This document shows, piece by piece, positions 1 through 64,000 of a stretch of 64,000 bases of DNA (position 1 is the stretch's first letter; each line of letters opens with the position of its first letter). The stretch lies in the sequence record MN445185.1; one strand, given 5' to 3'. The notes beneath the pieces were generated by a model. The model was not told where the DNA came from. It did not search any database and saw only the letters and a program-made list of their open reading frames with translations. The position numbers were made by a program, and so were the translations under genes.

Positions 1-76
1 GCCGTTTAAGCCCAGCCCGTATTACACGATGGGACAACTGCGCGCTTCCTTCAAAGGGAAAGCACGCTAAAGTGTG

Positions 77-103
77 GGGGACTTCGGTCCCCTTTCTTTT
101 TTT
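77..103 (+). terminator. Rho-independent terminator
   Basis: GGGGAC-TTCG-GTCCCC followed by a T-tract. Confidence 0.9.
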
Positions 104-144
104 GCGTTTTAGGCCAGTGATATGACTACAACGAGGGACAGCTA

Positions 145-1647
145 ATGCAACAGTATTTTGAAATTCCATCGTTGGACAAGACCATGCGCAAAGCTGTGGT
201 CGACGGCGTCGTAGAACGTGTGCTAAACGAATCTGGTATTGAACGTGCCAGTGTTGTTTTCACGGATAGCTTCAACACCGCCCATCAGCCAGGCTCTACG
301 CTCGGCGATGAGACACCGGTGGACTATTCAGCACCGAACCGTGTCTACGTCGAAGTGGAAGAAGAACGTGATGAACGCGCACGCATTAACCGTCAAGTTG
401 GGTTAGCGGCAGAGATTCCATTCTTCCATAACCCCGAAGACCAAGTACGCGCCGCTCCTGTCCGCGTAATGTATAACGTGACTATCACGCTACGGCGTGT
501 CGGCCCATCGCGTGACGAATTGTTACGTTGGGCGAACCGCCTGGATTCACTTATCGACATGGGTCGCTATTCAACCATGACGGAATCCGAAGCGTACTAC
601 TTGATTCCAAAACCTGCGCTTAAGCTATTGAACGAATGCTATATCGCCGCAGGGACCCGTGTGCCGAAATACGATGACTTTAAAGATTATCTAAAGGCGC
701 ACTTCACACCCGACGTTTTCACCACAGGTAATGTTGCCGGTGGTCAGAATGTCTTAGCGGTACGCTACGCACCAACCCGTATCGAGACGGTTTACGATGT
801 TATCTCTCCTACCTGGGATAACGACGAAAACCGTTACGAGACCAGCTTCGTTATACGCTTCTCATATCAGCGACCCGAAGAGGTGGTGATTACCTACCCG
901 TACATTATCAACCAGACACCGTTGCCTGATGAATGGTGGCCTGAGATAGACCCACCGTTTGTGAGTAATGAAGAGGGTGTGCAACGTCACCAACAGCAAA
1001 AGAACCTCGACGGCACTTGGTGGATTAATGAATCTCGCCAGTTCTTACGCCTACCGTATCTGCTGTCACCGACAGAACAGTTTGAACGTACACACTCGCC
1101 GCTAAAAGCAAAGCTTCTGCATGTGTTCGGCACCGATGTAGCCTTCGGTGAAGAAAACATGATCGACCCTGAGGTTTGTAGTATCGATGATTTACCGTAT
1201 GTCTGGAATGCCGACGTGGTTCCTTATATCGAACACTGTCGCACGATAGACCCGACAGGTCAGACTGGCATTATCCGTATGGAATTGTTCGAGAATGGTC
1301 AAATCATTGAACCACGTTTCTACCATTGGGAAAACGGCGTCTTCTCGCTACGTAACCGTGAAGTTCATGTCGAGAAAGCGTACTACTTAACAGAGTCGGC
1401 AATACACGACTGGCGTAATATGGACTTATGGCCACTGCATCTTTATCCAAAAGCGGCAAAAGTGCTTATTGAGTGGTTATTCCCAGATTGGGATTGCCCG
1501 GATTGGTGGTGGGATAAACCTGTGTTACCACCAAGTGTGATTGATGAAATCACGAAGTTCTATCGCCGTGTCCTGTTGACGCAATTTAATACCACGATTA
1601 TAGCCATCAGAGGAGCCGATAATGCTCAAGGCGAACAAGAGGGGTGA
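145..1647 (+). CDS. Virion structural protein (phiKZ/SPN3US-like conserved block)
   Basis: 500-aa ORF with GAGG RBS and a TATG late-type element at 121; position in the structural block upstream of helicase/MCP. Confidence 0.6.
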   Translation: MQQYFEIPSLDKTMRKAVVDGVVERVLNESGIERASVVFTDSFNTAHQPGSTLGDETPVDYSAPNRVYVEVEEERDERARINRQVGLAAEIPFFHNPEDQVRAAPVRVMYNVTITLRRVGPSRDELLRWANRLDSLIDMGRYSTMTESEAYYLIPKPALKLLNECYIAAGTRVPKYDDFKDYLKAHFTPDVFTTGNVAGGQNVLAVRYAPTRIETVYDVISPTWDNDENRYETSFVIRFSYQRPEEVVITYPYIINQTPLPDEWWPEIDPPFVSNEEGVQRHQQQKNLDGTWWINESRQFLRLPYLLSPTEQFERTHSPLKAKLLHVFGTDVAFGEENMIDPEVCSIDDLPYVWNADVVPYIEHCRTIDPTGQTGIIRMELFENGQIIEPRFYHWENGVFSLRNREVHVEKAYYLTESAIHDWRNMDLWPLHLYPKAAKVLIEWLFPDWDCPDWWWDKPVLPPSVIDEITKFYRRVLLTQFNTTIIAIRGADNAQGEQEG

Positions 1648-2977
1648 TACTAAATTCGTTCCTGTTGAACCTGAAATTCCGATTATCAATAAACCGCAGG
1701 ACGGGGTGAAAGAAGCCAGCAACTTGGTAACGATTCCAACCCGCACCACGGTAACGGACTTCGACAGGATTCCGAAACAGTATCTCCTGCAATACAACGA
1801 AGGTTCTGAATGGCCGGTTGATTTTTATCACGCGTTGTCGGGTCGCAACGATCCGAAGACGATGTTCGATACTCAGAATGACAGCCCTACGCAACAGCTG
1901 CTTAAGATTGTTAATCTGTCATTACGTGTTAACGCACCGCTCGACCGTACGCAGGACGAACAACGTAAGACTTTCGAACTGACCGGGACGTCGACCCTGG
2001 TAGCATCGATTACACCGAACGAGGGTGACTTCTTTGTTGCGCCGATAGGCGACCATCGCCACGGTCTGTTTAACATCACTGCCGTTACCCGAATGTCGAA
2101 CAACAAAATTGCAACGTACCAGATACGTTACACGATGTTGTACGAGATTACACCGCAGATTGCAGAGACGATTCGTCTGTGCACTGTGAGAACGCTCCAT
2201 TACGTCCGTGAGCGCGCGTGGACCGGTGGTGATACCTTACTGACCCCCAACGAGTATCGTACGTTCCTGGAGCTGGGAGACCGCATTAAGGACATTGAGA
2301 CGACGTTTGTTCGCCGTTTCTACGATACCAGTTTAGAAACCCTCGCCTATCCACGTGACTGGAAACTCGACGGGTTAAAGGCGGGGGGTTATTACGACGT
2401 TTTCTTGGCGATGTTTGTGAAGGCTATTGGTCTTCGAACCGTTGGTAAAGATATCCGTATTTACCCGCACCCGCCGAAACCCGTGCAAGATATCGAAACG
2501 CTGTTCACGGTGTTGTTAAATCAACAGCCAGAACTGCTACCTTACGTCGAGAAAGAATGCAGCGCAGTTAACCCGCGCACGTTCAGAACGATGCAGACCC
2601 GCAACACTATTGCATGGTCACAGTTCAGTTCGACGCGTTACTTTACATCACAGATTCGTCAGTTGGCAACGTACGATGGGGAGTGGCCAGAGTTCGAAGC
2701 ATTCGAACCGGTTATGTTCCCTGAGTATCATGGCAACGCAGGCGAGGATATGGTGGCTTTTCTGCCGTTGACGTATAAACCCTACCTGTTAAGCGAAACG
2801 TTCTATAGCGGCTCGTACAGCTCGGTTCTGGAGCATTGTTTGTACCTGTATCTGAACAAACAACCAGTACCTAGTGAAGTGGCTGCGCGTTTAGCAGAAT
2901 TGGTGCTGGCTTTACCGAAGGACAGTCAGTTCTATTACGTCCCGATGGTCTACGTGATTTTGAAATACGCGAGGTAG
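1622..2977 (+). CDS. Virion structural protein
   Basis: 451-aa ORF overlapping the previous gene; same operon. Confidence 0.6.
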   Translation: MLKANKRGDTKFVPVEPEIPIINKPQDGVKEASNLVTIPTRTTVTDFDRIPKQYLLQYNEGSEWPVDFYHALSGRNDPKTMFDTQNDSPTQQLLKIVNLSLRVNAPLDRTQDEQRKTFELTGTSTLVASITPNEGDFFVAPIGDHRHGLFNITAVTRMSNNKIATYQIRYTMLYEITPQIAETIRLCTVRTLHYVRERAWTGGDTLLTPNEYRTFLELGDRIKDIETTFVRRFYDTSLETLAYPRDWKLDGLKAGGYYDVFLAMFVKAIGLRTVGKDIRIYPHPPKPVQDIETLFTVLLNQQPELLPYVEKECSAVNPRTFRTMQTRNTIAWSQFSSTRYFTSQIRQLATYDGEWPEFEAFEPVMFPEYHGNAGEDMVAFLPLTYKPYLLSETFYSGSYSSVLEHCLYLYLNKQPVPSEVAARLAELVLALPKDSQFYYVPMVYVILKYAR

Positions 2978-2979
2978 TA

Positions 2980-3519
2980 ATGTCGGAGAAGAAGCGCAGT
3001 GCAGCATTTATGCTGTTTAAAGCGTGGGTGTTCTTCCGGGTACCGGAATACGCAACCATCACAACCTACGCCAGTCAGGAACACGGATTGTTCTTGCCAG
3101 AAGACCCGAAGAAACGACAAGCGTTGTTACTGAACATGAAGCCTATCTATCTGCACCCCTCAGAAGCTGCCGAGTATTTAGCGACCGGTGGTGCGTTAGA
3201 TGTACACGACCCGCATGACGGGATTAAAGTGTACGGGTGGATTATGGAACACCTTGCGGACTGGCTGAACTATCTGGAGAACCCGACGCTGATTTACCGG
3301 GAAGTCCCTATCGAAGGGTTGCGTCAGTTCAATGTGCTGGCTTCGAAACTGTTTCCTGTGGCTAACCGCTACGGGTATTTCAAGAAACCCACTGCAACGA
3401 TGGCGGACTGTGTTCAGTCGTTATTTGGGCAGGTCCGCCTGGAGTCTAAACTCCACCGTTTTAATGATACGATTATGAAACGTATTGAGTACGCTTATAG
3501 AGCCCGAGGAGGTCGCTAA
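2980..3519 (+). CDS. Conserved jumbo-phage hypothetical protein
   Basis: 179-aa ORF, GAGG RBS, TAATG coupling to the next gene. Confidence 0.7.
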   Translation: MSEKKRSAAFMLFKAWVFFRVPEYATITTYASQEHGLFLPEDPKKRQALLLNMKPIYLHPSEAAEYLATGGALDVHDPHDGIKVYGWIMEHLADWLNYLENPTLIYREVPIEGLRQFNVLASKLFPVANRYGYFKKPTATMADCVQSLFGQVRLESKLHRFNDTIMKRIEYAYRARGGR

Positions 3520-4832
3520 TGTCGTTTGGTCGGTTACAACAGATGGCGAACGGTCACATCGCTAATGCTCGGGGGTTACCGGCTATCGACTACGGGATAT
3601 TCCTCACGGTACACGGTGCCCCAGTGACGGTGTTGAAGATGCTGTCTATCATTCACACCGGTCACTTTACGCGTGATATCTGTTTATTGACACATCTCAC
3701 CTTGGCTATACCCTACAGCCACATGCGAATGATCACGTCGTCCGCAGAAGGGGATTTGAAGGTAAAGCTGTTATTGCGTCGTGGACAGAAAATCGCGGGG
3801 GTCTTTAACTACCGCGGCATCGTGATAAATAACCGCGACCACAACGCGGAAACACCGACGATGTTCTTGAGTCAGTCTGATGAGAAATCTATCGCTTTGG
3901 TAACATTGGAGCTGATGGATGAGTCGATGTGGTTCCTGCGTAATCGTCAAGTGGGCGGCATCTACCACGAAACAGATGGGTTAACAGTGGCACGCTCGAT
4001 ACTGGCGGATACGTTGCCGGAAGGGGTGGCTGCAGAGGGGCAGTTGAAAGGGATTGAATACGATGAAGAAGAACAGCAGGCATATCGGGACATCGTTATA
4101 CCAGACTCCGAAGACTTCTTAAGCGTGTTTGATTATCTGCAGAACCATTACGGTGTTTACAGCAAAGGTATTGGGGTCTTCCAATACCTACAACGTTGGT
4201 ATCTGTATCGACCTTGGGACTCGTTGAAGTTTAATAACACAACGAAGCCTAAACTGGTCATTTATAACTTGCCTCGTGAACAGGCTGCTCACATTGACCG
4301 CACCACCGATATCGCGGGTAATGTTATCTATCTGATTTGTGGCGGCGACACCAGTAGTTTGGAATACCGTGACCAGACCGCGCTTAACCAGGGTACGGGT
4401 TACCGGGTAGGGTCTGTACGTGTGTTGGATGGGCGTAGTAGTTCATTTACGCCTGGCGACATCAGTATGACCACACCTGATAAATTTGTGGCACAGGCCG
4501 ACCCTGCTGCGTATCCAGGTGGTGTGGTTAACGCACCAATCGATCCTGATAAGCACTTTAGCGATACCGATAAGCCGCAGCGGTCTAAACTGGAGATGGG
4601 TCTGGGTACGATTGTGCAAACAACCTGGAACCGTTCAACGCACGGCATCCTATATCCTGGTATGCCAGTAAAATACGTTTTTGCCAACGAGTATGGGGTC
4701 TATACCCGCTACGGCACGTTGGTGGGGGAGGTGTTCCAGTCTGCTATCGACGGTCAAACGATGGCGTCCGGGCGCTATAACACCCAATCTCAACTGAGCC
4801 TTTGGCTCAAAGATGAAAAATTTACAGCTTAG
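3519..4832 (+). CDS. Virion protein, possibly baseplate hub (T4 gp27-like)
   Basis: 437-aa beta-rich ORF; FDYLQNHYGVYSKG segment and size resemble hub proteins (inference). Confidence 0.45.
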   Translation: MSFGRLQQMANGHIANARGLPAIDYGIFLTVHGAPVTVLKMLSIIHTGHFTRDICLLTHLTLAIPYSHMRMITSSAEGDLKVKLLLRRGQKIAGVFNYRGIVINNRDHNAETPTMFLSQSDEKSIALVTLELMDESMWFLRNRQVGGIYHETDGLTVARSILADTLPEGVAAEGQLKGIEYDEEEQQAYRDIVIPDSEDFLSVFDYLQNHYGVYSKGIGVFQYLQRWYLYRPWDSLKFNNTTKPKLVIYNLPREQAAHIDRTTDIAGNVIYLICGGDTSSLEYRDQTALNQGTGYRVGSVRVLDGRSSSFTPGDISMTTPDKFVAQADPAAYPGGVVNAPIDPDKHFSDTDKPQRSKLEMGLGTIVQTTWNRSTHGILYPGMPVKYVFANEYGVYTRYGTLVGEVFQSAIDGQTMASGRYNTQSQLSLWLKDEKFTA

Positions 4833-4844
4833 TCATCTAGTATG
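4822..4844 (+). promoter_or_regulatory. Bipartite TTAC-N15-TATG phage promoter candidate
   Basis: aaaaatTTAC-15 nt-TATG upstream of 4876; matches both the phiKZ middle (AAanntTAC) and late (TATG) motifs. Confidence 0.6.
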
Positions 4845-4875
4845 ACCCGTAAGTAACCTTAAGGAAAATATTGCA

Positions 4876-5673
4876 ATGAAAGCGATTCACACCTTTCGCA
4901 TGACCGGCCAAACTGTTCTCGACATTGATGCGTATGAAGCCGCTAACTTCACCAAACCGACCAAGCTCTGGGATCGCTTGGTTAAGGTACTGCCGCAAAG
5001 CGGTGAGGTGCAGTTGGATTTTGTCATGGCATCGACGTTGGATAAAACAGTGGCAGTTATTTATACTGCTGACGGTGTGCAGAGTAAGAAGGACCTGGCA
5101 ATCGAAGATAAAGGCGGGCTGGGTTATCACTTGTTCCTGCACTGCGTAACCACTGCACCGATTTCAGCTGCGCTGGCGGGACAGTACGGTTTCGCGAATG
5201 CGTATTTCCTGGCACAGAAACTCGCCGTGAATGTTATTCCGGGTGACGTGACCACTTACCCTGAATACGTACAGCGTATCCTGCCAGAGCACTTCGCTGC
5301 AGACGACTACGATTTCAACGTGTTCCGTTTCGCATTGATCGGCGAATCGCGCGATCCAGAATACACCGTTGGCTTGCGTGCCTGTCTGCGTCACTCCGTT
5401 ATCTCTTCGGATGAAGGGATGTCGAATAACGTGAACGAAGTGTTCCCGATGATGCAAGTCGGTCCGTATATCACTTTCAACTCGTACATTCCGTTCCCGG
5501 CACAGATTCTGCCGCCGCAGAACGATAACAGTGTACTGCCAATCGCCGACAAGTATTCACTGCGTGCGAGCGAAGCAGTTGAAGTGATTAACGATCGTCG
5601 CTTTACATTGTCAGTGACCAGCGGCATCAGTGAACCGGAAGTTGCGGTCTCTCAGAGCCTGGATTTGATGTAA
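4876..5673 (+). CDS. Probable virion structural protein
   Basis: 265-aa ORF, AAGGA RBS, own late-type promoter and terminator. Confidence 0.6.
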   Translation: MKAIHTFRMTGQTVLDIDAYEAANFTKPTKLWDRLVKVLPQSGEVQLDFVMASTLDKTVAVIYTADGVQSKKDLAIEDKGGLGYHLFLHCVTTAPISAALAGQYGFANAYFLAQKLAVNVIPGDVTTYPEYVQRILPEHFAADDYDFNVFRFALIGESRDPEYTVGLRACLRHSVISSDEGMSNNVNEVFPMMQVGPYITFNSYIPFPAQILPPQNDNSVLPIADKYSLRASEAVEVINDRRFTLSVTSGISEPEVAVSQSLDLM

Positions 5674-5680
5674 AAGTGTG

Positions 5681-5715
5681 CCTGGTCTCCTTGTGAGACC
5701 AGGTCTCTTTATTTT
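5681..5715 (+). terminator. Rho-independent terminator
   Basis: CCTGGTCTC-cttgt-GAGACCAGG followed by a T-rich tract. Confidence 0.8.
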
Positions 5716-5717
5716 AG

Positions 5718-5820
5718 CCCTCTAAACGCACTCACAACCTTCTAAAGCCTCTCTAACGGTAGAACGACCCTCTAAAGTGATAAAAGCTCTCAAAACGCGT
5801 TTGAGAGCGTTATAGAGGGT
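5718..5820. repeat. Array of YYYTCTAAA-like nonamers with nested inverted repeat
   Basis: Direct copies at 5718, 5738, 5749, 5768 and 5786; inverted copies at 5800 and 5811; stems 5767-74/5813-20 and 5786-94/5800-08. Confidence 0.75.
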
Positions 5821-5839
5821 ATACTCTGAATAAAAATAA

Positions 5840-5915
5840 TTTCAGATATATATTACCTAGGTGATAGAAGACAATCTATCAACTCAATCGACTATTAATC
5901 TAAAGGAGTATTGCC
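5840..5915 (+). promoter_or_regulatory. Early promoter-hairpin-leader cassette, copy 1
   Basis: TTTCAGATATATATTACCTAGG contains the phiKZ-type early motif TATATTAC (5849-56); hairpin 5862-81; AATCGACTATTAATCTAAAGGAG leader. Confidence 0.8.
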
Positions 5916-6059
5916 ATGTTAACTCGTAACCATAAACGTGCCATCTTCGCCATCGTTGCTGTTGTTGCTTTCGCGGTATTGTCTATCACTGTAACTCAAG
6001 ATTACAACAAATGCATCGATAACGGTAACTCTGTTGCCATGTGTACAGGTCGCGGCTAA
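5916..6059 (+). CDS. Small single-pass membrane protein (47 aa), not in ORF track
   Basis: AAGGAG RBS; MLTRNHKRAIFAIVAVVAFAVLSITVTQDYNKCIDNGNSVAMCTGRG; TAATG coupling to the next ORF. Confidence 0.8.
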   Translation: MLTRNHKRAIFAIVAVVAFAVLSITVTQDYNKCIDNGNSVAMCTGRG

Positions 6060-6241
6060 TGGACTTTTCTGATACGCAGTTTGCCGAGTTCTTATCTCAC
6101 CCGCGTGTTAAACGTGAGTGGGATAATCTCACTAACGGTGTTCGTCATCAGGACGAAGAAGAAATTGTTCACGTTACCGCGCAAGTCTTACTCGTCTCAC
6201 CGACAGGTAATGTGTTTCCAATGCAGCAGGAGATTTACTAA
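6059..6241 (+). CDS. Hypothetical protein (60 aa)
   Basis: Start overlaps the upstream stop (TAATG); coupled to the next ORF. Confidence 0.7.
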   Translation: MDFSDTQFAEFLSHPRVKREWDNLTNGVRHQDEEEIVHVTAQVLLVSPTGNVFPMQQEIY

Positions 6242-6429
6242 TGGGCGTTTTAGTTAATTACGATGGTAAAAACGGAATCGTGCTTCGCGAAGTGGAAGAT
6301 AACGAAACAGTAGAGGTGAATCCGCAAACCTCAGAACGTACGTTTATCGTGGGGCCGAAAAGCGCATTACCGAAGCCGGACTGGAAAGAAGAGCTGGCGA
6401 AGTTCCGTGGGGAACTCGGGAAGAAGTAG
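6241..6429 (+). CDS. Hypothetical protein (62 aa)
   Basis: AGGAG RBS, TAATG coupling, followed by a terminator. Confidence 0.75.
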   Translation: MGVLVNYDGKNGIVLREVEDNETVEVNPQTSERTFIVGPKSALPKPDWKEELAKFRGELGKK

Positions 6430-6441
6430 TATAGATAATTT

Positions 6442-6470
6442 AATACCACCTACGGGTGGTATTATTTTTT
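6442..6470 (+). terminator. Rho-independent terminator
   Basis: AATACCACC-TACG-GGTGGTATT followed by a T-tract. Confidence 0.8.
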
Positions 6471-6481
6471 GCCTAAGGAAC

Positions 6482-6904
6482 ATGAAAATGATTAATGAGA
6501 AGCTCCAAAAGTATTTAAAGAACGACACTGACTGGATGGTTCTTGACCAGTACGGACGATTTGTTCCGCTATCCAAGGATTCCCCTATACCCCGTGACAA
6601 GGCGATTTATATTCCTGACGGTAAGGGTGGCTATCGTTTCTGGGAAGGCCAGGAAGTAAAAGAGGAAATGTTCTACATGGAGCCGAAGTTCCGTGCAGCG
6701 TTCCCATCGAAAAATATTAACGGATATGTTTACAACGCAATTCCGCCAATCACGCATCCTAACTTTGAGGTTGTGAACTACCCCGCAACTGTTCTGGATT
6801 GGCAACGTGCCATTAGTGAACACTACACGATTCCGCTTGAAGGTGTTTACTTCCCATTCCGTGATATTAGTTTAGATGACTTTATTAACTCTCTTAAGGA
6901 CTAA
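6482..6904 (+). CDS. Hypothetical protein
   Basis: AAGGA RBS before ATG 6482; the ORF-track extension runs through a terminator. Confidence 0.7.
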   Translation: MKMINEKLQKYLKNDTDWMVLDQYGRFVPLSKDSPIPRDKAIYIPDGKGGYRFWEGQEVKEEMFYMEPKFRAAFPSKNINGYVYNAIPPITHPNFEVVNYPATVLDWQRAISEHYTIPLEGVYFPFRDISLDDFINSLKD

Positions 6905-6908
6905 AAAA

Positions 6909-7769
6909 ATGTACAGCATTACTGATTTTATCAAAAGTTCAGATTTCCCCCTACCTCCAGACCACGAAGTATTGGCTAGCGATCCGTTAACCGATGCGGC
7001 CATTGTCCAGCTGGACCGTGACAAACGTCGTACTTACGTCGTGTTGGTCGAAGGAAAGAGCTACGGCCTGTCTTCTTACGACCTGGAGCAGCAAGAGCGC
7101 TTCCTCGATGAAAACCGCAAAACGTCAATGTATAGCGCTATCTCGCGCGCGTTGTGCAAGGTAATGGCGACGATCACGGACAGCAAAAAGCGCGTCGCCG
7201 TGCTACAGGGTATCAATGCGCTAACGACCAAAATCCAACAACTTGAAGGTTTCCATTGCCCACGATTGGAAGCCGCACAGAAGGATGCTAAGGGTGATGA
7301 GGCCATGGTGCTGTTTGGAGGCAATACTGTCTTTGCAACAGCTGAAGCTTGTTATCTCACCTATCCAACCTTTAACTATACGCCAATCAGCGACACCGTA
7401 GACGGGATTAAAGTAGAGAACGTCGTGCAATGGGGTCGCGCAAATCTCAAGTTTGTGATGTCCCATGAAGAAGAAAATCAAGACGGCCTTGGCCAGAAGA
7501 TTCAACGTTGGTTCACGGCACGTTTGGACGCCGACTGGGAAGCGCATGTTAACGCACAGCTTCGTAAATTTCACGCGGTGGTCGCATTGTTAAAAGAAAA
7601 TACTCCTGCCCCGAAACAATCGAAGGCACCGGTGGTTGGCTGGACGTGTTCCGGCTGTAACCGCAACCATGTCGCCACAGTACCGAGAACCCATCGCTAC
7701 ACTTCGCAGACGATGAACATTGCTTGTCCGGCTTGCGGCAAGATCAACGAAGTTGATTATAAACCGTAG
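6909..7769 (+). CDS. Hypothetical protein with C-terminal zinc ribbon
   Basis: CSGC...CPAC pairs at the C-terminus. Confidence 0.7.
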   Translation: MYSITDFIKSSDFPLPPDHEVLASDPLTDAAIVQLDRDKRRTYVVLVEGKSYGLSSYDLEQQERFLDENRKTSMYSAISRALCKVMATITDSKKRVAVLQGINALTTKIQQLEGFHCPRLEAAQKDAKGDEAMVLFGGNTVFATAEACYLTYPTFNYTPISDTVDGIKVENVVQWGRANLKFVMSHEEENQDGLGQKIQRWFTARLDADWEAHVNAQLRKFHAVVALLKENTPAPKQSKAPVVGWTCSGCNRNHVATVPRTHRYTSQTMNIACPACGKINEVDYKP

Positions 7770-7775
7770 TAGTAC

Positions 7776-7810
7776 CCCCTCTTACCTTCGGGTAAGAGGG
7801 TTTTATATTT
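7776..7810 (+). terminator. Rho-independent terminator
   Basis: CCCTCTTACC-TTCG-GGTAAGAGGG followed by T-rich sequence; 26 nt identical to 34789-34814. Confidence 0.85.
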
Positions 7811-7818
7811 ATTTTCCG

Positions 7819-7857
7819 AAAAGAAAATAAAAGGCGCTCTCTCCCGAAGGAGAGAGC
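7819..7857 (-). terminator. Rho-independent terminator (minus strand)
   Basis: GCTCTCTCC-CGAA-GGAGAGAGC (UUCG loop on minus) preceded by an A-tract on plus. Confidence 0.8.
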
Positions 7858-7883
7858 TTATTCACATCCACTTAGAGGTTAAC

Positions 7884-8030
7884 ATGAATACCTTTATGCA
7901 ACAACTGCGTCAGCAACAGCTGAAACAAGTCGCTTTTCAACAACGTCTGCAAGAGGTTACCCGCCAACCGCAGACTTCCACCCGTACCATTAAAGGACTA
8001 GGAGGTGAGATAATACTCAACAAGAGATAA
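7884..8030 (+). CDS. Gln-rich small ORF (48 aa), not in ORF track
   Basis: GAGG RBS; MNTFMQQLRQQQLKQVAFQQRLQEVTRQPQTSTRTIKGLGGEIILNKR. Confidence 0.5.
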   Translation: MNTFMQQLRQQQLKQVAFQQRLQEVTRQPQTSTRTIKGLGGEIILNKR

Positions 8031-8040
8031 CATGAATATT

Positions 8041-8092
8041 TGCATGGACTAACTGTACCCGAGTGTTCACAGCACTCGGGTTATTCCATGCA
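8041..8092. other. Long intergenic stem-loop
   Basis: TGCATGGA(8041-48)/TCCATGCA(8085-92) and ACCCGAGTG(8057-65)/CACTCGGGT(8073-81). Confidence 0.7.
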
Positions 8093-8175
8093 TATAAATA
8101 GTTCGTCGTATTTTTTTTTGATCTTGGCAGGACGCATAAACTGCCCGTAGGGGAGCTTAGGCTCCCCAGTGTTCG

Positions 8176-9738
8176 TTAGAACAAATCATCACCCATTCCA
8201 CCGGTGAAGAAGTTGATAGACGACGCTGTTACGGTTTCTTCTTTATCACAATCCCAAGGCAGGATGCCAACATCCTGGAAAGGTATCACTGTGTAGTGAT
8301 AAGATTCTTTAGTATCGATAATGGTGCGGTGCTTACCGCGTTGAACTTCTAAGAAGCTATGGCCGTTGACCACACGCTTGTTAAAATACATTTCACCATC
8401 GGCCTCGTTATCAAGGCTCGAACAACTATCGTAAAGACCACGACCAGGTAAGTTCTTACAGAAACCTACCGGGTCTAACGCTTTTAAGCGCTTACCTTCT
8501 GGGGAAATCTGGTGTGGGGCAATTAAGAACCCACGGTTGCGTACCACTTGGATGTTACGAGCAATACGATAAATTTCTTTGATATCACTCCCGGCAATAC
8601 CGTTGCCGTGTCCTGCTTTGCTGATTGTGCCTAAGTAGTCTGCGCGAATGCCAACAACATGATAACCGCGACGACGTAAGTCGAGAATAAGGTCGTTGAT
8701 GTAGTGCACTTTAAAATCGGAGTTGGTGTGCTTTTGGAAAACGTAGTCCCAACCGTTTGCGCGAATCTTACCACAGAGGTAATCAGACATTGCTGTTGTG
8801 TGTGCTAACTTCTCTTCAGCGGTTGCATCCTGTGCAATGGTCATCTGTGGAACTTGTCCTTCAAAATGACCGTACAGTGCTTGATAGCCGTAAGCTAAGT
8901 TAACGTCGAGTTCGTTTTCTAAACTCAAGTCAAGAATAATTGGTTGCAGTGTGCCCTTCACATCCGCCATTACTTTCTCAGGCGTGTTGAAGATAGGAAT
9001 CGACAAGCTCAGTAAGAGACTGAACAAAGACTTACAGTTAAAAGGTAACGCCGGCATTAGCCACAGTTCTTCGGTAATCCCTTTGTTACAACCGAGCATT
9101 TGGTTAATGGCTTTCCAGCCCGTCTGCAAACCATTACCTGCTGCTTTCTTGTTAATCGAGTCGAACACTTTAACAAACGGAGCCCGATTATCTGTAACCA
9201 GCTCACCGACCAGCGATGGAATCTTATTATGAGAGCGTTCACCGAACGTAGATAGCGCCTCTTTGAGTTCGAGCACTGCGGTGTTCAGATCAACACGTGT
9301 CTCAGTTCCATTCAATGCTCCGAACGCGCGACCCATTTTTGTTTTGAGTTCGACGCTCTGTAAACATTGACGTAATTGGAAATAATATTGAGACAGTTGT
9401 CGATTAAGATGCTCGGTACGTTTGTCTTCTTCCTCGGGCAAATCGTCTTCGAGGAATTTGGTAATCGTATCGTATAGAGGACGTACTTGAGTGGTGGCCA
9501 GCTTCAAGCGCTTCATAACGCTCGCGTGGTCGTATTCCATGCCGCCGTCTATGATAGATGTGATAATGTCCTTGATCTCGATGAGTGCAAAGCGCTCTTC
9601 GCCATCTTCCGCATATTCCGGAAGCTTGATCTGCATCAGAACTTTTCTTATGACATCATGATCCTTGCTAGGGTCCGTCAGCATAGATTCTGTATACAGT
9701 GCGGCTAAGGCGGTTATCAACATCATTTTACTATTCAT
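8176..9738 (-). CDS. dnaB: DnaB-like SF4 replicative helicase (phiKZ gp118-like)
   Basis: TGWKAINQMLG, variant Walker A ALPFNCKS, Walker B GIRADYL, APHQIS, KHR motif; position next to MCP. Confidence 0.85.
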   Translation of the reverse strand: MNSKMMLITALAALYTESMLTDPSKDHDVIRKVLMQIKLPEYAEDGEERFALIEIKDIITSIIDGGMEYDHASVMKRLKLATTQVRPLYDTITKFLEDDLPEEEDKRTEHLNRQLSQYYFQLRQCLQSVELKTKMGRAFGALNGTETRVDLNTAVLELKEALSTFGERSHNKIPSLVGELVTDNRAPFVKVFDSINKKAAGNGLQTGWKAINQMLGCNKGITEELWLMPALPFNCKSLFSLLLSLSIPIFNTPEKVMADVKGTLQPIILDLSLENELDVNLAYGYQALYGHFEGQVPQMTIAQDATAEEKLAHTTAMSDYLCGKIRANGWDYVFQKHTNSDFKVHYINDLILDLRRRGYHVVGIRADYLGTISKAGHGNGIAGSDIKEIYRIARNIQVVRNRGFLIAPHQISPEGKRLKALDPVGFCKNLPGRGLYDSCSSLDNEADGEMYFNKRVVNGHSFLEVQRGKHRTIIDTKESYHYTVIPFQDVGILPWDCDKEETVTASSINFFTGGMGDDLF

Positions 9739-9752
9739 GGAGCATCCTTAAA

Positions 9753-10277
9753 ATGCAAATTCGTTTTAGTCCACCGTGGGAAGTTCAATCTAACATAGAT
9801 AAAGGGGCTGGCGTTAAAAAGTTGGAGGAACTCCAAGCAAGCTTCTTTAACTGGTTATATGACTGCTCGTCGGGCTTTAGTTCCATCATACTGCCAGTGA
9901 GTGACCCTATTTCGATTTATAAATCGATTATGGCACCACCTGCACTTCCGACTCTTTATTATGACCAGGTCTTAAACCTGGTTGAGAAAGGTACGAATGA
10001 AACCCTTGCTGATTTATATGGGGAATCATTCGACGGTCGTTTACGTTGGGTGTTCTCACAACGTGGCGATGTTGTTGTGGCGTCTTTTGCAGAAGCTAAA
10101 TCCGGACCGGGTTTTTCTTTAAGTGAAGACCACGCTGCGAAAAAGATGTTCTGCGCAGAACTTTTTAAATATATGCGTCCCAAGACTCGTGTCGTGGATG
10201 ATACGTTCAGTACGTCGACGCAGTTTGCTGCGCACGAAGTGCTGACGCAGTTGTACGCATGTCATTTATCTAAATAA
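9753..10277 (+). CDS. Conserved protein upstream of MCP (probable head protein)
   Basis: 174-aa ORF from ATG 9753; synteny with phiKZ-like helicase-X-MCP order. Confidence 0.6.
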   Translation: MQIRFSPPWEVQSNIDKGAGVKKLEELQASFFNWLYDCSSGFSSIILPVSDPISIYKSIMAPPALPTLYYDQVLNLVEKGTNETLADLYGESFDGRLRWVFSQRGDVVVASFAEAKSGPGFSLSEDHAAKKMFCAELFKYMRPKTRVVDDTFSTSTQFAAHEVLTQLYACHLSK

Positions 10278-10289
10278 GGTAAACTTGAA

Positions 10290-12590
10290 ATGAAAGATAC
10301 CCGTATCGCTAGTCTGGACCAGCTGGTTCAGCAGGGCAATGCTCTGGTCGCTGCTGCCAAGGCAGGCTCTTCCGCTAATGACGTATGGCAAACCGTAGCC
10401 GTTGGCGAATCTGTACGTAAAAATGCTGCCGGCTTCACCAACCTGCGTGACACTGCTCAGCAGCACTACGAAGCTGTAAACCCTGGCAAAACCATGAGCC
10501 ACGCTGCTCAGGTTGCTTCTGCGATGATTCTGGCTGCTGCCGGTCACGAAGACGACTTCATGACCCGTGTTGCTGCCGAGAGCGCGAAGCCGGAATACGC
10601 CAGCTACATGCCGATCGCTATTTCTGGTGCAGCATCTCTGGCTGCTGACTACGGTAAAACTCCGCTGGTCGCAACTGAATACTACACCAACAAAGACCTG
10701 GACAAAAACCTGGGTCTGACCTGGACGCTGAACGTGCGTGCTCTGGAAACTCAATCCAAGTTTGCAGAAACCCTGTTCCCGACCATCACTGTGGACACCA
10801 ACGACGTCGGCATCACCGTTCGTACCAAAGTTACTACTGTATCTCGTGGTATCCTGAACGCCCTGCTGACCAAAGACGTGGTTGAAGACAACCGTCAGCC
10901 GCTGCATAACGCGCTGTCTAACCACAAAGTCCTGCAGGACGATGCTATCCGTATCGTACCTTACGTGATGGAAACCGGTGAGAACGCGAAGTTCTTCGTA
11001 TCCGAAGACATCATCGAAAACGAAAACGTTCAGCTGGGTCGTGTGCCGGCGTATCCGACCAACTACCTGAGCTTCTCTGAACGTCGTCTGAACCTGTTCC
11101 AGCTGTCTGCCCATCCGGGTATCGTGCAGGAAGGTTACGATGAAACCGACGAAATCGCACCGGGTGCAGCGCTGGGTAGCCTGCTGCTGTCTGTGCGTAA
11201 GCCGACTGAAGAAGCGAAAGATGGCGCGCTGATCAAACTGAACGTACGCGACATGCAGTTCGCTACCTTCCAGCGTCCTCCTGAAGGTGATGGCCGTGAG
11301 CTGGTCCTGCAGTTCCGTCGCACTGTGTTCTCCCTGAACGCCAAGTCTCTGGACTGGAAAGGTGCTGAAATCCCGGCACTGGCCGCTCTGGCACAGAACG
11401 ATTACACCATTCGTTATTCCATGAACATCAGCATGTCTCTGTTCACCAACGGTCAGTTCTCTGGTCGTGTTGACGTGACTGCACCGTCTCTGGAAATCGA
11501 AGGTCTGTACGACGCAACTGGTACTGCTGTTGATATCGAAAGCGGCACCGGTAAAGTTATCATCGACAACCTGAAACTGGAGCTGCTGGGCTGGCGCTTC
11601 GACGGTACTCGTACCAACGAGAACCGGAGAACCCAGGGCCTTCTGCTCGACCCGATTTGGGAACAAGAGAACTACAAACTGCAGTACGGTTCTCCGATCA
11701 TGACCAAATCTCCGGTTGGCGTTGAATACGACGACACCGAACGTCTGGACGACCTCGTTTCTGCGGTTAACATCCGTAACGAAATGCTGGCTATCACTCA
11801 GACTCTGTCTTACACCGAAGCGGTTAAGAACGCAGCTGCGTCCATGATCACTCCGTGGGACAAACCTGCTATCCGCGGCCTGGGCCGTCACTGGGTTGCT
11901 CCGTGGTACAGCGAAAGCGACTACGAAGTGGACAAAGTGATCCAGTCTCTGGATACCAAAGATGCGCTCATCAACGCCCGTCAGGGTCTGGTACAGCGTA
12001 TCGGCGACCAGGTAACTCGTGCTATCCAGGATTCTCGTTTCATGCCGGCTCTGCGCCTGCTGACTGCGGACCCGAACGCACTGCCGAAAGTTGTTATCGC
12101 AACTGACGAACCGACTGCTGCAATGCTGCTGCTGGTTCAGGGTGACCAGCGTCTGCTGGGCGATCGCTACGAGTACGAAGTTATCACCACCAACGATGAC
12201 CGCTGGCGTGTGAAGAACGAAGCTGACGGCAGCTGGACTCGCCGCCTGCAGTGGGTTCTGAAAGTTCCAACCGCTGATGACGGTTCTTACTGTGTTCTGA
12301 ACTGGGGTAACCACTTCTGGTCTCCGATCATGGTAACCAACATCAACATCCAGCGTAACGGCGCTACCAGCAAAGAGCTGGCAGTACAGCCTCGTAACGC
12401 GCACATCTGCCACTGCCCGATCACTGGTCTGATCTGGATTAAAGGTATCACCAAGTTCGTGGAAGAGAAACTGGCGTTCAACGTCACTACTACTTCCAAC
12501 GGTACTGGCGGTACTAATGGCGGTAATGCGGGTGATGTTGGCGGCGGCGCTACCCAGCCAGGTACTGGCGGTGAAGGCGCTGGCGGCTAA
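10290..12590 (+). CDS. Major capsid protein precursor (phiKZ gp120/SPN3US gp75-like)
   Basis: 766 aa, strongly optimised codons, AxE protease site ATE at residue 130, strong terminator after. Confidence 0.9.
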   Translation: MKDTRIASLDQLVQQGNALVAAAKAGSSANDVWQTVAVGESVRKNAAGFTNLRDTAQQHYEAVNPGKTMSHAAQVASAMILAAAGHEDDFMTRVAAESAKPEYASYMPIAISGAASLAADYGKTPLVATEYYTNKDLDKNLGLTWTLNVRALETQSKFAETLFPTITVDTNDVGITVRTKVTTVSRGILNALLTKDVVEDNRQPLHNALSNHKVLQDDAIRIVPYVMETGENAKFFVSEDIIENENVQLGRVPAYPTNYLSFSERRLNLFQLSAHPGIVQEGYDETDEIAPGAALGSLLLSVRKPTEEAKDGALIKLNVRDMQFATFQRPPEGDGRELVLQFRRTVFSLNAKSLDWKGAEIPALAALAQNDYTIRYSMNISMSLFTNGQFSGRVDVTAPSLEIEGLYDATGTAVDIESGTGKVIIDNLKLELLGWRFDGTRTNENRRTQGLLLDPIWEQENYKLQYGSPIMTKSPVGVEYDDTERLDDLVSAVNIRNEMLAITQTLSYTEAVKNAAASMITPWDKPAIRGLGRHWVAPWYSESDYEVDKVIQSLDTKDALINARQGLVQRIGDQVTRAIQDSRFMPALRLLTADPNALPKVVIATDEPTAAMLLLVQGDQRLLGDRYEYEVITTNDDRWRVKNEADGSWTRRLQWVLKVPTADDGSYCVLNWGNHFWSPIMVTNINIQRNGATSKELAVQPRNAHICHCPITGLIWIKGITKFVEEKLAFNVTTTSNGTGGTNGGNAGDVGGGATQPGTGGEGAGG

Positions 12591-12620
12591 TAATCCGTAA
12601 GGATTACGTTGCCTAAGATT

Positions 12621-12658
12621 AGCTTACTCCCTTCGGGGAGTAAGCTTTTTCTTTTTTT
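12621..12658 (+). terminator. Rho-independent terminator of MCP operon
   Basis: AGCTTACTCCC-TTCG-GGGAGTAAGCT followed by a long T-tract. Confidence 0.95.
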
Positions 12659-12670
12659 CTAAAAATTTAT

Positions 12671-12693
12671 AGATAGATATTATCTTAGGGAGA
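12671..12693 (+). promoter_or_regulatory. Early-type promoter, AGATAGATRTTATC class
   Basis: AGATAGATATTATCTTAGGGAGA; same motif at 12869, 33175, 41718, 50118. Confidence 0.7.
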
Positions 12694-12725
12694 GAGTCAT
12701 TCGGTTTTAACTTAAGGAGACAGTA

Positions 12726-12869
12726 ATGGAAGTCAATTTAGAGAGATCAAGACTAGTTGCACCGATGTTTGATGGGCGCGGTTTTATGGCGAACGGTCAC
12801 CACGTTTGATACCCTAAAGTTTTTTACGTTAAGGGCACTGGGTATGAACCCGTGCCCAAAGTAATCTGA
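12726..12869 (+). pseudogene. 47-codon ORF interrupted by an in-frame TGA (12807-09); pseudogene or readthrough
   Basis: AAGGAG RBS; MEVNLERSRLVAPMFDGRGFMANGHHV*YPKVFYVKGTGYEPVPKVI*. Confidence 0.45.
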
Positions 12870-12890
12870 GATAGATATTATCTACGTGAA
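12869..12890 (+). promoter_or_regulatory. Early-type promoter, AGATAGATRTTATC class
   Basis: AGATAGATATTATCTACGTGAA upstream of 12923 and the RNAP gene. Confidence 0.65.
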
Positions 12891-12922
12891 TAATTCTTTT
12901 GGTATTATTACTGGGATGTTCA

Positions 12923-13927
12923 ATGAACCGTTATGATTTAGACGTTCAGCCAACGCTAACCCAGCGGCCCATGCACCGTGGTGCCGTGTCGAAGACTATC
13001 ACGTACGAAAATAATACCGGGTTTCCCATATACGTCACTGAACTCAGTGGCGGGCATTTTGTTTTAGCCCCGTCGTCCACCACAGCGGCGGAATTTGGGA
13101 TTGTGATTTACGTGACCTATACGGTGTTTGCGAACGGTGCTAACCTATCTGGTTTGCGCGACGCACATTCGCCAAAGCAGTATGCGCAGATATGTAAGGA
13201 ATTAACTACGAACGGCGAAACAACGCTGATGTATGTAGTTGATGATATCGGAGCGTTAATGCGAGGCGACTTGGTGGTGTTGAAGAAGCTAGGAATGGCT
13301 TTCTCTACCCAACCAGTAAAACTCGATTCTGAGGTTATTGGTAAGCCAGGAGGGGATCGTAAAGAATTTGCCTTGGGCGTGGTAGTTGTACAGAAGTACG
13401 AAGACCCAGCACCTTTAAAGTGGCTGAGGTTCTATACAACGATGTTGGAAGTCGAACCGATTCGATCGAAGTATTACGACGAGGGTATATACATGGTAAT
13501 CGGTGGTGCGGAGTGCGTCGAAGGGGGTAAGATGATAATGTACTCTTTCGATGACCCGATGTCCCCGTTCCGGGCGTTTGCATCTGAAGATGAAGCGAGG
13601 CGTTATCGGTGGCTCGATAACATTCCAGAGTTGCGAGATGTTCGTGCGAAGCTGGAAGCCACGTATCAGGCCAAGTTGCAAGATCTCGATGAGAAAAAGA
13701 ATCGGCAAGACCTCGATTATCGTACACAACTTAATAATCTGGCGCTAGAGAAGGAGAGGATTAACACCCTTAACACAATCCAGACGAATGAGCTTAAGTT
13801 GCGTTCCGATGTTCGTAAAGACCAATACGAGTCCCGAGCTTATCAGCGAAAAGATAGCTCGGAGTTCTTGAAATCCATTCCCGCGTATTTGGCTGCAGGG
13901 GTAGCACTCGTTGGGATGATTCTCTGA
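12923..13927 (+). CDS. Conserved protein with C-terminal coiled coil and terminal hydrophobic helix (phiKZ gp122-like position)
   Basis: Heptad-like region, then IPAYLAAGVALVGMIL at the C-terminus. Confidence 0.6.
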   Translation: MNRYDLDVQPTLTQRPMHRGAVSKTITYENNTGFPIYVTELSGGHFVLAPSSTTAAEFGIVIYVTYTVFANGANLSGLRDAHSPKQYAQICKELTTNGETTLMYVVDDIGALMRGDLVVLKKLGMAFSTQPVKLDSEVIGKPGGDRKEFALGVVVVQKYEDPAPLKWLRFYTTMLEVEPIRSKYYDEGIYMVIGGAECVEGGKMIMYSFDDPMSPFRAFASEDEARRYRWLDNIPELRDVRAKLEATYQAKLQDLDEKKNRQDLDYRTQLNNLALEKERINTLNTIQTNELKLRSDVRKDQYESRAYQRKDSSEFLKSIPAYLAAGVALVGMIL

Positions 13928-13938
13928 GGGAGGCCGGT

Positions 13939-15717
13939 GTGTTTAAAGATGCGATTAGGAAGATTAAAGAGGCAGGCGAAATAGTGCCTTTTAATCGTGC
14001 AATTGCAGAAGGAGTTGGGTACACACAAGCTAAAGACGGGATACATGATCGTGTGGCAACCATTCTACGTCGTGAGTTGACGTATGATGAAATCGATAAC
14101 CCGAAATTACCAGAAGGGTTAACGGTATTAGGTTGTCGCCAAATGTCGCCGTTTGAAGCTTTTATCTTTAAGTTATCGAAGTCGGATAACAATTCACGAA
14201 ATAATCGTGGCCGGTCAATTATTAACATCTCATCCACTGATACGTATATGGTAATGGCCTCGTTCCGAGTTCCAGGCGATCCTCGCCCGGTGCAACGACC
14301 AATGAGCTTACCATTTATTCGTCGTGGCGGCTTAATGAACTACTACGGTACAACGTACCACGTAGCACCTGTAATCCACCAACCTGGTATTTGTCGTGAG
14401 CACGGTGGTATCTTTATTAACTTTGACTTCACCCGCAAGGTGTCTATCAAGTTCTGTAAGAAACCAACGAAGATTCTGGTGAATGGTCGCCCTGAGCAGC
14501 TGTTCTTGCCAGGTACATCGAATCTGTTTGTCTCAACCGGACAGATTGGACACGACACCGATGAGAAGCCGTTGATGTATTGGCTCTTCGGGCGCTACGG
14601 CTTTAAACAAGCTGTGAAGCGTTATGCGGGTGTTGATGTGGCGATTTGGCCAGCGATTAAAGTACGTGATGTGGACTTAACGAAGTATGTGGTGATTCAG
14701 TCCGGTGAGCCACAACTCGCGAAGACCATCCAGTACGTACTGTTGGTTAAACGTGAAGATATGCCTAACACCGATGCAGGGCGTTGGGATCAGAATGAAC
14801 ATCTGTTGCTGGTAGCGACTGCCGCATTCTTCAAAGCAGCGCACTACTACGCAGGTAAACAGAACAGTAAGAACGGTCGTGCACCAACACTGCCGGGGCT
14901 GTTTACACAGATTAACGAAATGGCAATGGACGAAGATATTGCGAACCTCAATTCTGCAGCCTCCTGGCGCGAAGTGTTGGGTCGTAGTATTCGCGGACTG
15001 AAGCCTTCGGATATCGAACTGAGTCGCAGTATGGACAGCCACTTCCAGGAATGTGAACGCTATGTCAACAGCACCTTCCGTGGTGAGCTGATGGCAAACG
15101 ATCCGTCCATCCCTGATGATTTGGATATGTTTGATTTCCTCTGGTACACCACGCAGCTGATGGTGCGTACTCGTCTTACCAAACAAGATGATATTCCGTC
15201 TATGTACGGAAAACGTCTCACGGTAACCGATTACTTACTGTTGGGCCAACGTGGCTTTACCACAACGATCTCGAAAATACGTTGGAAGCTGGGGCAGTTG
15301 GAACATCGGACTCCAGAGACAGCGGCGAAGTCTATTCGAGACGCACTGAACAAACAGATCGTGCTCAATCTGGTGATGCGCACCATTACGAGCAACGGCG
15401 GTATCAGTTTCTTCAATGCCTCTACAGAATCAATGGTATTGGCAGTGTCTACGCACGCCATCGGTCAAACCGAAACCGATGCTAAGCGTTCGAAGAAAGG
15501 AGGCAAGACCGTTAACTTGAACGACCGTACTAAGCACGCATCTGCGTCGCATCTGGAATGTGGTAACGTCTACTATATTCCTAAGTCGGCACCGTTTAAG
15601 GCAAACATCCTCAACCCGTACATGAAGACCAACCCAAGTTTGGTAATGATGCGGAACCCTAAACTGGACCCGTACATCAGACCGACCGAAGAAGACATTG
15701 CTAAAATCGGCCGCTAA
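13939..15717 (+). CDS. Non-virion RNA polymerase beta subunit, N-terminal part (phiKZ gp123-like)
   Basis: 592 aa; SLPFIRRGGLMNYYGTTYHVAPV and HASASHLECG resemble RNAP beta segments; synteny downstream of MCP. Confidence 0.8.
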   Translation: MFKDAIRKIKEAGEIVPFNRAIAEGVGYTQAKDGIHDRVATILRRELTYDEIDNPKLPEGLTVLGCRQMSPFEAFIFKLSKSDNNSRNNRGRSIINISSTDTYMVMASFRVPGDPRPVQRPMSLPFIRRGGLMNYYGTTYHVAPVIHQPGICREHGGIFINFDFTRKVSIKFCKKPTKILVNGRPEQLFLPGTSNLFVSTGQIGHDTDEKPLMYWLFGRYGFKQAVKRYAGVDVAIWPAIKVRDVDLTKYVVIQSGEPQLAKTIQYVLLVKREDMPNTDAGRWDQNEHLLLVATAAFFKAAHYYAGKQNSKNGRAPTLPGLFTQINEMAMDEDIANLNSAASWREVLGRSIRGLKPSDIELSRSMDSHFQECERYVNSTFRGELMANDPSIPDDLDMFDFLWYTTQLMVRTRLTKQDDIPSMYGKRLTVTDYLLLGQRGFTTTISKIRWKLGQLEHRTPETAAKSIRDALNKQIVLNLVMRTITSNGGISFFNASTESMVLAVSTHAIGQTETDAKRSKKGGKTVNLNDRTKHASASHLECGNVYYIPKSAPFKANILNPYMKTNPSLVMMRNPKLDPYIRPTEEDIAKIGR

Positions 15718-15748
15718 TTATTACATCTCTTAAGGAGTATTATTTACA

Positions 15749-17419
15749 ATGAGCATTACTGTTGAACAAATCAAAAACGTCATCGTTAAACACCTCGATC
15801 AGGACGCGGTACTGTCGCAGCTGAATAATGTGATGCGCAGCCGTAGCATTCCGCCAGATCAGGCGTTAAAGATTGCGACGTATGTTGCGGCATGGGCAGC
15901 ATCCAAAGGGGGTAGTGAAGCACAGGTTATCGCATATGCGGTCGATGCGTATAAAGCAGCTGCCTATCAGCAGGTGCATAACGCAGGCGACGCGTATAAC
16001 GACGATCGTCACACCAAACTGGTTAATGCTTGGGAACAAGTCGGTAAGATTCTTGCCGAAATTCGTTCTCAGCAGTCTGGCGGTTTGGGTGGCAGTGGTG
16101 GTTTAGGTGGTGGTAGCAACGCAGGTGGGTTACTGGGCGGTAACAGTTCTGGCGGTGTTCGTGTTACTGATGGCCTGACCATGTCTTCTGCGCCATCTGG
16201 TGGTGTTAAGATTGGTAACACAGATGCGGCACTAACCGTGATTGCTGGCGGTGAAGGTCTTAACCTGGTCAATGATCCTATTCTGAACCCACAACCGGCG
16301 CAAGTAGCCCCAGCACAACAGCCCCGGCCTGAACCAGCACCGGTGCCTGTACAACCAATGCCGGTGTCTAATGCTACAGTTAATAACCCAGTGCTTTCCC
16401 CACTCGGCGCAACAGAAGAAACCGAGAAGGACACTATCAATGGCCCAATTAACAACATTCTGCAGGAGATTGATTTGATGGAAGACTACGCACTTCACGA
16501 GCTGAAAACCCCCGAGCTTAAAATGTCGATTCCAGCGAAGGAAGCTAACAGTCGCATTAAGCAATCTGTTTACGCGGAAACTCGTGATTGGGCTACACCG
16601 TTGCAAGATATCTTTAACGGTAATGAAGAGGTTGTTTTCTACGACGGGGCTGACCTGATTGTGCGTGCACGTGATAGCTATCGCGCGTATCTGGTCGGTG
16701 TTAACACTGACATGTGCGAACGCATGAAACAATTCGTTGCTAAGCACGATGCGCTGAAATCCGATCTCGACAACCTGGCACTGGTAGAAGATGTTGAAAC
16801 TATCATGGCTAAGGTGAAGCGTACGATCGATGAACTGCGTAAGAACACGAAAGAACTGCACGAATATGCGATTGCGAACAGCAGCGAAGCAGAAGTGGTT
16901 ATCAGTGAAATTTCTCGCTTTGCTAATGCGTACCTGGCGAATATCACTTTCCTGGTACACAACGCGCTGTCGCTGGGCACTAAGCGTGGTAAAGATGTGC
17001 CGAAGTTCAAAGCTATCGATTTCGAACGGAAAATCAGCGATATTGATTTCTTCGTAAAAGATCTGTTCACAGCAACCGCTGGCGACAACGGTGTAAGTGA
17101 ATATGAAGACTGGTTCCGTGACCTGTTCCTGATGGTAGCAAACTCTCTGCGCAAACTGACTATCAAGCTGAGCGATTCTGGCAAGGTGGTTAATCTGATT
17201 CAGAGCCAGTTCACCATCGTGATTCCAGGCATGTACCATTCTGTTGATAAACACGACGTAGTTACGGTAGCGTCTCTGGGCAATACCGCAGACCCAGTTG
17301 TGTCTATCTACGAAGCAGTACAGGAAAACGTGCCACATGCAATTGTGTTAATGCAGCTGCCGCAGCGCACCTACCTGCTTCTGAGCAATGGTGAGAAAAC
17401 TGCACCAGTGTTGTACTAA
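15749..17419 (+). CDS. Hypothetical protein with Gly- and Pro-rich linker
   Basis: 556 aa, AAGGAG RBS, GGLGGSGG and PQPAQVAP tracts. Confidence 0.75.
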   Translation: MSITVEQIKNVIVKHLDQDAVLSQLNNVMRSRSIPPDQALKIATYVAAWAASKGGSEAQVIAYAVDAYKAAAYQQVHNAGDAYNDDRHTKLVNAWEQVGKILAEIRSQQSGGLGGSGGLGGGSNAGGLLGGNSSGGVRVTDGLTMSSAPSGGVKIGNTDAALTVIAGGEGLNLVNDPILNPQPAQVAPAQQPRPEPAPVPVQPMPVSNATVNNPVLSPLGATEETEKDTINGPINNILQEIDLMEDYALHELKTPELKMSIPAKEANSRIKQSVYAETRDWATPLQDIFNGNEEVVFYDGADLIVRARDSYRAYLVGVNTDMCERMKQFVAKHDALKSDLDNLALVEDVETIMAKVKRTIDELRKNTKELHEYAIANSSEAEVVISEISRFANAYLANITFLVHNALSLGTKRGKDVPKFKAIDFERKISDIDFFVKDLFTATAGDNGVSEYEDWFRDLFLMVANSLRKLTIKLSDSGKVVNLIQSQFTIVIPGMYHSVDKHDVVTVASLGNTADPVVSIYEAVQENVPHAIVLMQLPQRTYLLLSNGEKTAPVLY

Positions 17420-17426
17420 GTAATAC

Positions 17427-17461
17427 GGAGACCTTCGGGTCTCCTATTATTATTTTTTATT
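17427..17461 (+). terminator. Rho-independent terminator
   Basis: GGAGACC-TTCG-GGTCTCC followed by a T-rich tract. Confidence 0.85.
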
Positions 17462-17484
17462 CTATCATGAAAAGGAGTATTAAA

Positions 17485-17751
17485 ATGTCTAGTGTTGAAG
17501 CAGTAATCTATTTTGAAAACGATGGGGTCGCAGGGTGTGGCTTCCCGAAGACAACAGGGGTTAAATCTCTGTTGGCAAAGTATAAAGAAGAGCTTAAGAA
17601 AACGGCAGGGCAGAACCCTGGCGTGCCACTGCGTAGTGTTTTTCCTGAGATGGAGAAGGCCGCAAAAACTGATCCGGTGTTGGATATGTTCTGCGGGATG
17701 ATCAAAGAGCGATTCCCTGACATTGATAAGTACCACATTACGCTGGCGTAA
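17485..17751 (+). CDS. Hypothetical protein
   Basis: AAGGAG RBS before ATG 17485. Confidence 0.7.
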   Translation: MSSVEAVIYFENDGVAGCGFPKTTGVKSLLAKYKEELKKTAGQNPGVPLRSVFPEMEKAAKTDPVLDMFCGMIKERFPDIDKYHITLA

Positions 17752-17785
17752 TTATTATAGAGTAGCTCTATAATGAGGTTCGAGC

Positions 17786-18088
17786 ATGGTAAAGTTCATT
17801 GTTGTCAACATGGATTTTGAGCGTAGTGTGCGTTTTCGCTTTGAGTTACCTGAAAACAAAGCGACTGAAGCTTTCTTAGCCGACTTCCACAAAGCCAAAA
17901 CAGCGATCAGTCATGGACGTCGCTGGCAAATCTTCTATAACGCCCGTAAAGGCCTCCTGAAGGCGTTAAAAGCAGCAAAGGATACAAAGGTATTGGAAAA
18001 GCTAGAACCTTTCCAGAACGACCCTCTGGCGATTGGTATCATGCTCGACGAACTGGTTAATAAACCCAAAGCTGCTACAGAAGATTAA
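17786..18088 (+). CDS. Hypothetical protein
   Basis: 100-aa ORF, GAGG RBS. Confidence 0.7.
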   Translation: MVKFIVVNMDFERSVRFRFELPENKATEAFLADFHKAKTAISHGRRWQIFYNARKGLLKALKAAKDTKVLEKLEPFQNDPLAIGIMLDELVNKPKAATED

Positions 18089-18148
18089 AAAAAGAAAAGG
18101 TACCTCTCCCCGAAGGGAGAGGTAAACCTTATTTCTTTTTCTTTTTTT
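18087..18148. terminator. Bidirectional terminator between convergent genes
   Basis: A-tract, TACCTCTCCC-CGAA-GGGAGAGGTA, T-tract. Confidence 0.9.
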
Positions 18149-18150
18149 GT

Positions 18151-20895
18151 TTAGAGGACGTTGTCTGGGTTGTCGTCGGTAGTTCCTTCACCACCTTCTG
18201 TGCCTTCCGTTCCCTCGGTAGTTGTTTCCGTGGTTTCGGTCGACTCAGTCGTTTCCCCTGTACTATCCCCGTCGGTTCCGTTATCCGTATCGAAATCGAG
18301 GTCTAAATCATCGTCACCCCCACCACCGAGATCTCCTTCGCCACCACCGGTGTCACCGCCCGCATCAAAACCACCGCTGAATCCGCCAGCAGATTCGTTA
18401 GGGTCAAGGTCAGCATTTTTCGCCAACGTTTCCAGACGACCTGTAAAACGTTTCGCCAACTGAATCAGCGTCTTCGAAGCAGCCATCGCTTCATCAGTCA
18501 TCATGGTGATGTTGTCTTGACGAGATTTATCGTCGTAAACCAGATCGAAGAAGTCAGTTTCAATGCCTTGTTTACGCAGCCAGTTGCGCGTATAGAAGGA
18601 TTTGATCATCGTCTTCAGATCGTTCGGGTCCATCGAGATGCCTTCTTGCTGGAGTTGCGCAGCAATGTCATCCGTTACAACCAGATCAGCCAGCTTCTCA
18701 AAGAACTCCGTACGTTTATCGAACAGCTCCATCTGCGAAGCTGCTGCAGAGGTGTCTGGCGGTGGTAAGGTTACTTTCATACCGTTGATAAACGCAGCCA
18801 GGTACTCAGAGACCTTTTTCGTAATCTGGTCAGTAGTCATCCCATTGCCGTTAGCATTGATATACTCTGCAATGATTTTAATCATCGCTGATTGCAACGA
18901 CGGGGAGGCCAACATCCCATTAACTACGTAACGTGTCAGTGGCTTAGAGAGAATCTCTTGCTTCTTAACAACTTGTTGCGTGACCAGCAACGATTTAGAG
19001 AAAATCTGTGAAGCGAATTCGATGTTCTCGGGGGTCATTACCAGGTCGGGGTCAACGCCAGCGATGTGACAAGTGCGACGTAACAGACCTTCGTCGAAAT
19101 CCTTATCCGGGTATTTATAATCCGGCGTAGTATCCGACACAGACACTTTGGTACTACCGTAGTAGTCGTTACCAATAACGTTAAACGCAATACCTGCGTT
19201 TGTCGTCATTGCCCAGGTGTCGTTCATGTCCCCCCACATCGGTTGACGACGGTTATAGGAGTTCATGATGTCTGTTTTCAGCTGGTCAATTGTTTTCTGA
19301 CCGTTCATGTCGTCTGGTGCCAACTCAATGTCGTACTGCATGTGACGTGCAGAGTTCAACACCGCAGAGTTCATGGTAGCGAACAACAGCGCCATACGGA
19401 CAGTAGAGATAACGAACGAGCGTTCGGTAATAGACACACCGATACCATCTTCATCAAAGTCCGTGGCAAAATAGCAAAGGTTTTCCGCAGGAATATAGAT
19501 AACCTGCGTGTGGCGTTTTGCCAGATGGCGCGCCAGCATGATACGGCTGAACGTTTCGGTTACCGTCATGCTAATCTCAGCACCACCCAACGCCTCACCC
19601 AACGCTTTTGTCAGCTGGTCTTCAGCAATCTCACCATAACGCGCTGTTAAGCGGTTAGCAATGTCTGGTGTGATTCGGGTTGTGTTGCCCATCCCCAGAT
19701 TCGCGCGGTTGATTGTCGAATCTACCATACCGTCGTTGTTCAGGTAGTTCATGAAGTTCGCATCCCCGTAAAGTGTGGAACGCGAGTTAATGAAGTTACC
19801 CATTTCGTCAACGATGGCCAGATAACCTATGGGGTTACGAACATCGTCACCGATAACGAGTGGGAGTGTGGACTCTGCTGGCAGTAATCGTTCCGTGTAT
19901 TCGATTTTGTTGGCATCGGAGAAACTCATCTTCGGTACTTCGCCGTAAAGCTTTTGCTCAGGCGTTTTCTGGTACGCTTCGTTGAGGTCGCCGATGTTGA
20001 TTAAACCGAGTTTTGCCTTCTCTTGTTCACTGTCTGTGAACTGGTCAGCGTTATACTCTGACGCACCTGTCGGCGTAGAAGGTTGTTCATATGCGTACTG
20101 CTCTAACTGACCGAACAGGCCGGTGCGAGCATTCTCCTGTGCTACACGGCGATAAGCCTCCGGTAGCAGGGTAATACGCGGGTTGTCGGTGATAACGATA
20201 TCCAGGGAAGCTAACATACCGTCTGCTTTAAACGGACTGTTAGGGGCTGCTGCAAAGTTAAGTTTAATGGTTTGTGGCTTGGTGGGCTTGTCAGCTCCAC
20301 GTGCACGACCCAGAATACTTTCTACACCAACCTTCGGTTTGTTCTCACCACCAATCTTGCCTAAAATACCCAACTGACGTTCAAAGAAGTCAGATTGGCT
20401 ACGGCGCAACGATTCGGTTGCAACAGACGGCTTTAAGCCGAAGAGTTCATCGAATCCGGTATCTGAAATCAGCAACACCGGGCTCGCGCCTTTGGATTTC
20501 AGTGCATCGTAAATCCACTGATACAGTTTGTTGGGTAACTGGCGCGTGTGGTCATGGAATTCACGCACAGGTTCCAACAACTGTTGACGCAGGTCGATCG
20601 GGATATCAGCCACGTTGTCGTAAATCAGCGTGGTGTTAATCAAATCTTTTGTGGACAGGAGTGAGGAGGTCGCGATGGTAACAATGACCTCTAACTCAGG
20701 GAGCGCATCAAAGATACGTTCGGCATTTTTAACGGTGCGAATGCGGCTACTCGCAATGCCCGTGAGTTCTGTACGGGTTGGTGTAACGCCACCATCTTCA
20801 CGCTTACCGCGTTGCTGCTGAGCCGACGGGCTCGTGGACTTACGCAGTATGGCAGCTACCGCGGGGTCGCCCGTTAATTTACTAATATCTTCCAT
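18151..20895 (-). CDS. Portal protein (phiKZ gp129/SPN3US gp81-like)
   Basis: 914 aa; AxE sites ATE161 and AQE254; acidic disordered tail; synteny. Confidence 0.8.
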   Translation of the reverse strand: MEDISKLTGDPAVAAILRKSTSPSAQQQRGKREDGGVTPTRTELTGIASSRIRTVKNAERIFDALPELEVIVTIATSSLLSTKDLINTTLIYDNVADIPIDLRQQLLEPVREFHDHTRQLPNKLYQWIYDALKSKGASPVLLISDTGFDELFGLKPSVATESLRRSQSDFFERQLGILGKIGGENKPKVGVESILGRARGADKPTKPQTIKLNFAAAPNSPFKADGMLASLDIVITDNPRITLLPEAYRRVAQENARTGLFGQLEQYAYEQPSTPTGASEYNADQFTDSEQEKAKLGLINIGDLNEAYQKTPEQKLYGEVPKMSFSDANKIEYTERLLPAESTLPLVIGDDVRNPIGYLAIVDEMGNFINSRSTLYGDANFMNYLNNDGMVDSTINRANLGMGNTTRITPDIANRLTARYGEIAEDQLTKALGEALGGAEISMTVTETFSRIMLARHLAKRHTQVIYIPAENLCYFATDFDEDGIGVSITERSFVISTVRMALLFATMNSAVLNSARHMQYDIELAPDDMNGQKTIDQLKTDIMNSYNRRQPMWGDMNDTWAMTTNAGIAFNVIGNDYYGSTKVSVSDTTPDYKYPDKDFDEGLLRRTCHIAGVDPDLVMTPENIEFASQIFSKSLLVTQQVVKKQEILSKPLTRYVVNGMLASPSLQSAMIKIIAEYINANGNGMTTDQITKKVSEYLAAFINGMKVTLPPPDTSAAASQMELFDKRTEFFEKLADLVVTDDIAAQLQQEGISMDPNDLKTMIKSFYTRNWLRKQGIETDFFDLVYDDKSRQDNITMMTDEAMAASKTLIQLAKRFTGRLETLAKNADLDPNESAGGFSGGFDAGGDTGGGEGDLGGGGDDDLDLDFDTDNGTDGDSTGETTESTETTETTTEGTEGTEGGEGTTDDNPDNVL

Positions 20896-20906
20896 TGGGG
20901 TCTCCG

Positions 20907-23090
20907 ATGCAGAGATTTAACATTTTTCGTGACCAGGCTATCCAGTTAGCGAAATCCCTGATTGTCAAATCAGAGAGCATCGCACAACAGATGAACCTGG
21001 CAATAACCAAAAACGGCGGTTTCGTTTCCGAGAACCGTGAGACGTGGCGGTATTACCTACACTTAGCAGGTAAACGACATGCAATCGACAAGCCGATATA
21101 CATTACGTCACTCGACACGCAAGAGCAGATAGAGTTAACGACGCAGAACCTCTCCCGTCATAAAAAGACCTCAAACGTATATCGTTCTAACCCGGAGTAT
21201 ATCGACGACTTAATCGCCGAGTATCCGGACTACGCAGTATATATTCGAGGCACTTTCAATCCGATTGATATTGCATACGCGATACGTGTCGATGACTGCT
21301 CAATTTTGTATTACGATCCTGCTTTAGTTGAACCGCAGGAGACGTCGTTAATTACACATATTGAGAACTTTATTCGTGCGGCACATGTGCGGTTCATGGC
21401 CGATGGCTGGAAAGTTCACAACGACTGTTTCGTACTGGCCTTTTACATGCAACAGTACCCGGTGTGGCCGGGGCTTATCATGTACATCCGCAAACGGTTA
21501 CAGTTTACGACCGAAACGCACTCCTACTACGTGACCGAGTTCTTGGCTTCACACCAAGAACTGCACGAGTTCATGCCGTACCTGACCCTCAAGCAGAAAT
21601 TCACACTGTATCGCAATATCCGTTACTGGGAACGTAACTCTGGTAAGGAAGAAATCTTTACCTGGATGATTGACACCCTGCTGACGGGTTGGGGTATGCC
21701 TGCTGTTGGATATAAGGTCGCCCAGCAGATTCACGACCCGACGACGGGCAGTGATGATGACCTGACACCACTCCCGATCGGCTACCAGTCATCGCTTAAC
21801 TATACTGAACGTGACTCGGGTCGTGACCTGGACATTGTTAGCACAACTGACATCATCCGGAAAGAAATCAATCTGGCGTACAATAACCCAGTGCACGAAC
21901 CTGACTATCAGGAAGACCTCGATCGGCGTTTGAGCTTGACGCAGTATCCGAACCTGCCAACGAAGTTAGTTGAGGTAACGGCGATTGACCCAGAGGCCAT
22001 CGAACGTTGGGAATTTATGCATGGCTTGTTCAACGAGTGGATGCATATCGTGGCACGTGGACAGTACAACATTTACCACGAAATTCTTAACCCAACGAAC
22101 GGGGATACGCTAAAGCTCACTTCAAAAGAGCTGCTGGCACTGTTCTTGTATGCGAGCTTCAAAGGTTATTCTGGCGTAGCACTGGATAAGATCCCGGTGT
22201 GGAACGTGTTTGGTGTGTTAATCAAACGCTGGGTTGGTTTTGATGAGATGGAGCAGTATCTGCCAAGCTCATGGCCCGGTCGTTTTAATGCGTTGATTAA
22301 CTATTACACGGACACGCATCATGAAGTTATCGGTAATTTGACGTCTGCAGATGAGTTGTACGATGAAATCAGCGAAATCATGGTGCAGAAGCGTCGTCGT
22401 TACCGTTACTCGTATAATCGACACAAGCTAGCCGACCGTGCTGCCGGCACAATGTTGTTTACCTACCACTACCGTGACTATAAGTGCGATCTTGACCTAC
22501 CTTACCGCGATTACGACGAGTTCTTCAAAACGTTTGGTTTTGATTACAAGTTAGTCTCCGCGGAAACCTGGCAGGACATCGCCACCGACGCTTTAAACGT
22601 GGCCACTAATCTGGAAACACGTGCGTCTGTCTCACAAGCTGAAATACAACGCGCGATGGTGCGGTTAATGACGAAACTCTCGTCGTATACTGTCCATTTT
22701 GCCGCACGTATGGGTTCTGACACCTACGATGTCACCGACCCAGTCATCCCGATTCTGGATGATATTCTCGCAGAGGCTGCCGATACAACAAATATCATTT
22801 ACCCTCTGACAGACGTGCAGCGTGTGAGCCGTAGTTCATTCATGACGACGGATAAGCCCATCCCTGTCGCTCCCGTGATAAAGGAAATGGCAATCCCGCA
22901 ACGTATTAAGTTGCGGATGAATGTCTACCCTGGTATCCGCGTGAAGGTCGAGCAGGATGTTGTGGTCGATATGGTACAGCCGCCTATTGATATTATCCGT
23001 GTGCGGACGTCATTTGAGGAGTGGACGCTTGCCGAGCGCGTGGCCGACCGTGACATGGATGGCTTCCGGTTAGACCAATTACCAAAGTGA
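20907..23090 (+). CDS. Virion structural protein, probable baseplate wedge (phiKZ gp128-like)
   Basis: 727 aa from ATG 20907; WRYYLHLAG and IRYWERNSGK segments recall this family; head-to-head with portal. Confidence 0.6.
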   Translation: MQRFNIFRDQAIQLAKSLIVKSESIAQQMNLAITKNGGFVSENRETWRYYLHLAGKRHAIDKPIYITSLDTQEQIELTTQNLSRHKKTSNVYRSNPEYIDDLIAEYPDYAVYIRGTFNPIDIAYAIRVDDCSILYYDPALVEPQETSLITHIENFIRAAHVRFMADGWKVHNDCFVLAFYMQQYPVWPGLIMYIRKRLQFTTETHSYYVTEFLASHQELHEFMPYLTLKQKFTLYRNIRYWERNSGKEEIFTWMIDTLLTGWGMPAVGYKVAQQIHDPTTGSDDDLTPLPIGYQSSLNYTERDSGRDLDIVSTTDIIRKEINLAYNNPVHEPDYQEDLDRRLSLTQYPNLPTKLVEVTAIDPEAIERWEFMHGLFNEWMHIVARGQYNIYHEILNPTNGDTLKLTSKELLALFLYASFKGYSGVALDKIPVWNVFGVLIKRWVGFDEMEQYLPSSWPGRFNALINYYTDTHHEVIGNLTSADELYDEISEIMVQKRRRYRYSYNRHKLADRAAGTMLFTYHYRDYKCDLDLPYRDYDEFFKTFGFDYKLVSAETWQDIATDALNVATNLETRASVSQAEIQRAMVRLMTKLSSYTVHFAARMGSDTYDVTDPVIPILDDILAEAADTTNIIYPLTDVQRVSRSSFMTTDKPIPVAPVIKEMAIPQRIKLRMNVYPGIRVKVEQDVVVDMVQPPIDIIRVRTSFEEWTLAERVADRDMDGFRLDQLPK

Positions 23091-23097
23091 GAGACTT

Positions 23098-23625
23098 ATG
23101 GGATACCGTATAGATTTATCAAAAACCCCGAAACAGATTCTGGTTGAGAGAATCAATTACGTTTTTAAGTTATCGTATAGTGAAAATAACTACGAGTTTA
23201 ACCCACGTGGGGTGTGGCCGTTAACCCAAGCAGAGCGACGCGCTAAAGGTGTGGAGTCTAAAGTTGCGGCGCGCTTTGTAAATGGGGTACACGGCACTCA
23301 AGAGTTTTACCTGACTCGTGCGGACTTAAACAAGTTACTTAAAGACGTAACGGTTGAAGTCCCGAAGGGTGCGGCAGAATGGAGCCATGAATTAGTTCCG
23401 TATATTGTCGATGAGCTGGGTCTCCAGCTTGACACCTACGATATCATGGTTGAACCGATTACCCCGGAAATGGAATCGTATGAGGCGCGCTTAATCCCGC
23501 ACCATCTATCTTTCAAAGGCACGATTGCGATTACTTTTGTTGACCCAACTCCCCGTAAGCTGGCGCAGCTGGTAACTAAACGGGCACTCGACGGGTTTCG
23601 CCCAGGAGAATTTTTAAATGGCTAA
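23098..23625 (+). CDS. Virion protein, distant member of the paralog family
   Basis: S..ILVERIN..F, FYLTRADL, ELGLQL...DI and terminal LVTKRALDGF motifs shared with the 55.6-63 kb array. Confidence 0.6.
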   Translation: MGYRIDLSKTPKQILVERINYVFKLSYSENNYEFNPRGVWPLTQAERRAKGVESKVAARFVNGVHGTQEFYLTRADLNKLLKDVTVEVPKGAAEWSHELVPYIVDELGLQLDTYDIMVEPITPEMESYEARLIPHHLSFKGTIAITFVDPTPRKLAQLVTKRALDGFRPGEFLNG

Positions 23626-24505
23626 CACCAAAGTTTACGACGGTAAACTGTCAACAGTGACTCTTAACGCGATGCGACTTACGACCGCGCTATTGACAGG
23701 TGCTGACGTGCAGTACCCACAGAAATCCACGATGAATGAGTTTTATAAACTCATGACCGCGAAGGTTCCCGATGGCGCTACACGTCCGCATTTAGGATAC
23801 ATGTGCGTGGGTAACCGTGGTCACATCGTTGATCAGTCTGATGTTGTGGCAGACGTTGTTCCCGTCGCGAAATCCCCGATTGCGTCAGGGATGTTCTCGC
23901 GCGTTCCATTGGTACTGCGTACGTTGGATAATGACTTGTCTGATGAGCAACGTAAACAGTACGCTTTCCGTACTCGTGAAACTATCGGCGCGCGGGATTA
24001 CTGGGCGTATTATCTGAAACGTATCGACATGCGCGCAGTGAAGACCACTGACCTGGATATCACTCGCGAAAACGGTGTTGAAACCGTCAAAGATTTCGTC
24101 TATACCGATGCGGAACTGAACCCGGTACCGAAAGAACTCCCAGACTACGATTACGACGATGACGGCACTGTAGAGATCCCCGACGGTCGTTATGTTGAAT
24201 CGGGCGCAGACCTGGTGATTCCATGGACTGAGTTTGATGTTCAGGAATACATGAACGTGACGGCGATTCTACGTGGTACGCCACGCAGTTCGATTATCTC
24301 TGAAATTGCGCTGTGCTCTGGCGTTGATACCCCTGAAACGGGTGAGTCGGCTACCGGTTCACAGTTCAGCTACGACGAAGCTATCGGTGTGCAGGCGTTG
24401 TACTACATCTCCCTGTTCACTAACCTGGCACAGACCAACGATCGTCTGTCACTGACCATCCGTATCGGCCAGCCGGCACCGTGGTTCTTAGGGACAGCTA
24501 ACTGA
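23618..24505 (+). CDS. Virion structural protein (baseplate; phiKZ gp139-like)
   Basis: 295 aa; YMCVGNRGH, PLVLR...NDL...R..YA.R, ISEIALCSG motifs typical of this family. Confidence 0.65.
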   Translation: MANTKVYDGKLSTVTLNAMRLTTALLTGADVQYPQKSTMNEFYKLMTAKVPDGATRPHLGYMCVGNRGHIVDQSDVVADVVPVAKSPIASGMFSRVPLVLRTLDNDLSDEQRKQYAFRTRETIGARDYWAYYLKRIDMRAVKTTDLDITRENGVETVKDFVYTDAELNPVPKELPDYDYDDDGTVEIPDGRYVESGADLVIPWTEFDVQEYMNVTAILRGTPRSSIISEIALCSGVDTPETGESATGSQFSYDEAIGVQALYYISLFTNLAQTNDRLSLTIRIGQPAPWFLGTAN

Positions 24506-25155
24506 TGCTGATTCCTGAGCCGAGGTTACCCGACAGTATGGTGAGGATTGCGGCTGTTGACCCCGGTACTGCCCATCTTGGGATGGCGGTTATCGACTGG
24601 GAATTTGGCCAACCTCAAGGTGAAGTTGTCTGGGCGGGCACGGCTCATGTTGCGGACCCTACGCACAATGGCTCTTTTGGTGAGTGCGTAGGGAAACGCG
24701 ATGCGCGTTTGGTAGAATTAGAAGAACGCTTTCGTGAGTTTTTAAAACTGGCAAGGCCGACTTTTGTCGCTACCGAAACTCCGTTCATGCGAAGAGCTAA
24801 GCTCTCAGCGTACGAGTCTGGGGTGGAGTTGCAACTGATGTTGCGGCGAACGCTTTGGGACGTGTTTCCCGAAAAATATCTCCATGGGTTTAATCCTATT
24901 ATTGTGAAGTCGTACGTTGGTGTGGAAGCAAAGGGTACAGATAAATCGCATATGCAGCAAGCGGTTACCAAGCTCTACGCTAACCATACCCGGTGCGACT
25001 TATCGGTATTGGATGAACACAGTATCGATGCCGTGGCGGTGGGTAATATCTTCGTCAGGGTCAACTTATTAAACCTAAATAGTCTCCTTCCGCCCAAGGT
25101 TAAAGTTCCTAAAGCTAAGGCTGGTAAGCGGAAAGGAAGACGCCGGAGGAAATAG
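24505..25155 (+). CDS. ruvC: RuvC-like Holliday junction resolvase
   Basis: IAAVDPGT (catalytic D), VATETPF (E), HSIDAVAVG (D); basic C-terminal tail. Confidence 0.85.
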   Translation: MLIPEPRLPDSMVRIAAVDPGTAHLGMAVIDWEFGQPQGEVVWAGTAHVADPTHNGSFGECVGKRDARLVELEERFREFLKLARPTFVATETPFMRRAKLSAYESGVELQLMLRRTLWDVFPEKYLHGFNPIIVKSYVGVEAKGTDKSHMQQAVTKLYANHTRCDLSVLDEHSIDAVAVGNIFVRVNLLNLNSLLPPKVKVPKAKAGKRKGRRRRK

Positions 25156-25157
25156 CG

Positions 25158-25730
25158 ATGTCGCAGTCTTTGCAAGAAGCCTCGACGGATGTGTTGGATG
25201 TTCTTATCCAGGCGGGCACCAATAAATTAAGCCTGGAAGAGAGTAAACGACTAAAAACAGCCGCCCAGACCGCCTTGGGAAGTGATGTTGAAATTGATGT
25301 CACTAAACCTGCTAACGTGATTCTTACTTCTTTACGCCCCCTCATCCTTGAGCAGGTGGGGAACATGGCGAAAACGTTTGAATCGCAAGCAAAAGCCGCC
25401 GTAGAAAGCATGGATGAAAAGCTCGCCAAAGAAACGTTATTGACCCTGTGGCCAAATTTGAAAGGTCCGCAGAAAGTCCTTATCGTTTTGTTGGTGCTGA
25501 CCACTGTGGTGATTACTGGCGTGATGGCCTGGGACACACACCTGCATTATCCACAAGAGTTAACGGATGTGCTGGTTGTGGCGCTCTTACCTTTGTTTGC
25601 TCAGGCCGTGTTCTTTACATGGCCGATTAAGACGCTTGCTTATAACTCGATGGCCATTGGTGCCAAAGTTGTTGAATACAAGCTGAATAAGAGCAACGCG
25701 AAGCAACAGACTACCGCACCTAAAGTGTAA
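25158..25730 (+). CDS. Membrane protein with two predicted TM helices
   Basis: VLIVLLVLTTVVITGVMAW and VLVVALLPLFAQAVFFTW hydrophobic stretches. Confidence 0.7.
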   Translation: MSQSLQEASTDVLDVLIQAGTNKLSLEESKRLKTAAQTALGSDVEIDVTKPANVILTSLRPLILEQVGNMAKTFESQAKAAVESMDEKLAKETLLTLWPNLKGPQKVLIVLLVLTTVVITGVMAWDTHLHYPQELTDVLVVALLPLFAQAVFFTWPIKTLAYNSMAIGAKVVEYKLNKSNAKQQTTAPKV

Positions 25731-25732
25731 TT

Positions 25733-25775
25733 AAGCCCTCTTCTCCTCCGGGGGAAGAGGCTTCTTATTTTTTTT
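25733..25775 (+). terminator. Rho-independent terminator
   Basis: CCTCTTCTCC-TCCG-GGGGAAGAGG followed by a T-tract. Confidence 0.85.
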
Positions 25776-25776
25776 A

Positions 25777-25799
25777 TTACGTCTACGTAAATTACTGTG
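25777..25799 (+). promoter_or_regulatory. TTAC-N15-TGTG promoter candidate
   Basis: Exact spacing; directly after the terminator U-tract and before 25828. Confidence 0.55.
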
Positions 25800-25827
25800 T
25801 AAGCACGACCCAAAAGGAATATAAAAA

Positions 25828-26466
25828 ATGCAATTACAATTTCGTCAACGGTCTGTACTACTACCGTTTAGCGCTATATTAGGTTCGTTTACCAAAATGC
25901 TGTCTGTGGATTTTACTGCAGCTGAGAAAGAAGCGCTGTTATTGGCGGCAGTCGAAGAAGTATTGTGGGAGGCATTTTACGTAGTGCCGTTTCGTAGCTG
26001 CTTAAACGCCCCGTATGTTGAAGGGCAGTTTGTCAGCGCGCTTTCCGCCGCGATTACCAAACGTAAACTAAATGCCATGGCGCATGTCAAAGAGATCACC
26101 GCGCAACGAGGACGGATATTCGCTGCCGTCAGAAATGTGTTAATTAAAGAAGGGTTTCTTGCAGATGCGTTAGGTCCCGAAGTTCCTTGGGAACCAGGCC
26201 ATCCGCCGCGTCAGTTTGACCACGGGTACAAGTTAAATATAATTATGCCACGCGGTAAGCGTGACGTCTCATTGGGGAAATGGTTACAGATAAGTTGGGT
26301 TCGTCCTACTATCGATTGGCAAGAAATGTCGGTCAATCGCTATCTGGAACACCTGGCAAAAACACCGGCACAGTTTCACCGTTCAACAATCCTGCCGCTA
26401 CACATGCTGTTAAAACCGTCCCTGTCATTGGCAGAAGCCAGATACCTGCTTAGTGGAGAGAAGTGA
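25828..26466 (+). CDS. Hypothetical protein
   Basis: 212-aa ORF, AAGGA RBS. Confidence 0.7.
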   Translation: MQLQFRQRSVLLPFSAILGSFTKMLSVDFTAAEKEALLLAAVEEVLWEAFYVVPFRSCLNAPYVEGQFVSALSAAITKRKLNAMAHVKEITAQRGRIFAAVRNVLIKEGFLADALGPEVPWEPGHPPRQFDHGYKLNIIMPRGKRDVSLGKWLQISWVRPTIDWQEMSVNRYLEHLAKTPAQFHRSTILPLHMLLKPSLSLAEARYLLSGEK

Positions 26467-26948
26467 TGCTTGTTATTAATGTGGTCGAGGATAAGATTCC
26501 CGCGAATGTTTATCCTGAACTGGTTGAATGGGTGCGCGACTTAAACAGTATCCGCGAGGAGCCTATTAAACTCACGATGTTTGTTGAGGATGATATCGTG
26601 CGTGGAATCATGGCATGGGAACCTGGCCATTTGGTCTATATGGTAGTGCCCGAAGAATCGCGGCGGGGCGGTGTCGGCAGATTTATGCTTAAGTATCTTC
26701 AGCAGAACTCCGATCGTAAACACATCAGCTGTCGTGTTCACCCGACCAACATTCCCGCGCTAGGATTCTTTCACCAACAAGGCTTCCAGATTGACCGATG
26801 GTATATTGCTGCTGACGGCCAACGGTATTTTCGTATGACGAACTACAATGTTATTTCGTCACACACGCCACCGGAGGAAAAGCTTTTAACTCATTACGCT
26901 GAAAGCGTTCCCATTTTTCTCTCGATGGCAGAAGGTCATTTCGTCTAA
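26463..26948 (+). CDS. GNAT-family acetyltransferase
   Basis: Motif A RRGGVGRFML; motif B NIPALGFFHQQGF. Confidence 0.85.
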   Translation: MMLVINVVEDKIPANVYPELVEWVRDLNSIREEPIKLTMFVEDDIVRGIMAWEPGHLVYMVVPEESRRGGVGRFMLKYLQQNSDRKHISCRVHPTNIPALGFFHQQGFQIDRWYIAADGQRYFRMTNYNVISSHTPPEEKLLTHYAESVPIFLSMAEGHFV

Positions 26949-26965
26949 ACGAGCGAGAGTGTATA

Positions 26966-27442
26966 ATGATACGTGTTGCTTACGAAACACGAGATACGGA
27001 TGGAACCCGTATAAACGTCATCCGCCGTGTGGAGCTTGTTCCTCAGCATGAACTGAATATTGCAGACAGTTCGCTTAGGGGCACTCCTGTTAAGATTCTG
27101 AATCTTACGAGACGTTCTTTTCATCACAGTAAGACTTCACCAGCAATACGGTCCAGTAAAAGAAAAAGTTATGCCGATTTAAAACATCGGTTGTCCCGGC
27201 ATTTTCGTCGGAGTGCCTGGAAGGCTTTAGTTGAGATTTTGGTTGACGAACACCTTATCCAGAAGTTGGAATGGGAAGAGGTTCTCAAGGAAGCGGGCTA
27301 TCCAACTAAACCTTTCTCTTATCACTGGCATCACTTCAAAAAACAGTTCCATGATACTTTACAGGTATCGCCAAACACTCGCAACATGATTCACCGTTTG
27401 GAGAAAATGGACTGGCTTCTACCCTATCTGGAAGAGGACTAG
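26966..27442 (+). CDS. Hypothetical protein
   Basis: 158-aa ORF in operon. Confidence 0.65.
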   Translation: MIRVAYETRDTDGTRINVIRRVELVPQHELNIADSSLRGTPVKILNLTRRSFHHSKTSPAIRSSKRKSYADLKHRLSRHFRRSAWKALVEILVDEHLIQKLEWEEVLKEAGYPTKPFSYHWHHFKKQFHDTLQVSPNTRNMIHRLEKMDWLLPYLEED

Positions 27443-27444
27443 AT

Positions 27445-27834
27445 ATGATGCGTGCTGTATTAGCTGTGTTTATAATTTGCGTTACTACGTCAGTATACGC
27501 GTTTACTGTTCAGGACTTCCCGCAATACAAACCAATGTGGGAAACTGACGCACCTGTGAAATTCAGCGACAAAGATGAACCAGTCGTGTCGGTGGAGAAG
27601 GGTGAGTTTGCCGTGGTCAACTACGGACGTTCTGAACTGTGTCCAGGCGGTGGCTTTTATCTCATTAACACAAAGCGTAAGACGTACCAGCCGATAGATG
27701 CCGGTACGTGTTCGCCGAAAGTTAAAGCGACAATTGTCCCGTCAGTACGAACACATCGCAGCGTTAATACCCACCAGTTAACTTTTTGGGTAGGTAAAGA
27801 AATTTCCGCGCGGTATCCTTTGTACGATTACTAA
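27445..27834 (+). CDS. Secreted/periplasmic protein with signal peptide
   Basis: MMRAVLAVFIICVTTSVYA signal (SPI-like VYA|F); Cys pair in the mature part. Confidence 0.7.
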   Translation: MMRAVLAVFIICVTTSVYAFTVQDFPQYKPMWETDAPVKFSDKDEPVVSVEKGEFAVVNYGRSELCPGGGFYLINTKRKTYQPIDAGTCSPKVKATIVPSVRTHRSVNTHQLTFWVGKEISARYPLYDY

Positions 27835-27841
27835 ACACAGC

Positions 27842-27878
27842 GTATAGGGGCTTCGGCCCCTATACTGTTTATTATTTT
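27842..27878 (+). terminator. Rho-independent terminator
   Basis: GTATAGGGGC-TTCG-GCCCCTATAC followed by a T-rich tract. Confidence 0.85.
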
Positions 27879-27884
27879 CCTGTG
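27862..27884 (+). promoter_or_regulatory. ATAC-N15-TGTG promoter candidate
   Basis: Overlaps the terminator 3' arm; upstream of 27892. Confidence 0.45.
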
Positions 27885-27891
27885 AAGTATT

Positions 27892-28542
27892 ATGACCCCC
27901 TTAATCAAATACCAGGAGCGAGGCATGTCTTTTGTTATTGACTTTAACCACCATCATAGTCAAACCTTGCTCGATTTAGTCAATGCTTTTAATGCTGAAA
28001 CCGTTTATACGCCCCTGACCACAGAACGTATCCGAGTGGAGAGTTATGGTCCACCGGAACCGGACGGTCGTGTAAGTGCTTTGCTGACTAATAAGAGTAA
28101 GCCAGATGACTATGTGGTTGTGCGTTACCGCAAATTGAGCTTAAATGATATAATCACGTTGAAGCCTGAACATCTCACATGGTTTGATTTGTCGAAAGGT
28201 AAACCGGCCGATTTGCGCGTATGGTCTGAACCTGCAATGGCCAGTTTTGAATCGGCGTGTGCAGAACGTGGCATCGTTGTAAGTAAGGCGTGGGAAAACC
28301 CCGCGCAATGCCACGTAGAGTACGACATCCCGACTGATCGATACGTCCTCGTCTATGAATGTGAATCATTTGTTTACGAATCGCGCACACGCATTACGCT
28401 ACCGTACCATATCGGCCAAGACTTAACCAAGACAACGTTGCCTGGTCTGGAATACGACTTGGCTGGTTTCTGGGGGCATAAGCTGTTAGAAGAAGTGACT
28501 ATCACGAAGCTTAACGGTTTTCGTTATCGTGAGTTTGTTTAA
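27892..28542 (+). CDS. Virion protein, paralog-family N-domain
   Basis: SQTLLDLVNAFN, VVRYRKLSLND, terminal TKTTLPGLEY and TITKLNGFRY motifs. Confidence 0.6.
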   Translation: MTPLIKYQERGMSFVIDFNHHHSQTLLDLVNAFNAETVYTPLTTERIRVESYGPPEPDGRVSALLTNKSKPDDYVVVRYRKLSLNDIITLKPEHLTWFDLSKGKPADLRVWSEPAMASFESACAERGIVVSKAWENPAQCHVEYDIPTDRYVLVYECESFVYESRTRITLPYHIGQDLTKTTLPGLEYDLAGFWGHKLLEEVTITKLNGFRYREFV

Positions 28543-28546
28543 GACA

Positions 28547-28588
28547 CTACCCTCGCCCGTTTAGCGAGGGTAGGTATTTATTTTTTTC
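28547..28588 (+). terminator. Rho-independent terminator
   Basis: CTACCCTCGC-7 nt-GCGAGGGTAG followed by a T-tract. Confidence 0.85.
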
Positions 28589-28623
28589 TTACGAATCGTC
28601 CACTCCGTATAGGAGGTAAGTCC

Positions 28624-29223
28624 ATGAAAAAGATTTATAAAATTGCGGTAATCGGTTCTCGGAAGACCGATGAAGATACCATGTCTGAAATGTACATGCG
28701 ATTGTTACGTGGGTTTAATGCGCTGCACGCCAAAGATTACACGATTCGTTTTTCTTCTGGCGGCTGCTGGTGTGGTCCAGACCAATTGCAATTCCGATTT
28801 GCCCGACAGTGGGCGAATACAATAGACCAAGATACCGGCAAGAAAGTGGCGTGGGATGATGAGTTCATTTGTTACCTACCCGATGAGAAAAAGCTCTGGC
28901 TCAGGAAACAGAATCCCAACGTAGAGTTCCGTGTAATCCCTCAGGATGACCGCTATCGTGAGATAGTAGGTAAGCTTCATCCCGCGCCAGAAAAGCTCCA
29001 GGAGTTCGCCTGGGCGCTTCACGGGCGTAATCTGAATATAATTATGGGCGATGATTTAGCAACGCCTGTAGACGCAGTCTATTACTCTGCGCCTTTAGAT
29101 AAACAAGGTAATCCGACCGGCGGTACTGCAATGGGCGTAAAATACGCTAAGCAGTGTGGTATTCCTTGTTACCACCATGCGCTTGAAGGACATCTGTGGC
29201 TTGAGAGCTTGTGCTTATTATGA
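28624..29223 (+). CDS. SLOG-superfamily (DprA/YspA-like Rossmann) nucleotide-binding protein
   Basis: IAVIGSR, SGGCWCGPD, LHGRN, GGTAMGVKYA..CGIP motifs. Confidence 0.75.
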   Translation: MKKIYKIAVIGSRKTDEDTMSEMYMRLLRGFNALHAKDYTIRFSSGGCWCGPDQLQFRFARQWANTIDQDTGKKVAWDDEFICYLPDEKKLWLRKQNPNVEFRVIPQDDRYREIVGKLHPAPEKLQEFAWALHGRNLNIIMGDDLATPVDAVYYSAPLDKQGNPTGGTAMGVKYAKQCGIPCYHHALEGHLWLESLCLL

Positions 29224-29253
29224 CCACGTTGCCTTTAATCAGAGGTCGCTATT

Positions 29254-29526
29254 ATGCAAACAACCGGTTTAGCTCGTCGTTTGTGGGAAGCCTTCTTCCC
29301 CACGCCATCAAAACCCATTAAGAAGGTGACTAGCCTTCGCTTGTTCCCAGGCACCGAGGATGAGTTCTTCGATTACCTGGAACGGCATGGTTTTGATTCG
29401 AAAGTTGCACCGCAGGAAAATGACCCAATTCAGACGGTCTACACTACACCGGATACGGGTGAAATATTTGCTTTGTGTGTTCGCTGGCCACATCGTAATT
29501 ATTACTACACTTTGACGCAGATATAA
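29254..29526 (+). CDS. Hypothetical protein
   Basis: 90-aa ORF, GAGG RBS. Confidence 0.65.
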   Translation: MQTTGLARRLWEAFFPTPSKPIKKVTSLRLFPGTEDEFFDYLERHGFDSKVAPQENDPIQTVYTTPDTGEIFALCVRWPHRNYYYTLTQI

Positions 29527-29536
29527 GGAGCAGGGG

Positions 29537-30670
29537 ATGTCGACGCTCGATTTAGATTTAGAAGTCCTGACTGACGACTACGATCGCCTGGTCGCACTCG
29601 AAGGTCTGGGAGTTAAGCCCGACTTCCCTGCGGTTTGCGCGATTCGTCAGCGTTGGTGCTTAACCGACGACGGTGAAGATATGTTGGTTGCTCGTGAATC
29701 GCGTGAAGCGATGGAGCGTGCTCAGTTTATGACTGATACCGACCCGCGAGCTGGTATCCATCGCGCAGCAGGGCGCATTACTGCGAAGGCTGTTAAAGGC
29801 GCTGGAAAGTTAGTGGGTGCTGGACTAGGTGCAACCGCAAAGGGTGCGGGTAAACTTTCGAAAAAGCTCGCATTACGCTTTTACGATTTCGCGGAAGCGC
29901 TAGCGAAAGAACAAGCCGACCGTTTGAAAGAAATAACTTCGAAAGCTGCTTTCATGGAACGTAAGCTCAATAAGCTTAAAACGCGAATGTCGCTGCTAGA
30001 TGAGCACAAAACACTCGCTGCAGTTGACGTTCACACTAGCAGCTGGACGTCTAAAATTTGTTTTGAAGATCGACCCGATTTTGAAGCGTGTGTTCGGTTT
30101 TCTAAACAAACAAATGCGTACGAAGGCGTCGTGCAAAAGTACACGGTTTACACACGCACTGCTCTGAAGAAAAGCAAAGCATTCGAAGGGCCGGGCTTAA
30201 AACAAATCAGCAAGTCCACAAACTGGGCAGTTAAGCGTGCCGCTGGATTGCTTGGCATCATCGATCCCTTTAAAAAGGTGGAAGCTTTTCCTGTTCCTGG
30301 AAATATCGTTGTGGTTGAGCACCATAGTGGTAAGATCAGTTGGGCAATTGCGCGTGACGGCGATTATGGTGAAACCATTAAATCGCTGGATATGCATCAG
30401 TGTGGGAAAGCAATAGAGGCTGTGGAAGCACTTATCAAATCTATTGCTGCGCGCGGAACAAAGAACCGTGTTGTAGGCTACACTGGTATCTACGAAGAAG
30501 TGGAAGCGATGAAGTCCGAGCTTAAGAACCTGGAAGGGGATGAGCTGAAAGAAGCCACTTTGCGCTACCGCAATGCAATGGCGATGGAAGACGCTTTTAC
30601 CACGGCATTGGTACGTGTGGCGGAGGGTCTAATGGAATGGACGAAGCAATCGCTGGCCGAGGTGAACTGA
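29537..30670 (+). CDS. Probable head/ejection protein with AxE-cleaved propeptide
   Basis: Acidic N-terminus then VALEG and VARES; helical basic remainder like phiKZ inner-head proteins. Confidence 0.55.
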   Translation: MSTLDLDLEVLTDDYDRLVALEGLGVKPDFPAVCAIRQRWCLTDDGEDMLVARESREAMERAQFMTDTDPRAGIHRAAGRITAKAVKGAGKLVGAGLGATAKGAGKLSKKLALRFYDFAEALAKEQADRLKEITSKAAFMERKLNKLKTRMSLLDEHKTLAAVDVHTSSWTSKICFEDRPDFEACVRFSKQTNAYEGVVQKYTVYTRTALKKSKAFEGPGLKQISKSTNWAVKRAAGLLGIIDPFKKVEAFPVPGNIVVVEHHSGKISWAIARDGDYGETIKSLDMHQCGKAIEAVEALIKSIAARGTKNRVVGYTGIYEEVEAMKSELKNLEGDELKEATLRYRNAMAMEDAFTTALVRVAEGLMEWTKQSLAEVN

Positions 30671-31131
30671 TGAAGATTATTACCATAGTGGGGCCAGACA
30701 CGGCTAACGGCAGGAAATATTCCACAGATATCCTCGCGCTTTATAACGAGCTGGACAAAAGCGAAATAGAAAGCTATCGAAAAGAGACGGGTATTAATGT
30801 CCGTTTTACGCCGGCTAAATCGTTAGCCGAGCGCTTCCGGGGTCGTTTACTGGCGGTCGTGGACGACGGTGTCTTGTATGGCTTTGCGCAATACCGCACG
30901 ATGACTGAAGAGGGTGTGACGATGATGTCGGTATCCTCACTGGTCGTTAGCAGCAGCGCACGTGGTAAAGGTTACGGCACCGCGTTGATGGATGCGGTAA
31001 AGAAATCCGCAACGGAAAAAGGGTGTACAGTTGTTCACCTGTCCGTGAACGCCGGTAACGCTGCCGCGAAGTCGCTCTACGACAAAGCTGGCTTTAAGGT
31101 AGGTGCTTACCAGATGTATTGGAGGGTGTGA
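30670..31131 (+). CDS. GNAT-family acetyltransferase
   Basis: ARGKGYGTALM; NAAAKSLYDKAGF; TGATG coupling to the upstream gene. Confidence 0.9.
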   Translation: MKIITIVGPDTANGRKYSTDILALYNELDKSEIESYRKETGINVRFTPAKSLAERFRGRLLAVVDDGVLYGFAQYRTMTEEGVTMMSVSSLVVSSSARGKGYGTALMDAVKKSATEKGCTVVHLSVNAGNAAAKSLYDKAGFKVGAYQMYWRV

Positions 31132-31595
31132 TGAAAATTGTTTTTGTCACCAAGCCCAACTCTCCGTATGGAAAGAAATACTACGCGGACTTGTTAGGAC
31201 TACACAACAAGTTATACGACGATCAGAAAATAAAACTTGCCGACTTAAACGGTCGTGAAGGGTTTAATCAAATCTCAAAACTGGAGGAGGTTTGGGGTGA
31301 AGGTACGCTGTGCGCTTGCGCCGTTGATGACCGTGGTGTGGCTGTTGGTTTCATCACCTTTGGCTACACCAAAAAGGGACAACGTTTCCTCTGGGTATAT
31401 AACTTTTTTGTAGATGAATCGGTTCGTTCACAAGGCGTTGGCCATGAACTGATCGAAGCCGTAGAGAACTATGGCAAATCAAAAGGCTGCGCATGGATGC
31501 AGCTTAACGTGCTCGGTAATAACGACCGTGCTATTGCGTTTTATGAACGTTTCGGATTCCGAACTGAATACCAGGATATGGTAAAGGAGCTTTAA
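31131..31595 (+). CDS. GNAT-family acetyltransferase (paralog of upstream gene)
   Basis: VRSQGVGHELI; NDRAIAFYERFGF; shared MKI....P....G.KY..D.L.L.N.L N-terminus. Confidence 0.9.
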   Translation: MKIVFVTKPNSPYGKKYYADLLGLHNKLYDDQKIKLADLNGREGFNQISKLEEVWGEGTLCACAVDDRGVAVGFITFGYTKKGQRFLWVYNFFVDESVRSQGVGHELIEAVENYGKSKGCAWMQLNVLGNNDRAIAFYERFGFRTEYQDMVKEL

Positions 31596-31596
31596 C

Positions 31597-32205
31597 ATGG
31601 TGGCTGTCCGCAGCGTGCCACATCAGACTGGCTCGCGATATACTTTTTGTGTAAAGCGTTTCGGGGCAAGAAATCGCCCTGGTTGGAAGGTGGTACGTGC
31701 GATGGGACAGTTCTGGCAATTACCACCTGGCACGTTAAAATATTTTTCAGTAGACAGAATAACCCGGTTCTTAAACGCGGCTGACCCAAGTCAACGCTCC
31801 AGTTTTATGGCAGGGATCGTTTGTCGTCCCGATGGGAAAACACGCGATGCAACCACTCGTGGAATCTACTGGACAGGACAGAACGCGTTTCAGGTTGGCT
31901 TACCTTGCCTGAAGTGTGAAGTGACACCGTTTAATGGTCCCTACGCCGATGCGCACTTCACCGGTATCTTTGTGTCGTTCCCAGACGACCCGTCTTTAAA
32001 CTACTTTTTATCAGTGGACAAAGACGTCAGTATTGATACCTTTTACAAATACTTGTTGTTTTACAGCCGGTATATCCGCGTGACTCCTGTGCATGAAGAT
32101 TGGTATTATAAAAATCCCTTGAACTATGGGAGGGACAGGAGACTAGAAGGATGTTCTATCGAGAGCTTCAACTCTGTACCGCAGCGCTCCATGGCGCTAA
32201 TGTGA
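31597..32205 (+). CDS. Hypothetical protein (start uncertain)
   Basis: 202-aa ORF between coupled genes. Confidence 0.55.
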   Translation: MVAVRSVPHQTGSRYTFCVKRFGARNRPGWKVVRAMGQFWQLPPGTLKYFSVDRITRFLNAADPSQRSSFMAGIVCRPDGKTRDATTRGIYWTGQNAFQVGLPCLKCEVTPFNGPYADAHFTGIFVSFPDDPSLNYFLSVDKDVSIDTFYKYLLFYSRYIRVTPVHEDWYYKNPLNYGRDRRLEGCSIESFNSVPQRSMALM

Positions 32206-32522
32206 GCAAGAACGGGGACCTGGAAGACGTCGCGCAAGCCTTACGGGCTGTGTCGGAGGTTGACCAGGTCGACATCGACGCTAAGTATTTAGGCGGCGGT
32301 GTAAAGCGTATTCAGTTGACCGTGCGAGCCAAACATGGCAGCTGCTCGTTACATTTTCGAGTCAGTGCGGATTATTTCCTGGTACTGCGCTCCACATTCA
32401 GTCACGATGGTCGGACTCACCGGGTTCGGTGGATGCACGACATTACTAAATTTGGCTACCCGCTTGCAGAACAACGTAAAGTCGTACATGACTTTATGGC
32501 TGCAGTCGTTGCGGGGTTTTAA
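32202..32522 (+). CDS. Hypothetical protein
   Basis: GTG start overlapping the upstream stop (GTGA). Confidence 0.6.
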   Translation: MSKNGDLEDVAQALRAVSEVDQVDIDAKYLGGGVKRIQLTVRAKHGSCSLHFRVSADYFLVLRSTFSHDGRTHRVRWMHDITKFGYPLAEQRKVVHDFMAAVVAGF

Positions 32523-32531
32523 GGGGAGACT

Positions 32532-33131
32532 GTGATGTCTGAGATGATTCTCGATTCGCTGTTTTTGATTACGGTTGCAAACATCAATAAAAACGGCAAT
32601 CTTCCAGAATACGTAGACATAAGTCGTCATGGCTTTAAGCGTCGTTATCAAATCGGTAAGGTACTAGAGATTGCCTGCTTAGTAACGAACATGCGTAGAC
32701 CGGTGGAAGGCTGTAGCGTTAAACATGCACAGATGATACTCGGGCGTGCTATTTCAGAAGTACGTCGTAAGCGTCGTCGTGCACCGTATCGCTTTTATCC
32801 TAACTCCACCAAACAGGTGGTCGGTGAGGGGGAAGGTGTGGTTGATTTGCGTGAGGCCAGTTGTAATGTAGGCGGTATTGCACGTGACTGGTTAATGAGC
32901 ATTATCAGTAAGCATCCACGTACACCTACGCCGCAAGAAGGACAGGCGGTACTCGCACTTATGCGTAAGACCCATTTGGTGATTACTGATACACCAAACC
33001 AGGCAGCACGAATGCAGCACTATTTGGCATGTCGTGGCTTCACCACACTTGCAGTACCTTCTGAATACACAGCTGATATTAAACTTCCGCCAGTCCCAGA
33101 TTGGTCTGAACCGACAGTTGATCATCAGTGA
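32532..33131 (+). CDS. Hypothetical protein with Arg-rich patch
   Basis: 199 aa, GGGGAG RBS, VRRKRRR. Confidence 0.7.
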   Translation: MMSEMILDSLFLITVANINKNGNLPEYVDISRHGFKRRYQIGKVLEIACLVTNMRRPVEGCSVKHAQMILGRAISEVRRKRRRAPYRFYPNSTKQVVGEGEGVVDLREASCNVGGIARDWLMSIISKHPRTPTPQEGQAVLALMRKTHLVITDTPNQAARMQHYLACRGFTTLAVPSEYTADIKLPPVPDWSEPTVDHQ

Positions 33132-33136
33132 GTTAT

Positions 33137-33174
33137 ACCCACTCCTTCGGGAGTGGGTCGACTCTATTTTTTTT
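33137..33174 (+). terminator. Rho-independent terminator
   Basis: ACCCACTCC-TTCG-GGAGTGGGT followed by a T-tract. Confidence 0.85.
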
Positions 33175-33197
33175 GGATAGATGTTATCTTAGGGAGA
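33175..33197 (+). promoter_or_regulatory. Early-type promoter, AGATAGATRTTATC class
   Basis: GGATAGATGTTATCTTAGGGAGA. Confidence 0.7.
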
Positions 33198-33291
33198 CGT
33201 GCAAAAATTACGTTTCATCCTTAGCATATGCTAGAAGCCGTTGTGAGTCGGTTAAAACTCACCAACTTAAACTTAAAAGCGAGTAAACAAA

Positions 33292-34056
33292 ATGTCAAAA
33301 CTCAATAAAGCAGCAACCAAAGAATGGCTTTCCGTACCTACCGCAGATGGTCAGTATCGCTACGTATTCACGTATGACGAAAATGACCTGACGGCAAAAG
33401 GTATTCCGCACATGTTAAGTCACAAACTGATTAACAGCGTGACCGGTGCCACCTTAGTAGGTTCCGGCGGAAGGACAATCTTTTGTGCCCCCAGTTGGGA
33501 TCAAACTGAACTGACCAAGAAAATGCTCGGTGAACTCCGGGCGGTTTCCGCACGTCTGTTCTTTAAGCTGATTGCCAGAAAACCGGCGCTATGGGATGCA
33601 TGGTCTCAACACAATCTCGAGGCATTGCGTGGGGAGTGTCTGAATTACGTATTGGTCGAAGAAGTGATTGATAACTTCTTCGCTAACGTGATGAAAACCG
33701 AACGACTGCGTAAGCCGAACACCGACGGTTATTCGTTTGTCTCCGTTAAGAGCAGCGAACTGATTCGGGGTGAGTTTGCAGGGCATGTCCTTTCGGTAAC
33801 TCGGAACCTGAGTTTCTTTGGCCAGCCTTTCAGTGAGCCAGTTGTTCAGGTAACTTATGATTTCCGTTTACCGTTTACTGTTCGGAATGAGTTTGACCCA
33901 GGTCAAGTTTCGTTGAAGTTTTTATATCCTCTCCAGTCATGGCCGTTATTGAAGAGGTTCTTAGCTGAGCCCCGTGTAGCTGCGGTGCTGCAAGCGTGGA
34001 TTGATTCATGGCCAGAAGGCATTGAGGAAAAATCGAAAACGCGAGTTGACTTCTAA
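33292..34056 (+). CDS. Hypothetical protein
   Basis: 254-aa ORF between a promoter and a terminator. Confidence 0.75.
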   Translation: MSKLNKAATKEWLSVPTADGQYRYVFTYDENDLTAKGIPHMLSHKLINSVTGATLVGSGGRTIFCAPSWDQTELTKKMLGELRAVSARLFFKLIARKPALWDAWSQHNLEALRGECLNYVLVEEVIDNFFANVMKTERLRKPNTDGYSFVSVKSSELIRGEFAGHVLSVTRNLSFFGQPFSEPVVQVTYDFRLPFTVRNEFDPGQVSLKFLYPLQSWPLLKRFLAEPRVAAVLQAWIDSWPEGIEEKSKTRVDF

Positions 34057-34062
34057 GTAAGC

Positions 34063-34095
34063 TAGGCACTCTTCGGAGTGCCTATTATTTTTTTT
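34063..34095 (+). terminator. Rho-independent terminator
   Basis: TAGGCACTC-TTCG-GAGTGCCTA followed by a T-tract. Confidence 0.9.
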
Positions 34096-34097
34096 CT

Positions 34098-34120
34098 TTA
34101 CGTATGCTCGCTATATTGTG
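34098..34120 (+). promoter_or_regulatory. TTAC-N15-TGTG promoter candidate
   Basis: Exact spacing after the terminator; upstream of tmk. Confidence 0.55.
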
Positions 34121-34159
34121 ACACCACTACAATTAATTAAACTTTTGGGGAAGAATAAA

Positions 34160-34783
34160 ATGTTAAACTCAGTGGCGCTGGATGGTCCAGATTTTTCTGG
34201 CAAATCAACACTCGCGAAAATGATTCAAGCGATGTTGCGCTCCGCTGGCGTTAATGTCATCATCGTCAATCACCCGACGAATACCACTGAAGCCGGTATT
34301 AGTGCACGTTCTCTGGTTATCCAGCACGCTTCTAACGAACGCATTGCTAAAGCGATGTGTCTGGATTTCCAATACACGATGGATTTCGTTGTACCAGAGC
34401 ACGATGTCGTTATTTTTGACCGTTTTTGTCAATCGACTATTGTCTACCAGGGCGTCGATGGTAAAGGGGAAGTTTTCCGTTCGCGGGTATTAGACCACAT
34501 TAACGCACCAAAGCTTTACGTGGCAACCGATGTATCTTACGAAACCGCCACAGAACGCTTTAAGAAGCGCGTAGAGGCACAAGGTAAGAACTGGGATGAT
34601 GAGGTACTGACAGCGAAGTATCTGCGCTCACAGACCGATTGGGACGCCTTACGCGACCATTACCGTTTTGCTTTCCACATCACCACAGATGGCGGCGATA
34701 AGTTCCCGCTGATGCGTGTTACGGCTGACGACGATATAGCGTTACAAGCCGCGCGTATCGTTGAACGTATTCTGGCAGGTTAG
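34160..34783 (+). CDS. tmk: Thymidylate (dTMP) kinase
   Basis: VALDGPDFSGKST P-loop, HPT, VVIFDRF..STIVYQG. Confidence 0.9.
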   Translation: MLNSVALDGPDFSGKSTLAKMIQAMLRSAGVNVIIVNHPTNTTEAGISARSLVIQHASNERIAKAMCLDFQYTMDFVVPEHDVVIFDRFCQSTIVYQGVDGKGEVFRSRVLDHINAPKLYVATDVSYETATERFKKRVEAQGKNWDDEVLTAKYLRSQTDWDALRDHYRFAFHITTDGGDKFPLMRVTADDDIALQAARIVERILAG

Positions 34784-34788
34784 TTGTA

Positions 34789-34827
34789 CCCCTCTTACCT
34801 TCGGGTAAGAGGGTATTGTCTTTTTTT
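34789..34827 (+). terminator. Rho-independent terminator
   Basis: Same 26-nt hairpin as 7776-7801, followed by a T-tract. Confidence 0.85.
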
Positions 34828-34848
34828 ACAGATCAGAACAGTCTTATG
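34826..34848 (+). promoter_or_regulatory. TTAC-N15-TATG promoter candidate
   Basis: Exact spacing, stacked upstream of early cassette copy 2. Confidence 0.55.
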
Positions 34849-34871
34849 CTTTTTGCTTCCACTCCACTAAA

Positions 34872-34947
34872 TTTCAGATATATATTACTTAGGTGAGAGT
34901 TACTACTAAACTCTCTAATCGACTATTAATCTAAAAGGAGTATTCTA
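34872..34947 (+). promoter_or_regulatory. Early promoter-hairpin-leader cassette, copy 2
   Basis: TTTCAGATATATATTACTTAGG; hairpin GAGAGTT/AACTCTC 34895-34915; TAATCGACTATTAATCTAAAAGGAG. Confidence 0.8.
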
Positions 34948-35313
34948 ATGCGTTTTAAACATCAAACCGTTGTGTTGGCAAAGAAAGCGTTTTTGGTTCG
35001 TCTTTCTTACATTATTACTCGTGTCACTGCGAAGGACGTTACGCAGAAAGACATTGCGTTATTAGTAGGCTGCTCACCGTCACAAATATCTGCGATTAAA
35101 AATGAACGTGAGAAGGCCGTGACTATCGAAACATTGATGCGGGTTGCTGATACACTGCGCCTGAATTACGAAATCGTCTACCGTTCCATCAACGGCAAAT
35201 GCCGCCATAGCTTTAAAATTGAATCATGCATCGATTACATGAACAACTGTCCTATCCGGGTACGAGAAACAGGACTTAAAGTCATGGCACGTAAACCTTC
35301 TGCAGTAATGTAG
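34948..35313 (+). CDS. XRE/Cro-family helix-turn-helix transcriptional regulator
   Basis: VTQKDIALLVGCSPSQISAIKN...TIETLMRVADTL. Confidence 0.85.
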   Translation: MRFKHQTVVLAKKAFLVRLSYIITRVTAKDVTQKDIALLVGCSPSQISAIKNEREKAVTIETLMRVADTLRLNYEIVYRSINGKCRHSFKIESCIDYMNNCPIRVRETGLKVMARKPSAVM

Positions 35314-35324
35314 GGAGCAAACGT

Positions 35325-35711
35325 ATGAATTGGTTTGTAAATGGTATCACCCGTCGCGTGATGACGGAAGAGGATGATCGATGTAAACATCTTAAAGTGG
35401 GCTCTATAGCCCCGCGCTATACGGCAGAGTGCGACCCATGGGGCCGCGAAACGTATTACATGTGCGAAGACTGCTGGGAAAAACTGCAGGCTGCAATTGC
35501 GGCGGAAGAAGTGGTCTGCGACGACTGCAAAGGTACCTTCCCGAAACGGGATACCGTTGAGTGGAAATGGTACGACTTTGACCCCAGTCAAGGGGATAAA
35601 GAACTCTGTATCTGTAATAACTGTGTGTCGTTACCGGTACATTTAAACCGTGTAGAGAATGACCGTCGGGCATTTGAACACGACTTTCCAGAAGCAACTT
35701 TCTGGGATTAA
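35325..35711 (+). CDS. Cys-rich probable zinc-binding protein
   Basis: CKH, CEDC, CDDC and CICNNC motifs. Confidence 0.7.
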   Translation: MNWFVNGITRRVMTEEDDRCKHLKVGSIAPRYTAECDPWGRETYYMCEDCWEKLQAAIAAEEVVCDDCKGTFPKRDTVEWKWYDFDPSQGDKELCICNNCVSLPVHLNRVENDRRAFEHDFPEATFWD

Positions 35712-36243
35712 CTAGTGTAAACCTTAAGGAGTATATCATGGCGAAGGCCCCTAAAACTGTAGCAAAAGATTCAACGGCAAGCACCGCGACTAAATCTGCA
35801 AAAACGTCTACTACAGAATTTCCACGTTCACCTACCATTCCTAAACCGGATGTAATTGTACCAATCAGTGAACGTCTGAAAACGATTCACATCGAACGTG
35901 AATTTCCGATTGACCTTGGTCAGGAAATCGTTGCGGTTAATCTTGGTAGTGATGTCCGCTTTACTATCTACAAGGGATTAACTAGTGTAAACCTTAAGGA
36001 GTATATCATGGCGAAGGCCCCTAAAACTGTAGCAAAAGATTCAACGGCAAGCACCGCGACTAAATCTGCAAAAACGTCTACTACAGAATTTCCACGTTCA
36101 CCTACCATTCCTAAACCGGATGTAATTGTACCAATCAGTGAACGTCTGAAAACGATTCACATCGAACGTGAATTTCCGATTGACCTTGGTCAGGAAATCG
36201 TTGCGGTTAATCTTGGTAGTGATGTCCGCTTTACTATCTACAA
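35704..36243 (+). repeat. Perfect-looking 270-bp direct tandem duplication
   Basis: 35704-35973 equals 35974-36243 by inspection; includes RBS and start codon. Confidence 0.95.
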
Positions 36244-36664
36244 AGGCGCGCATCTGAACAACATGGTGCTAACCCGCGGTGATGAAGTTATCGGTCTGTC
36301 TCGTTACGACACGCAAATCGAAAACATCTATCCGGTGTTTGCAGTAGCGATGTTGCGTTTGTTCATGCAGGATAAAGCCGACCTTTGTGGTCAGCTTGCG
36401 GGTATGGCGGATCGTGTTGGTCATATTCTGCCGACGCTGGTGAAACTGTACCCAGTTACGATTGACGTGGCGTTTACTACTGTAGACAACAACCACGGTT
36501 ATATCGTGCTGACCAAAGACGGTAAAGTTATCGCTGGCAATCTGACTGATAACGAAGTGCAGAAACATATGGACAAATTTGCGTTCATGGTGAATCGCTT
36601 AGCGCACGTCAGTGTCAAACATTCCGAAACTTGGACGGCGCTTGCCTCCAAACCGGAACTGTAA
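35738..36664 (+). CDS. Hypothetical protein with duplicated N-terminal 90 codons (internal restart at 36008)
   Basis: In-frame duplication; the second AAGGAG-ATG gives a 218-aa form. Confidence 0.75.
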   Translation: MAKAPKTVAKDSTASTATKSAKTSTTEFPRSPTIPKPDVIVPISERLKTIHIEREFPIDLGQEIVAVNLGSDVRFTIYKGLTSVNLKEYIMAKAPKTVAKDSTASTATKSAKTSTTEFPRSPTIPKPDVIVPISERLKTIHIEREFPIDLGQEIVAVNLGSDVRFTIYKGAHLNNMVLTRGDEVIGLSRYDTQIENIYPVFAVAMLRLFMQDKADLCGQLAGMADRVGHILPTLVKLYPVTIDVAFTTVDNNHGYIVLTKDGKVIAGNLTDNEVQKHMDKFAFMVNRLAHVSVKHSETWTALASKPEL

Positions 36665-36667
36665 TCA

Positions 36668-36705
36668 TTAAGGGGTCTTCGGACCCCTTAATTTTTTGTC
36701 TTTTT
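36668..36705 (+). terminator. Rho-independent terminator
   Basis: TTAAGGGGTC-TTCG-GACCCCTTAA followed by a T-tract. Confidence 0.9.
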
Positions 36706-36726
36706 ACGCATTATCCTCATGTTGTG
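36704..36726 (+). promoter_or_regulatory. TTAC-N15-TGTG promoter candidate
   Basis: Exact spacing; upstream of the GNAT-dam operon. Confidence 0.55.
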
Positions 36727-36753
36727 ACAGCAATACCTTTTGAGGGCATTACA

Positions 36754-37752
36754 ATGAAAACTGTGGCTAAATTGTTTCGCACCAGCATCCGCACTGCCGA
36801 GTTCCGAAATAACGTCGGTACCGATACTGTACGAGCACGCCGCCTAAAAGAGTTTCTAAAGGACGAGACTTATTCTGTTTACGTGGTGAAGAATAAAGAA
36901 ACCTGGGAGGGTTATTTAGTGGCCACCTATCGACACGGTGACCCTACACTAACCTGTCACTATTTTGAGGAGTTTGTACCTGGGGCGTTCGATAAAGTTG
37001 GTTTGGCCCTTGTGCTCGACCATACCGGATTCGAATATATGTCGTGCCCAGCACCTACTGACGATGTTGAACAAAAACTGGTCGAAAAAGGGTTTGTTCT
37101 TTCAGATATCGTTTGGGCATGTCATTCCAAACTGTTTGACAAAGTAATAACCGCACCGGAAATCAAGATTATTTCTGGTGATGCATACGCAGAACTTACC
37201 AAGGATGATAAAGACGTTATCCTGAATTTGATTAGCGGTGCAATTTGCGAAGAGCTAGAATACGATATGCGTGGCTACTATACGCACATTGGTCCGTTAG
37301 CAGAAACAGTAATAGCAAGAATTCAGCACGCTAATGTGGAGACTGCAATTTGGCGAGACGGTCATGATATCGTCGGTATTGCCCAGATGCGCTTGGTTAC
37401 ACCAGGCGTCGTTGAACTTTCTGGTTTAACCGTTGCACCCACGCACCGTAAACGTGGCATTGGTCGCCGGCTAATGGGCGCGCTATTCGATTTCGCACAA
37501 CGTCATTCCGACCAAGTCTATATTGAAACAGCTGCTGATAATAATCCAGCAAATCACCTGTATGGCAACATCTTACGTTGCAAGCAGGTACTGCGTACAC
37601 TAACGTTGAAACGCGATCCTGAACTTATTAGCTGGAAACGGGTGAATGGAAACCGCGCCGATCGTGTGCTGAAAGAAGAACCTAGCTTTCCGGTGGAGAC
37701 TACAACCAGGCTGACTATTAGTGATATGTTTCAATCTGGCATGAGAGGATGA
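36754..37752 (+). CDS. GNAT acetyltransferase with degenerate N-terminal GNAT-like domain
   Basis: C-domain: LSGLTVAPTHRKRGIGRRLM and NNPANHLY; N-domain ends QKLVEKGF. Confidence 0.85.
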   Translation: MKTVAKLFRTSIRTAEFRNNVGTDTVRARRLKEFLKDETYSVYVVKNKETWEGYLVATYRHGDPTLTCHYFEEFVPGAFDKVGLALVLDHTGFEYMSCPAPTDDVEQKLVEKGFVLSDIVWACHSKLFDKVITAPEIKIISGDAYAELTKDDKDVILNLISGAICEELEYDMRGYYTHIGPLAETVIARIQHANVETAIWRDGHDIVGIAQMRLVTPGVVELSGLTVAPTHRKRGIGRRLMGALFDFAQRHSDQVYIETAADNNPANHLYGNILRCKQVLRTLTLKRDPELISWKRVNGNRADRVLKEEPSFPVETTTRLTISDMFQSGMRG

Positions 37753-37758
37753 TAACGG

Positions 37759-38577
37759 GTGATAAGACCAATTTTAAAATGGATGGGTGGTAAGAGTCGT
37801 GTACTGCCCGAGCTGCTACAGGTGTTTCCGGATGCTGAGTATTTCGTTGAACCTTTTGTGGGCGCAGGGTCAGTGTTTTTAAACACTAAATACCCGAACT
37901 ATATTCTCGGCGACACGAACCCGGACTTAATCGAGTTACTGACCATGGCGCGCGATCGTCCGGAAGCGCTGATTCTGGAAGCAAAGGCGCTCTTTGCAAA
38001 TGGGACGGACCGCGGTCTGTACATGAAACGGCGTGAGGAATTTAACAGCGAGACAACCACGGGGAAACCTAATCTCCAGCGCGCCGCGATGTTCCTGTAT
38101 CTTACACGTCATGGTTACAATGGTTTGTGCAGATACAATCAGTCGGGTGGGTTTAACGTGCCCTATGGTCAACACCCGAACGGTGTCTATTTCCCTGAAG
38201 AGGAAATTCTGGCGTGGGCAAAACGTTGTTCGGAAACCAACGTCGAGCTGCTCTGCGCGGACTTCCGCGATATCCTAAATAAATGCCCATCTAACGCTGT
38301 GATATACGCTGACCCGCCCTATATCCCTCTTTCGGATACGGCTAAACACGCGCAGTATCACAGCAAAGAATTTTCACAAGCTGACCACCGCGAGTTAGCG
38401 AAACTTTTAAAACAACAAGCTGCCGATGGCAATAAGGTCGTTCTGTCAAACGCAGATACGTTACTCACACGCGATATTTATTACGGCTTTACTTGGCGCG
38501 AAGTTCAGGTAGGTCGATATATGTCTGCGGATGCGAATAAGCGTAAAGCGGTGACGGAGCTAATCGGCACCTTATAA
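37759..38577 (+). CDS. dam: DNA adenine methyltransferase (Dam/D12 class)
   Basis: LKWMGGK, FVEPFVGAGSV, NQSGGFNVPYG, IYADPPY, VVLSN. Confidence 0.95.
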   Translation: MIRPILKWMGGKSRVLPELLQVFPDAEYFVEPFVGAGSVFLNTKYPNYILGDTNPDLIELLTMARDRPEALILEAKALFANGTDRGLYMKRREEFNSETTTGKPNLQRAAMFLYLTRHGYNGLCRYNQSGGFNVPYGQHPNGVYFPEEEILAWAKRCSETNVELLCADFRDILNKCPSNAVIYADPPYIPLSDTAKHAQYHSKEFSQADHRELAKLLKQQAADGNKVVLSNADTLLTRDIYYGFTWREVQVGRYMSADANKRKAVTELIGTL

Positions 38578-38586
38578 GGTACCAAC

Positions 38587-39390
38587 ATGCAACTATTTAA
38601 TCTATACGGTATGGACAAAAATGACCTGACCGTAGAGTTTAGTGGTCGATTGACCACCTTGGGGCAACTCCGTGAACGGATTCAAGATTTGCGACCCGTC
38701 GCAGACCAAGAAGACGATCATTGGTTAGTGTTGAGCAATAGCGGTCGTGCGCAAATGTATTTTCGTGGATGTCGTTCAGGTATTGTTTACTACATCTACG
38801 AGTTGCACGTGCTTTCCGAGCCCCTGTTCCACGAGTGGAAGCGTTTAACGCGACTCCTGGAAGTGCAGATGCTCGATATTACCTGCTTTCCGCATGACAC
38901 TGAGCACGCAGCACTATACCAGCGCCTGGGGTTCGAAGCTGTAACGAAGCGTGTGGAGATTACTGTCAGTCCGAAATACGGCTTTACGTCAGACCCATCA
39001 GTTGTCCCGTTGGAGACATTGTCATTAGAACAAACCCAGGATGTTTGCTATCTGATGCGACCTACGCTAAAAGACGCAGGAACGCGTGAGATGTTGGGTG
39101 AATTAGCAAATGGTTTTGTCTCTGCGTTCGTGGGGTTGCACGGCCAGAAACCGTTTTCATTAATGCTTTATAAGGAATTCCCGAAGTGCATCATTACTGA
39201 GCAATTCTGCTGCCAAACTTTTGACCCGGTTGCTTACTCGGTAGAGTTTCTAAAACACTACCACGCTATTTTGCATTTGGCGGGACAGAAAGGTAAGAAG
39301 GTCAACATGGGTGTTGCGATAGAGCACGAGTTTCCTTCTATCGAAGGGTTAGAGTATCGTGTAATCACGCACCACTACACCCTTGCGTAA
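38587..39390 (+). CDS. Possible degenerate tandem-GNAT-fold protein
   Basis: EHAALYQRLGFEAV resembles GNAT motif B; no clear motif A. Confidence 0.45.
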   Translation: MQLFNLYGMDKNDLTVEFSGRLTTLGQLRERIQDLRPVADQEDDHWLVLSNSGRAQMYFRGCRSGIVYYIYELHVLSEPLFHEWKRLTRLLEVQMLDITCFPHDTEHAALYQRLGFEAVTKRVEITVSPKYGFTSDPSVVPLETLSLEQTQDVCYLMRPTLKDAGTREMLGELANGFVSAFVGLHGQKPFSLMLYKEFPKCIITEQFCCQTFDPVAYSVEFLKHYHAILHLAGQKGKKVNMGVAIEHEFPSIEGLEYRVITHHYTLA

Positions 39391-39399
39391 GGAGAGAAT

Positions 39400-40212
39400 A
39401 TGCTGAGAGTTATCGAACGCACGGAGAGGATTCTGGACCGAACGTGGTTGGAAGACCGTAAGGCGTTATCGTTGTTAAATGATATCGATCCTTCCACGTT
39501 ACAAGATGAACGTCGTCTTTACTACCGAATCTTTGAAGTGTTCAGTCGGGACACGGTTGAGCCTGACGCGATCGTGCTCTGTCTGGACCACGGATACATG
39601 TTAGAAGTTATCAATATGGTTCGTGCTTTAGACGCCCAGTTAACCTCGCTTGCGGATTCCTTACTTCGTGCAGCTGGGCGTAACTACGCGATGCATTTTA
39701 CTCGTTCTGAAGGGGACGAATATGCACGCATGGGCTTTTGTTGCGAAACGATAAACTACCGCAAAATTAATACATTGGTGCCTAGCCACGATGAGGATTT
39801 CTGTGGGGATGTCAGTTCGTTGTTCGATAGTAAGAAAGCGTTCTTGGATTGGGTTAGAATGCTTTACGGTAAAAGCTCTATCTACTCAACGCTCGTTACG
39901 GGCGGGAGGCTGATGTCGTGGCGAAACGCTGATAGCTACAAGTTGACAGTGCTTTCGCACCGTGGGCATCGCTGGGTTATCGGTGGATGGTTTACCGCAG
40001 AAGGGGTGGTTACTCTAAGCCGAGAGGAGTTCGGGCTGTTGATGCACTGTATCCAGTCTGAATTACCAGTGGGGGATGAACTGATTTACACCTACCACCA
40101 ATATACTGGGGGGCCTGCCGCAATGTGGTTATTAGAAAACGGTTGGCTACCCGAAAGTTATGTCTACGGACGTGCCCTGAAAACTACTAATGGAGAAAAT
40201 AATGCAAATTAA
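39400..40212 (+). CDS. Possible degenerate tandem-GNAT-fold protein
   Basis: DEYARMGF and AAMWLLENGW motif-B-like segments in each half. Confidence 0.4.
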   Translation: MLRVIERTERILDRTWLEDRKALSLLNDIDPSTLQDERRLYYRIFEVFSRDTVEPDAIVLCLDHGYMLEVINMVRALDAQLTSLADSLLRAAGRNYAMHFTRSEGDEYARMGFCCETINYRKINTLVPSHDEDFCGDVSSLFDSKKAFLDWVRMLYGKSSIYSTLVTGGRLMSWRNADSYKLTVLSHRGHRWVIGGWFTAEGVVTLSREEFGLLMHCIQSELPVGDELIYTYHQYTGGPAAMWLLENGWLPESYVYGRALKTTNGENNAN

Positions 40213-40480
40213 TCGTACAGTGTCGAAGTCTAAAGAAGTCGTTTACAACGTTGAAGACGGTGATGTAATGCAGTTCCGTGCCGTTATTGACGAACAGCAC
40301 GTACTCCAAGTTGTTTATTCGAAAGAAGAGATGACTCGTGCACATAGTCGCGTGTTGGAAAAACTCGTCGCGAAAGCCAAACAGCGCGACGGTATTAAAT
40401 CCTACAACGTCATGTACGGTTATCAGTTACGTGAGGTGGAAGGGGAGCTGTTAATCACCCCTGTTCCGGTAACGGCATAA
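40202..40480 (+). CDS. Hypothetical protein
   Basis: GGAG RBS before ATG 40202. Confidence 0.7.
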   Translation: MQINRTVSKSKEVVYNVEDGDVMQFRAVIDEQHVLQVVYSKEEMTRAHSRVLEKLVAKAKQRDGIKSYNVMYGYQLREVEGELLITPVPVTA

Positions 40481-40520
40481 TTCGCCATTGTATGACCCTT
40501 AAATACCGTTGAGGTTAACT

Positions 40521-41003
40521 ATGGATATGATCGAATTAGGTCAGCTCCCTCAGCACGATTTTGATTTAGGCGTGCGTCATGAGGAAGGGGCCGACGCGAA
40601 CACACTAATGGCCCGCTACTACGAGCTACTGACCGGTCAACCGTTGGACGATGAACACATCAACCGTTTTGAAAAACTGTTGGCACAACTCATCACCTCT
40701 AACGCAGAACGCATTGGCATGTTAAACGAAATGAACTTTGCTGATGTGGAGCCGTCTGACGCTCAGAAGATTCTTATCGATGGTCCTGTACCAAGCGATG
40801 AGGTACAAGACCTTCTGGCAGGTATCCGTGCAGGCTTCGATGAAGCTGCTGAGAAATACGCGGAAGAGCTGGCAGATGTCGATTTGGCTGCGCCGGTTGA
40901 CCCGAATCCGTCTGCAGAGGAGACTGCAGCTGCGAAATTGAAACTCGCACGCTTTATCTGTGCTGCTGTCCTGACAGACGACCGCGAAGAAAACCAACTG
41001 TAA
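40521..41003 (+). CDS. Highly acidic helical protein
   Basis: 35 D/E against about 12 K/R; GAGG RBS; TATG at 40491; own terminator. Confidence 0.7.
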   Translation: MDMIELGQLPQHDFDLGVRHEEGADANTLMARYYELLTGQPLDDEHINRFEKLLAQLITSNAERIGMLNEMNFADVEPSDAQKILIDGPVPSDEVQDLLAGIRAGFDEAAEKYAEELADVDLAAPVDPNPSAEETAAAKLKLARFICAAVLTDDREENQL

Positions 41004-41008
41004 GGTCT

Positions 41009-41046
41009 ACCTCCTTGCCCATGGGTAAGGAGGTCCCTTTTTATTT
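41009..41046 (+). terminator. Rho-independent terminator
   Basis: ACCTCCTTGCC/GGTAAGGAGGT stem followed by a T-tract. Confidence 0.8.
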
Positions 41047-41067
41047 ACATCAGTCCACTAACTTATG
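41045..41067 (+). promoter_or_regulatory. TTAC-N15-TATG promoter candidate
   Basis: Exact spacing after the terminator; upstream of 41100. Confidence 0.55.
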
Positions 41068-41099
41068 TGAAACAACCCACGTAATGAGGAATTAAGAGA

Positions 41100-41417
41100 A
41101 TGTGGTTAAGTGCTATTCATCGTGACCTGCCAAAACGTGAAGTGACTCTTTCTGTCGATGCGGAACCGATTACCGTTGGTGTCGCAAACTTCGACCGTAT
41201 GGAAGAAGGACAGTATGTCGTGGTGGACAACGATGAAAACGAATTCATGTTATTCCATCCCGAAGTTGATGCGTCTGAAATCCGCGAGGGTTCTATCTTG
41301 TTTTCTTGGCAAGACAAAGAAACTAAACAGTGGATGTGGTGCGTTGCTAACACAACCAATGAAAAAGGTACCGCGTATGCCCCAGGACAGCTTCATGTCG
41401 AACCTAAACCCCATTGA
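41100..41417 (+). CDS. Hypothetical acidic beta-rich protein
   Basis: 105 aa, GAGGA RBS. Confidence 0.7.
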   Translation: MWLSAIHRDLPKREVTLSVDAEPITVGVANFDRMEEGQYVVVDNDENEFMLFHPEVDASEIREGSILFSWQDKETKQWMWCVANTTNEKGTAYAPGQLHVEPKPH

Positions 41418-41709
41418 GCCCACGCTGACGCACCAGGAACTGCACGTCCGTTTTATTCGGGCGTTCACACCCCCGTTAGGTGGTGAGGTACACGATCGTT
41501 CCGTGGTTGCAGAAGTTAAAGGTATCGGCGAAGAACTAATGACACTGTCTAATATTGTGACGGGTGTTGAGTTCACGTTACCGTTAAACGTATTTCGGTT
41601 TATTCCGCGCGTAAACGAAACGCTGCTCATCGACCGTGTACATCATCGGATTATGGCGCAGGTACATCCTAGCCGTAAAGAGTATGTGCGCTTAGAGATG
41701 ATGGTCTAA
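41395..41709 (+). CDS. Hypothetical protein
   Basis: Probable start ATG 41395 within track ORF 41158-41709; AGGA upstream. Confidence 0.55.
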   Translation: MSNLNPIEPTLTHQELHVRFIRAFTPPLGGEVHDRSVVAEVKGIGEELMTLSNIVTGVEFTLPLNVFRFIPRVNETLLIDRVHHRIMAQVHPSRKEYVRLEMMV

Positions 41710-41717
41710 CGCACGAC

Positions 41718-41744
41718 TTTTCAGATAGATGTTATTTTACTGAA
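41718..41744 (+). promoter_or_regulatory. Early-type promoter, AGATAGATRTTAT class
   Basis: TTTTCAGATAGATGTTATTTTACTGAA. Confidence 0.65.
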
Positions 41745-41771
41745 CCTAACTGTAAAGAAAGGAAAAAGTAG

Positions 41772-42077
41772 ATGGCTAAACAATACATAATTGTTAAACG
41801 CGCAGGTACGACTCTGCTGTACGTGGAGAAAGGTTGTGAGAACACTGCAACCGCCAAGAAACTGAATCTGCAAGGGTTTCTGTATCAAGGTCTCCGCGCG
41901 GGTTTGACCATCACTTTTAAAGGCTTACCACAGGCGAAGAATCTGCGCGTCGTACGTGCAGACGGTGTAGAGCGTGCCTTGGTAGCCGACACCCCGGTTG
42001 ATACTATCCCTGCCAGTAAGAAGGCAGCGAAAGCAACCAAGAAAGTCGACGATAAACGCAAACGCGTTGTCGCTTAA
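41772..42077 (+). CDS. Small basic protein
   Basis: 101 aa, Lys/Arg-rich tail KKAAKATKKVDDKRKR. Confidence 0.7.
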   Translation: MAKQYIIVKRAGTTLLYVEKGCENTATAKKLNLQGFLYQGLRAGLTITFKGLPQAKNLRVVRADGVERALVADTPVDTIPASKKAAKATKKVDDKRKRVVA

Positions 42078-42083
42078 GTAGTC

Positions 42084-42123
42084 CCCTACCTAACTTCGGT
42101 TAGGTAGGGTTCTTTTTATTTTT
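42084..42123 (+). terminator. Rho-independent terminator
   Basis: CCCTACCTAAC-TTCG-GTTAGGTAGGG followed by a T-tract. Confidence 0.9.
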
Positions 42124-42143
42124 AACCCTCTGAGGGATATACC

Positions 42144-42596
42144 GTGTTTCAATGTTCAGTCGTCAATGATGCGGAATTGGCCGTGTACAAGCAGCGCACA
42201 ATCCGGGCGCTGGATGCTGAAAAACCAGTCGATGTTAAAACGCGTGCAATCATTAGGGCATTTAGCGAATGGCCGAACATCGCAACCGTTTGGGCATTCA
42301 CGGGAGAAGTTCGCAAAGACGGAGACAAGCTTCGTACACGTAGACACCACAGCTTAACATTTGTGGCAACCGAGGCGGGTCTTAAAGACATTAACCATTT
42401 ATTAGAAGGATGGCAGCCGCACGAGTACGGGAAACGTTTTCAGTTAAACTTTACTTGGCTGCGTCAAGAAGGCAATGCGAATCTCTGTTATCCAAGCTGG
42501 ACGTTTAGACTCAACTATCGACCCGACCCAGATGTGGTGGAAAGTGTGATGGAGCACTGGCTCGCACTCGCAATTTTTACAGAACACAACCATTAA
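42144..42596 (+). CDS. Hypothetical protein, likely paralog of 42625-43095
   Basis: VDVKTRAIIRAFSEWPNIATVWAFTG aligns with VEKGVRDACEVICSYPGATTMWSCHG. Confidence 0.6.
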   Translation: MFQCSVVNDAELAVYKQRTIRALDAEKPVDVKTRAIIRAFSEWPNIATVWAFTGEVRKDGDKLRTRRHHSLTFVATEAGLKDINHLLEGWQPHEYGKRFQLNFTWLRQEGNANLCYPSWTFRLNYRPDPDVVESVMEHWLALAIFTEHNH

Positions 42597-42624
42597 ATGA
42601 AGACACCCTTAAGGAGAATTAAAG

Positions 42625-43095
42625 ATGCCAGTTTTATACGGCGGCGTGGACCTGGATGTTCTGGGTCGGTTTAAACTACGAACGTCTAAGGCGCTCGTAA
42701 ACGGTTGGGTTGAGAAAGGCGTACGGGATGCGTGTGAGGTCATTTGTAGTTATCCTGGTGCCACGACAATGTGGTCGTGTCATGGACACGGACCATATTC
42801 TAAAAAGAACACACCGGGGGAATTTCATGTGGTGTTCGTTCTTGGCATCGGCTTTGAACACAAAGCACATGAGCTTGTCGCTGAGTTAATGAAAGCGGAT
42901 ATTCCGCCACTGTGGGATTTGTGCATGGCGAGACTCTTGTACCCTGATGAGGATTTCGTCTACGACCTCAGCGAGATCACCCTGAAGAACACGTATAACG
43001 CATGGAAAATAACGTATCGGCATCTGCATACCGAACAAACTCTTCGCGAAATTCGTAAAGTATTCCACACTGTCTGTAAAAAGGTTTTTAACTAA
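42625..43095 (+). CDS. Hypothetical protein with Tyw3-like T..SC.GH motif
   Basis: PGATTMWSCHGH; AAGGAG RBS. Confidence 0.6.
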   Translation: MPVLYGGVDLDVLGRFKLRTSKALVNGWVEKGVRDACEVICSYPGATTMWSCHGHGPYSKKNTPGEFHVVFVLGIGFEHKAHELVAELMKADIPPLWDLCMARLLYPDEDFVYDLSEITLKNTYNAWKITYRHLHTEQTLREIRKVFHTVCKKVFN

Positions 43096-43793
43096 TGGCT
43101 AAGCAAAAGAAACCCCGTAACAAAAAGTATAACCCAAAAGCTGCTACAGAGCGTACAGCGCACACCATCGCTGAAAACGCGCTGAACCGCATCACCTTTA
43201 TTGGCAGCTCCATTCGTCGCCTCGGACCGTACGCGGGCCGTGGTTTTCACTTTACGGCAAGTCCTCGTATTCGTGCTATCGCCACAGATATGTTAGTCGG
43301 TGGGCTGTTCGACCAACCGCGACCATGGCATCTTTGGGTGATGCACCTCACTGAACTCGACACCGGTGAAATTGTAACAGAAACCGCAGTTGCCACACTT
43401 GACGATTATACTTTGGCGGACTTCTGTGAACACGCTGAGAAGTTAGTTAAATCGCTACGTCCTGAACAGGAAGAAGGGAAATATTTCGGTTATGCGTTTG
43501 TGGCCGCCCCGAACGAGCGGTACGACTTCAAAGCGGAAGAAGACCAACTCATTGAAAACTTCATGCATTCTGGACTACTTGATACGTCGTTACATCTGTC
43601 GGAAGAACAACAGTTCGTTAGTCGTGCAGAAATGGCCAACCTGCTCGTTGGTTATACTCGGAAGTTTGACGTGACCGTTGAACACGTCAAAGAAGTACCA
43701 GAGATTGTGAGCAAGAAAGACGAGGTGGTGCTTCCGGTTGACGAGGTTGTCAGTAAAGTAGCGACTGCGATAGGGGCAACGGGGGATTACTGA
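43095..43793 (+). CDS. Hypothetical protein
   Basis: 232 aa, basic N-terminus KQKKPRNKKYNPK, coupled start. Confidence 0.7.
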   Translation: MAKQKKPRNKKYNPKAATERTAHTIAENALNRITFIGSSIRRLGPYAGRGFHFTASPRIRAIATDMLVGGLFDQPRPWHLWVMHLTELDTGEIVTETAVATLDDYTLADFCEHAEKLVKSLRPEQEEGKYFGYAFVAAPNERYDFKAEEDQLIENFMHSGLLDTSLHLSEEQQFVSRAEMANLLVGYTRKFDVTVEHVKEVPEIVSKKDEVVLPVDEVVSKVATAIGATGDY

Positions 43794-44002
43794 TGAATCT
43801 ACGTTGGCCGATCGCGGCTGCTGTGTTGTTTTGTATTTATATCGCCATCAGCACCAGTACCCGCACTGCAGAACGTCGCGAGACCGCAACCAGTACGTTT
43901 AGGATGTGCATTGACCGCGTAGACCCGAACAGTACCACTTATCCTGACGCGGTGAACGCGTGTCGCAAAGCGGTTGCTGAGATATTGAAAGAGGAAAAAT
44001 AA
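43793..44002 (+). CDS. Small single-pass membrane protein with Cys pair
   Basis: WPIAAAVLFCIYIAI TM segment; MCIDR...NACRK. Confidence 0.7.
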   Translation: MNLRWPIAAAVLFCIYIAISTSTRTAERRETATSTFRMCIDRVDPNSTTYPDAVNACRKAVAEILKEEK

Positions 44003-44229
44003 TGGAAAACCTTACGCCGATTGAGATAGTGGCGCTATTCGACCGTTACGTATACGGACAAACGCAGGCAAAGAAAATGCTGGCGATTGCGCTACGTAAT
44101 CGATATCGTGCCAATAAACTCAACGTAGTGGACCGTATGTCGGTCCACAAACAGAACCTTTTAATAGAAGGTCCAACAGGCACGGGTAAAACGGCGTTGA
44201 TGCGTGAAGAAAAACAGAAACAAAAGTGA
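44002..44229 (+). pseudogene. hslU: N-terminal fragment of HslU (ClpY) AAA+ ATPase
   Basis: LTPIEIV..FDRYVYGQTQAKKMLAIALRNRYR...NLLIEGPTGTGKT matches the HslU N-terminus; stops 11 aa after Walker A. Confidence 0.85.
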
Positions 44230-44237
44230 GGTAAAGG

Positions 44238-45245
44238 ATGGCGAAGCTCGTTTCGTTTTCAGCAGGGTTGGATTCCACCTGGATAATGTATCAGCTGCTA
44301 TGCAAAGCACCGGCCAATGAAGCACGACATGTCCGTCCTGCGTATTTCTCCATGTGGAATGGAGGTAACGCGAACTTCATGGAAATTCTTTGTAGCGTGG
44401 CCATTGTTGAACGGTTGATGGATAGACACCATGCACAAACCGAACATGTTACATGGGCGGTGCTCGGGGAAGAGAACTTCCAGCCTGTCGTTACCGCTGG
44501 ATATGCTAACGGCTGGTCGCCTCTGGTTCAGCAGGGCAATGTTGTTAACGGTCTCGCTAAACTGATGTGTGGTATTACGCGCAAACAGCACCACGCCTAT
44601 GCAGTTGTTGGTTGGAATAAGCTAGATGCGTTGGAGAATAGTCTAGAGCTGGGAGATTGGACATTAGACGAGTACGCTCGCTTAAAGAACCTCTATAGCG
44701 AATTGATGTATTTCCAAGATCATGCCGGTCGCGTTCCACCGCTTCTAACACCTGCGTGGGATAAAGAGAAACTGGAAATGTGGCAGGAGTTGCCGGAAGA
44801 TATTCGTAGGTTGGTACAGGTCAGTAACAACAACAACTACGAATTCGCGATAGACCGTGAGAATAACGTGCTCATCGTTTATGCCCATCCGTCGGCAAAG
44901 TCGCAGAATTATCGTAGTCTTGGTATTACACCGTCAGTGGGATGGGAGATTAAAATCAACGATGCTTACAGACGGGTATGGTGTTCTGCTCTCGGTAGTG
45001 CTATTTCTGCTATGGGTTTGGGCGTACCGGCTTTTGCTAACTTTAAGGACCCGGAAAGAAACCACACGACCTTTACGGTAAGTGAAGATACTAACCGGTT
45101 ATGTATCACATCGTTTACCGCGGAAGAGTGGTGCGCGTATGCGCCACATTTTAAAGCGCTTCAGGAGAAAGAAAAAGAGATAGCGAAAAATGCCAAAGCA
45201 AGTAAAGCTGTGGACGCTCCAACTGGCGAAGTGGCGGATAGCTGA
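44238..45245 (+). CDS. PP-loop (QueC/adenine nucleotide alpha-hydrolase-like) protein
   Basis: N-terminal LVSFSAGLDST (SGGxDS variant); LLTPAWDKEKLEMW. Confidence 0.7.
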   Translation: MAKLVSFSAGLDSTWIMYQLLCKAPANEARHVRPAYFSMWNGGNANFMEILCSVAIVERLMDRHHAQTEHVTWAVLGEENFQPVVTAGYANGWSPLVQQGNVVNGLAKLMCGITRKQHHAYAVVGWNKLDALENSLELGDWTLDEYARLKNLYSELMYFQDHAGRVPPLLTPAWDKEKLEMWQELPEDIRRLVQVSNNNNYEFAIDRENNVLIVYAHPSAKSQNYRSLGITPSVGWEIKINDAYRRVWCSALGSAISAMGLGVPAFANFKDPERNHTTFTVSEDTNRLCITSFTAEEWCAYAPHFKALQEKEKEIAKNAKASKAVDAPTGEVADS

Positions 45246-45573
45246 AAAACGGAATTTGCCAAAGCTGGATATAACGGTTAAGTCGGGGCTGAAATATTTG
45301 GCACCCGACTGGGACTTTCTGATGGACTACAAGAAGTCTGACAAAGGCCCCGACGCAGAAGCTGCGTATACCAAACGCTACCTGCAGAAACTTAGTCGGT
45401 TGTTTGATGAAGACACTGATAAGTTGATAGAGATTCTCCGCCAGGGCGAGGTCGTACTAATGTGCTATTGCCCACCGGGGAAATTCTGTCATCGCCACTT
45501 GCTAGTTTCTTACCTTATTGAAATCGGTGAGTGGTTCGGTTATGAAGTAATTTACATGGGCGAGTTATCGTAA
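45190..45573 (+). CDS. DUF488/YeaO-like protein
   Basis: DITVKSG, LAPDW, Y.KRY, VLMCYCPPGKFCHRHLL. Confidence 0.7.
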   Translation: MPKQVKLWTLQLAKWRIAEKRNLPKLDITVKSGLKYLAPDWDFLMDYKKSDKGPDAEAAYTKRYLQKLSRLFDEDTDKLIEILRQGEVVLMCYCPPGKFCHRHLLVSYLIEIGEWFGYEVIYMGELS

Positions 45574-45584
45574 GGAGAGTCCTC

Positions 45585-45980
45585 GTGAAATTGATTATGC
45601 CTAAAACCGTTCCTAATCAGGATATGGTTACGACTACACTGTTTTCTGAATCATTACGCAACTCTGTACGTCAGACCGCTTCACGTCTAGACGTGGCAGT
45701 TGAAGAACTCGACCCAGAAGTCTTCATGAAGTATGCGTTTATTGCAGAAGGTTACGCGATCGCCCTGAGTTATGCGCGGTATGTCGATGACGTGACAGAA
45801 GCTAAACGTTATTTAGAAGGCTGTTGTCAAGTTTTCCGTGAAGAAATCACCGAGATGGAGATGGTTGACCGTGGCTTACCTGAATTTGTAAAGGTGGGTT
45901 ACGATAAGCTGTTGCAATCCATCGCGGATGAGATCAAACGTCGCGGGTTAACTGTTGTGCACAGTGCTACACTGCACTAA
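45585..45980 (+). CDS. Hypothetical protein
   Basis: 131 aa, GTG start with AAGGAG RBS. Confidence 0.7.
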   Translation: MKLIMPKTVPNQDMVTTTLFSESLRNSVRQTASRLDVAVEELDPEVFMKYAFIAEGYAIALSYARYVDDVTEAKRYLEGCCQVFREEITEMEMVDRGLPEFVKVGYDKLLQSIADEIKRRGLTVVHSATLH

Positions 45981-45994
45981 CAGCGTACGAGTAG

Positions 45995-46036
45995 GCTACC
46001 ACACGATCATATGTGTGGTAGCTTATTTTTTTGTTT
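45995..46036 (+). terminator. Rho-independent terminator (loop contains TATG)
   Basis: GCTACCACAC-gatcatat-GTGTGGTAGC followed by a T-tract. Confidence 0.85.
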
Positions 46037-46048
46037 CTGGAGGCGTTA

Positions 46049-46588
46049 ATGGCAGACCGCTATCAGCCCGACCTAACACTGAGTTCAAAAGCGCTAGTCT
46101 TAGCGCTTATCAATCATGACAATAATCTGTCACTTACTGATAAAGAGATTGTGATTAGGGATATTGATGCGAACGCTTCACCAGACATCATCCCGAAGAA
46201 CACACAGGCAAGCGTGGCCAAAGCACGTAAGCCAAATGGGAAAACCGTGACAGTCTATTATGACCGGTTAAGTGCGTCTACCGTGCTAGACAGTTTTCAG
46301 CCGCTATTGGTGTCCTTAGACGGAACCGAAACGGACATTCAGCAAATTGCCAGTGTGATTAACGGTTACTGCGGTACAAACTTGTCAGCAGCAGACTTAC
46401 AGTCTGCGCCAATCGTGGTCAGCGACGATTTTACCCTGGTGAATATCACTGGCGATTCCCCAGCATGGCTTGGGACATTTATCGCAACCCTGTTTACCAA
46501 AAATGAGTACGTTCTTTCAACTGACACTGACACGGTGCTGTGTCTGGATGAGAACACTGTGCTCGTACTGACTGACGAGGAAGAGTAA
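46049..46588 (+). CDS. Virion adaptor, paralog-family N-domain only
   Basis: SSKALVLALINHDN, VTVYYDRLSA, INGYCGTNLSAADL, SPAWLG; acidic tail. Confidence 0.7.
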   Translation: MADRYQPDLTLSSKALVLALINHDNNLSLTDKEIVIRDIDANASPDIIPKNTQASVAKARKPNGKTVTVYYDRLSASTVLDSFQPLLVSLDGTETDIQQIASVINGYCGTNLSAADLQSAPIVVSDDFTLVNITGDSPAWLGTFIATLFTKNEYVLSTDTDTVLCLDENTVLVLTDEEE

Positions 46589-47073
46589 TGGCCAGCCCAG
46601 TTAAAAAGCAAACATTTGAGAGCTTACCATTTTATACCGATATCACCAACGTGAAAGATGGGATGTTCTTGTTTATCAAAGATGGGAAAGCGTATCAGTA
46701 CCCGCTCGAGATGTTGGGTGTCCAGAAGGTTGCTCAGGGTGTCGTTATTCGTGATGCGGCGTATGAGTTGGAAGCGGCAGCAGCCACTGATTGGTACCTA
46801 GGACTGTCGCAACCGGAAACCGATCTCACTATTAAACCTGATGGAGTATTGGGGGCATTTCGGTACACGCTCAACCTGACTATTCTTCAGGGAACGGGAG
46901 CCAACAAAATTAACTGGCCTTCCAACGTGAAGTTCCCCCATGATGCATACCCGGTGCTGTCGTACCAGAAAGGGAAATCGGACATGATTACCCTGACTAC
47001 AATCGACGGCGGTTACACCTGGAAAGGTGGCGTTAGTGGAACAGGATATACAGAATGGGTAGAAACTCCTTAA
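46588..47073 (+). CDS. Tail-fibre-associated small protein
   Basis: LTILQGTGANKINWPSNVKF...PVLS...G..D.ITL.T.DGG.TW.G, a motif seen in phage fibre/baseplate proteins. Confidence 0.6.
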   Translation: MASPVKKQTFESLPFYTDITNVKDGMFLFIKDGKAYQYPLEMLGVQKVAQGVVIRDAAYELEAAAATDWYLGLSQPETDLTIKPDGVLGAFRYTLNLTILQGTGANKINWPSNVKFPHDAYPVLSYQKGKSDMITLTTIDGGYTWKGGVSGTGYTEWVETP

Positions 47074-50072
47074 TCGCAGTACGGACAGGGATTAACAATG
47101 CCCTGTCGATGGCCTACGGTCATCAGGACTTCGTTCGTCGAAATACCGGCTTAACTAACGACGCCCACAATGACCATTATCTGATTAACCCAGAAGGGGT
47201 GCTATCTAATAACCGGCATTTCATTGCTGACTCCATGGCAGTGTATCAACCTAATGGTGACGCCACCACAGAAGGTCAATCGTTGCTGATTATTGGGTAT
47301 TGCCACATGTACATCGCTACCAAAAACCAGATGTGGTTAGATGCGGCGATTCGTGCATGGGAAGCGTACGCTACCTACTATTACGCAGGTCAGGCCATTC
47401 CTGAGTCACCGCAACGTTGGATTTGTAACTGGCTAGTTAACGGTAAAGAACCGGTGCTGTCAGACTATCCAGTGCATCCGTCCGAGCCAACCCACGGTGG
47501 TTACAAGTGTGTACCGGTGACGTTTACGAACGGGCGTTGCCAGATACCCCAAGGCGCACCATTCTTTGGTGAATATCTGAACAATTTCTTTTCTGCGCAT
47601 CGTGGCCATCCTACTTGGGGTGCGGTTAATGCCGACGTACAGAAAATTAAGGAATCGGAAGACGGGTTAATTGACTGGTCTAAAGTCCCTGATTACTTAA
47701 TCGTCAATCCAGAGAAACCTTACGATGTAAAAGCGTGGGTGGACTGGAACACGATGCTAAACGACCCAACCGGATATACACCAATGTGGGGCGGTTCTAC
47801 CTCGAAAGGTCCGTTGTACGAGCCTGACTGGTTTGTTGTGTGGACAGGTGAGAAGGTTCAGGATGGCGAGGTCATTGAATCTGGGTTGCCTGATGCCCAG
47901 AAAGGAACCGTACAATTAAAGGACACCAGTATCAACGGTGTGTATTTGATTAACTACGCTTCCCAGGTGCCAGTAGAGCACGGCGGGTATTTGTTTGGCC
48001 GTAATGAGCCATGGCACAACCGTCCTGTGCACACACCGTTAAAAGGCTCTGTCAACCAAATGGGTAACGCGGCAGATGCGGAAGTGTGGTTTATTGATGC
48101 CTGTTATCTGCTCTGGCGTATCACAGGTGAACCGCGCTATAAAGCCGCACTAGACTCTGTGTTCTATACAGCGCATGAATACACGTATATCGATGCGAAG
48201 GACAAGTTTTTCCGACGTTCTAAGCTAGCCGAAACACCATTTACAGATGGTATCTCGTACGACTATAAATACCCCAGCACTGTTGAGGTCGCTTACAGTC
48301 GTGATGAAAATGGTGATATTGTGTTCCGTTCTGAGAAAGCTGTGCAGAACTTTATGGAACAGCAAGCCGTGCGTTTCAGGATAAACAGTCAATCGAAGTT
48401 ACGTGTGACGTATGGCGGTGTTTGCGACAACGGTGATGCGCTTGCGTGTAAAGTGATGGTGGATATCAACCCCGTTAAAGCGGATACTGAAGAAGTAAAC
48501 TGGTACGGCTGTACGCTTCCAGGATCAACATCGATGGAAGTAAAACAGCATGACATCGGTTTAGGGCATCTGGCCAGAATGACTAATCCGGCCAACGGCG
48601 AAGATTACATCATTGCCGATGCGCGAGCATGTTCAGATTACGGTGGGTGTACGTGGCAGGAGAAGTTTGAGAGCAACATCTACGATGGTCGTTCAGGCAC
48701 AATCGTAGAAGCGTTATTCCCGAACGACGATGCGGGTTTCATTATCGGTTTCTGGTTAACCGATGCCGGTGTTGCACCCCCACAGTCAATTGTCTATCGT
48801 GCCGATGGTGATTTCAACTTCCGTTTCGAAGATACCGACAAGTGGCGTTGGTGGTGGATGTTGCCCGCGACTAACGGGGAATGGAAACAGGTTATTATTC
48901 GCCCTGAAGACGCAACACTCTCGGGCTATCAACCCGACCACGATACCGACGTCGAACCAAAACCGGCTGCGCCAAACTATACAACTATCGATCGGGTAAC
49001 CATACTGCCCGATTCGGCTGTGGAGAATGCGCACTTTAGCTGGTATTGCGTAAACGATGTTCCGCCACTGTTTAATGGAGACGATGGTTGGACGTTAACG
49101 TTCCGTATTGTAATTCGGGGAGGTTCTGCATTTACGGGTAAAGTGGGCGATTGTACGATAAAAGATTACCGTCTTGACTCGCTCGCGTATTGTCCAGGAA
49201 CGATACCGTTCTCGAACATTTATTCGGAAGGAACGTATCAGCTAGGTGCATGGCACGGGATGCCGTATCCTGGCTATCAGTATCCGTTTATGTACACCAT
49301 ACACACCGATGATCGCTACAAAGTCTGGCTCTTAAATCAGATTCGGTTTATGCACGATTCACAAACCAACTACCAGGCGCAGCTAGGTGAGTTAGGTCCA
49401 GGTTGTGCGGCGTATATTTGGAACCGTTGGGATAACTACTCTTACGGCCCGGCAGATACGTGGACAACGTTCCATTGGGGAGATGGACATCCGTGGGCAG
49501 GTTATCAGCCGCGCGCGTATAACGCCGCTGCGCGTTGTTGGTACGAATTAGTTGTGCGTGGTAAAGAGGTTCCACCTGAGCTAGTAGTGTACGTTGAAAA
49601 TTGGGCTAAGTGGCTCGTAGGGTTCTTAGACCGCTTTGACAACCACACTCCGAATGAATTCCCTACAGCACCAAATAAACCGGTATGGGTAGAGAACGAT
49701 TTCACAGCACATATGTGTGCGCTCTGGATAGCAGGCAGCGCTTATGCGGCAATGGCTGGCTGTACAGTGGAAGGGTTGAGCCGTATTATGGATATGGGGA
49801 TGAAAGAGATGGGTGACAACTTCACCGTCACAGACATTCCAGGAAAAGCCATTAACGGTGCCTGGTCTCCGTGGGCAAACCCTACCACGGATAACGGTCA
49901 GGCTTTTGGGTTTTATACTGGAGAAGCGATGCGTGCAATCGGGTTGTATCTCCTCTATAAAGAACACGGCCCAGGACATGATATTTATCGTGACTTGGCA
50001 ATACCCGACCACACAACAGCTTCACTCGATATAACGTTTACTATCCCAGACGATCCGCTCGAAACTAATTAA
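47055..50072 (+). CDS. GH8-like (alpha/alpha)6 glycoside hydrolase with CBM-like insert; probable virion appendage
   Basis: ATTEGQS (E73) and NAADAEVWFIDACYLLWRITGEPRY (D341) parallel BcsZ TTSEGQS and [25 protein letters not shown]. Confidence 0.65.
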   Translation: MGRNSLIAVRTGINNALSMAYGHQDFVRRNTGLTNDAHNDHYLINPEGVLSNNRHFIADSMAVYQPNGDATTEGQSLLIIGYCHMYIATKNQMWLDAAIRAWEAYATYYYAGQAIPESPQRWICNWLVNGKEPVLSDYPVHPSEPTHGGYKCVPVTFTNGRCQIPQGAPFFGEYLNNFFSAHRGHPTWGAVNADVQKIKESEDGLIDWSKVPDYLIVNPEKPYDVKAWVDWNTMLNDPTGYTPMWGGSTSKGPLYEPDWFVVWTGEKVQDGEVIESGLPDAQKGTVQLKDTSINGVYLINYASQVPVEHGGYLFGRNEPWHNRPVHTPLKGSVNQMGNAADAEVWFIDACYLLWRITGEPRYKAALDSVFYTAHEYTYIDAKDKFFRRSKLAETPFTDGISYDYKYPSTVEVAYSRDENGDIVFRSEKAVQNFMEQQAVRFRINSQSKLRVTYGGVCDNGDALACKVMVDINPVKADTEEVNWYGCTLPGSTSMEVKQHDIGLGHLARMTNPANGEDYIIADARACSDYGGCTWQEKFESNIYDGRSGTIVEALFPNDDAGFIIGFWLTDAGVAPPQSIVYRADGDFNFRFEDTDKWRWWWMLPATNGEWKQVIIRPEDATLSGYQPDHDTDVEPKPAAPNYTTIDRVTILPDSAVENAHFSWYCVNDVPPLFNGDDGWTLTFRIVIRGGSAFTGKVGDCTIKDYRLDSLAYCPGTIPFSNIYSEGTYQLGAWHGMPYPGYQYPFMYTIHTDDRYKVWLLNQIRFMHDSQTNYQAQLGELGPGCAAYIWNRWDNYSYGPADTWTTFHWGDGHPWAGYQPRAYNAAARCWYELVVRGKEVPPELVVYVENWAKWLVGFLDRFDNHTPNEFPTAPNKPVWVENDFTAHMCALWIAGSAYAAMAGCTVEGLSRIMDMGMKEMGDNFTVTDIPGKAINGAWSPWANPTTDNGQAFGFYTGEAMRAIGLYLLYKEHGPGHDIYRDLAIPDHTTASLDITFTIPDDPLETN

Positions 50073-50077
50073 GTGTA

Positions 50078-50120
50078 TACCAGCTATCCTTCGGGGTGGC
50101 TGGTACGCTTTATTTTATTT
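50078..50120 (+). terminator. Rho-independent terminator
   Basis: TACCAGCTATCC-TTCG-GGGTGGCTGGTA followed by a T-rich tract. Confidence 0.85.
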
Positions 50121-50143
50121 CAGATAGATGTTATCTCAGTGAA
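50118..50143 (+). promoter_or_regulatory. Early-type promoter, AGATAGATRTTATC class
   Basis: TTTCAGATAGATGTTATCTCAGTGAA, followed by hairpin CTCTGA/TCAGAG 50145-70. Confidence 0.7.
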
Positions 50144-50199
50144 CCTCTGAAATTTACGTTTCAATCAGAGCTTATGTCATGTATTAAGGAGCACTTAAA

Positions 50200-50532
50200 A
50201 TGTCTAAAGTCTATCACATTGCGGTATTGCGTCAGGCAACTGACCTTGAAAGCGACCGTGAACTTCGAATGCAGGAAGCCATTCTGAGCACTGTTAAAGA
50301 ACTTAACCAAGCAAACAATTTCGATGCACGCTTCGAAGCGTTACCAGTAAGCCGCAGTGCTTTCTACGGCAGTCAAATACTGGCAACCCAGTATGCGATG
50401 GCTTTAAGTGACTTGCGCAATAACCCTAGCCCAGAGACCGCGGCGAAGATGAACAAACTGTCGCTATGGATGAATAACCTGGATGTCCCCGCAGCATCCA
50501 CTGTAAGCGGTTTGGGGGTGGTCAATGGGTAG
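50200..50532 (+). CDS. Hypothetical early protein
   Basis: 110 aa, AAGGAG RBS. Confidence 0.75.
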   Translation: MSKVYHIAVLRQATDLESDRELRMQEAILSTVKELNQANNFDARFEALPVSRSAFYGSQILATQYAMALSDLRNNPSPETAAKMNKLSLWMNNLDVPAASTVSGLGVVNG

Positions 50533-50860
50533 AGTAATCCGTGTTGCCAGACCAATGCGTCTCAATAGGACACCAATGATAAATCGTGATATCGGTGAAG
50601 CTGTAAAACAGTTGTCGAATATCGACGGTTACACCTTTAAAGTGATAACACTGTACGACTACCCAGAAGGCAAAGTTCCGCAAGAGGCGCTGGATAAATT
50701 CGTTAATGTATTAGACGATTGCCTTAAGAGCCCAACGGACGTAAATCTTATCAAACTAAACACCATGTCCCTTGAACTGTACCGGCTGCGTAAAATGGGC
50801 ATTCATGCTCGCATCGGTAAAGGTGACCAAACGTTGGCCGAATACTGGGCTAAACAATAA
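50525..50860 (+). CDS. Hypothetical protein
   Basis: 111 aa, overlapping start. Confidence 0.7.
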   Translation: MGRVIRVARPMRLNRTPMINRDIGEAVKQLSNIDGYTFKVITLYDYPEGKVPQEALDKFVNVLDDCLKSPTDVNLIKLNTMSLELYRLRKMGIHARIGKGDQTLAEYWAKQ

Positions 50861-50887
50861 GCTATTTTAAATCCTAAGGAGCATTAA

Positions 50888-51406
50888 GTGAATATTATCA
50901 TGAACCTGTATACCAAACGGGAACGTAACGTTTTAGAATCTGGCGTTGCCCCGGAAGTATTGGCTGCGGGGGATATTAGTATCGACCCATTGAAAGTGAA
51001 AGTCGCAGAACTGTTCCCTCGCGACGAATGGGACATCTGGTATTTCCGTTGTTCGTCGGTATTGAATGCAATCAAACAACTGTCTGATTATCAACCTGGT
51101 CCGTATATCGGTACTTGGCACTGGTACGTTCCACGCACACCAAACTTCCTTTACCTGCACGACGATGATAAACGTACTCATATTCGCACTGTAGCGACGC
51201 CTGCGCGTTTGGAGCGTTATCTGGAGCTAATCCACGACCGGCCTCGTAACGAGCTGCAAAGCATCGTAGAGGTGCTCAGACAGGTACCTTTAGACGGTAT
51301 CCTGGAACTGGACATGAAAATCGCCGATCGTCCGAGACATTACTGGGAATTTTCCTGGGTAGACGCGAAGTACGAAAACCATAACGTTATCTATCTGAAG
51401 CGTTAA
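50888..51406 (+). CDS. Hypothetical protein
   Basis: 172 aa, AAGGAG RBS. Confidence 0.7.
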   Translation: MNIIMNLYTKRERNVLESGVAPEVLAAGDISIDPLKVKVAELFPRDEWDIWYFRCSSVLNAIKQLSDYQPGPYIGTWHWYVPRTPNFLYLHDDDKRTHIRTVATPARLERYLELIHDRPRNELQSIVEVLRQVPLDGILELDMKIADRPRHYWEFSWVDAKYENHNVIYLKR

Positions 51407-51416
51407 GGGGGACAGG

Positions 51417-51737
51417 ATGTTGAACCGGTTACTTGCGCTGATTAACAAGCGACAAAAACAACTGTACGAAGAAAATCGAGAATTAGCTGCCGCTATCCGT
51501 CGTGTACAGGCCGATAACTTGCAGTTAAGACACGACCTCGCGAAACTAGGTGTTAACGCGAGTAGGCTTTGCACGCACATTAGCCGCTGCCACGATATCA
51601 TCGAACGTATTGGACACTACCATCTTACGTCTCCTGCGCGTCGCGTCTATGACGCGGCCGTCCAGGGATTAAAAGATACCAGGAATGCGTACGACGAGAT
51701 GTTAGAAGAGTTTAGCAAACGTGAGGATAAATACTAA
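51417..51737 (+). CDS. Hypothetical coiled-coil protein
   Basis: 106 aa, heptad pattern. Confidence 0.7.
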   Translation: MLNRLLALINKRQKQLYEENRELAAAIRRVQADNLQLRHDLAKLGVNASRLCTHISRCHDIIERIGHYHLTSPARRVYDAAVQGLKDTRNAYDEMLEEFSKREDKY

Positions 51738-52120
51738 TGGAAATGCCAACGAACACCGACTTAGCACTGGCAATCGAACACATGAAAAACCATCAGCTGA
51801 CGTTACTGAATGCAGGCACAGAAGGGCAACGTCAAGGGTATGCGCTCGTTGCAAAAGCAGCGTTAGAACTTAACAAGATTCTACTCGCTAAACTTTACGG
51901 GCTGGAAAACAGCGTGCTCCATGCGTCGCACCTGGGCGAAGCCAGCGAGTTAGTTACGAATGTGCGGCTGTATGCAAGTCGTGAAATGGAACGTTTAACC
52001 AACGAATGGAATGTCCAGTGTAACGGCGAGCGTGCTGATAAAGATCCGCGTAAAGTCGCACTGACGCCGGGCGTGTACATCAAAGACGGCACCATTGACG
52101 AATACAGCGGATTTAACTGA
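51737..52120 (+). CDS. Hypothetical helical protein
   Basis: 127 aa, TAATG coupling. Confidence 0.7.
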   Translation: MEMPTNTDLALAIEHMKNHQLTLLNAGTEGQRQGYALVAKAALELNKILLAKLYGLENSVLHASHLGEASELVTNVRLYASREMERLTNEWNVQCNGERADKDPRKVALTPGVYIKDGTIDEYSGFN

Positions 52121-52143
52121 TCGGCGGATAAGGGTGATTGTGA

Positions 52144-52569
52144 ATGGTAACCATAGACGTAGCTATCTCTATCGAGCTTCAACGCATCGGTGTAGGTACA
52201 CTAAAACTTCGTTATCGTGATTTACCGCATTACAACAAGATGTTTGATGTTGGGGTGATAAAGTTTTATAACCGGTACGGGCCAAGAGAACTATGTCTAT
52301 GGTTTGTCGAGTTAGCGATAACTTATGGCGAGTTTTATCATCCTAATGTACCGCATGTCGAACATGTGTCAAGAGGGCACCTGGAAACTTCCAGAGAGTT
52401 CTATCAGCGATTGTATGGCGCGATGGAGGAGTCCGCACCCATCGACTACGACGTACCACCTGAACTGTTATTAATCGACCATGAAGGAGAAGCCGGTGTC
52501 TATTTCATTACGGGGACTGACTATTCACGAGATTCAGAAATATTTACTCGAGGGCGGGAAACTGACTGA
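52144..52569 (+). CDS. Hypothetical protein
   Basis: 141-aa ORF in operon. Confidence 0.65.
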   Translation: MVTIDVAISIELQRIGVGTLKLRYRDLPHYNKMFDVGVIKFYNRYGPRELCLWFVELAITYGEFYHPNVPHVEHVSRGHLETSREFYQRLYGAMEESAPIDYDVPPELLLIDHEGEAGVYFITGTDYSRDSEIFTRGRETD

Positions 52570-52801
52570 CGACTATCAAACCGCAGATATGTTGCTACAG
52601 TCATTTGTACCGTTACGTGCTGAGTATTACGAAATCGCGTTCCTGGGCGATGAATATTGTGTCCGCACGCAAGGGCGTGAATACGAAGCAGTACGCGTTC
52701 CACGCACACTCGGTGGGGTGATGATGCTCATCGCTAATATCGAAGCACTCAATGCGAAATGTGCGTTATACATCGCACAGGGAGGCCGCAATGGATTTTA
52801 A
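52481..52801 (+). CDS. Hypothetical protein (start uncertain)
   Basis: 106-aa ORF filling the operon gap. Confidence 0.55.
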   Translation: MKEKPVSISLRGLTIHEIQKYLLEGGKLTDDYQTADMLLQSFVPLRAEYYEIAFLGDEYCVRTQGREYEAVRVPRTLGGVMMLIANIEALNAKCALYIAQGGRNGF

Positions 52802-52949
52802 GTGGGAAGTGTTATCGTTAGCAGAAGTTCGTAACAGAATCGATAGAGCTATTGCAAGGAGAAAACATGTTCGGCCTGTTTCAGGAGAAAAAACAGTTGC
52901 GTCGCCAATTAGAAATACTGGAATTGGAACTCAGCCTATCAAAGACTGA
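52791..52949 (+). CDS. Possible small basic protein (52 aa)
   Basis: GGAGG RBS before ATG 52791; overlaps the next gene by 83 nt. Confidence 0.4.
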   Translation: MDFKWEVLSLAEVRNRIDRAIARRKHVRPVSGEKTVASPIRNTGIGTQPIKD

Positions 52950-53268
52950 GTTGGAAATTTCGAAAGAAGCGTGGAAAAGAAATCTTGATGAATCTTTCGA
53001 AGAACGCCGTAAGCTTACACGACTACTTTCTGAGGAACAGTCTAAGAACCGGAAACTCGAAGATGAGCTACGAGATGCCCGACGAGATGCGGATCTGCGT
53101 GACAAGATGTTAGGACGGAACCTGGGTGCCCTAATCTATTTCATAGAGCAACGTTGGGAACCAAAAACACTCCTTGAGTTGCTCTATGAAAAACTCTCCT
53201 GTGTAGGTAAACGTTCTGCGGCCATCGAGTATTTCCGTAGTCACGGTTTCGAGGTAAAAGATGAGTAA
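52867..53268 (+). CDS. Hypothetical coiled-coil protein
   Basis: AAGGAG RBS before ATG 52867; long charged heptad helix. Confidence 0.7.
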   Translation: MFGLFQEKKQLRRQLEILELELSLSKTELEISKEAWKRNLDESFEERRKLTRLLSEEQSKNRKLEDELRDARRDADLRDKMLGRNLGALIYFIEQRWEPKTLLELLYEKLSCVGKRSAAIEYFRSHGFEVKDE

Positions 53269-53346
53269 ATTAGAGGTTGGCAGGCTGTTCGTTAATCCTT
53301 AAAAAACAACAGTTTCAAATTAGTTACGACCATAAGGAGTATTAAA

Positions 53347-54150
53347 ATGTTAAAGCCACGCAAACAGAAAAGATTACAGTTTGTCAAAATAGTACATCCA
53401 CAGTCCCGTCGTGTTACAGGTGGACGTCTCTACGTGGGTAAACACCGTAGTCGTCTTATCACCTGGTCGGCAATGGCCAACGTAGCCACCCAACTCCAGG
53501 CAATGGTTGAAGACCGTTGCCAGTTAAAAGGGGATTTCTTTCAAGAGAAGAAACCCTATCGTGATATCTTCCGTACACTAAAAGCGTGCTGGGTACTCAG
53601 CTGGGTGCCTGGCCGCGAACAACTTTATTTTCTGCGTAAGTTCCCACGCCCTATGCCGAAGGAAAACATTAGCGTTTTCTTAGACAAACTAAAACGCTTT
53701 AATGACATCGGCATAAACGCTAATAAAGAGCAGGTTTCTGCTACAGTAGCAGCCCGAAAACACTTACGCGATTATGTGGCCGATCGAGATGTTGAGTTCG
53801 CTTATATGACGCCGACTGTACCGCTGCTAAACGGTGATGCATCGAAAGCGAAGATGGAAGAGATCGCGTTGAAGTTTCCTAACATCAGACACATCGCACC
53901 AGACGCGGTACTACAGCTGAACACTGAAGGCTGCACGCGTTTACCGACAGTCTCTGACACGGTGTTAGTATCAACACCTGATGTTCCTGATGGAAAGTCG
54001 TTCCTTGAAATGATAAAGAAACGTACAGAGGGTGGATATCAACCGATCTTTCTGGATTCCCTTTCACAACATCCTGAAGTAGAACAAGAATTTAACATGA
54101 ACACTAACAGCCCTTACGACTCCCTATACAAGGACGATAATGATGCTTAA
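53347..54150 (+). CDS. Hypothetical protein
   Basis: 267 aa, AAGGAG RBS. Confidence 0.75.
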   Translation: MLKPRKQKRLQFVKIVHPQSRRVTGGRLYVGKHRSRLITWSAMANVATQLQAMVEDRCQLKGDFFQEKKPYRDIFRTLKACWVLSWVPGREQLYFLRKFPRPMPKENISVFLDKLKRFNDIGINANKEQVSATVAARKHLRDYVADRDVEFAYMTPTVPLLNGDASKAKMEEIALKFPNIRHIAPDAVLQLNTEGCTRLPTVSDTVLVSTPDVPDGKSFLEMIKKRTEGGYQPIFLDSLSQHPEVEQEFNMNTNSPYDSLYKDDNDA

Positions 54151-54532
54151 GCCTAAGAAACGTAAAGATGGTGCGGTCATTTTCTCTCCGAGAATCGCTG
54201 TAGCAGTTGGTAAGAAATTACTGGTCCAGGACGGTAAGTGGGTCAGTGACGGATTCAGTCAGTACACCTCGCTATGCATCTCTTCCGAGATGAATCAGAT
54301 GCACGGGAAGAAAGTACGTGACCGACGATCTCAGATGCCAAAAGTTATCCGTGTTGTGGCCGGCTGGTATAAGCGATACATGAAAAAGAACTTCCCACAC
54401 GCAGCGCCGCCGTTTGAAGAAGGGTCTTTTGTTCGTACAGAACCCACCGAAGCGGGTGGCGAATTACCGGTGCGTACCGGCACGGCGTATTCGACGCTGA
54501 CTTCCTTGTGTCGTCAGTCGTACGAAAAGTAG
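54140..54532 (+). CDS. Hypothetical protein (possible frameshift; -1 frame open to 54573)
   Basis: 130 aa; N-terminus MLKPKKRK resembles MLKPRKQK of the upstream gene. Confidence 0.6.
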   Translation: MMLKPKKRKDGAVIFSPRIAVAVGKKLLVQDGKWVSDGFSQYTSLCISSEMNQMHGKKVRDRRSQMPKVIRVVAGWYKRYMKKNFPHAAPPFEEGSFVRTEPTEAGGELPVRTGTAYSTLTSLCRQSYEK

Positions 54533-54604
54533 AAGGCGTTGAAGGACACTCTACTCCACATCAACTAGGATGACGCTTATCCCAAGGGTAGCGAATAAAG
54601 CAGT

Positions 54605-54640
54605 ACCCTACTCCTTCGGGAGTAGGGTTTCTTCTTTTTT
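54605..54640 (+). terminator. Rho-independent terminator
   Basis: ACCCTACTCC-TTCG-GGAGTAGGGT followed by a T-tract. Confidence 0.9.
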
Positions 54641-54661
54641 GCCTAGTCCGATTACAATTAT

Positions 54662-54738
54662 TTTCAGATATATATTACTTAGGTGAGAGTTAACAATTAA
54701 CTCTTATCTAATCGACCATTATCTTAAGGAGTTTTAAC
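54662..54738 (+). promoter_or_regulatory. Early promoter-hairpin-leader cassette, copy 3
   Basis: TTTCAGATATATATTACTTAGG; hairpin 54684-54706; TAATCGACCATTATCTTAAGGAG. Confidence 0.8.
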
Positions 54739-55185
54739 ATGTACATTCTGAATAACGAACTTACTAAATACGCTAGCAAAAACCCGATTATGGTTTCTTT
54801 CCTAATCGTGATGGCGGCCAACAAACAAGACCCTAGCGAATTCACTACTGAGGACTTCGAAGAGATTATCGCCAACGCCAAAGAAGCCACGTTCCAGACT
54901 ACGGAACCCACACGTGACGAGTTCCCTCTAGGTGAAGCCGGTGACGTAATGTTTAACGACATGGTTGCTTCGTATTACATCAGTAGACGTGGTATGGAAA
55001 TCGAATACGACGAACTTCCTACTAGCAGCTTTGCTGAAATGATTCGTGATTATCGTCGTCAAGTTGTCTCTGACGATGTTGTAAAGAAATACATGGCACA
55101 AATCAGTCCATTCAGTCTTGAATTCGAAAACCGCGCGGTTGCCTTAGCGACGCATCGCCTGCGTTTAGAAAAAGAAGTACACTAA
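54739..55185 (+). CDS. Hypothetical acidic early protein
   Basis: 148 aa directly under the early cassette. Confidence 0.8.
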   Translation: MYILNNELTKYASKNPIMVSFLIVMAANKQDPSEFTTEDFEEIIANAKEATFQTTEPTRDEFPLGEAGDVMFNDMVASYYISRRGMEIEYDELPTSSFAEMIRDYRRQVVSDDVVKKYMAQISPFSLEFENRAVALATHRLRLEKEVH

Positions 55186-55246
55186 TAATAACCCGGCGGG
55201 CAAAGTCCCGCCAATTCACCCGCAATCTACAAAAAAGGAATATCCC

Positions 55247-55465
55247 ATGCGCAACCTGTTCTCCAAATCTGAAATCAAACCTGTTGTTGAAACCGCAGCC
55301 AAACGTAAGCCCGACATGATTGACCTGCTGCTGAAAATGTCTGCAGCAGAAGCCAAAGCTTTCATGAATACAATGAAAGACGACGAAAAAAAGATTGACA
55401 ATGTTGAAGTAACCTATGGTGTTAAAGACCGCCCAAAGAATAACGACCTTGTGTGGGTCTGTTAA
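55247..55465 (+). CDS. Hypothetical protein
   Basis: 72 aa, AAGGA RBS. Confidence 0.7.
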   Translation: MRNLFSKSEIKPVVETAAKRKPDMIDLLLKMSAAEAKAFMNTMKDDEKKIDNVEVTYGVKDRPKNNDLVWVC

Positions 55466-55494
55466 TCGACGATTGAGGATATAGTCGTGAAGAA

Positions 55495-55540
55495 AAGGGA
55501 GCTTCGGCTCCCCTTCTTTTTTTGTTTCCTTTTCTTTTTT
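55495..55540 (+). terminator. Rho-independent terminator
   Basis: GGGAGC-TTCG-GCTCCC followed by a long T-rich tract. Confidence 0.85.
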
Positions 55541-55562
55541 GTTTGCTCTTGTTCAGATTCTG

Positions 55563-55585
55563 GTACGCGCTACGCTTTTAATATG
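55563..55585 (+). promoter_or_regulatory. GTAC-N15-TATG late-type promoter candidate
   Basis: Upstream of the paralog array. Confidence 0.5.
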
Positions 55586-55643
55586 CTGGCAGGAGGTCTA
55601 AAAATCTTACGACCTCAATAATCCCTTAACTCGAGTTAACGCG

Positions 55644-56441
55644 ATGTCTTTTACTTCAAAACAGAATCTGCTAAAACTCATCAACGAAGAGAATAAGATA
55701 AGCCCACCGCTTACCTTTGACGATGTTGATATCGGACTGCCGGAGGTTGTGTCAGTAGACGGTCGTGATTCGGAGGTGGTACTAACCTCGAAAATGCGCG
55801 GTGATGAAGGTACGCAAGTGATTGTGGACTACCATCGTCGTCCATTAGAGGACTACCTTACAGGCGATGTTGCCTTTGGCGATGAAGATGTGCATACCAC
55901 GCACGACTTACTCGCGGCGATTAACGAGCGTTTTAATCTGTCTATCTTACCTGAGGATATCGAAGATAACCCCATTGAAGGACAGACGCACACAGTCGTT
56001 GCTGTTGAAACTTCCCACGAGTGGAGAAGTCAAGCGGTCATCGAGCTGAAACCTGCTACACCTCTGGCAGAAGTAATAACCAATACAGAGTTGAGCGGTC
56101 TTCTGTACCCGGATCACCAGGACATCCAGTTGGGTCAGGCGTATATCTATTCGCGCGACATCGATTGTAGCCACATCTCTCGTTTCCTGAGCCTCTTAGC
56201 GGTCGGTATCGAAGTAGATGACACGGCGTTAGCAATCGAACTCAACAAATGTGTTCCTGAGATTTGGGTGGCTGAAGATACCCCATCCCCGTATAACTTG
56301 CGTGGTGCTACTGTCGTATTCGACGGCGTACCTGCAGACTTACCGGGAGCAAATACGGCGTTCGCGAAAGTCGTGTCAGTGCAACTGACCGATAAATGTA
56401 CGAACTTCCAGGGCAGCCTCAACTTACACTTTAACAACTAG
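55644..56441 (+). CDS. Virion structural protein, paralog array member 1
   Basis: SKQNLLKLINEEN, VDYHRRPL, INERFNLSI..EDI, LSGLLYP, QAYIYS..ID, YNLRGATVVFDG, C.NFQGSLNLHFN. Confidence 0.8.
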   Translation: MSFTSKQNLLKLINEENKISPPLTFDDVDIGLPEVVSVDGRDSEVVLTSKMRGDEGTQVIVDYHRRPLEDYLTGDVAFGDEDVHTTHDLLAAINERFNLSILPEDIEDNPIEGQTHTVVAVETSHEWRSQAVIELKPATPLAEVITNTELSGLLYPDHQDIQLGQAYIYSRDIDCSHISRFLSLLAVGIEVDDTALAIELNKCVPEIWVAEDTPSPYNLRGATVVFDGVPADLPGANTAFAKVVSVQLTDKCTNFQGSLNLHFNN

Positions 56442-56451
56442 GAGGGTATAG

Positions 56452-57294
56452 GTGTCTATTTACGATAAGCCCTCGAAAGAGATGTTGTTAGATGCTATTA
56501 ACCGACAGAACGGATTAACGGCCAATCCACTCACATGGGAGCAGGTTGCAACTGGCTTCCCTGAGTCTGTCCAAACGCCTGGCGCTGACCGGAATACACG
56601 TGTACTCTTATACGGGTTGAACGGCAAGGGCTACAAAGGCAACGTTACGCTCGAATACGACCGTATCGAAATGGAAATTCTGTTCAGGAACGTAATACCG
56701 GTAGTCGTTGCCGACCCGGTAAATAAACTCTCTGAGTTGTTGCCGTTTCTGAATGCGAAATACGGCTTGTCTTTAGTTGCCGATGATATCGTTGACCAGT
56801 CAGTAAAAGATTTGGGAGAAAGCTGGTTAATCGATGTGACTATTAAGCCCGGTTGCTTGGCCTGGCAAGGTGGTTTCCGTTTACGCTTTGCGAAGTTCTT
56901 CCCGAACCTGGCGGATGTGGTGACGGATGTTGACCTCAGCGCAATTATCGCACCGTTCGTGGTTGCTAGTAAACCGCAGGCTGAATATGTGGCGTATGGT
57001 TACGATTGGACTGAACTGCAAAAACAGTTCACTACCGATTGGGCTTACAACCGTGCAATCACTGCAGCGGATGTTGAGTTGTTGAATGAAGTGGTGCCAT
57101 TAAAGTTTGCATATGTGACGGGGGCGAATGCGCAACCTGAACAAATTGCACTCCAAGGTGCACGATTTATGGGGATAACTTCAGTCACACCGAACGATAG
57201 TTACAACCCCGATTATCAGCGTGTGGCGATTATCAAGCTAGCTGCGGACAGCAACTACGCCGGTAATCTCATCCTTCATTATCTCCCGATATAA
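56452..57294 (+). CDS. Virion structural protein, paralog array member 2
   Basis: GYKGNVTLEYDRI, LNAKYGLSLVADDI, YAGNLILHY. Confidence 0.8.
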   Translation: MSIYDKPSKEMLLDAINRQNGLTANPLTWEQVATGFPESVQTPGADRNTRVLLYGLNGKGYKGNVTLEYDRIEMEILFRNVIPVVVADPVNKLSELLPFLNAKYGLSLVADDIVDQSVKDLGESWLIDVTIKPGCLAWQGGFRLRFAKFFPNLADVVTDVDLSAIIAPFVVASKPQAEYVAYGYDWTELQKQFTTDWAYNRAITAADVELLNEVVPLKFAYVTGANAQPEQIALQGARFMGITSVTPNDSYNPDYQRVAIIKLAADSNYAGNLILHYLPI

Positions 57295-57304
57295 GGATTT
57301 TGAC

Positions 57305-58150
57305 ATGCCACTTTTAGCCACAGCTGAAAAGATTATTATCGCGGAGGTTAACGTCGAAAACAATCTCGACTTAAAAGTCGAGGATGTTGTTTTTGGTGTC
57401 CCTGCGATTCCAACGTCTGACGAAGACTTGGCAAAAGCTAACGGTCACAACGCGATGGTGCGTATTCAGGCATTGGCCACGGCTAATGCTATCGGTGCCA
57501 CTACCGTGTACTACGATCGTGTTGACTTCGCAGACATGTTTACCGATCCGGACGGGATTCAACCTTTACGTGTTCCTGCACGTCTCGATGCTGTTTACCA
57601 GATGCATGACGTGGTCGGGTTAATTAACCAGTATTACGGTCTCAGCCTTAAACCTGCAGATGTGGTGAATACCGAAATCGACAGGAAGACATGGCGTGTG
57701 GATCTGATTGCCACGCCCTCTTCTTTAGGTTGGATAGGGCAACAACAGGTACAGCTGTTACCAGGCGATGCGTTGCTTCCTGCAAACTTCGAACCCTTAA
57801 CAGTGATGCCTTACGAGTATCCGTATTTCAACATCAAGGTCGGTCAAGGTGCAGTTTATTCGTATCCCTGGCGCTTTGATAATTTCGCGGAGGAATTTCA
57901 ACGACTAGGTGCTGCGATAACCACAGAACGTCTGGCACAGATTCTCAAAACGGTCACCGGTGATAACTGGACAACATACCGTAACCCTATCGACTTTAAC
58001 CTTCGTGAAGCCGTCGTCGTCTATAACGGGCGTAACAAAGCGGAATTACCAACCAACCCAGCAGTCGACAACGTGCTGATTGTGGAGCTGTCGTTGTACT
58101 GTCTGAATTTTGGCGGGCGTTTGTATTTGCATTACAACGACCCTGATTAA
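57305..58150 (+). CDS. Virion structural protein, paralog array member 3
   Basis: TTVYYDRVDF, INQYYGLSL, SLGWIG, FNLREAVVVYNG, CLNFGGRLYLHYN. Confidence 0.8.
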   Translation: MPLLATAEKIIIAEVNVENNLDLKVEDVVFGVPAIPTSDEDLAKANGHNAMVRIQALATANAIGATTVYYDRVDFADMFTDPDGIQPLRVPARLDAVYQMHDVVGLINQYYGLSLKPADVVNTEIDRKTWRVDLIATPSSLGWIGQQQVQLLPGDALLPANFEPLTVMPYEYPYFNIKVGQGAVYSYPWRFDNFAEEFQRLGAAITTERLAQILKTVTGDNWTTYRNPIDFNLREAVVVYNGRNKAELPTNPAVDNVLIVELSLYCLNFGGRLYLHYNDPD

Positions 58151-58171
58151 TCCTGAGTAAAGGAAGTAAGA

Positions 58172-59083
58172 ATGAAACCTTTAAACAAAACGTCCGATAA
58201 GCTGGTTCTGGATTTTATTAATGAGAAAAACCCAGACGCAGAACTGGAACTTTCTAAAATAACGCTCGGCACACCGACCCCTATTACCGATGAAGGTGCT
58301 GATCGCAATACCAGCATGACCCTGACTGCGAAAAAGAACTCCGGGTACATCGGTACTCAGGACGTGACTTATAATCGCCTGGAAGGCGGTGCGCTGTTCC
58401 GTAATGTAACCGCATACCTCGACGTTAAACTGCCGAAAACCACCACCGACCTGCTGACGACCCTGAACACCCAATACGGATTGAAGCTGACCGAAGACGA
58501 TATCGTTCCGGCGGCTATTCCGGAAAATACCAACCCGCCGCTGACTAACCCGAACGATCCGGACCCAGCACCGGTTGACCACGTCATTACCTTCAAAGAA
58601 GACTGCTACGCTTATCTGGGCAGCATCCCGGTTAAAATCGGTGCTAAGCCTCAGGTTGGTGAACGTCTGAGTCTGGTGGTAACACAAACCAAGCTCGACG
58701 GCTTGGTTTACCCAGATGGTCCAAGCGAAGCGAAGGGTCAGGGCTACATCTACTCTTACGGTGTAGACTGCACAGCAATCGCAGCATTCCTGAAAGTACA
58801 GGCGAAAGGTGTTATCGCTGGCGACTCTGCATTCCCGGTTGAGCTGAATAAAGTTGTGCCGGAACTGTGGGTTGCATCTGATGAGCCTGCGGATTATAAC
58901 CTGAAAGGCGCTAACGTGTTGTACGTTGGTTCTACTACTGACGATGGCACTGCTTCAGGCGACGAACCTAAGAAACCGGTTGAAGGTGCAAACACTGCTT
59001 ACAACCAGGTTCTGCTGCTGCAGCTGGATGACACTCTGTGCACCAACTTCCAGGGTATCATGTACCTGCACTTTAATGCCTAA
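58172..59083 (+). CDS. Virion structural protein, paralog array member 4
   Basis: GYIGTQDVTYNRL, LNTQYGLKL, LDGLVYP, YNLKGANVLY, CTNFQGIMYLHFN; highly optimised codons. Confidence 0.8.
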   Translation: MKPLNKTSDKLVLDFINEKNPDAELELSKITLGTPTPITDEGADRNTSMTLTAKKNSGYIGTQDVTYNRLEGGALFRNVTAYLDVKLPKTTTDLLTTLNTQYGLKLTEDDIVPAAIPENTNPPLTNPNDPDPAPVDHVITFKEDCYAYLGSIPVKIGAKPQVGERLSLVVTQTKLDGLVYPDGPSEAKGQGYIYSYGVDCTAIAAFLKVQAKGVIAGDSAFPVELNKVVPELWVASDEPADYNLKGANVLYVGSTTDDGTASGDEPKKPVEGANTAYNQVLLLQLDDTLCTNFQGIMYLHFNA

Positions 59084-59092
59084 TTAGGCCTC

Positions 59093-59136
59093 GCTGGGAG
59101 GAGGAAATCCTCCTCCTGGCTACTCCTTTCTTTTTT
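59093..59136 (+). terminator. Rho-independent terminator (internal to array)
   Basis: GGAGGAGG-AAAT-CCTCCTCC followed by a T-rich tract. Confidence 0.7.
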
Positions 59137-59152
59137 GGCCGAGGAGGCTATT

Positions 59153-59992
59153 ATGGCTTTATATAGTCTGTCTCAGCGACAATATCTGTACGATGCGATT
59201 AATGCCGAAAACCCGGATGCTGTGCTACCGATGGGTTTAGACAATGCTATCATCGGCACGCCGAAAGCAATCACACCGACAGCAAGCGGTGCCAATACTG
59301 AGATTATCATTCGTGGTCGTCAAGGTCGTGGCTATATCGGTCCTCAGACGTTCCGTTATAAGCGCTTGTCGCTGAACGACTTATTTAAGAACATGACACC
59401 TCAGGTAACTGCACCGAATGCCTACGGTTGGTTGAACGTGGAGTCGAAACGTACTGCGTTTGCGCAGAACCTGAACGGTCGTTATGGATTAAACCTGGTT
59501 GCAGATGATATCCCAGAACAATACGTTTATCTGAACGTAAACAACACGATGCGTATTAACGCTAGCTGTATCCAATACACTGGCAGCATCACCTTTATGT
59601 CTATCCGGGGTAAGAATAGCCTCGAAGACCTCGTGGTAAACGACATCTTGTTGGCTTTGAACCACCCTGCAGCAGCAAGCACTGGTAAGAAATACATGGG
59701 CTTCTTGACGTACGGGGAAGACTTTACTGACGAAGTGCAGGTTATGGCCTCGTTTAAGAACGGGCGAATGGACGTAGGAAGTAACTTTGATTTGGGTTAC
59801 ACGTCCAATCTGATGGCCACATTGGTCGCACGTGGGGTACCGTCGTTTGATCCGACGAACTGCACAATTACCCGCTACAAAACGAGTGAGTTGGCGACCG
59901 CCAATAAAGCGTACGATAACGTATTGCTGATTACCGGCATTCAGAACGACCCGAAAGTAATCGGCGAGTGTATGTTGCACTACAACAACTAG
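59153..59992 (+). CDS. Virion structural protein, paralog array member 5
   Basis: GYIGPQTFRYKRL, LNGRYGLNLVADDI, ANKAYDNVL, CMLHYN. Confidence 0.8.
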   Translation: MALYSLSQRQYLYDAINAENPDAVLPMGLDNAIIGTPKAITPTASGANTEIIIRGRQGRGYIGPQTFRYKRLSLNDLFKNMTPQVTAPNAYGWLNVESKRTAFAQNLNGRYGLNLVADDIPEQYVYLNVNNTMRINASCIQYTGSITFMSIRGKNSLEDLVVNDILLALNHPAAASTGKKYMGFLTYGEDFTDEVQVMASFKNGRMDVGSNFDLGYTSNLMATLVARGVPSFDPTNCTITRYKTSELATANKAYDNVLLITGIQNDPKVIGECMLHYNN

Positions 59993-60002
59993 GAATTAGC
60001 GA

Positions 60003-60890
60003 ATGGCTATTTATCAACCTTCTAAAGACGTCCTGTTGGCAGCAGTGAACGCACAGAACTCGCTTGCTGTTAAGATGACTGACATCATCTGGTCCTCGCC
60101 AAAGGACATCCGTGGTACGGAGAAGGAAACGCTGACTAACCGTAACACGCAAATTAAAATTACGGCAGATGGGGTAACGGGCTCTACCTGGTCGGGTAAG
60201 AAAAATGTCTTCTACAACCGCATGAAAGTCGAAGACTTGTTAGTGCTGATCGGTGACACGTTGGCGATCGGCCCATCCAACGAAACCTTGTATGCGGCCA
60301 TTCCTGGACTGAACCAACGTTACGGTTTTGTTCTGGAAGAAGCTGACCTGCAGGACGCAGATATCGAATGGAACGGTGATAAGACCGAAGGAACTGTGCG
60401 CGTTGTTGCACATCCGGAGTCTATCGGTTGGGTTGGACAGGCGACATTTAAAGTCGTGAAAGGTGATGAGTCGTTAGTCTCTGCAGTCACCACTAACGTC
60501 CTGACCGGTCTGAAATACCCGAACGGTCAGATGGGTTCCGAAAATGTTACTGCGGTCATTGCAGAGGTTTATTCCTACCCGTACAACTTCACCAAATACC
60601 GTGATACTCTGCTGGCATACACGCCAGGTATTCTGTCCGGACAGCCGTTGACGGATATGGTTAACATGCTGAAATATATTACGGGTACGGCATGGGTAGC
60701 GACCACCTCCGCTTCCTACGGTTTGGCGGGTGCGGAGGTTATCAGCGTTGGTCTGAATGACCCTGTTGCAATGCCGACAAACGCGAAGTACAAGTATGCG
60801 CTGGTGTTGAAACTGCCTGTTACCTGTACCACCATCGTCGGAACGTTGTATCTCCAGTTCAACGATCTGGACGATCCAAGCGAGGTATAA
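60003..60890 (+). CDS. Virion structural protein, paralog array member 6
   Basis: PSKDVLLAAVNAQN, VFYNRM, LNQRYG, SIGWVG, LTGLKYP, GTLYLQFN. Confidence 0.8.
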   Translation: MAIYQPSKDVLLAAVNAQNSLAVKMTDIIWSSPKDIRGTEKETLTNRNTQIKITADGVTGSTWSGKKNVFYNRMKVEDLLVLIGDTLAIGPSNETLYAAIPGLNQRYGFVLEEADLQDADIEWNGDKTEGTVRVVAHPESIGWVGQATFKVVKGDESLVSAVTTNVLTGLKYPNGQMGSENVTAVIAEVYSYPYNFTKYRDTLLAYTPGILSGQPLTDMVNMLKYITGTAWVATTSASYGLAGAEVISVGLNDPVAMPTNAKYKYALVLKLPVTCTTIVGTLYLQFNDLDDPSEV

Positions 60891-60893
60891 TTG

Positions 60894-61721
60894 ATGATCA
60901 ACTATGCTAAGCCGTCAAACGAGTTGGTCTTTGACCTCATTAACCGGGATAACCCAAACCTACCTATTAAAGCGTCGCCGGCAAACTGCTACGTGGAGAA
61001 AGTGACGCAGGTTCCCGTTAATGCAGCTTCCAACAACCGCAATACGTCGGCACGCTTGCGCGGTATTCAGGGTTCCGGATTTCGAGACGCAATCACCGTT
61101 TACTACGACCGTGTGAACTTAGCGCGGTTATTGCCGTGGGGTCCTTCTGTTCAGGCGCAGTTCGTCACGTTTGACGCGCCCAACCTCCACTCAGCCTTTT
61201 CGGTGCTCTTGGATACTTACGGAGTAAACTTCTCTGCAATCGATATCTATAACCTCCCACTGGCGGGTCCCAATACCCCAAATTACACCAATACACAGAA
61301 CATCGTAGCGCTATCGACATCTCCGGCTTATATCGGTTCTGCGACGTTGCGTTATAACCGTGGTTTACCGGTACTAGATACTTCGGTGAAAACGGATGTC
61401 TTGAATGCGATTCAAGAGCCTATTTCACCGTCTCTCGGTAAGAAGTGTATTGATTTGTTGACGTACGGTATTGACTTTACCGCGTATAAAAACCTACTGA
61501 CAGTAGATGCTTCTGGCCTACCGCAGTGGGCTGGTTTGCGTAAGGTGTTGGATGACCTGGGTATTCCGAACTACGCGGGGCCACTGAACAGTAACACCGT
61601 TCAGGATGTGCCGACATCCACCGCTCAGTTCGCTAACAAATCGTACGACCGCGTGGTTGTCCAAACGGGTATCGATGAGGAAGGCGTGAAAGGCGTGGCG
61701 TACTACCACTATAACAGCTAA
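60894..61721 (+). CDS. Virion structural protein, paralog array member 7
   Basis: PSNELVFDLINRDN, TVYYDRVNL, YGIDFT, ANKSYDRVV, AYYHYN. Confidence 0.8.
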   Translation: MINYAKPSNELVFDLINRDNPNLPIKASPANCYVEKVTQVPVNAASNNRNTSARLRGIQGSGFRDAITVYYDRVNLARLLPWGPSVQAQFVTFDAPNLHSAFSVLLDTYGVNFSAIDIYNLPLAGPNTPNYTNTQNIVALSTSPAYIGSATLRYNRGLPVLDTSVKTDVLNAIQEPISPSLGKKCIDLLTYGIDFTAYKNLLTVDASGLPQWAGLRKVLDDLGIPNYAGPLNSNTVQDVPTSTAQFANKSYDRVVVQTGIDEEGVKGVAYYHYNS

Positions 61722-61726
61722 GTGTA

Positions 61727-61751
61727 GGGGCTCTTCGGAGCCCCCTCTTTT
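61727..61751 (+). terminator. Rho-independent terminator
   Basis: GGGGCTC-TTCG-GAGCCCC followed by a short T-tract. Confidence 0.75.
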
Positions 61752-61768
61752 GGCGATGCGGAGTCCCT

Positions 61769-63181
61769 ATGCTATTTTACTCGAAGGAGTCGGCACTGCT
61801 TGTATACGACCAAGTCAATCGGGATAACCCTGATTTAGTTGTTAAGCTGACGCCGGCTATCGCTGCTTTAACCAGTGGCCCAACTTCAGTTACGTTAAAC
61901 CAACGTAACACCAAAGCTGTTTTCACCGGGTATCCAGGGACAGGTGTACAAGGTAATGTTACCGTGTACTACGACCGGATTAACCTGGCCTCTTTATTTA
62001 ATTTTGTGCCGACTGTGGCTATCAAAGATACAGTCTTAACGGTACGAGACGCGCTACCTGCAATAAACAACGCTTTGGGGCTTACATTAGTTGCTTCTGA
62101 TTTGCAGTCACCTGACGCAAGTTTACCTAAACCGAGCGCTTCGCCGCAGACGTTGAAATTAAATATCTCAGGTAATTGCCCTGCGTTTACAGGCAGCTTA
62201 ACGATACGTTATACCGTCCCGAGCGGTGCAATTTACCCCGATTCTGGACCTGGCCCTAAAACGTTGCTGCAAGGTAACACTATCGCGGGTTATTTCGGAA
62301 CAACCACAATTGCAGAGTTGTTTACACACTCTCAACTTCTTAATGCCACTATATCGGCCGGTGCGTTACCACCGGTACATTCTGGTGCCGAAGGTTGGTA
62401 CAAGTTCTTTTACCAGGGTAGGGTTATTTACCTTCCGATCAGTCCTGTCGCTAGCTCCATCTCCTGGAATACGTTATATACAAACGGACTCGTTTACGGA
62501 ACAGATGATAATGGTAAATACCCTGCGGCGACGCCCGTTAACCAGGGACGCATCATTAGCTTTACAGGCGCAGACAACAAAAGGTTTTACTTCCGTGTTC
62601 GTCTACCTAGTGCCGGGAAAGACCCATACGTCAGCGGCACCCCAACTGCCGCTGAGTTAGCAGGTAGTGAGTTTGAGATGTTCAACTTTCTGTATAATGG
62701 AACGTGGGACAAACCGATTAACAGTTACTGGACGCTGTTCTGTTTATTGAAAGATACACTGAAGACCAACGTCGCCAATCATCGCATGGCGACGTTGTCT
62801 GGAGCAAGTTGGACAAACTTAGAAAAATCATCGAGTGCGGGCAACTACTACTGGTTCCCGGTGCTGGAGTTGGTGGATAAGTCCACAGTTACCTTGGGTT
62901 TAGAAGATATCCATGGTGCGGTAGATTACAGTCTCCAACCGTGCAGCGTGTCCGCAGAAAACACATTTAGTCTCAAGCCGTTAGTGCTCGGTAATCCGGA
63001 TACTACCGATTTCGAACCGGTAGTTGTTACTTCAGAAAACAGTTTCGCACTGCATCCGCCTGCTTTAATGCTGCCGAAGACAGTCGACTTCCAACCTATT
63101 GCGGCTACCGCTGAAATGTATACGCCCCCTGACAAGACAACGTTAACGTCTCTTAACGGTGAACTGGACGGCTTTAAGTAG
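61769..63181 (+). CDS. Tail fibre/receptor-binding candidate: paralog N-domain plus a different C-domain
   Basis: N-domain motifs (VTVYYDRINL, INNALGL) fused to GYFG...WYKF...SW..LY..GLVYG...WFPVLEL domain. Confidence 0.7.
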   Translation: MLFYSKESALLVYDQVNRDNPDLVVKLTPAIAALTSGPTSVTLNQRNTKAVFTGYPGTGVQGNVTVYYDRINLASLFNFVPTVAIKDTVLTVRDALPAINNALGLTLVASDLQSPDASLPKPSASPQTLKLNISGNCPAFTGSLTIRYTVPSGAIYPDSGPGPKTLLQGNTIAGYFGTTTIAELFTHSQLLNATISAGALPPVHSGAEGWYKFFYQGRVIYLPISPVASSISWNTLYTNGLVYGTDDNGKYPAATPVNQGRIISFTGADNKRFYFRVRLPSAGKDPYVSGTPTAAELAGSEFEMFNFLYNGTWDKPINSYWTLFCLLKDTLKTNVANHRMATLSGASWTNLEKSSSAGNYYWFPVLELVDKSTVTLGLEDIHGAVDYSLQPCSVSAENTFSLKPLVLGNPDTTDFEPVVVTSENSFALHPPALMLPKTVDFQPIAATAEMYTPPDKTTLTSLNGELDGFK

Positions 63182-63192
63182 AGGTATCATCT

Positions 63193-64000
63193 ATGTCTTT
63201 TACTTTGCGTTGGAAAAATCCAAACGTAATCCCTACGGTAGTAAAAATCTACCGTGACGTTAAAGATATCACACCAAGCGCTTTGCCTGAACCGATTGCA
63301 ACGCTCTCAAATGGCGAGACAGAATGGCGTGATGCCACCGCCAAACCAGGCGCAATCTATTATTACCTTCTAACGGTAACCGCCAACGGTAAAACAGTAG
63401 CGTCGTCTAGCCAGAAATATACTGTTGAGGTAAAACGCGGGATAGGCCCAATGACTATTCTAAACGGTAACGACCGTTTAGGGTTTATGGGTGAGGTTCC
63501 TTACGACGAACAATGGCTTCCGTCGCAAATGCCACCTGCATTTTTGGCGATGTTCCCTAATCTATTAACCGATCGCGTGGCGTTGTATAAATTTACCCGA
63601 AACGGGAAGATCTATTACATGCTATCTAACACGTCGCAGTTCCCGAATACGCCTGTGGACTGGGCTTCCCTCTATCAAGCTGGTTTAGTCTATGGTACGG
63701 GCGATGCTGGCCCAGAGAACGGCCATGGAACGCTACCGGCCACTCCACAAGACGCTAAGATAGTCCACAAAGGGGATACGTACATCATGCGTCTTCCTCG
63801 CGGCCTGACGATGTCTAGCGAGCCTCCTGCGTATCCTTTCGTAGCTGACTATAATGGGAAAACCCATGATGAAATCGCTTCTCTAACCAACCCGTGTGAG
63901 TATAACGATTTACTTTACACGATGGTTAACGAGGTGCCGTGGAAACAGCGTTGGGCTAACTGGGCAACGAACAGTTATACTTTTCTGGGGCAGGGTACTT
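63193..64000 (+). CDS. Virion protein (partial, runs off the window): FN3-like N-domain plus the C-domain family of 61769
   Basis: LRWKNP...KIYR...YYY.LTV (FN3-like); GFMGEV...LYKF...W.SLYQAGLVYGTG; open to the window end. Confidence 0.7.
   Translation, partial: MSFTLRWKNPNVIPTVVKIYRDVKDITPSALPEPIATLSNGETEWRDATAKPGAIYYYLLTVTANGKTVASSSQKYTVEVKRGIGPMTILNGNDRLGFMGEVPYDEQWLPSQMPPAFLAMFPNLLTDRVALYKFTRNGKIYYMLSNTSQFPNTPVDWASLYQAGLVYGTGDAGPENGHGTLPATPQDAKIVHKGDTYIMRLPRGLTMSSEPPAYPFVADYNGKTHDEIASLTNPCEYNDLLYTMVNEVPWKQRWANWATNSYTFLGQGT

What the first reader, a model, noticed from the sequence alone, without database searches (positions are those of the whole stretch)
55644..63181. One 'socket' N-domain reused across an 8-gene tandem array and three dispersed genes
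Seen: seven adjacent ~265-303-aa paralogs share an N-domain (SxxLLxxxINxxN; GYxGxxTxxYxRxxL; LNxxYGLxL..DI; SxxWxG), and most share a C-domain ending (C.NF.)G.L.LH[YF]N. The same N-domain is fused to a different C-domain (61769), stands alone before the GH8 module (46049), and is weakly present at 23098 and 27892. Inference: this is a plug-in scaffold that docks interchangeable payloads (lectin-like heads, enzyme) on the baseplate or tail. A virion paralog family is known in SPN3US-like phages, but to my knowledge the modular docking role is not established.
Basis: partly seen in the sequence, partly recalled or inferred. Interest (0 to 1): 0.65.

Follow-up and report, generated by a model that had tools for sequence, protein, structure and literature searches.

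The report
Jumbo-phage DUF7941 virion fibre paralogs
This is the already described 'paralog family B' (Pfam DUF7941) of SPN3US-like giant phages, whose shared N-terminal module probably links the proteins into chains carrying binding domains. Published proteomics puts this array with the phage head, not the baseplate.

Summary
The window is Escherichia phage vB_EcoM_EC001 (100% identity), 98% identical here to Salmonella phage SPN3US. The array 55644-63181 corresponds to SPN3US gp138-gp145.

Seven adjacent genes match Pfam DUF7941 over their full length. The gene at 61769 and the dispersed genes at 46031 and 23098 carry only its N-terminal half. The gene at 27892 is a true distant member (profile-profile probability 96%).

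None of this is new. The family was described in 2016-17 as 'Paralog family B'. An April 2026 preprint on phage Goslar already proposes that the DUF7941 N-domain forms head-to-tail filaments carrying carbohydrate-binding or enzyme payloads.

What I add:
- A short L[DN]G[FL] motif lies in the linker of the abundant paralog (gp141 homologue). It also lies at the extreme C-terminus of the N-domain-only and payload-bearing members.
- The payload at 61769 has a C-type-lectin-like fold.
- The seven paralogs form seven orthogroups kept in the same gene order across four phage genera.

gp138-145 stay with tail-less heads at the same ratio as the capsid protein. Only gp91, gp122 and gp237 behave as tail proteins.

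I could not test binding because the complex predictor was unavailable.

The parts
55644..56441 (+). SPN3US gp138 homologue. Full-length DUF7941: N-domain, conserved linker, C-domain.
   Evidence: PF25613 E 7e-68, profile 5-276. Orthogroup support 100/99.
56452..57294 (+). gp139 homologue, full-length DUF7941. GTG start here; SPN3US annotates a start further downstream.
   Evidence: PF25613 E 5.5e-71. Orthogroup 100/100.
57305..58150 (+). gp140 homologue, full-length DUF7941.
   Evidence: PF25613 E 5e-79. Orthogroup 100/100.
58172..59083 (+). gp141 homologue, the abundant full-length member. Predicted N-domain aa 1-160, linker 161-185, C-domain 186-303.
   Evidence: PF25613 E 7e-85. AF2 mean pLDDT 88, dipping to 63-78 in the linker. 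N-domain against 9XQD_0: Z 9.9, 137 residues aligned. SPN3US gp141 gave 2239 PSM in wild type.
58658..58723 (+). Linker segment of the gp141 homologue (aa 163-184) holding the L[DN]G[FL]-x-Y-P motif. Proposed 'plug'.
   Evidence: Most conserved segment among orthologues: 81% identity against 66% for the N-domain and 64% for the C-domain. Invariant or near-invariant L166, L175, Y180, P181.
59153..59992 (+). gp142 homologue, full-length DUF7941. An upstream TTG at 59135 is also open.
   Evidence: PF25613 E 2e-79. Orthogroup 100/99.
60003..60890 (+). gp143 homologue, full-length DUF7941 (mid abundance in SPN3US).
   Evidence: PF25613 E 4e-81. Orthogroup 99/99.
60891..61721 (+). gp144 homologue, full-length DUF7941.
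   Evidence: PF25613 E 6e-87. Orthogroup 100/100.
61769..62218 (+). gp145 homologue, N-domain (aa 1-150).
   Evidence: PF25613 profile 1-153, E 3e-31. 9XQD_0 Z 8.7.
62240..62884 (+). gp145 homologue, payload domain (aa 158-372), C-type-lectin-like fold. Shared with gp146-153.
   Evidence: AF2 pLDDT 80-95. VIA-align hits: Lcl C-terminal domain Z 6.9, Bd2740 tip 6.5, PvdO 6.4, TvpA 6.0, NK receptors about 5, Mtd 4.9; most of the 50 rows are C-type-lectin-like or formylglycine-enzyme-like folds. BLASTP to gp147/150/153, E 1e-16 to 1e-19.
62885..63181 (+). gp145 homologue, disordered Pro-rich tail (aa 373-470) ending in a conserved L[DN]G[FL] C-terminus (last 16 aa = 63131-63178), then the stop codon.
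   Evidence: pLDDT below 50 for aa 380-470. The last 20 aa are 63% conserved against 47-48% for the tail and payload. Motif enrichment.
63193..63999 (+). gp146 homologue, cut by the window end. No N-domain; shares the payload domain of gp145.
   Evidence: phrog_1062 E 5e-50 and phrog_3589 E 1e-9. BLASTP gp145 against gp146, E 3e-8.
46031..46588 (+). gp122 homologue: N-domain only (likely ATG start at 46049). Hypervariable between EC001 and SPN3US.
   Evidence: PF25613 profile 3-151, E 1.5e-18. 49% aa identity to SPN3US gp122 against about 97% in the flanks. Seen in wild-type virions only, 22 against 0 PSM.
46588..47073 (+). gp123 homologue: small protein whose C-terminal part matches tail-fibre families. 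Swapped together with gp122.
   Evidence: phrog_9017 'tail fiber protein' E 8e-32. 41% identity to SPN3US gp123. Tail fraction, 55 against 0 PSM.
47055..50072 (+). gp124 homologue: 1005-aa tail protein.
   Evidence: phrog_2871 'tail protein'. No Pfam, NCBIfam or PDB sequence match. Atlas gives leads only, scores below 0.85, to GH9/GH8/C5-epimerase clusters. Relatives at 43-60% identity across much of the listing, on contigs mostly far shorter than a jumbo-phage genome and some on bacterial chromosomes, none with DUF7941. Tail fraction.
23098..23625 (+). gp83 homologue: N-domain plus a C-terminal L[DN]G[FL] tail, encoded between two tail genes.
   Evidence: PF25613 E 3.5e-14. phrog_2935 E 2e-59. 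Motif. SPN3US gp83 is in the head fraction, ratio 1.20.
27892..28542 (+). gp91 homologue (likely start at 27925): distant N-domain member with two plug-like motifs at its C-terminus.
   Evidence: Own HMM E 1.4e-4. hhalign A2 against A5: probability 96%, E 4e-9. In Erwinia phage Kwan it is fused to a Pfam-detectable DUF7941 N-domain. Tail fraction, 124 against 0 PSM.

Best explanation
The array encodes eight members of the chimallivirus-specific DUF7941 family, which is SPN3US 'Paralog family B'. These are abundant virion proteins not reported among the substrates of the prohead protease.

**Architecture.** Each protein starts with a globular N-domain of about 150 residues, the 'socket'. Seven proteins follow it with a short, highly conserved linker; its literal L[DN]G[FL]-x-Y-P form is in the gp141 homologue, and the paralogs carry diverged versions (the 'plug'). 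A C-domain of about 120 residues with no known fold comes last.

**Proposed mechanism (inferred).** The plug of one protomer binds the N-domain of the next. The proteins then chain head to tail into flexible heteropolymeric filaments.

**The gene at 61769.** It keeps the socket, inserts a C-type-lectin-like payload, and carries an L[DN]G[FL] plug at the very end of a disordered tail. It could therefore sit within a chain rather than only cap it. The N-domain-only proteins gp83 and gp91 end in the same plug; gp122 does not.

**Role of the N-domain.** It is a polymerisation and docking module among family members. It is not a baseplate adaptor as such.

**Location.** In this phage lineage the array proteins travel with the head in tail-less mutants. 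A few relatives (gp91, gp122, gp237) travel with the tail.

**Function (inferred).** The likely function is adhesion to host surface glycans.

**Shown:** family membership, domain layout, fold match to phiKZ gp127, motif distribution, and ancient fixed paralogy.
**Taken from the literature:** virion fraction, and filament formation by Goslar gp22.
**Inferred:** plug-socket binding in these proteins, exterior location, and an adhesive role.
For: **Membership and domain boundaries.**

**Structure.**
- gp141 homologue: two confident domains joined by a less confident linker.
- gp145 homologue: N-domain, payload, then a tail with pLDDT below 50.
- Both N-domains hit only PDB 9XQD chain 0, phiKZ gp127: Foldseek E 7e-6 and 5e-5, Z 9.9 and 8.7.

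**The plug.**
- The linker is the most conserved segment of gp141 orthologues, 81%.
- L[DN]G[FL] lies within the last 25 residues of only 7 of 465 SPN3US ORFs of 100 aa or more. All 7 are N-domain proteins.
- A comparable linker motif follows the N-domain in Goslar gp22/23/31/33/34.

**Literature.**
- AF3 head-to-tail models, filaments of purified gp22 by negative-stain EM, and N-terminal DUF7941 fused to carbohydrate-binding, hydrolase or LRR domains.
- Head-fraction ratios of 1.2-1.6 for gp83 and gp138-145, 0.89-1.67 for gp146-155 and 1.23 for gp160, against 0.06 or less for tail proteins.

**Payloads.** C-type-lectin-like fold in gp145. A Gp38 adhesin domain in SPN3US gp155, E 7e-18.

**Evolution.** Seven orthogroups kept in the same gene order across four genera.
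Against: - The plug-socket contact in these proteins rests on analogy with Goslar and phiKZ AlphaFold 3 models from an un-reviewed preprint.
- An HMM of the short plug is not significant outside the seven full-length paralogs; gp237 scores E 0.1-0.4.
- The L[DN]G[FL] pattern was defined after looking at the sequences, and four of the seven carriers share descent.
- The plug could bind its own N-domain in cis.
- Head-fraction proteins could be inside the capsid, in which case an adhesive role would be wrong.
- C-type-lectin-like matches are only Z 5-7.
- The one experimentally placed relative is on the baseplate, not the head.
Confidence: 0.5

Rival explanations
1. This is the model of the reader and of the Goslar preprint. 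All DUF7941 proteins, the array included, are anchored on the peripheral baseplate. They radiate from it as a 'fibre cloud' that presents interchangeable payloads.
For: - The phiKZ gp127 N-domain is modelled at the end of the gp139 band in the outer peripheral baseplate (9XQD). The preprint fits a gp126-gp127 dimer into neighbouring density.
- In Goslar and phiKZ the genes lie among baseplate genes.
- In this window gp83 lies between two tail genes, and gp122 lies next to tail proteins gp123 and gp124.
Against: - In SPN3US, tail-less heads from two different mutants keep gp138-155, gp160 and gp83. In the quantified one, 255(am107), they are at the same normalised level as the major capsid protein, while baseplate and fibre proteins drop 15-fold to more than 200-fold.
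- Goslar maps show no density for these proteins.
- phiKZ gp127 was placed by docking a predicted model into a 4.4 A map.
Confidence: 0.2
2. The array proteins are internal head proteins, packaged with the DNA and possibly ejected, as the SPN3US authors tentatively labelled gp141 and gp160 ('Head ejection?'). The N-domain would then mediate packing inside the capsid.
For: - Head-fraction behaviour identical to the capsid protein.
- High abundance of gp141 and gp160.
- No external density reported on the SPN3US capsid at about 30 A.
- Goslar copy numbers rival those of the inner-body proteins.
Against: - They are not among the proteins cut by the prohead protease.
- Fused domains are of extracellular binding types: C-type-lectin-like, Gp38 adhesin, and carbohydrate-binding, hydrolase or LRR domains in Goslar.
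- One relative is seen on the outside of the tail.
- Family members gp91 and gp237 are tail proteins.
Confidence: 0.2
3. The paralogs are monomeric decoration or accessory virion proteins. The shared N-domain is only inherited, with no docking or polymerising function, and the conserved linker is an intramolecular element.
For: - No interaction was tested here.
- The linker could pack in cis.
- The fold has no characterised relatives apart from phiKZ gp127.
Against: - Purified Goslar gp22 forms filaments.
- The linker is more conserved than either domain.
- The same short motif recurs at the extreme C-terminus after unrelated payloads and long disordered tails. An intramolecular packing element would not be expected there.
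Confidence: 0.1

Closest known systems
SPN3US 'Paralog family B' (gp83, gp138-154, gp160, gp237, candidate gp122; Thomas 2016, Ali 2017, Scheuch 2023)
   Same: The window genes are the 98%-identical orthologues of gp138-145, gp83 and gp122. The tandem array and the virion association are the same.
   Different: Nothing differs biologically. Those papers defined the family by PSI-BLAST and called it head proteins of unknown function. They did not describe the domain split, the linker or C-terminal motif, the lectin-like payload, or gp91 as a member.
Goslar DUF7941 proteins (gp22, gp23, gp31, gp33, gp34, gp86, gp91-93, gp161) and the proposed 'DUF7941 fibre cloud' (bioRxiv 10.64898/2026.04.21.720040)
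   Same: - Same Pfam family and the same N-domain, linker, C-domain layout.
- My N- and C-domain HMMs hit gp22/31/33/34 at E 1e-9 to 6e-28.
- One abundant full-length member plus one abundant N-domain-only member.
- N-domain fused to binding payloads.
   Different: - This lineage has more members (17-18 against 10) and an ordered seven-gene array.
- The payload here is C-type-lectin-like, with the plug moved to the far C-terminus.
- The preprint places the fibres on the baseplate and does not cite the SPN3US data that place them with heads.
phiKZ gp127 (with gp126) in the outer peripheral baseplate, PDB 9XQD
   Same: Sequence match E 8e-22 across the distal N-domain, linker and C-domain (profile 64-278). 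The N-domain fold superposes at Z 8.7-9.9.
   Different: Only six copies per virion are modelled in phiKZ, and only residues 1-150. phiKZ has 2-3 members. The SPN3US orthologues of this array are not in the tail fraction.
Strand-donating polymers such as chaperone-usher pili. This is a mechanistic analogy only, from general knowledge.
   Same: A short extension of one subunit would dock on the globular domain of the next, giving thin flexible fibres with a specialised adhesin subunit.
   Different: There is no sequence or fold relationship. No chaperone or usher is involved. The docking geometry is unknown and was not tested here.
C-type-lectin-fold receptor-binding tips (Bordetella phage Mtd, DGR variable proteins TvpA and TaqVP, Bdellovibrio Bd2740 fibre tip, Legionella Lcl)
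   Same: The payload domain aa 158-372 of the 61769 protein aligns to them at Z 4.7-6.9 over 104-138 residues.
   Different: Sequence identity is 6-13%. There is no sign of a diversity-generating retroelement, and ligand-binding residues were not examined. The fold match alone shows no function.

Membership tests
Pfam PF25613 (DUF7941) / SPN3US Paralog family B | Sequence match above the curated cut-off (27 bits) | tested here: met
   229-292 bits for the seven full-length proteins. 109 bits for 61769, 68 for 46031 and 53 for 23098. 27892 is reached only by profile-profile comparison (probability 96%).
Pfam PF25613 (DUF7941) / SPN3US Paralog family B | N-terminal globular domain, flexible linker, C-terminal globular domain | tested here: met
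   The AF2 model of 58172-59080 has pLDDT above 85 in residues 1-160 and, apart from one short dip, in 186-303, with a dip to 63-78 in 161-185 and pTM 0.55.
Pfam PF25613 (DUF7941) / SPN3US Paralog family B | N-domain fold as in phiKZ gp127 (9XQD) | tested here: met
   Z 9.9 (137 aa, rmsd 3.1) and Z 8.7 (132 aa, rmsd 3.4). It is the only Foldseek hit with E below 0.001.
Pfam PF25613 (DUF7941) / SPN3US Paralog family B | Restricted to phiKZ-like jumbo phages (chimalliviruses) | tested here: met
   tblastn found 129 phage records; every listed record is 197-322 kb, from Erwinia, Salmonella, Serratia, Klebsiella and similar hosts. Zero of 14 control genomes matched. Metagenomes and bacterial genomes were not scanned.
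Pfam PF25613 (DUF7941) / SPN3US Paralog family B | Head-to-tail self-association through the linker and N-domain | not testable with these tools
Only indirect support exists: conservation and motif distribution.
   This is not my experiment. Published SPN3US data read give head/wild-type ratios of 1.22-1.56 for gp138-145, against 0.004-0.07 for tail proteins. The feature is met only for gp91, gp237 and gp123/124, and apparently gp122.
C-type lectin-like domain (payload of 61769) | Characteristic alpha/beta fold with long loop region | tested here: inconclusive
   Most of the 50 best VIA-align rows are C-type-lectin-like or formylglycine-enzyme-like folds covering residues 158-371, but Z is only 4.3-6.9. 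No Pfam match.
C-type lectin-like domain (payload of 61769) | Ligand or Ca-binding residues | not tested
   No Pfam hit at E up to 1. No NCBIfam hit. No PDB sequence hit. The Atlas gives only sub-threshold leads (0.75-0.83) to GH9, GH8 and C5-epimerase clusters. The fold was not predicted.

The most novel reading that the evidence does not exclude
In SPN3US-like phages most DUF7941 filament mass is carried on the outside of the capsid or neck, not the baseplate. This would be a head-borne adhesive fibre coat built from an ordered set of seven ancient paralogs.

- Binding modules would be spliced between an N-terminal socket and a C-terminal L[DN]G[FL] plug, so that they can sit anywhere along a chain.
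- A separate trio of family members (gp91, gp122, gp237) would reside in the tail.
- The gp122-gp123 pair would serve as a swappable host-range cassette.
Probability: 0.25. Interest if true: 0.6.

Novelty: already known. Interest (0 to 1): 0.3.

Why it matters
The genes themselves are ordinary for this phage group and were already catalogued.

What matters is an unaddressed contradiction in the literature. Careful proteomics puts about twenty DUF7941 paralogs with tail-less heads of SPN3US. The 2026 structural work on phiKZ and Goslar puts the family on the peripheral baseplate as a host-recognition fibre cloud, without citing that proteomics.

These proteins are among the most abundant in the virion: hundreds to thousands of copies by the Goslar estimates, with gp141 and gp160 the most abundant in SPN3US. 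Where they sit and what they bind therefore affects how jumbo phages find their hosts, and how host range might be read from genomes of therapeutic candidates.

The socket, plug and payload layout described here gives simple constructs and mutants with which to settle the question.

Tried and rejected
No verdict.
- **Own assembly**: not held. I used the SPN3US record G001 instead.
- **PDB sequence searches** with the 61769 and 47055 proteins: nothing.
- **ESM Atlas** on the 61769 payload: only unnamed viral clusters.
- **ESM Atlas** on 47055-50072: sub-threshold glycanase leads only.
- **GH8 label**: rejected as unverified.
- **'Lectin-like head' for the shared C-domain**: rejected, best Z 2.6.
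- **Short HMM of the linker**: finds the seven paralogs, but nothing else in SPN3US is significant; gp237 E 0.1-0.4, and one unrelated 161-aa ORF E 0.25-2. The C-terminal plug idea therefore rests on a post hoc pattern count.
- **Script with typed motif segments**: I repeated the step from alignment columns by reference.
- **Fusion of gp124 relatives to DUF7941**: none of the 120 listed homologues carries it.
- **Isoelectric points** (4.1-6.7): do not discriminate inside from outside the capsid.
- **Goslar collar filaments**: made of gp126 and unrelated to this family.

Full report
**Identity of the window.** The region 55644-63181 is 100% identical to Escherichia phage vB_EcoM_EC001. It is 98.2% identical to Salmonella phage SPN3US (genus Seoulvirus), where it corresponds to SPN3US_0138 to SPN3US_0145. 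The window's own assembly is not held, so I used the SPN3US record as handle G001.

**The observation.**
- Eight + strand ORFs lie 0-69 nt apart.
- Seven proteins of 265-303 aa match Pfam PF25613 (DUF7941) over the whole 276-position profile, E 7e-68 to 6e-87. The 470-aa protein at 61769 matches only positions 1-153, E 3e-31.
- The same N-half occurs at 46031-46588 (E 1.5e-18) and at 23098-23625 (E 3.5e-14).
- I built an HMM from the eight N-domains and ran it over all 488 stop-to-stop ORFs of the window. It finds these ten genes and then 27892-28542 at E 1.4e-4; the next hit is at E 0.8.
- With six homologues of the 27892 protein from other phages, a profile-profile comparison gives probability 96%, E 4e-9, over 154 columns.
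- In Erwinia phage Kwan that protein is fused to an N-domain that Pfam detects.

**What is already known.**
- The family is 'Paralog family B' of SPN3US: gp83, gp138-154, gp160/161 and gp237, with gp122 as a candidate. It was reported as an unusually large paralog family of head proteins of unknown function.
- The profile of my alignment hits one solved chain, phiKZ gp127 in PDB 9XQD, at E 8e-22. That entry is the outer peripheral baseplate of phiKZ. One gp127 per 'star lobe' ends a band of gp139 dimers, and the protein was placed by docking a predicted model into a 4.4 A map.
- A bioRxiv preprint of April 2026 on phage Goslar describes DUF7941 as N-domain, disordered linker and C-domain. It lists ten Goslar members, three of them with an N-terminal DUF7941 module followed by carbohydrate-binding, glycoside-hydrolase or LRR domains.
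- The same preprint reports AlphaFold 3 head-to-tail oligomers and filaments of purified gp22. It estimates about 580 and 2140 copies of gp22 and gp23 per virion, and it proposes a baseplate-anchored 'DUF7941 fibre cloud'.
- It is the only paper in the searched library that discusses the family's function under that name.

**Structure.**
- The model of the 58172 protein (the gp141 homologue, 31-row alignment) has mean pLDDT 88. It shows two confident domains and a dip to 63-78 in residues 161-185.
- The model of the 61769 protein has a confident N-domain, a confident second domain at residues 155-372, and a tail of about 90 residues below pLDDT 50.
- Both N-domains match only 9XQD chain 0: Foldseek E 7e-6 and 5e-5, VIA-align Z 9.9 and 8.7.
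- The common C-domain has no match above Z 2.6. 'Lectin-like head' is not supported for it.
- The second domain of the 61769 protein aligns mostly to C-type-lectin-like folds. These include the Legionella Lcl C-terminal domain (Z 6.9), a Bdellovibrio fibre tip (6.5), PvdO (6.4), the variable proteins TvpA and TaqVP, NK-cell receptors, and the Bordetella phage tropism determinant Mtd (4.9). The scores are middling, but the hits agree with each other.

**The rest of the family in SPN3US.**
- Seventeen places match PF25613.
- After gp145 come three repeats of a three-gene cassette: gp145/146/147, gp148/149/150 and gp151/152/153. The first gene of each has the N-domain, and all nine share the lectin-like domain.
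- gp155 has two tandem N-domains followed by a Gp38 tail-fibre adhesin domain, PF05268, E 7e-18.

**A recurring short motif.**
- In gp141 orthologues the linker is the most conserved segment: 81% mean identity, against 66% for the N-domain and 64% for the C-domain. Invariant or near-invariant positions lie around a hydrophobic-x-G-hydrophobic-x-Y-P core.
- In its literal L[DN]G[FL] form this core stands at the extreme C-terminus of gp83, gp91, gp145, gp148, gp151, gp160 and gp237.
- Of 465 SPN3US ORFs of 100 aa or more, seven have L[DN]G[FL] within the last 25 residues. All seven are N-domain proteins.
- In gp145 orthologues the last 20 residues are better conserved (63%) than the payload (48%) or the tail (47%).
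- Goslar gp22/23/31/33/34 carry a comparable motif after their N-domains.
- Caveats: the pattern was chosen after inspecting the sequences, and four of the seven carriers are related by descent. A short HMM of the linker is not significant outside the seven full-length paralogs.
- My reading is that this motif is the element that docks on a neighbour's N-domain. In payload-bearing members the payload would then be inserted between socket and plug. This is inference.

**Evolution.**
- A maximum-likelihood tree of 35 full-length members gives seven orthogroups with 99-100% support. Each holds one protein from EC001, Stratton (Erskinevirus), Kwan (Wellingtonvirus) and EarlPhillipIV (Derbicusvirus), in the same gene order.
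- The seven-fold duplication is therefore older than these genera. Every copy has been kept, which argues for distinct rather than redundant roles.
- Member counts by Pfam are 17, 14, 12, 14, 10 and about 6 for SPN3US, Stratton, Kwan, EarlPhillipIV, Goslar and Vibrio phage pVa-21.

**Where the proteins sit.**
- Table S2 of the 2023 SPN3US study compares doubly CsCl-purified wild-type virions with tail-less heads of a tail-tube amber mutant.

| Protein | Normalised ratio, heads / wild type |
|---|---|
| Major capsid protein (gp75) | 1.39 |
| gp138-145 | 1.22-1.56 |
| gp146-155 | 0.89-1.67 |
| gp160 | 1.23 |
| gp83 | 1.20 |
| Sheath, tube, tape measure, baseplate and fibre proteins | 0.004-0.07 |

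- An independent tail-less mutant gave the same assignment in 2016.
- In contrast, gp237 (ratio 0.06), gp91 (124 against 0 spectra), gp123 (55 against 0) and gp124 (530 against 20) are tail proteins. gp122 was seen only in wild type (22 against 0).
- The uniform capsid-like ratios argue for stable association with heads rather than chance co-purification. They do not tell inside from outside.
- The Goslar preprint does not mention SPN3US, so the conflict is unaddressed.

**Verdict on mechanism.**
- I consider it most likely (about 0.5) that the N-domain is a polymerisation module among family members. On this view the array builds flexible heteropolymers bearing binding domains, and in this lineage they remain with the head.
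- Rivals: a purely baseplate-anchored cloud (0.2), internal head proteins (0.2), and non-interacting decoration proteins (0.1).

**Side claims.** The 1005-aa protein at 47055-50072 is a tail protein. It has relatives at 43-60% identity across much of the listing, on contigs mostly far shorter than a jumbo-phage genome and some on bacterial chromosomes, and none is fused to DUF7941. GH8 could not be confirmed.

**Novelty.** The feature is already known. The additions here are modest refinements plus a literature conflict that can be tested directly.

Noticed in passing
window 46117-47093 (gp122 C-terminal part and gp123): This is the largest stretch of the window with no megablast match to SPN3US; a few shorter gaps also occur (31, 33, 44 and 54 kb). 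gp122 is 49% and gp123 41% identical at protein level, while the flanks are 95-98% identical in DNA, and the first 30 residues of gp122 are nearly unchanged. It looks like a swapped cassette of tail-fraction proteins, a candidate host-range determinant between an E. coli isolate and a Salmonella isolate.
   Followed up: partly
window 47055-50072: The 1005-aa tail protein has hundreds of relatives at 43-60% identity on contigs mostly far shorter than a jumbo-phage genome and in bacterial chromosomes (Pseudomonas, Salmonella, Shewanella, Acinetobacter). This suggests a widely exchanged tail module rather than a jumbo-phage invention. It has no Pfam family.
   Followed up: partly
L020:11770-13947 (SPN3US gp155, beyond the window end): Two tandem DUF7941 N-domains are followed by a Gp38 tail-fibre adhesin domain (PF05268, E 7e-18). 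Yet the protein is in the head fraction in published proteomics (ratio 0.89).
   Followed up: partly
L020:119-10257 (SPN3US gp145-gp153; the window holds only gp145 and part of gp146): A three-gene cassette (N-domain plus lectin-like payload, a 330-aa protein and a 300-aa protein) is repeated three times in tandem. The six proteins without an N-domain end in a conserved hydrophobic-E-L-V/I terminus. In gp145 the same motif marks the end of the payload domain.
   Followed up: partly
L038:172-858 and W02:C1:92966-93448 (Erwinia phage Kwan gp110): The homologue of the 27892 protein is 361 aa here. It continues into a second, Pfam-detectable DUF7941 N-domain, a natural fusion that ties the distant member to the family.
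   Followed up: yes
window 20895-24505: The gp83 homologue (N-domain plus plug; head fraction in SPN3US) is encoded between two tail-fraction proteins. These are gp82 (731 aa, weak hit to baseplate wedge protein 53) and gp84 (DUF7208). Gene context and virion fraction disagree.
   Followed up: no
window 10266-12590: Two long ORFs overlap almost completely on opposite strands: 715 aa on the - strand and 766 aa on the + strand. I did not examine which one is the gene.
   Followed up: no
window 53269-55644: This is the least conserved flank relative to SPN3US, 95-96% identical with short unaligned gaps. It lies just upstream of the array and includes a stretch of about 460 nt (55186-55643) with no ORF of 80 aa or more on either strand.
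   Followed up: no
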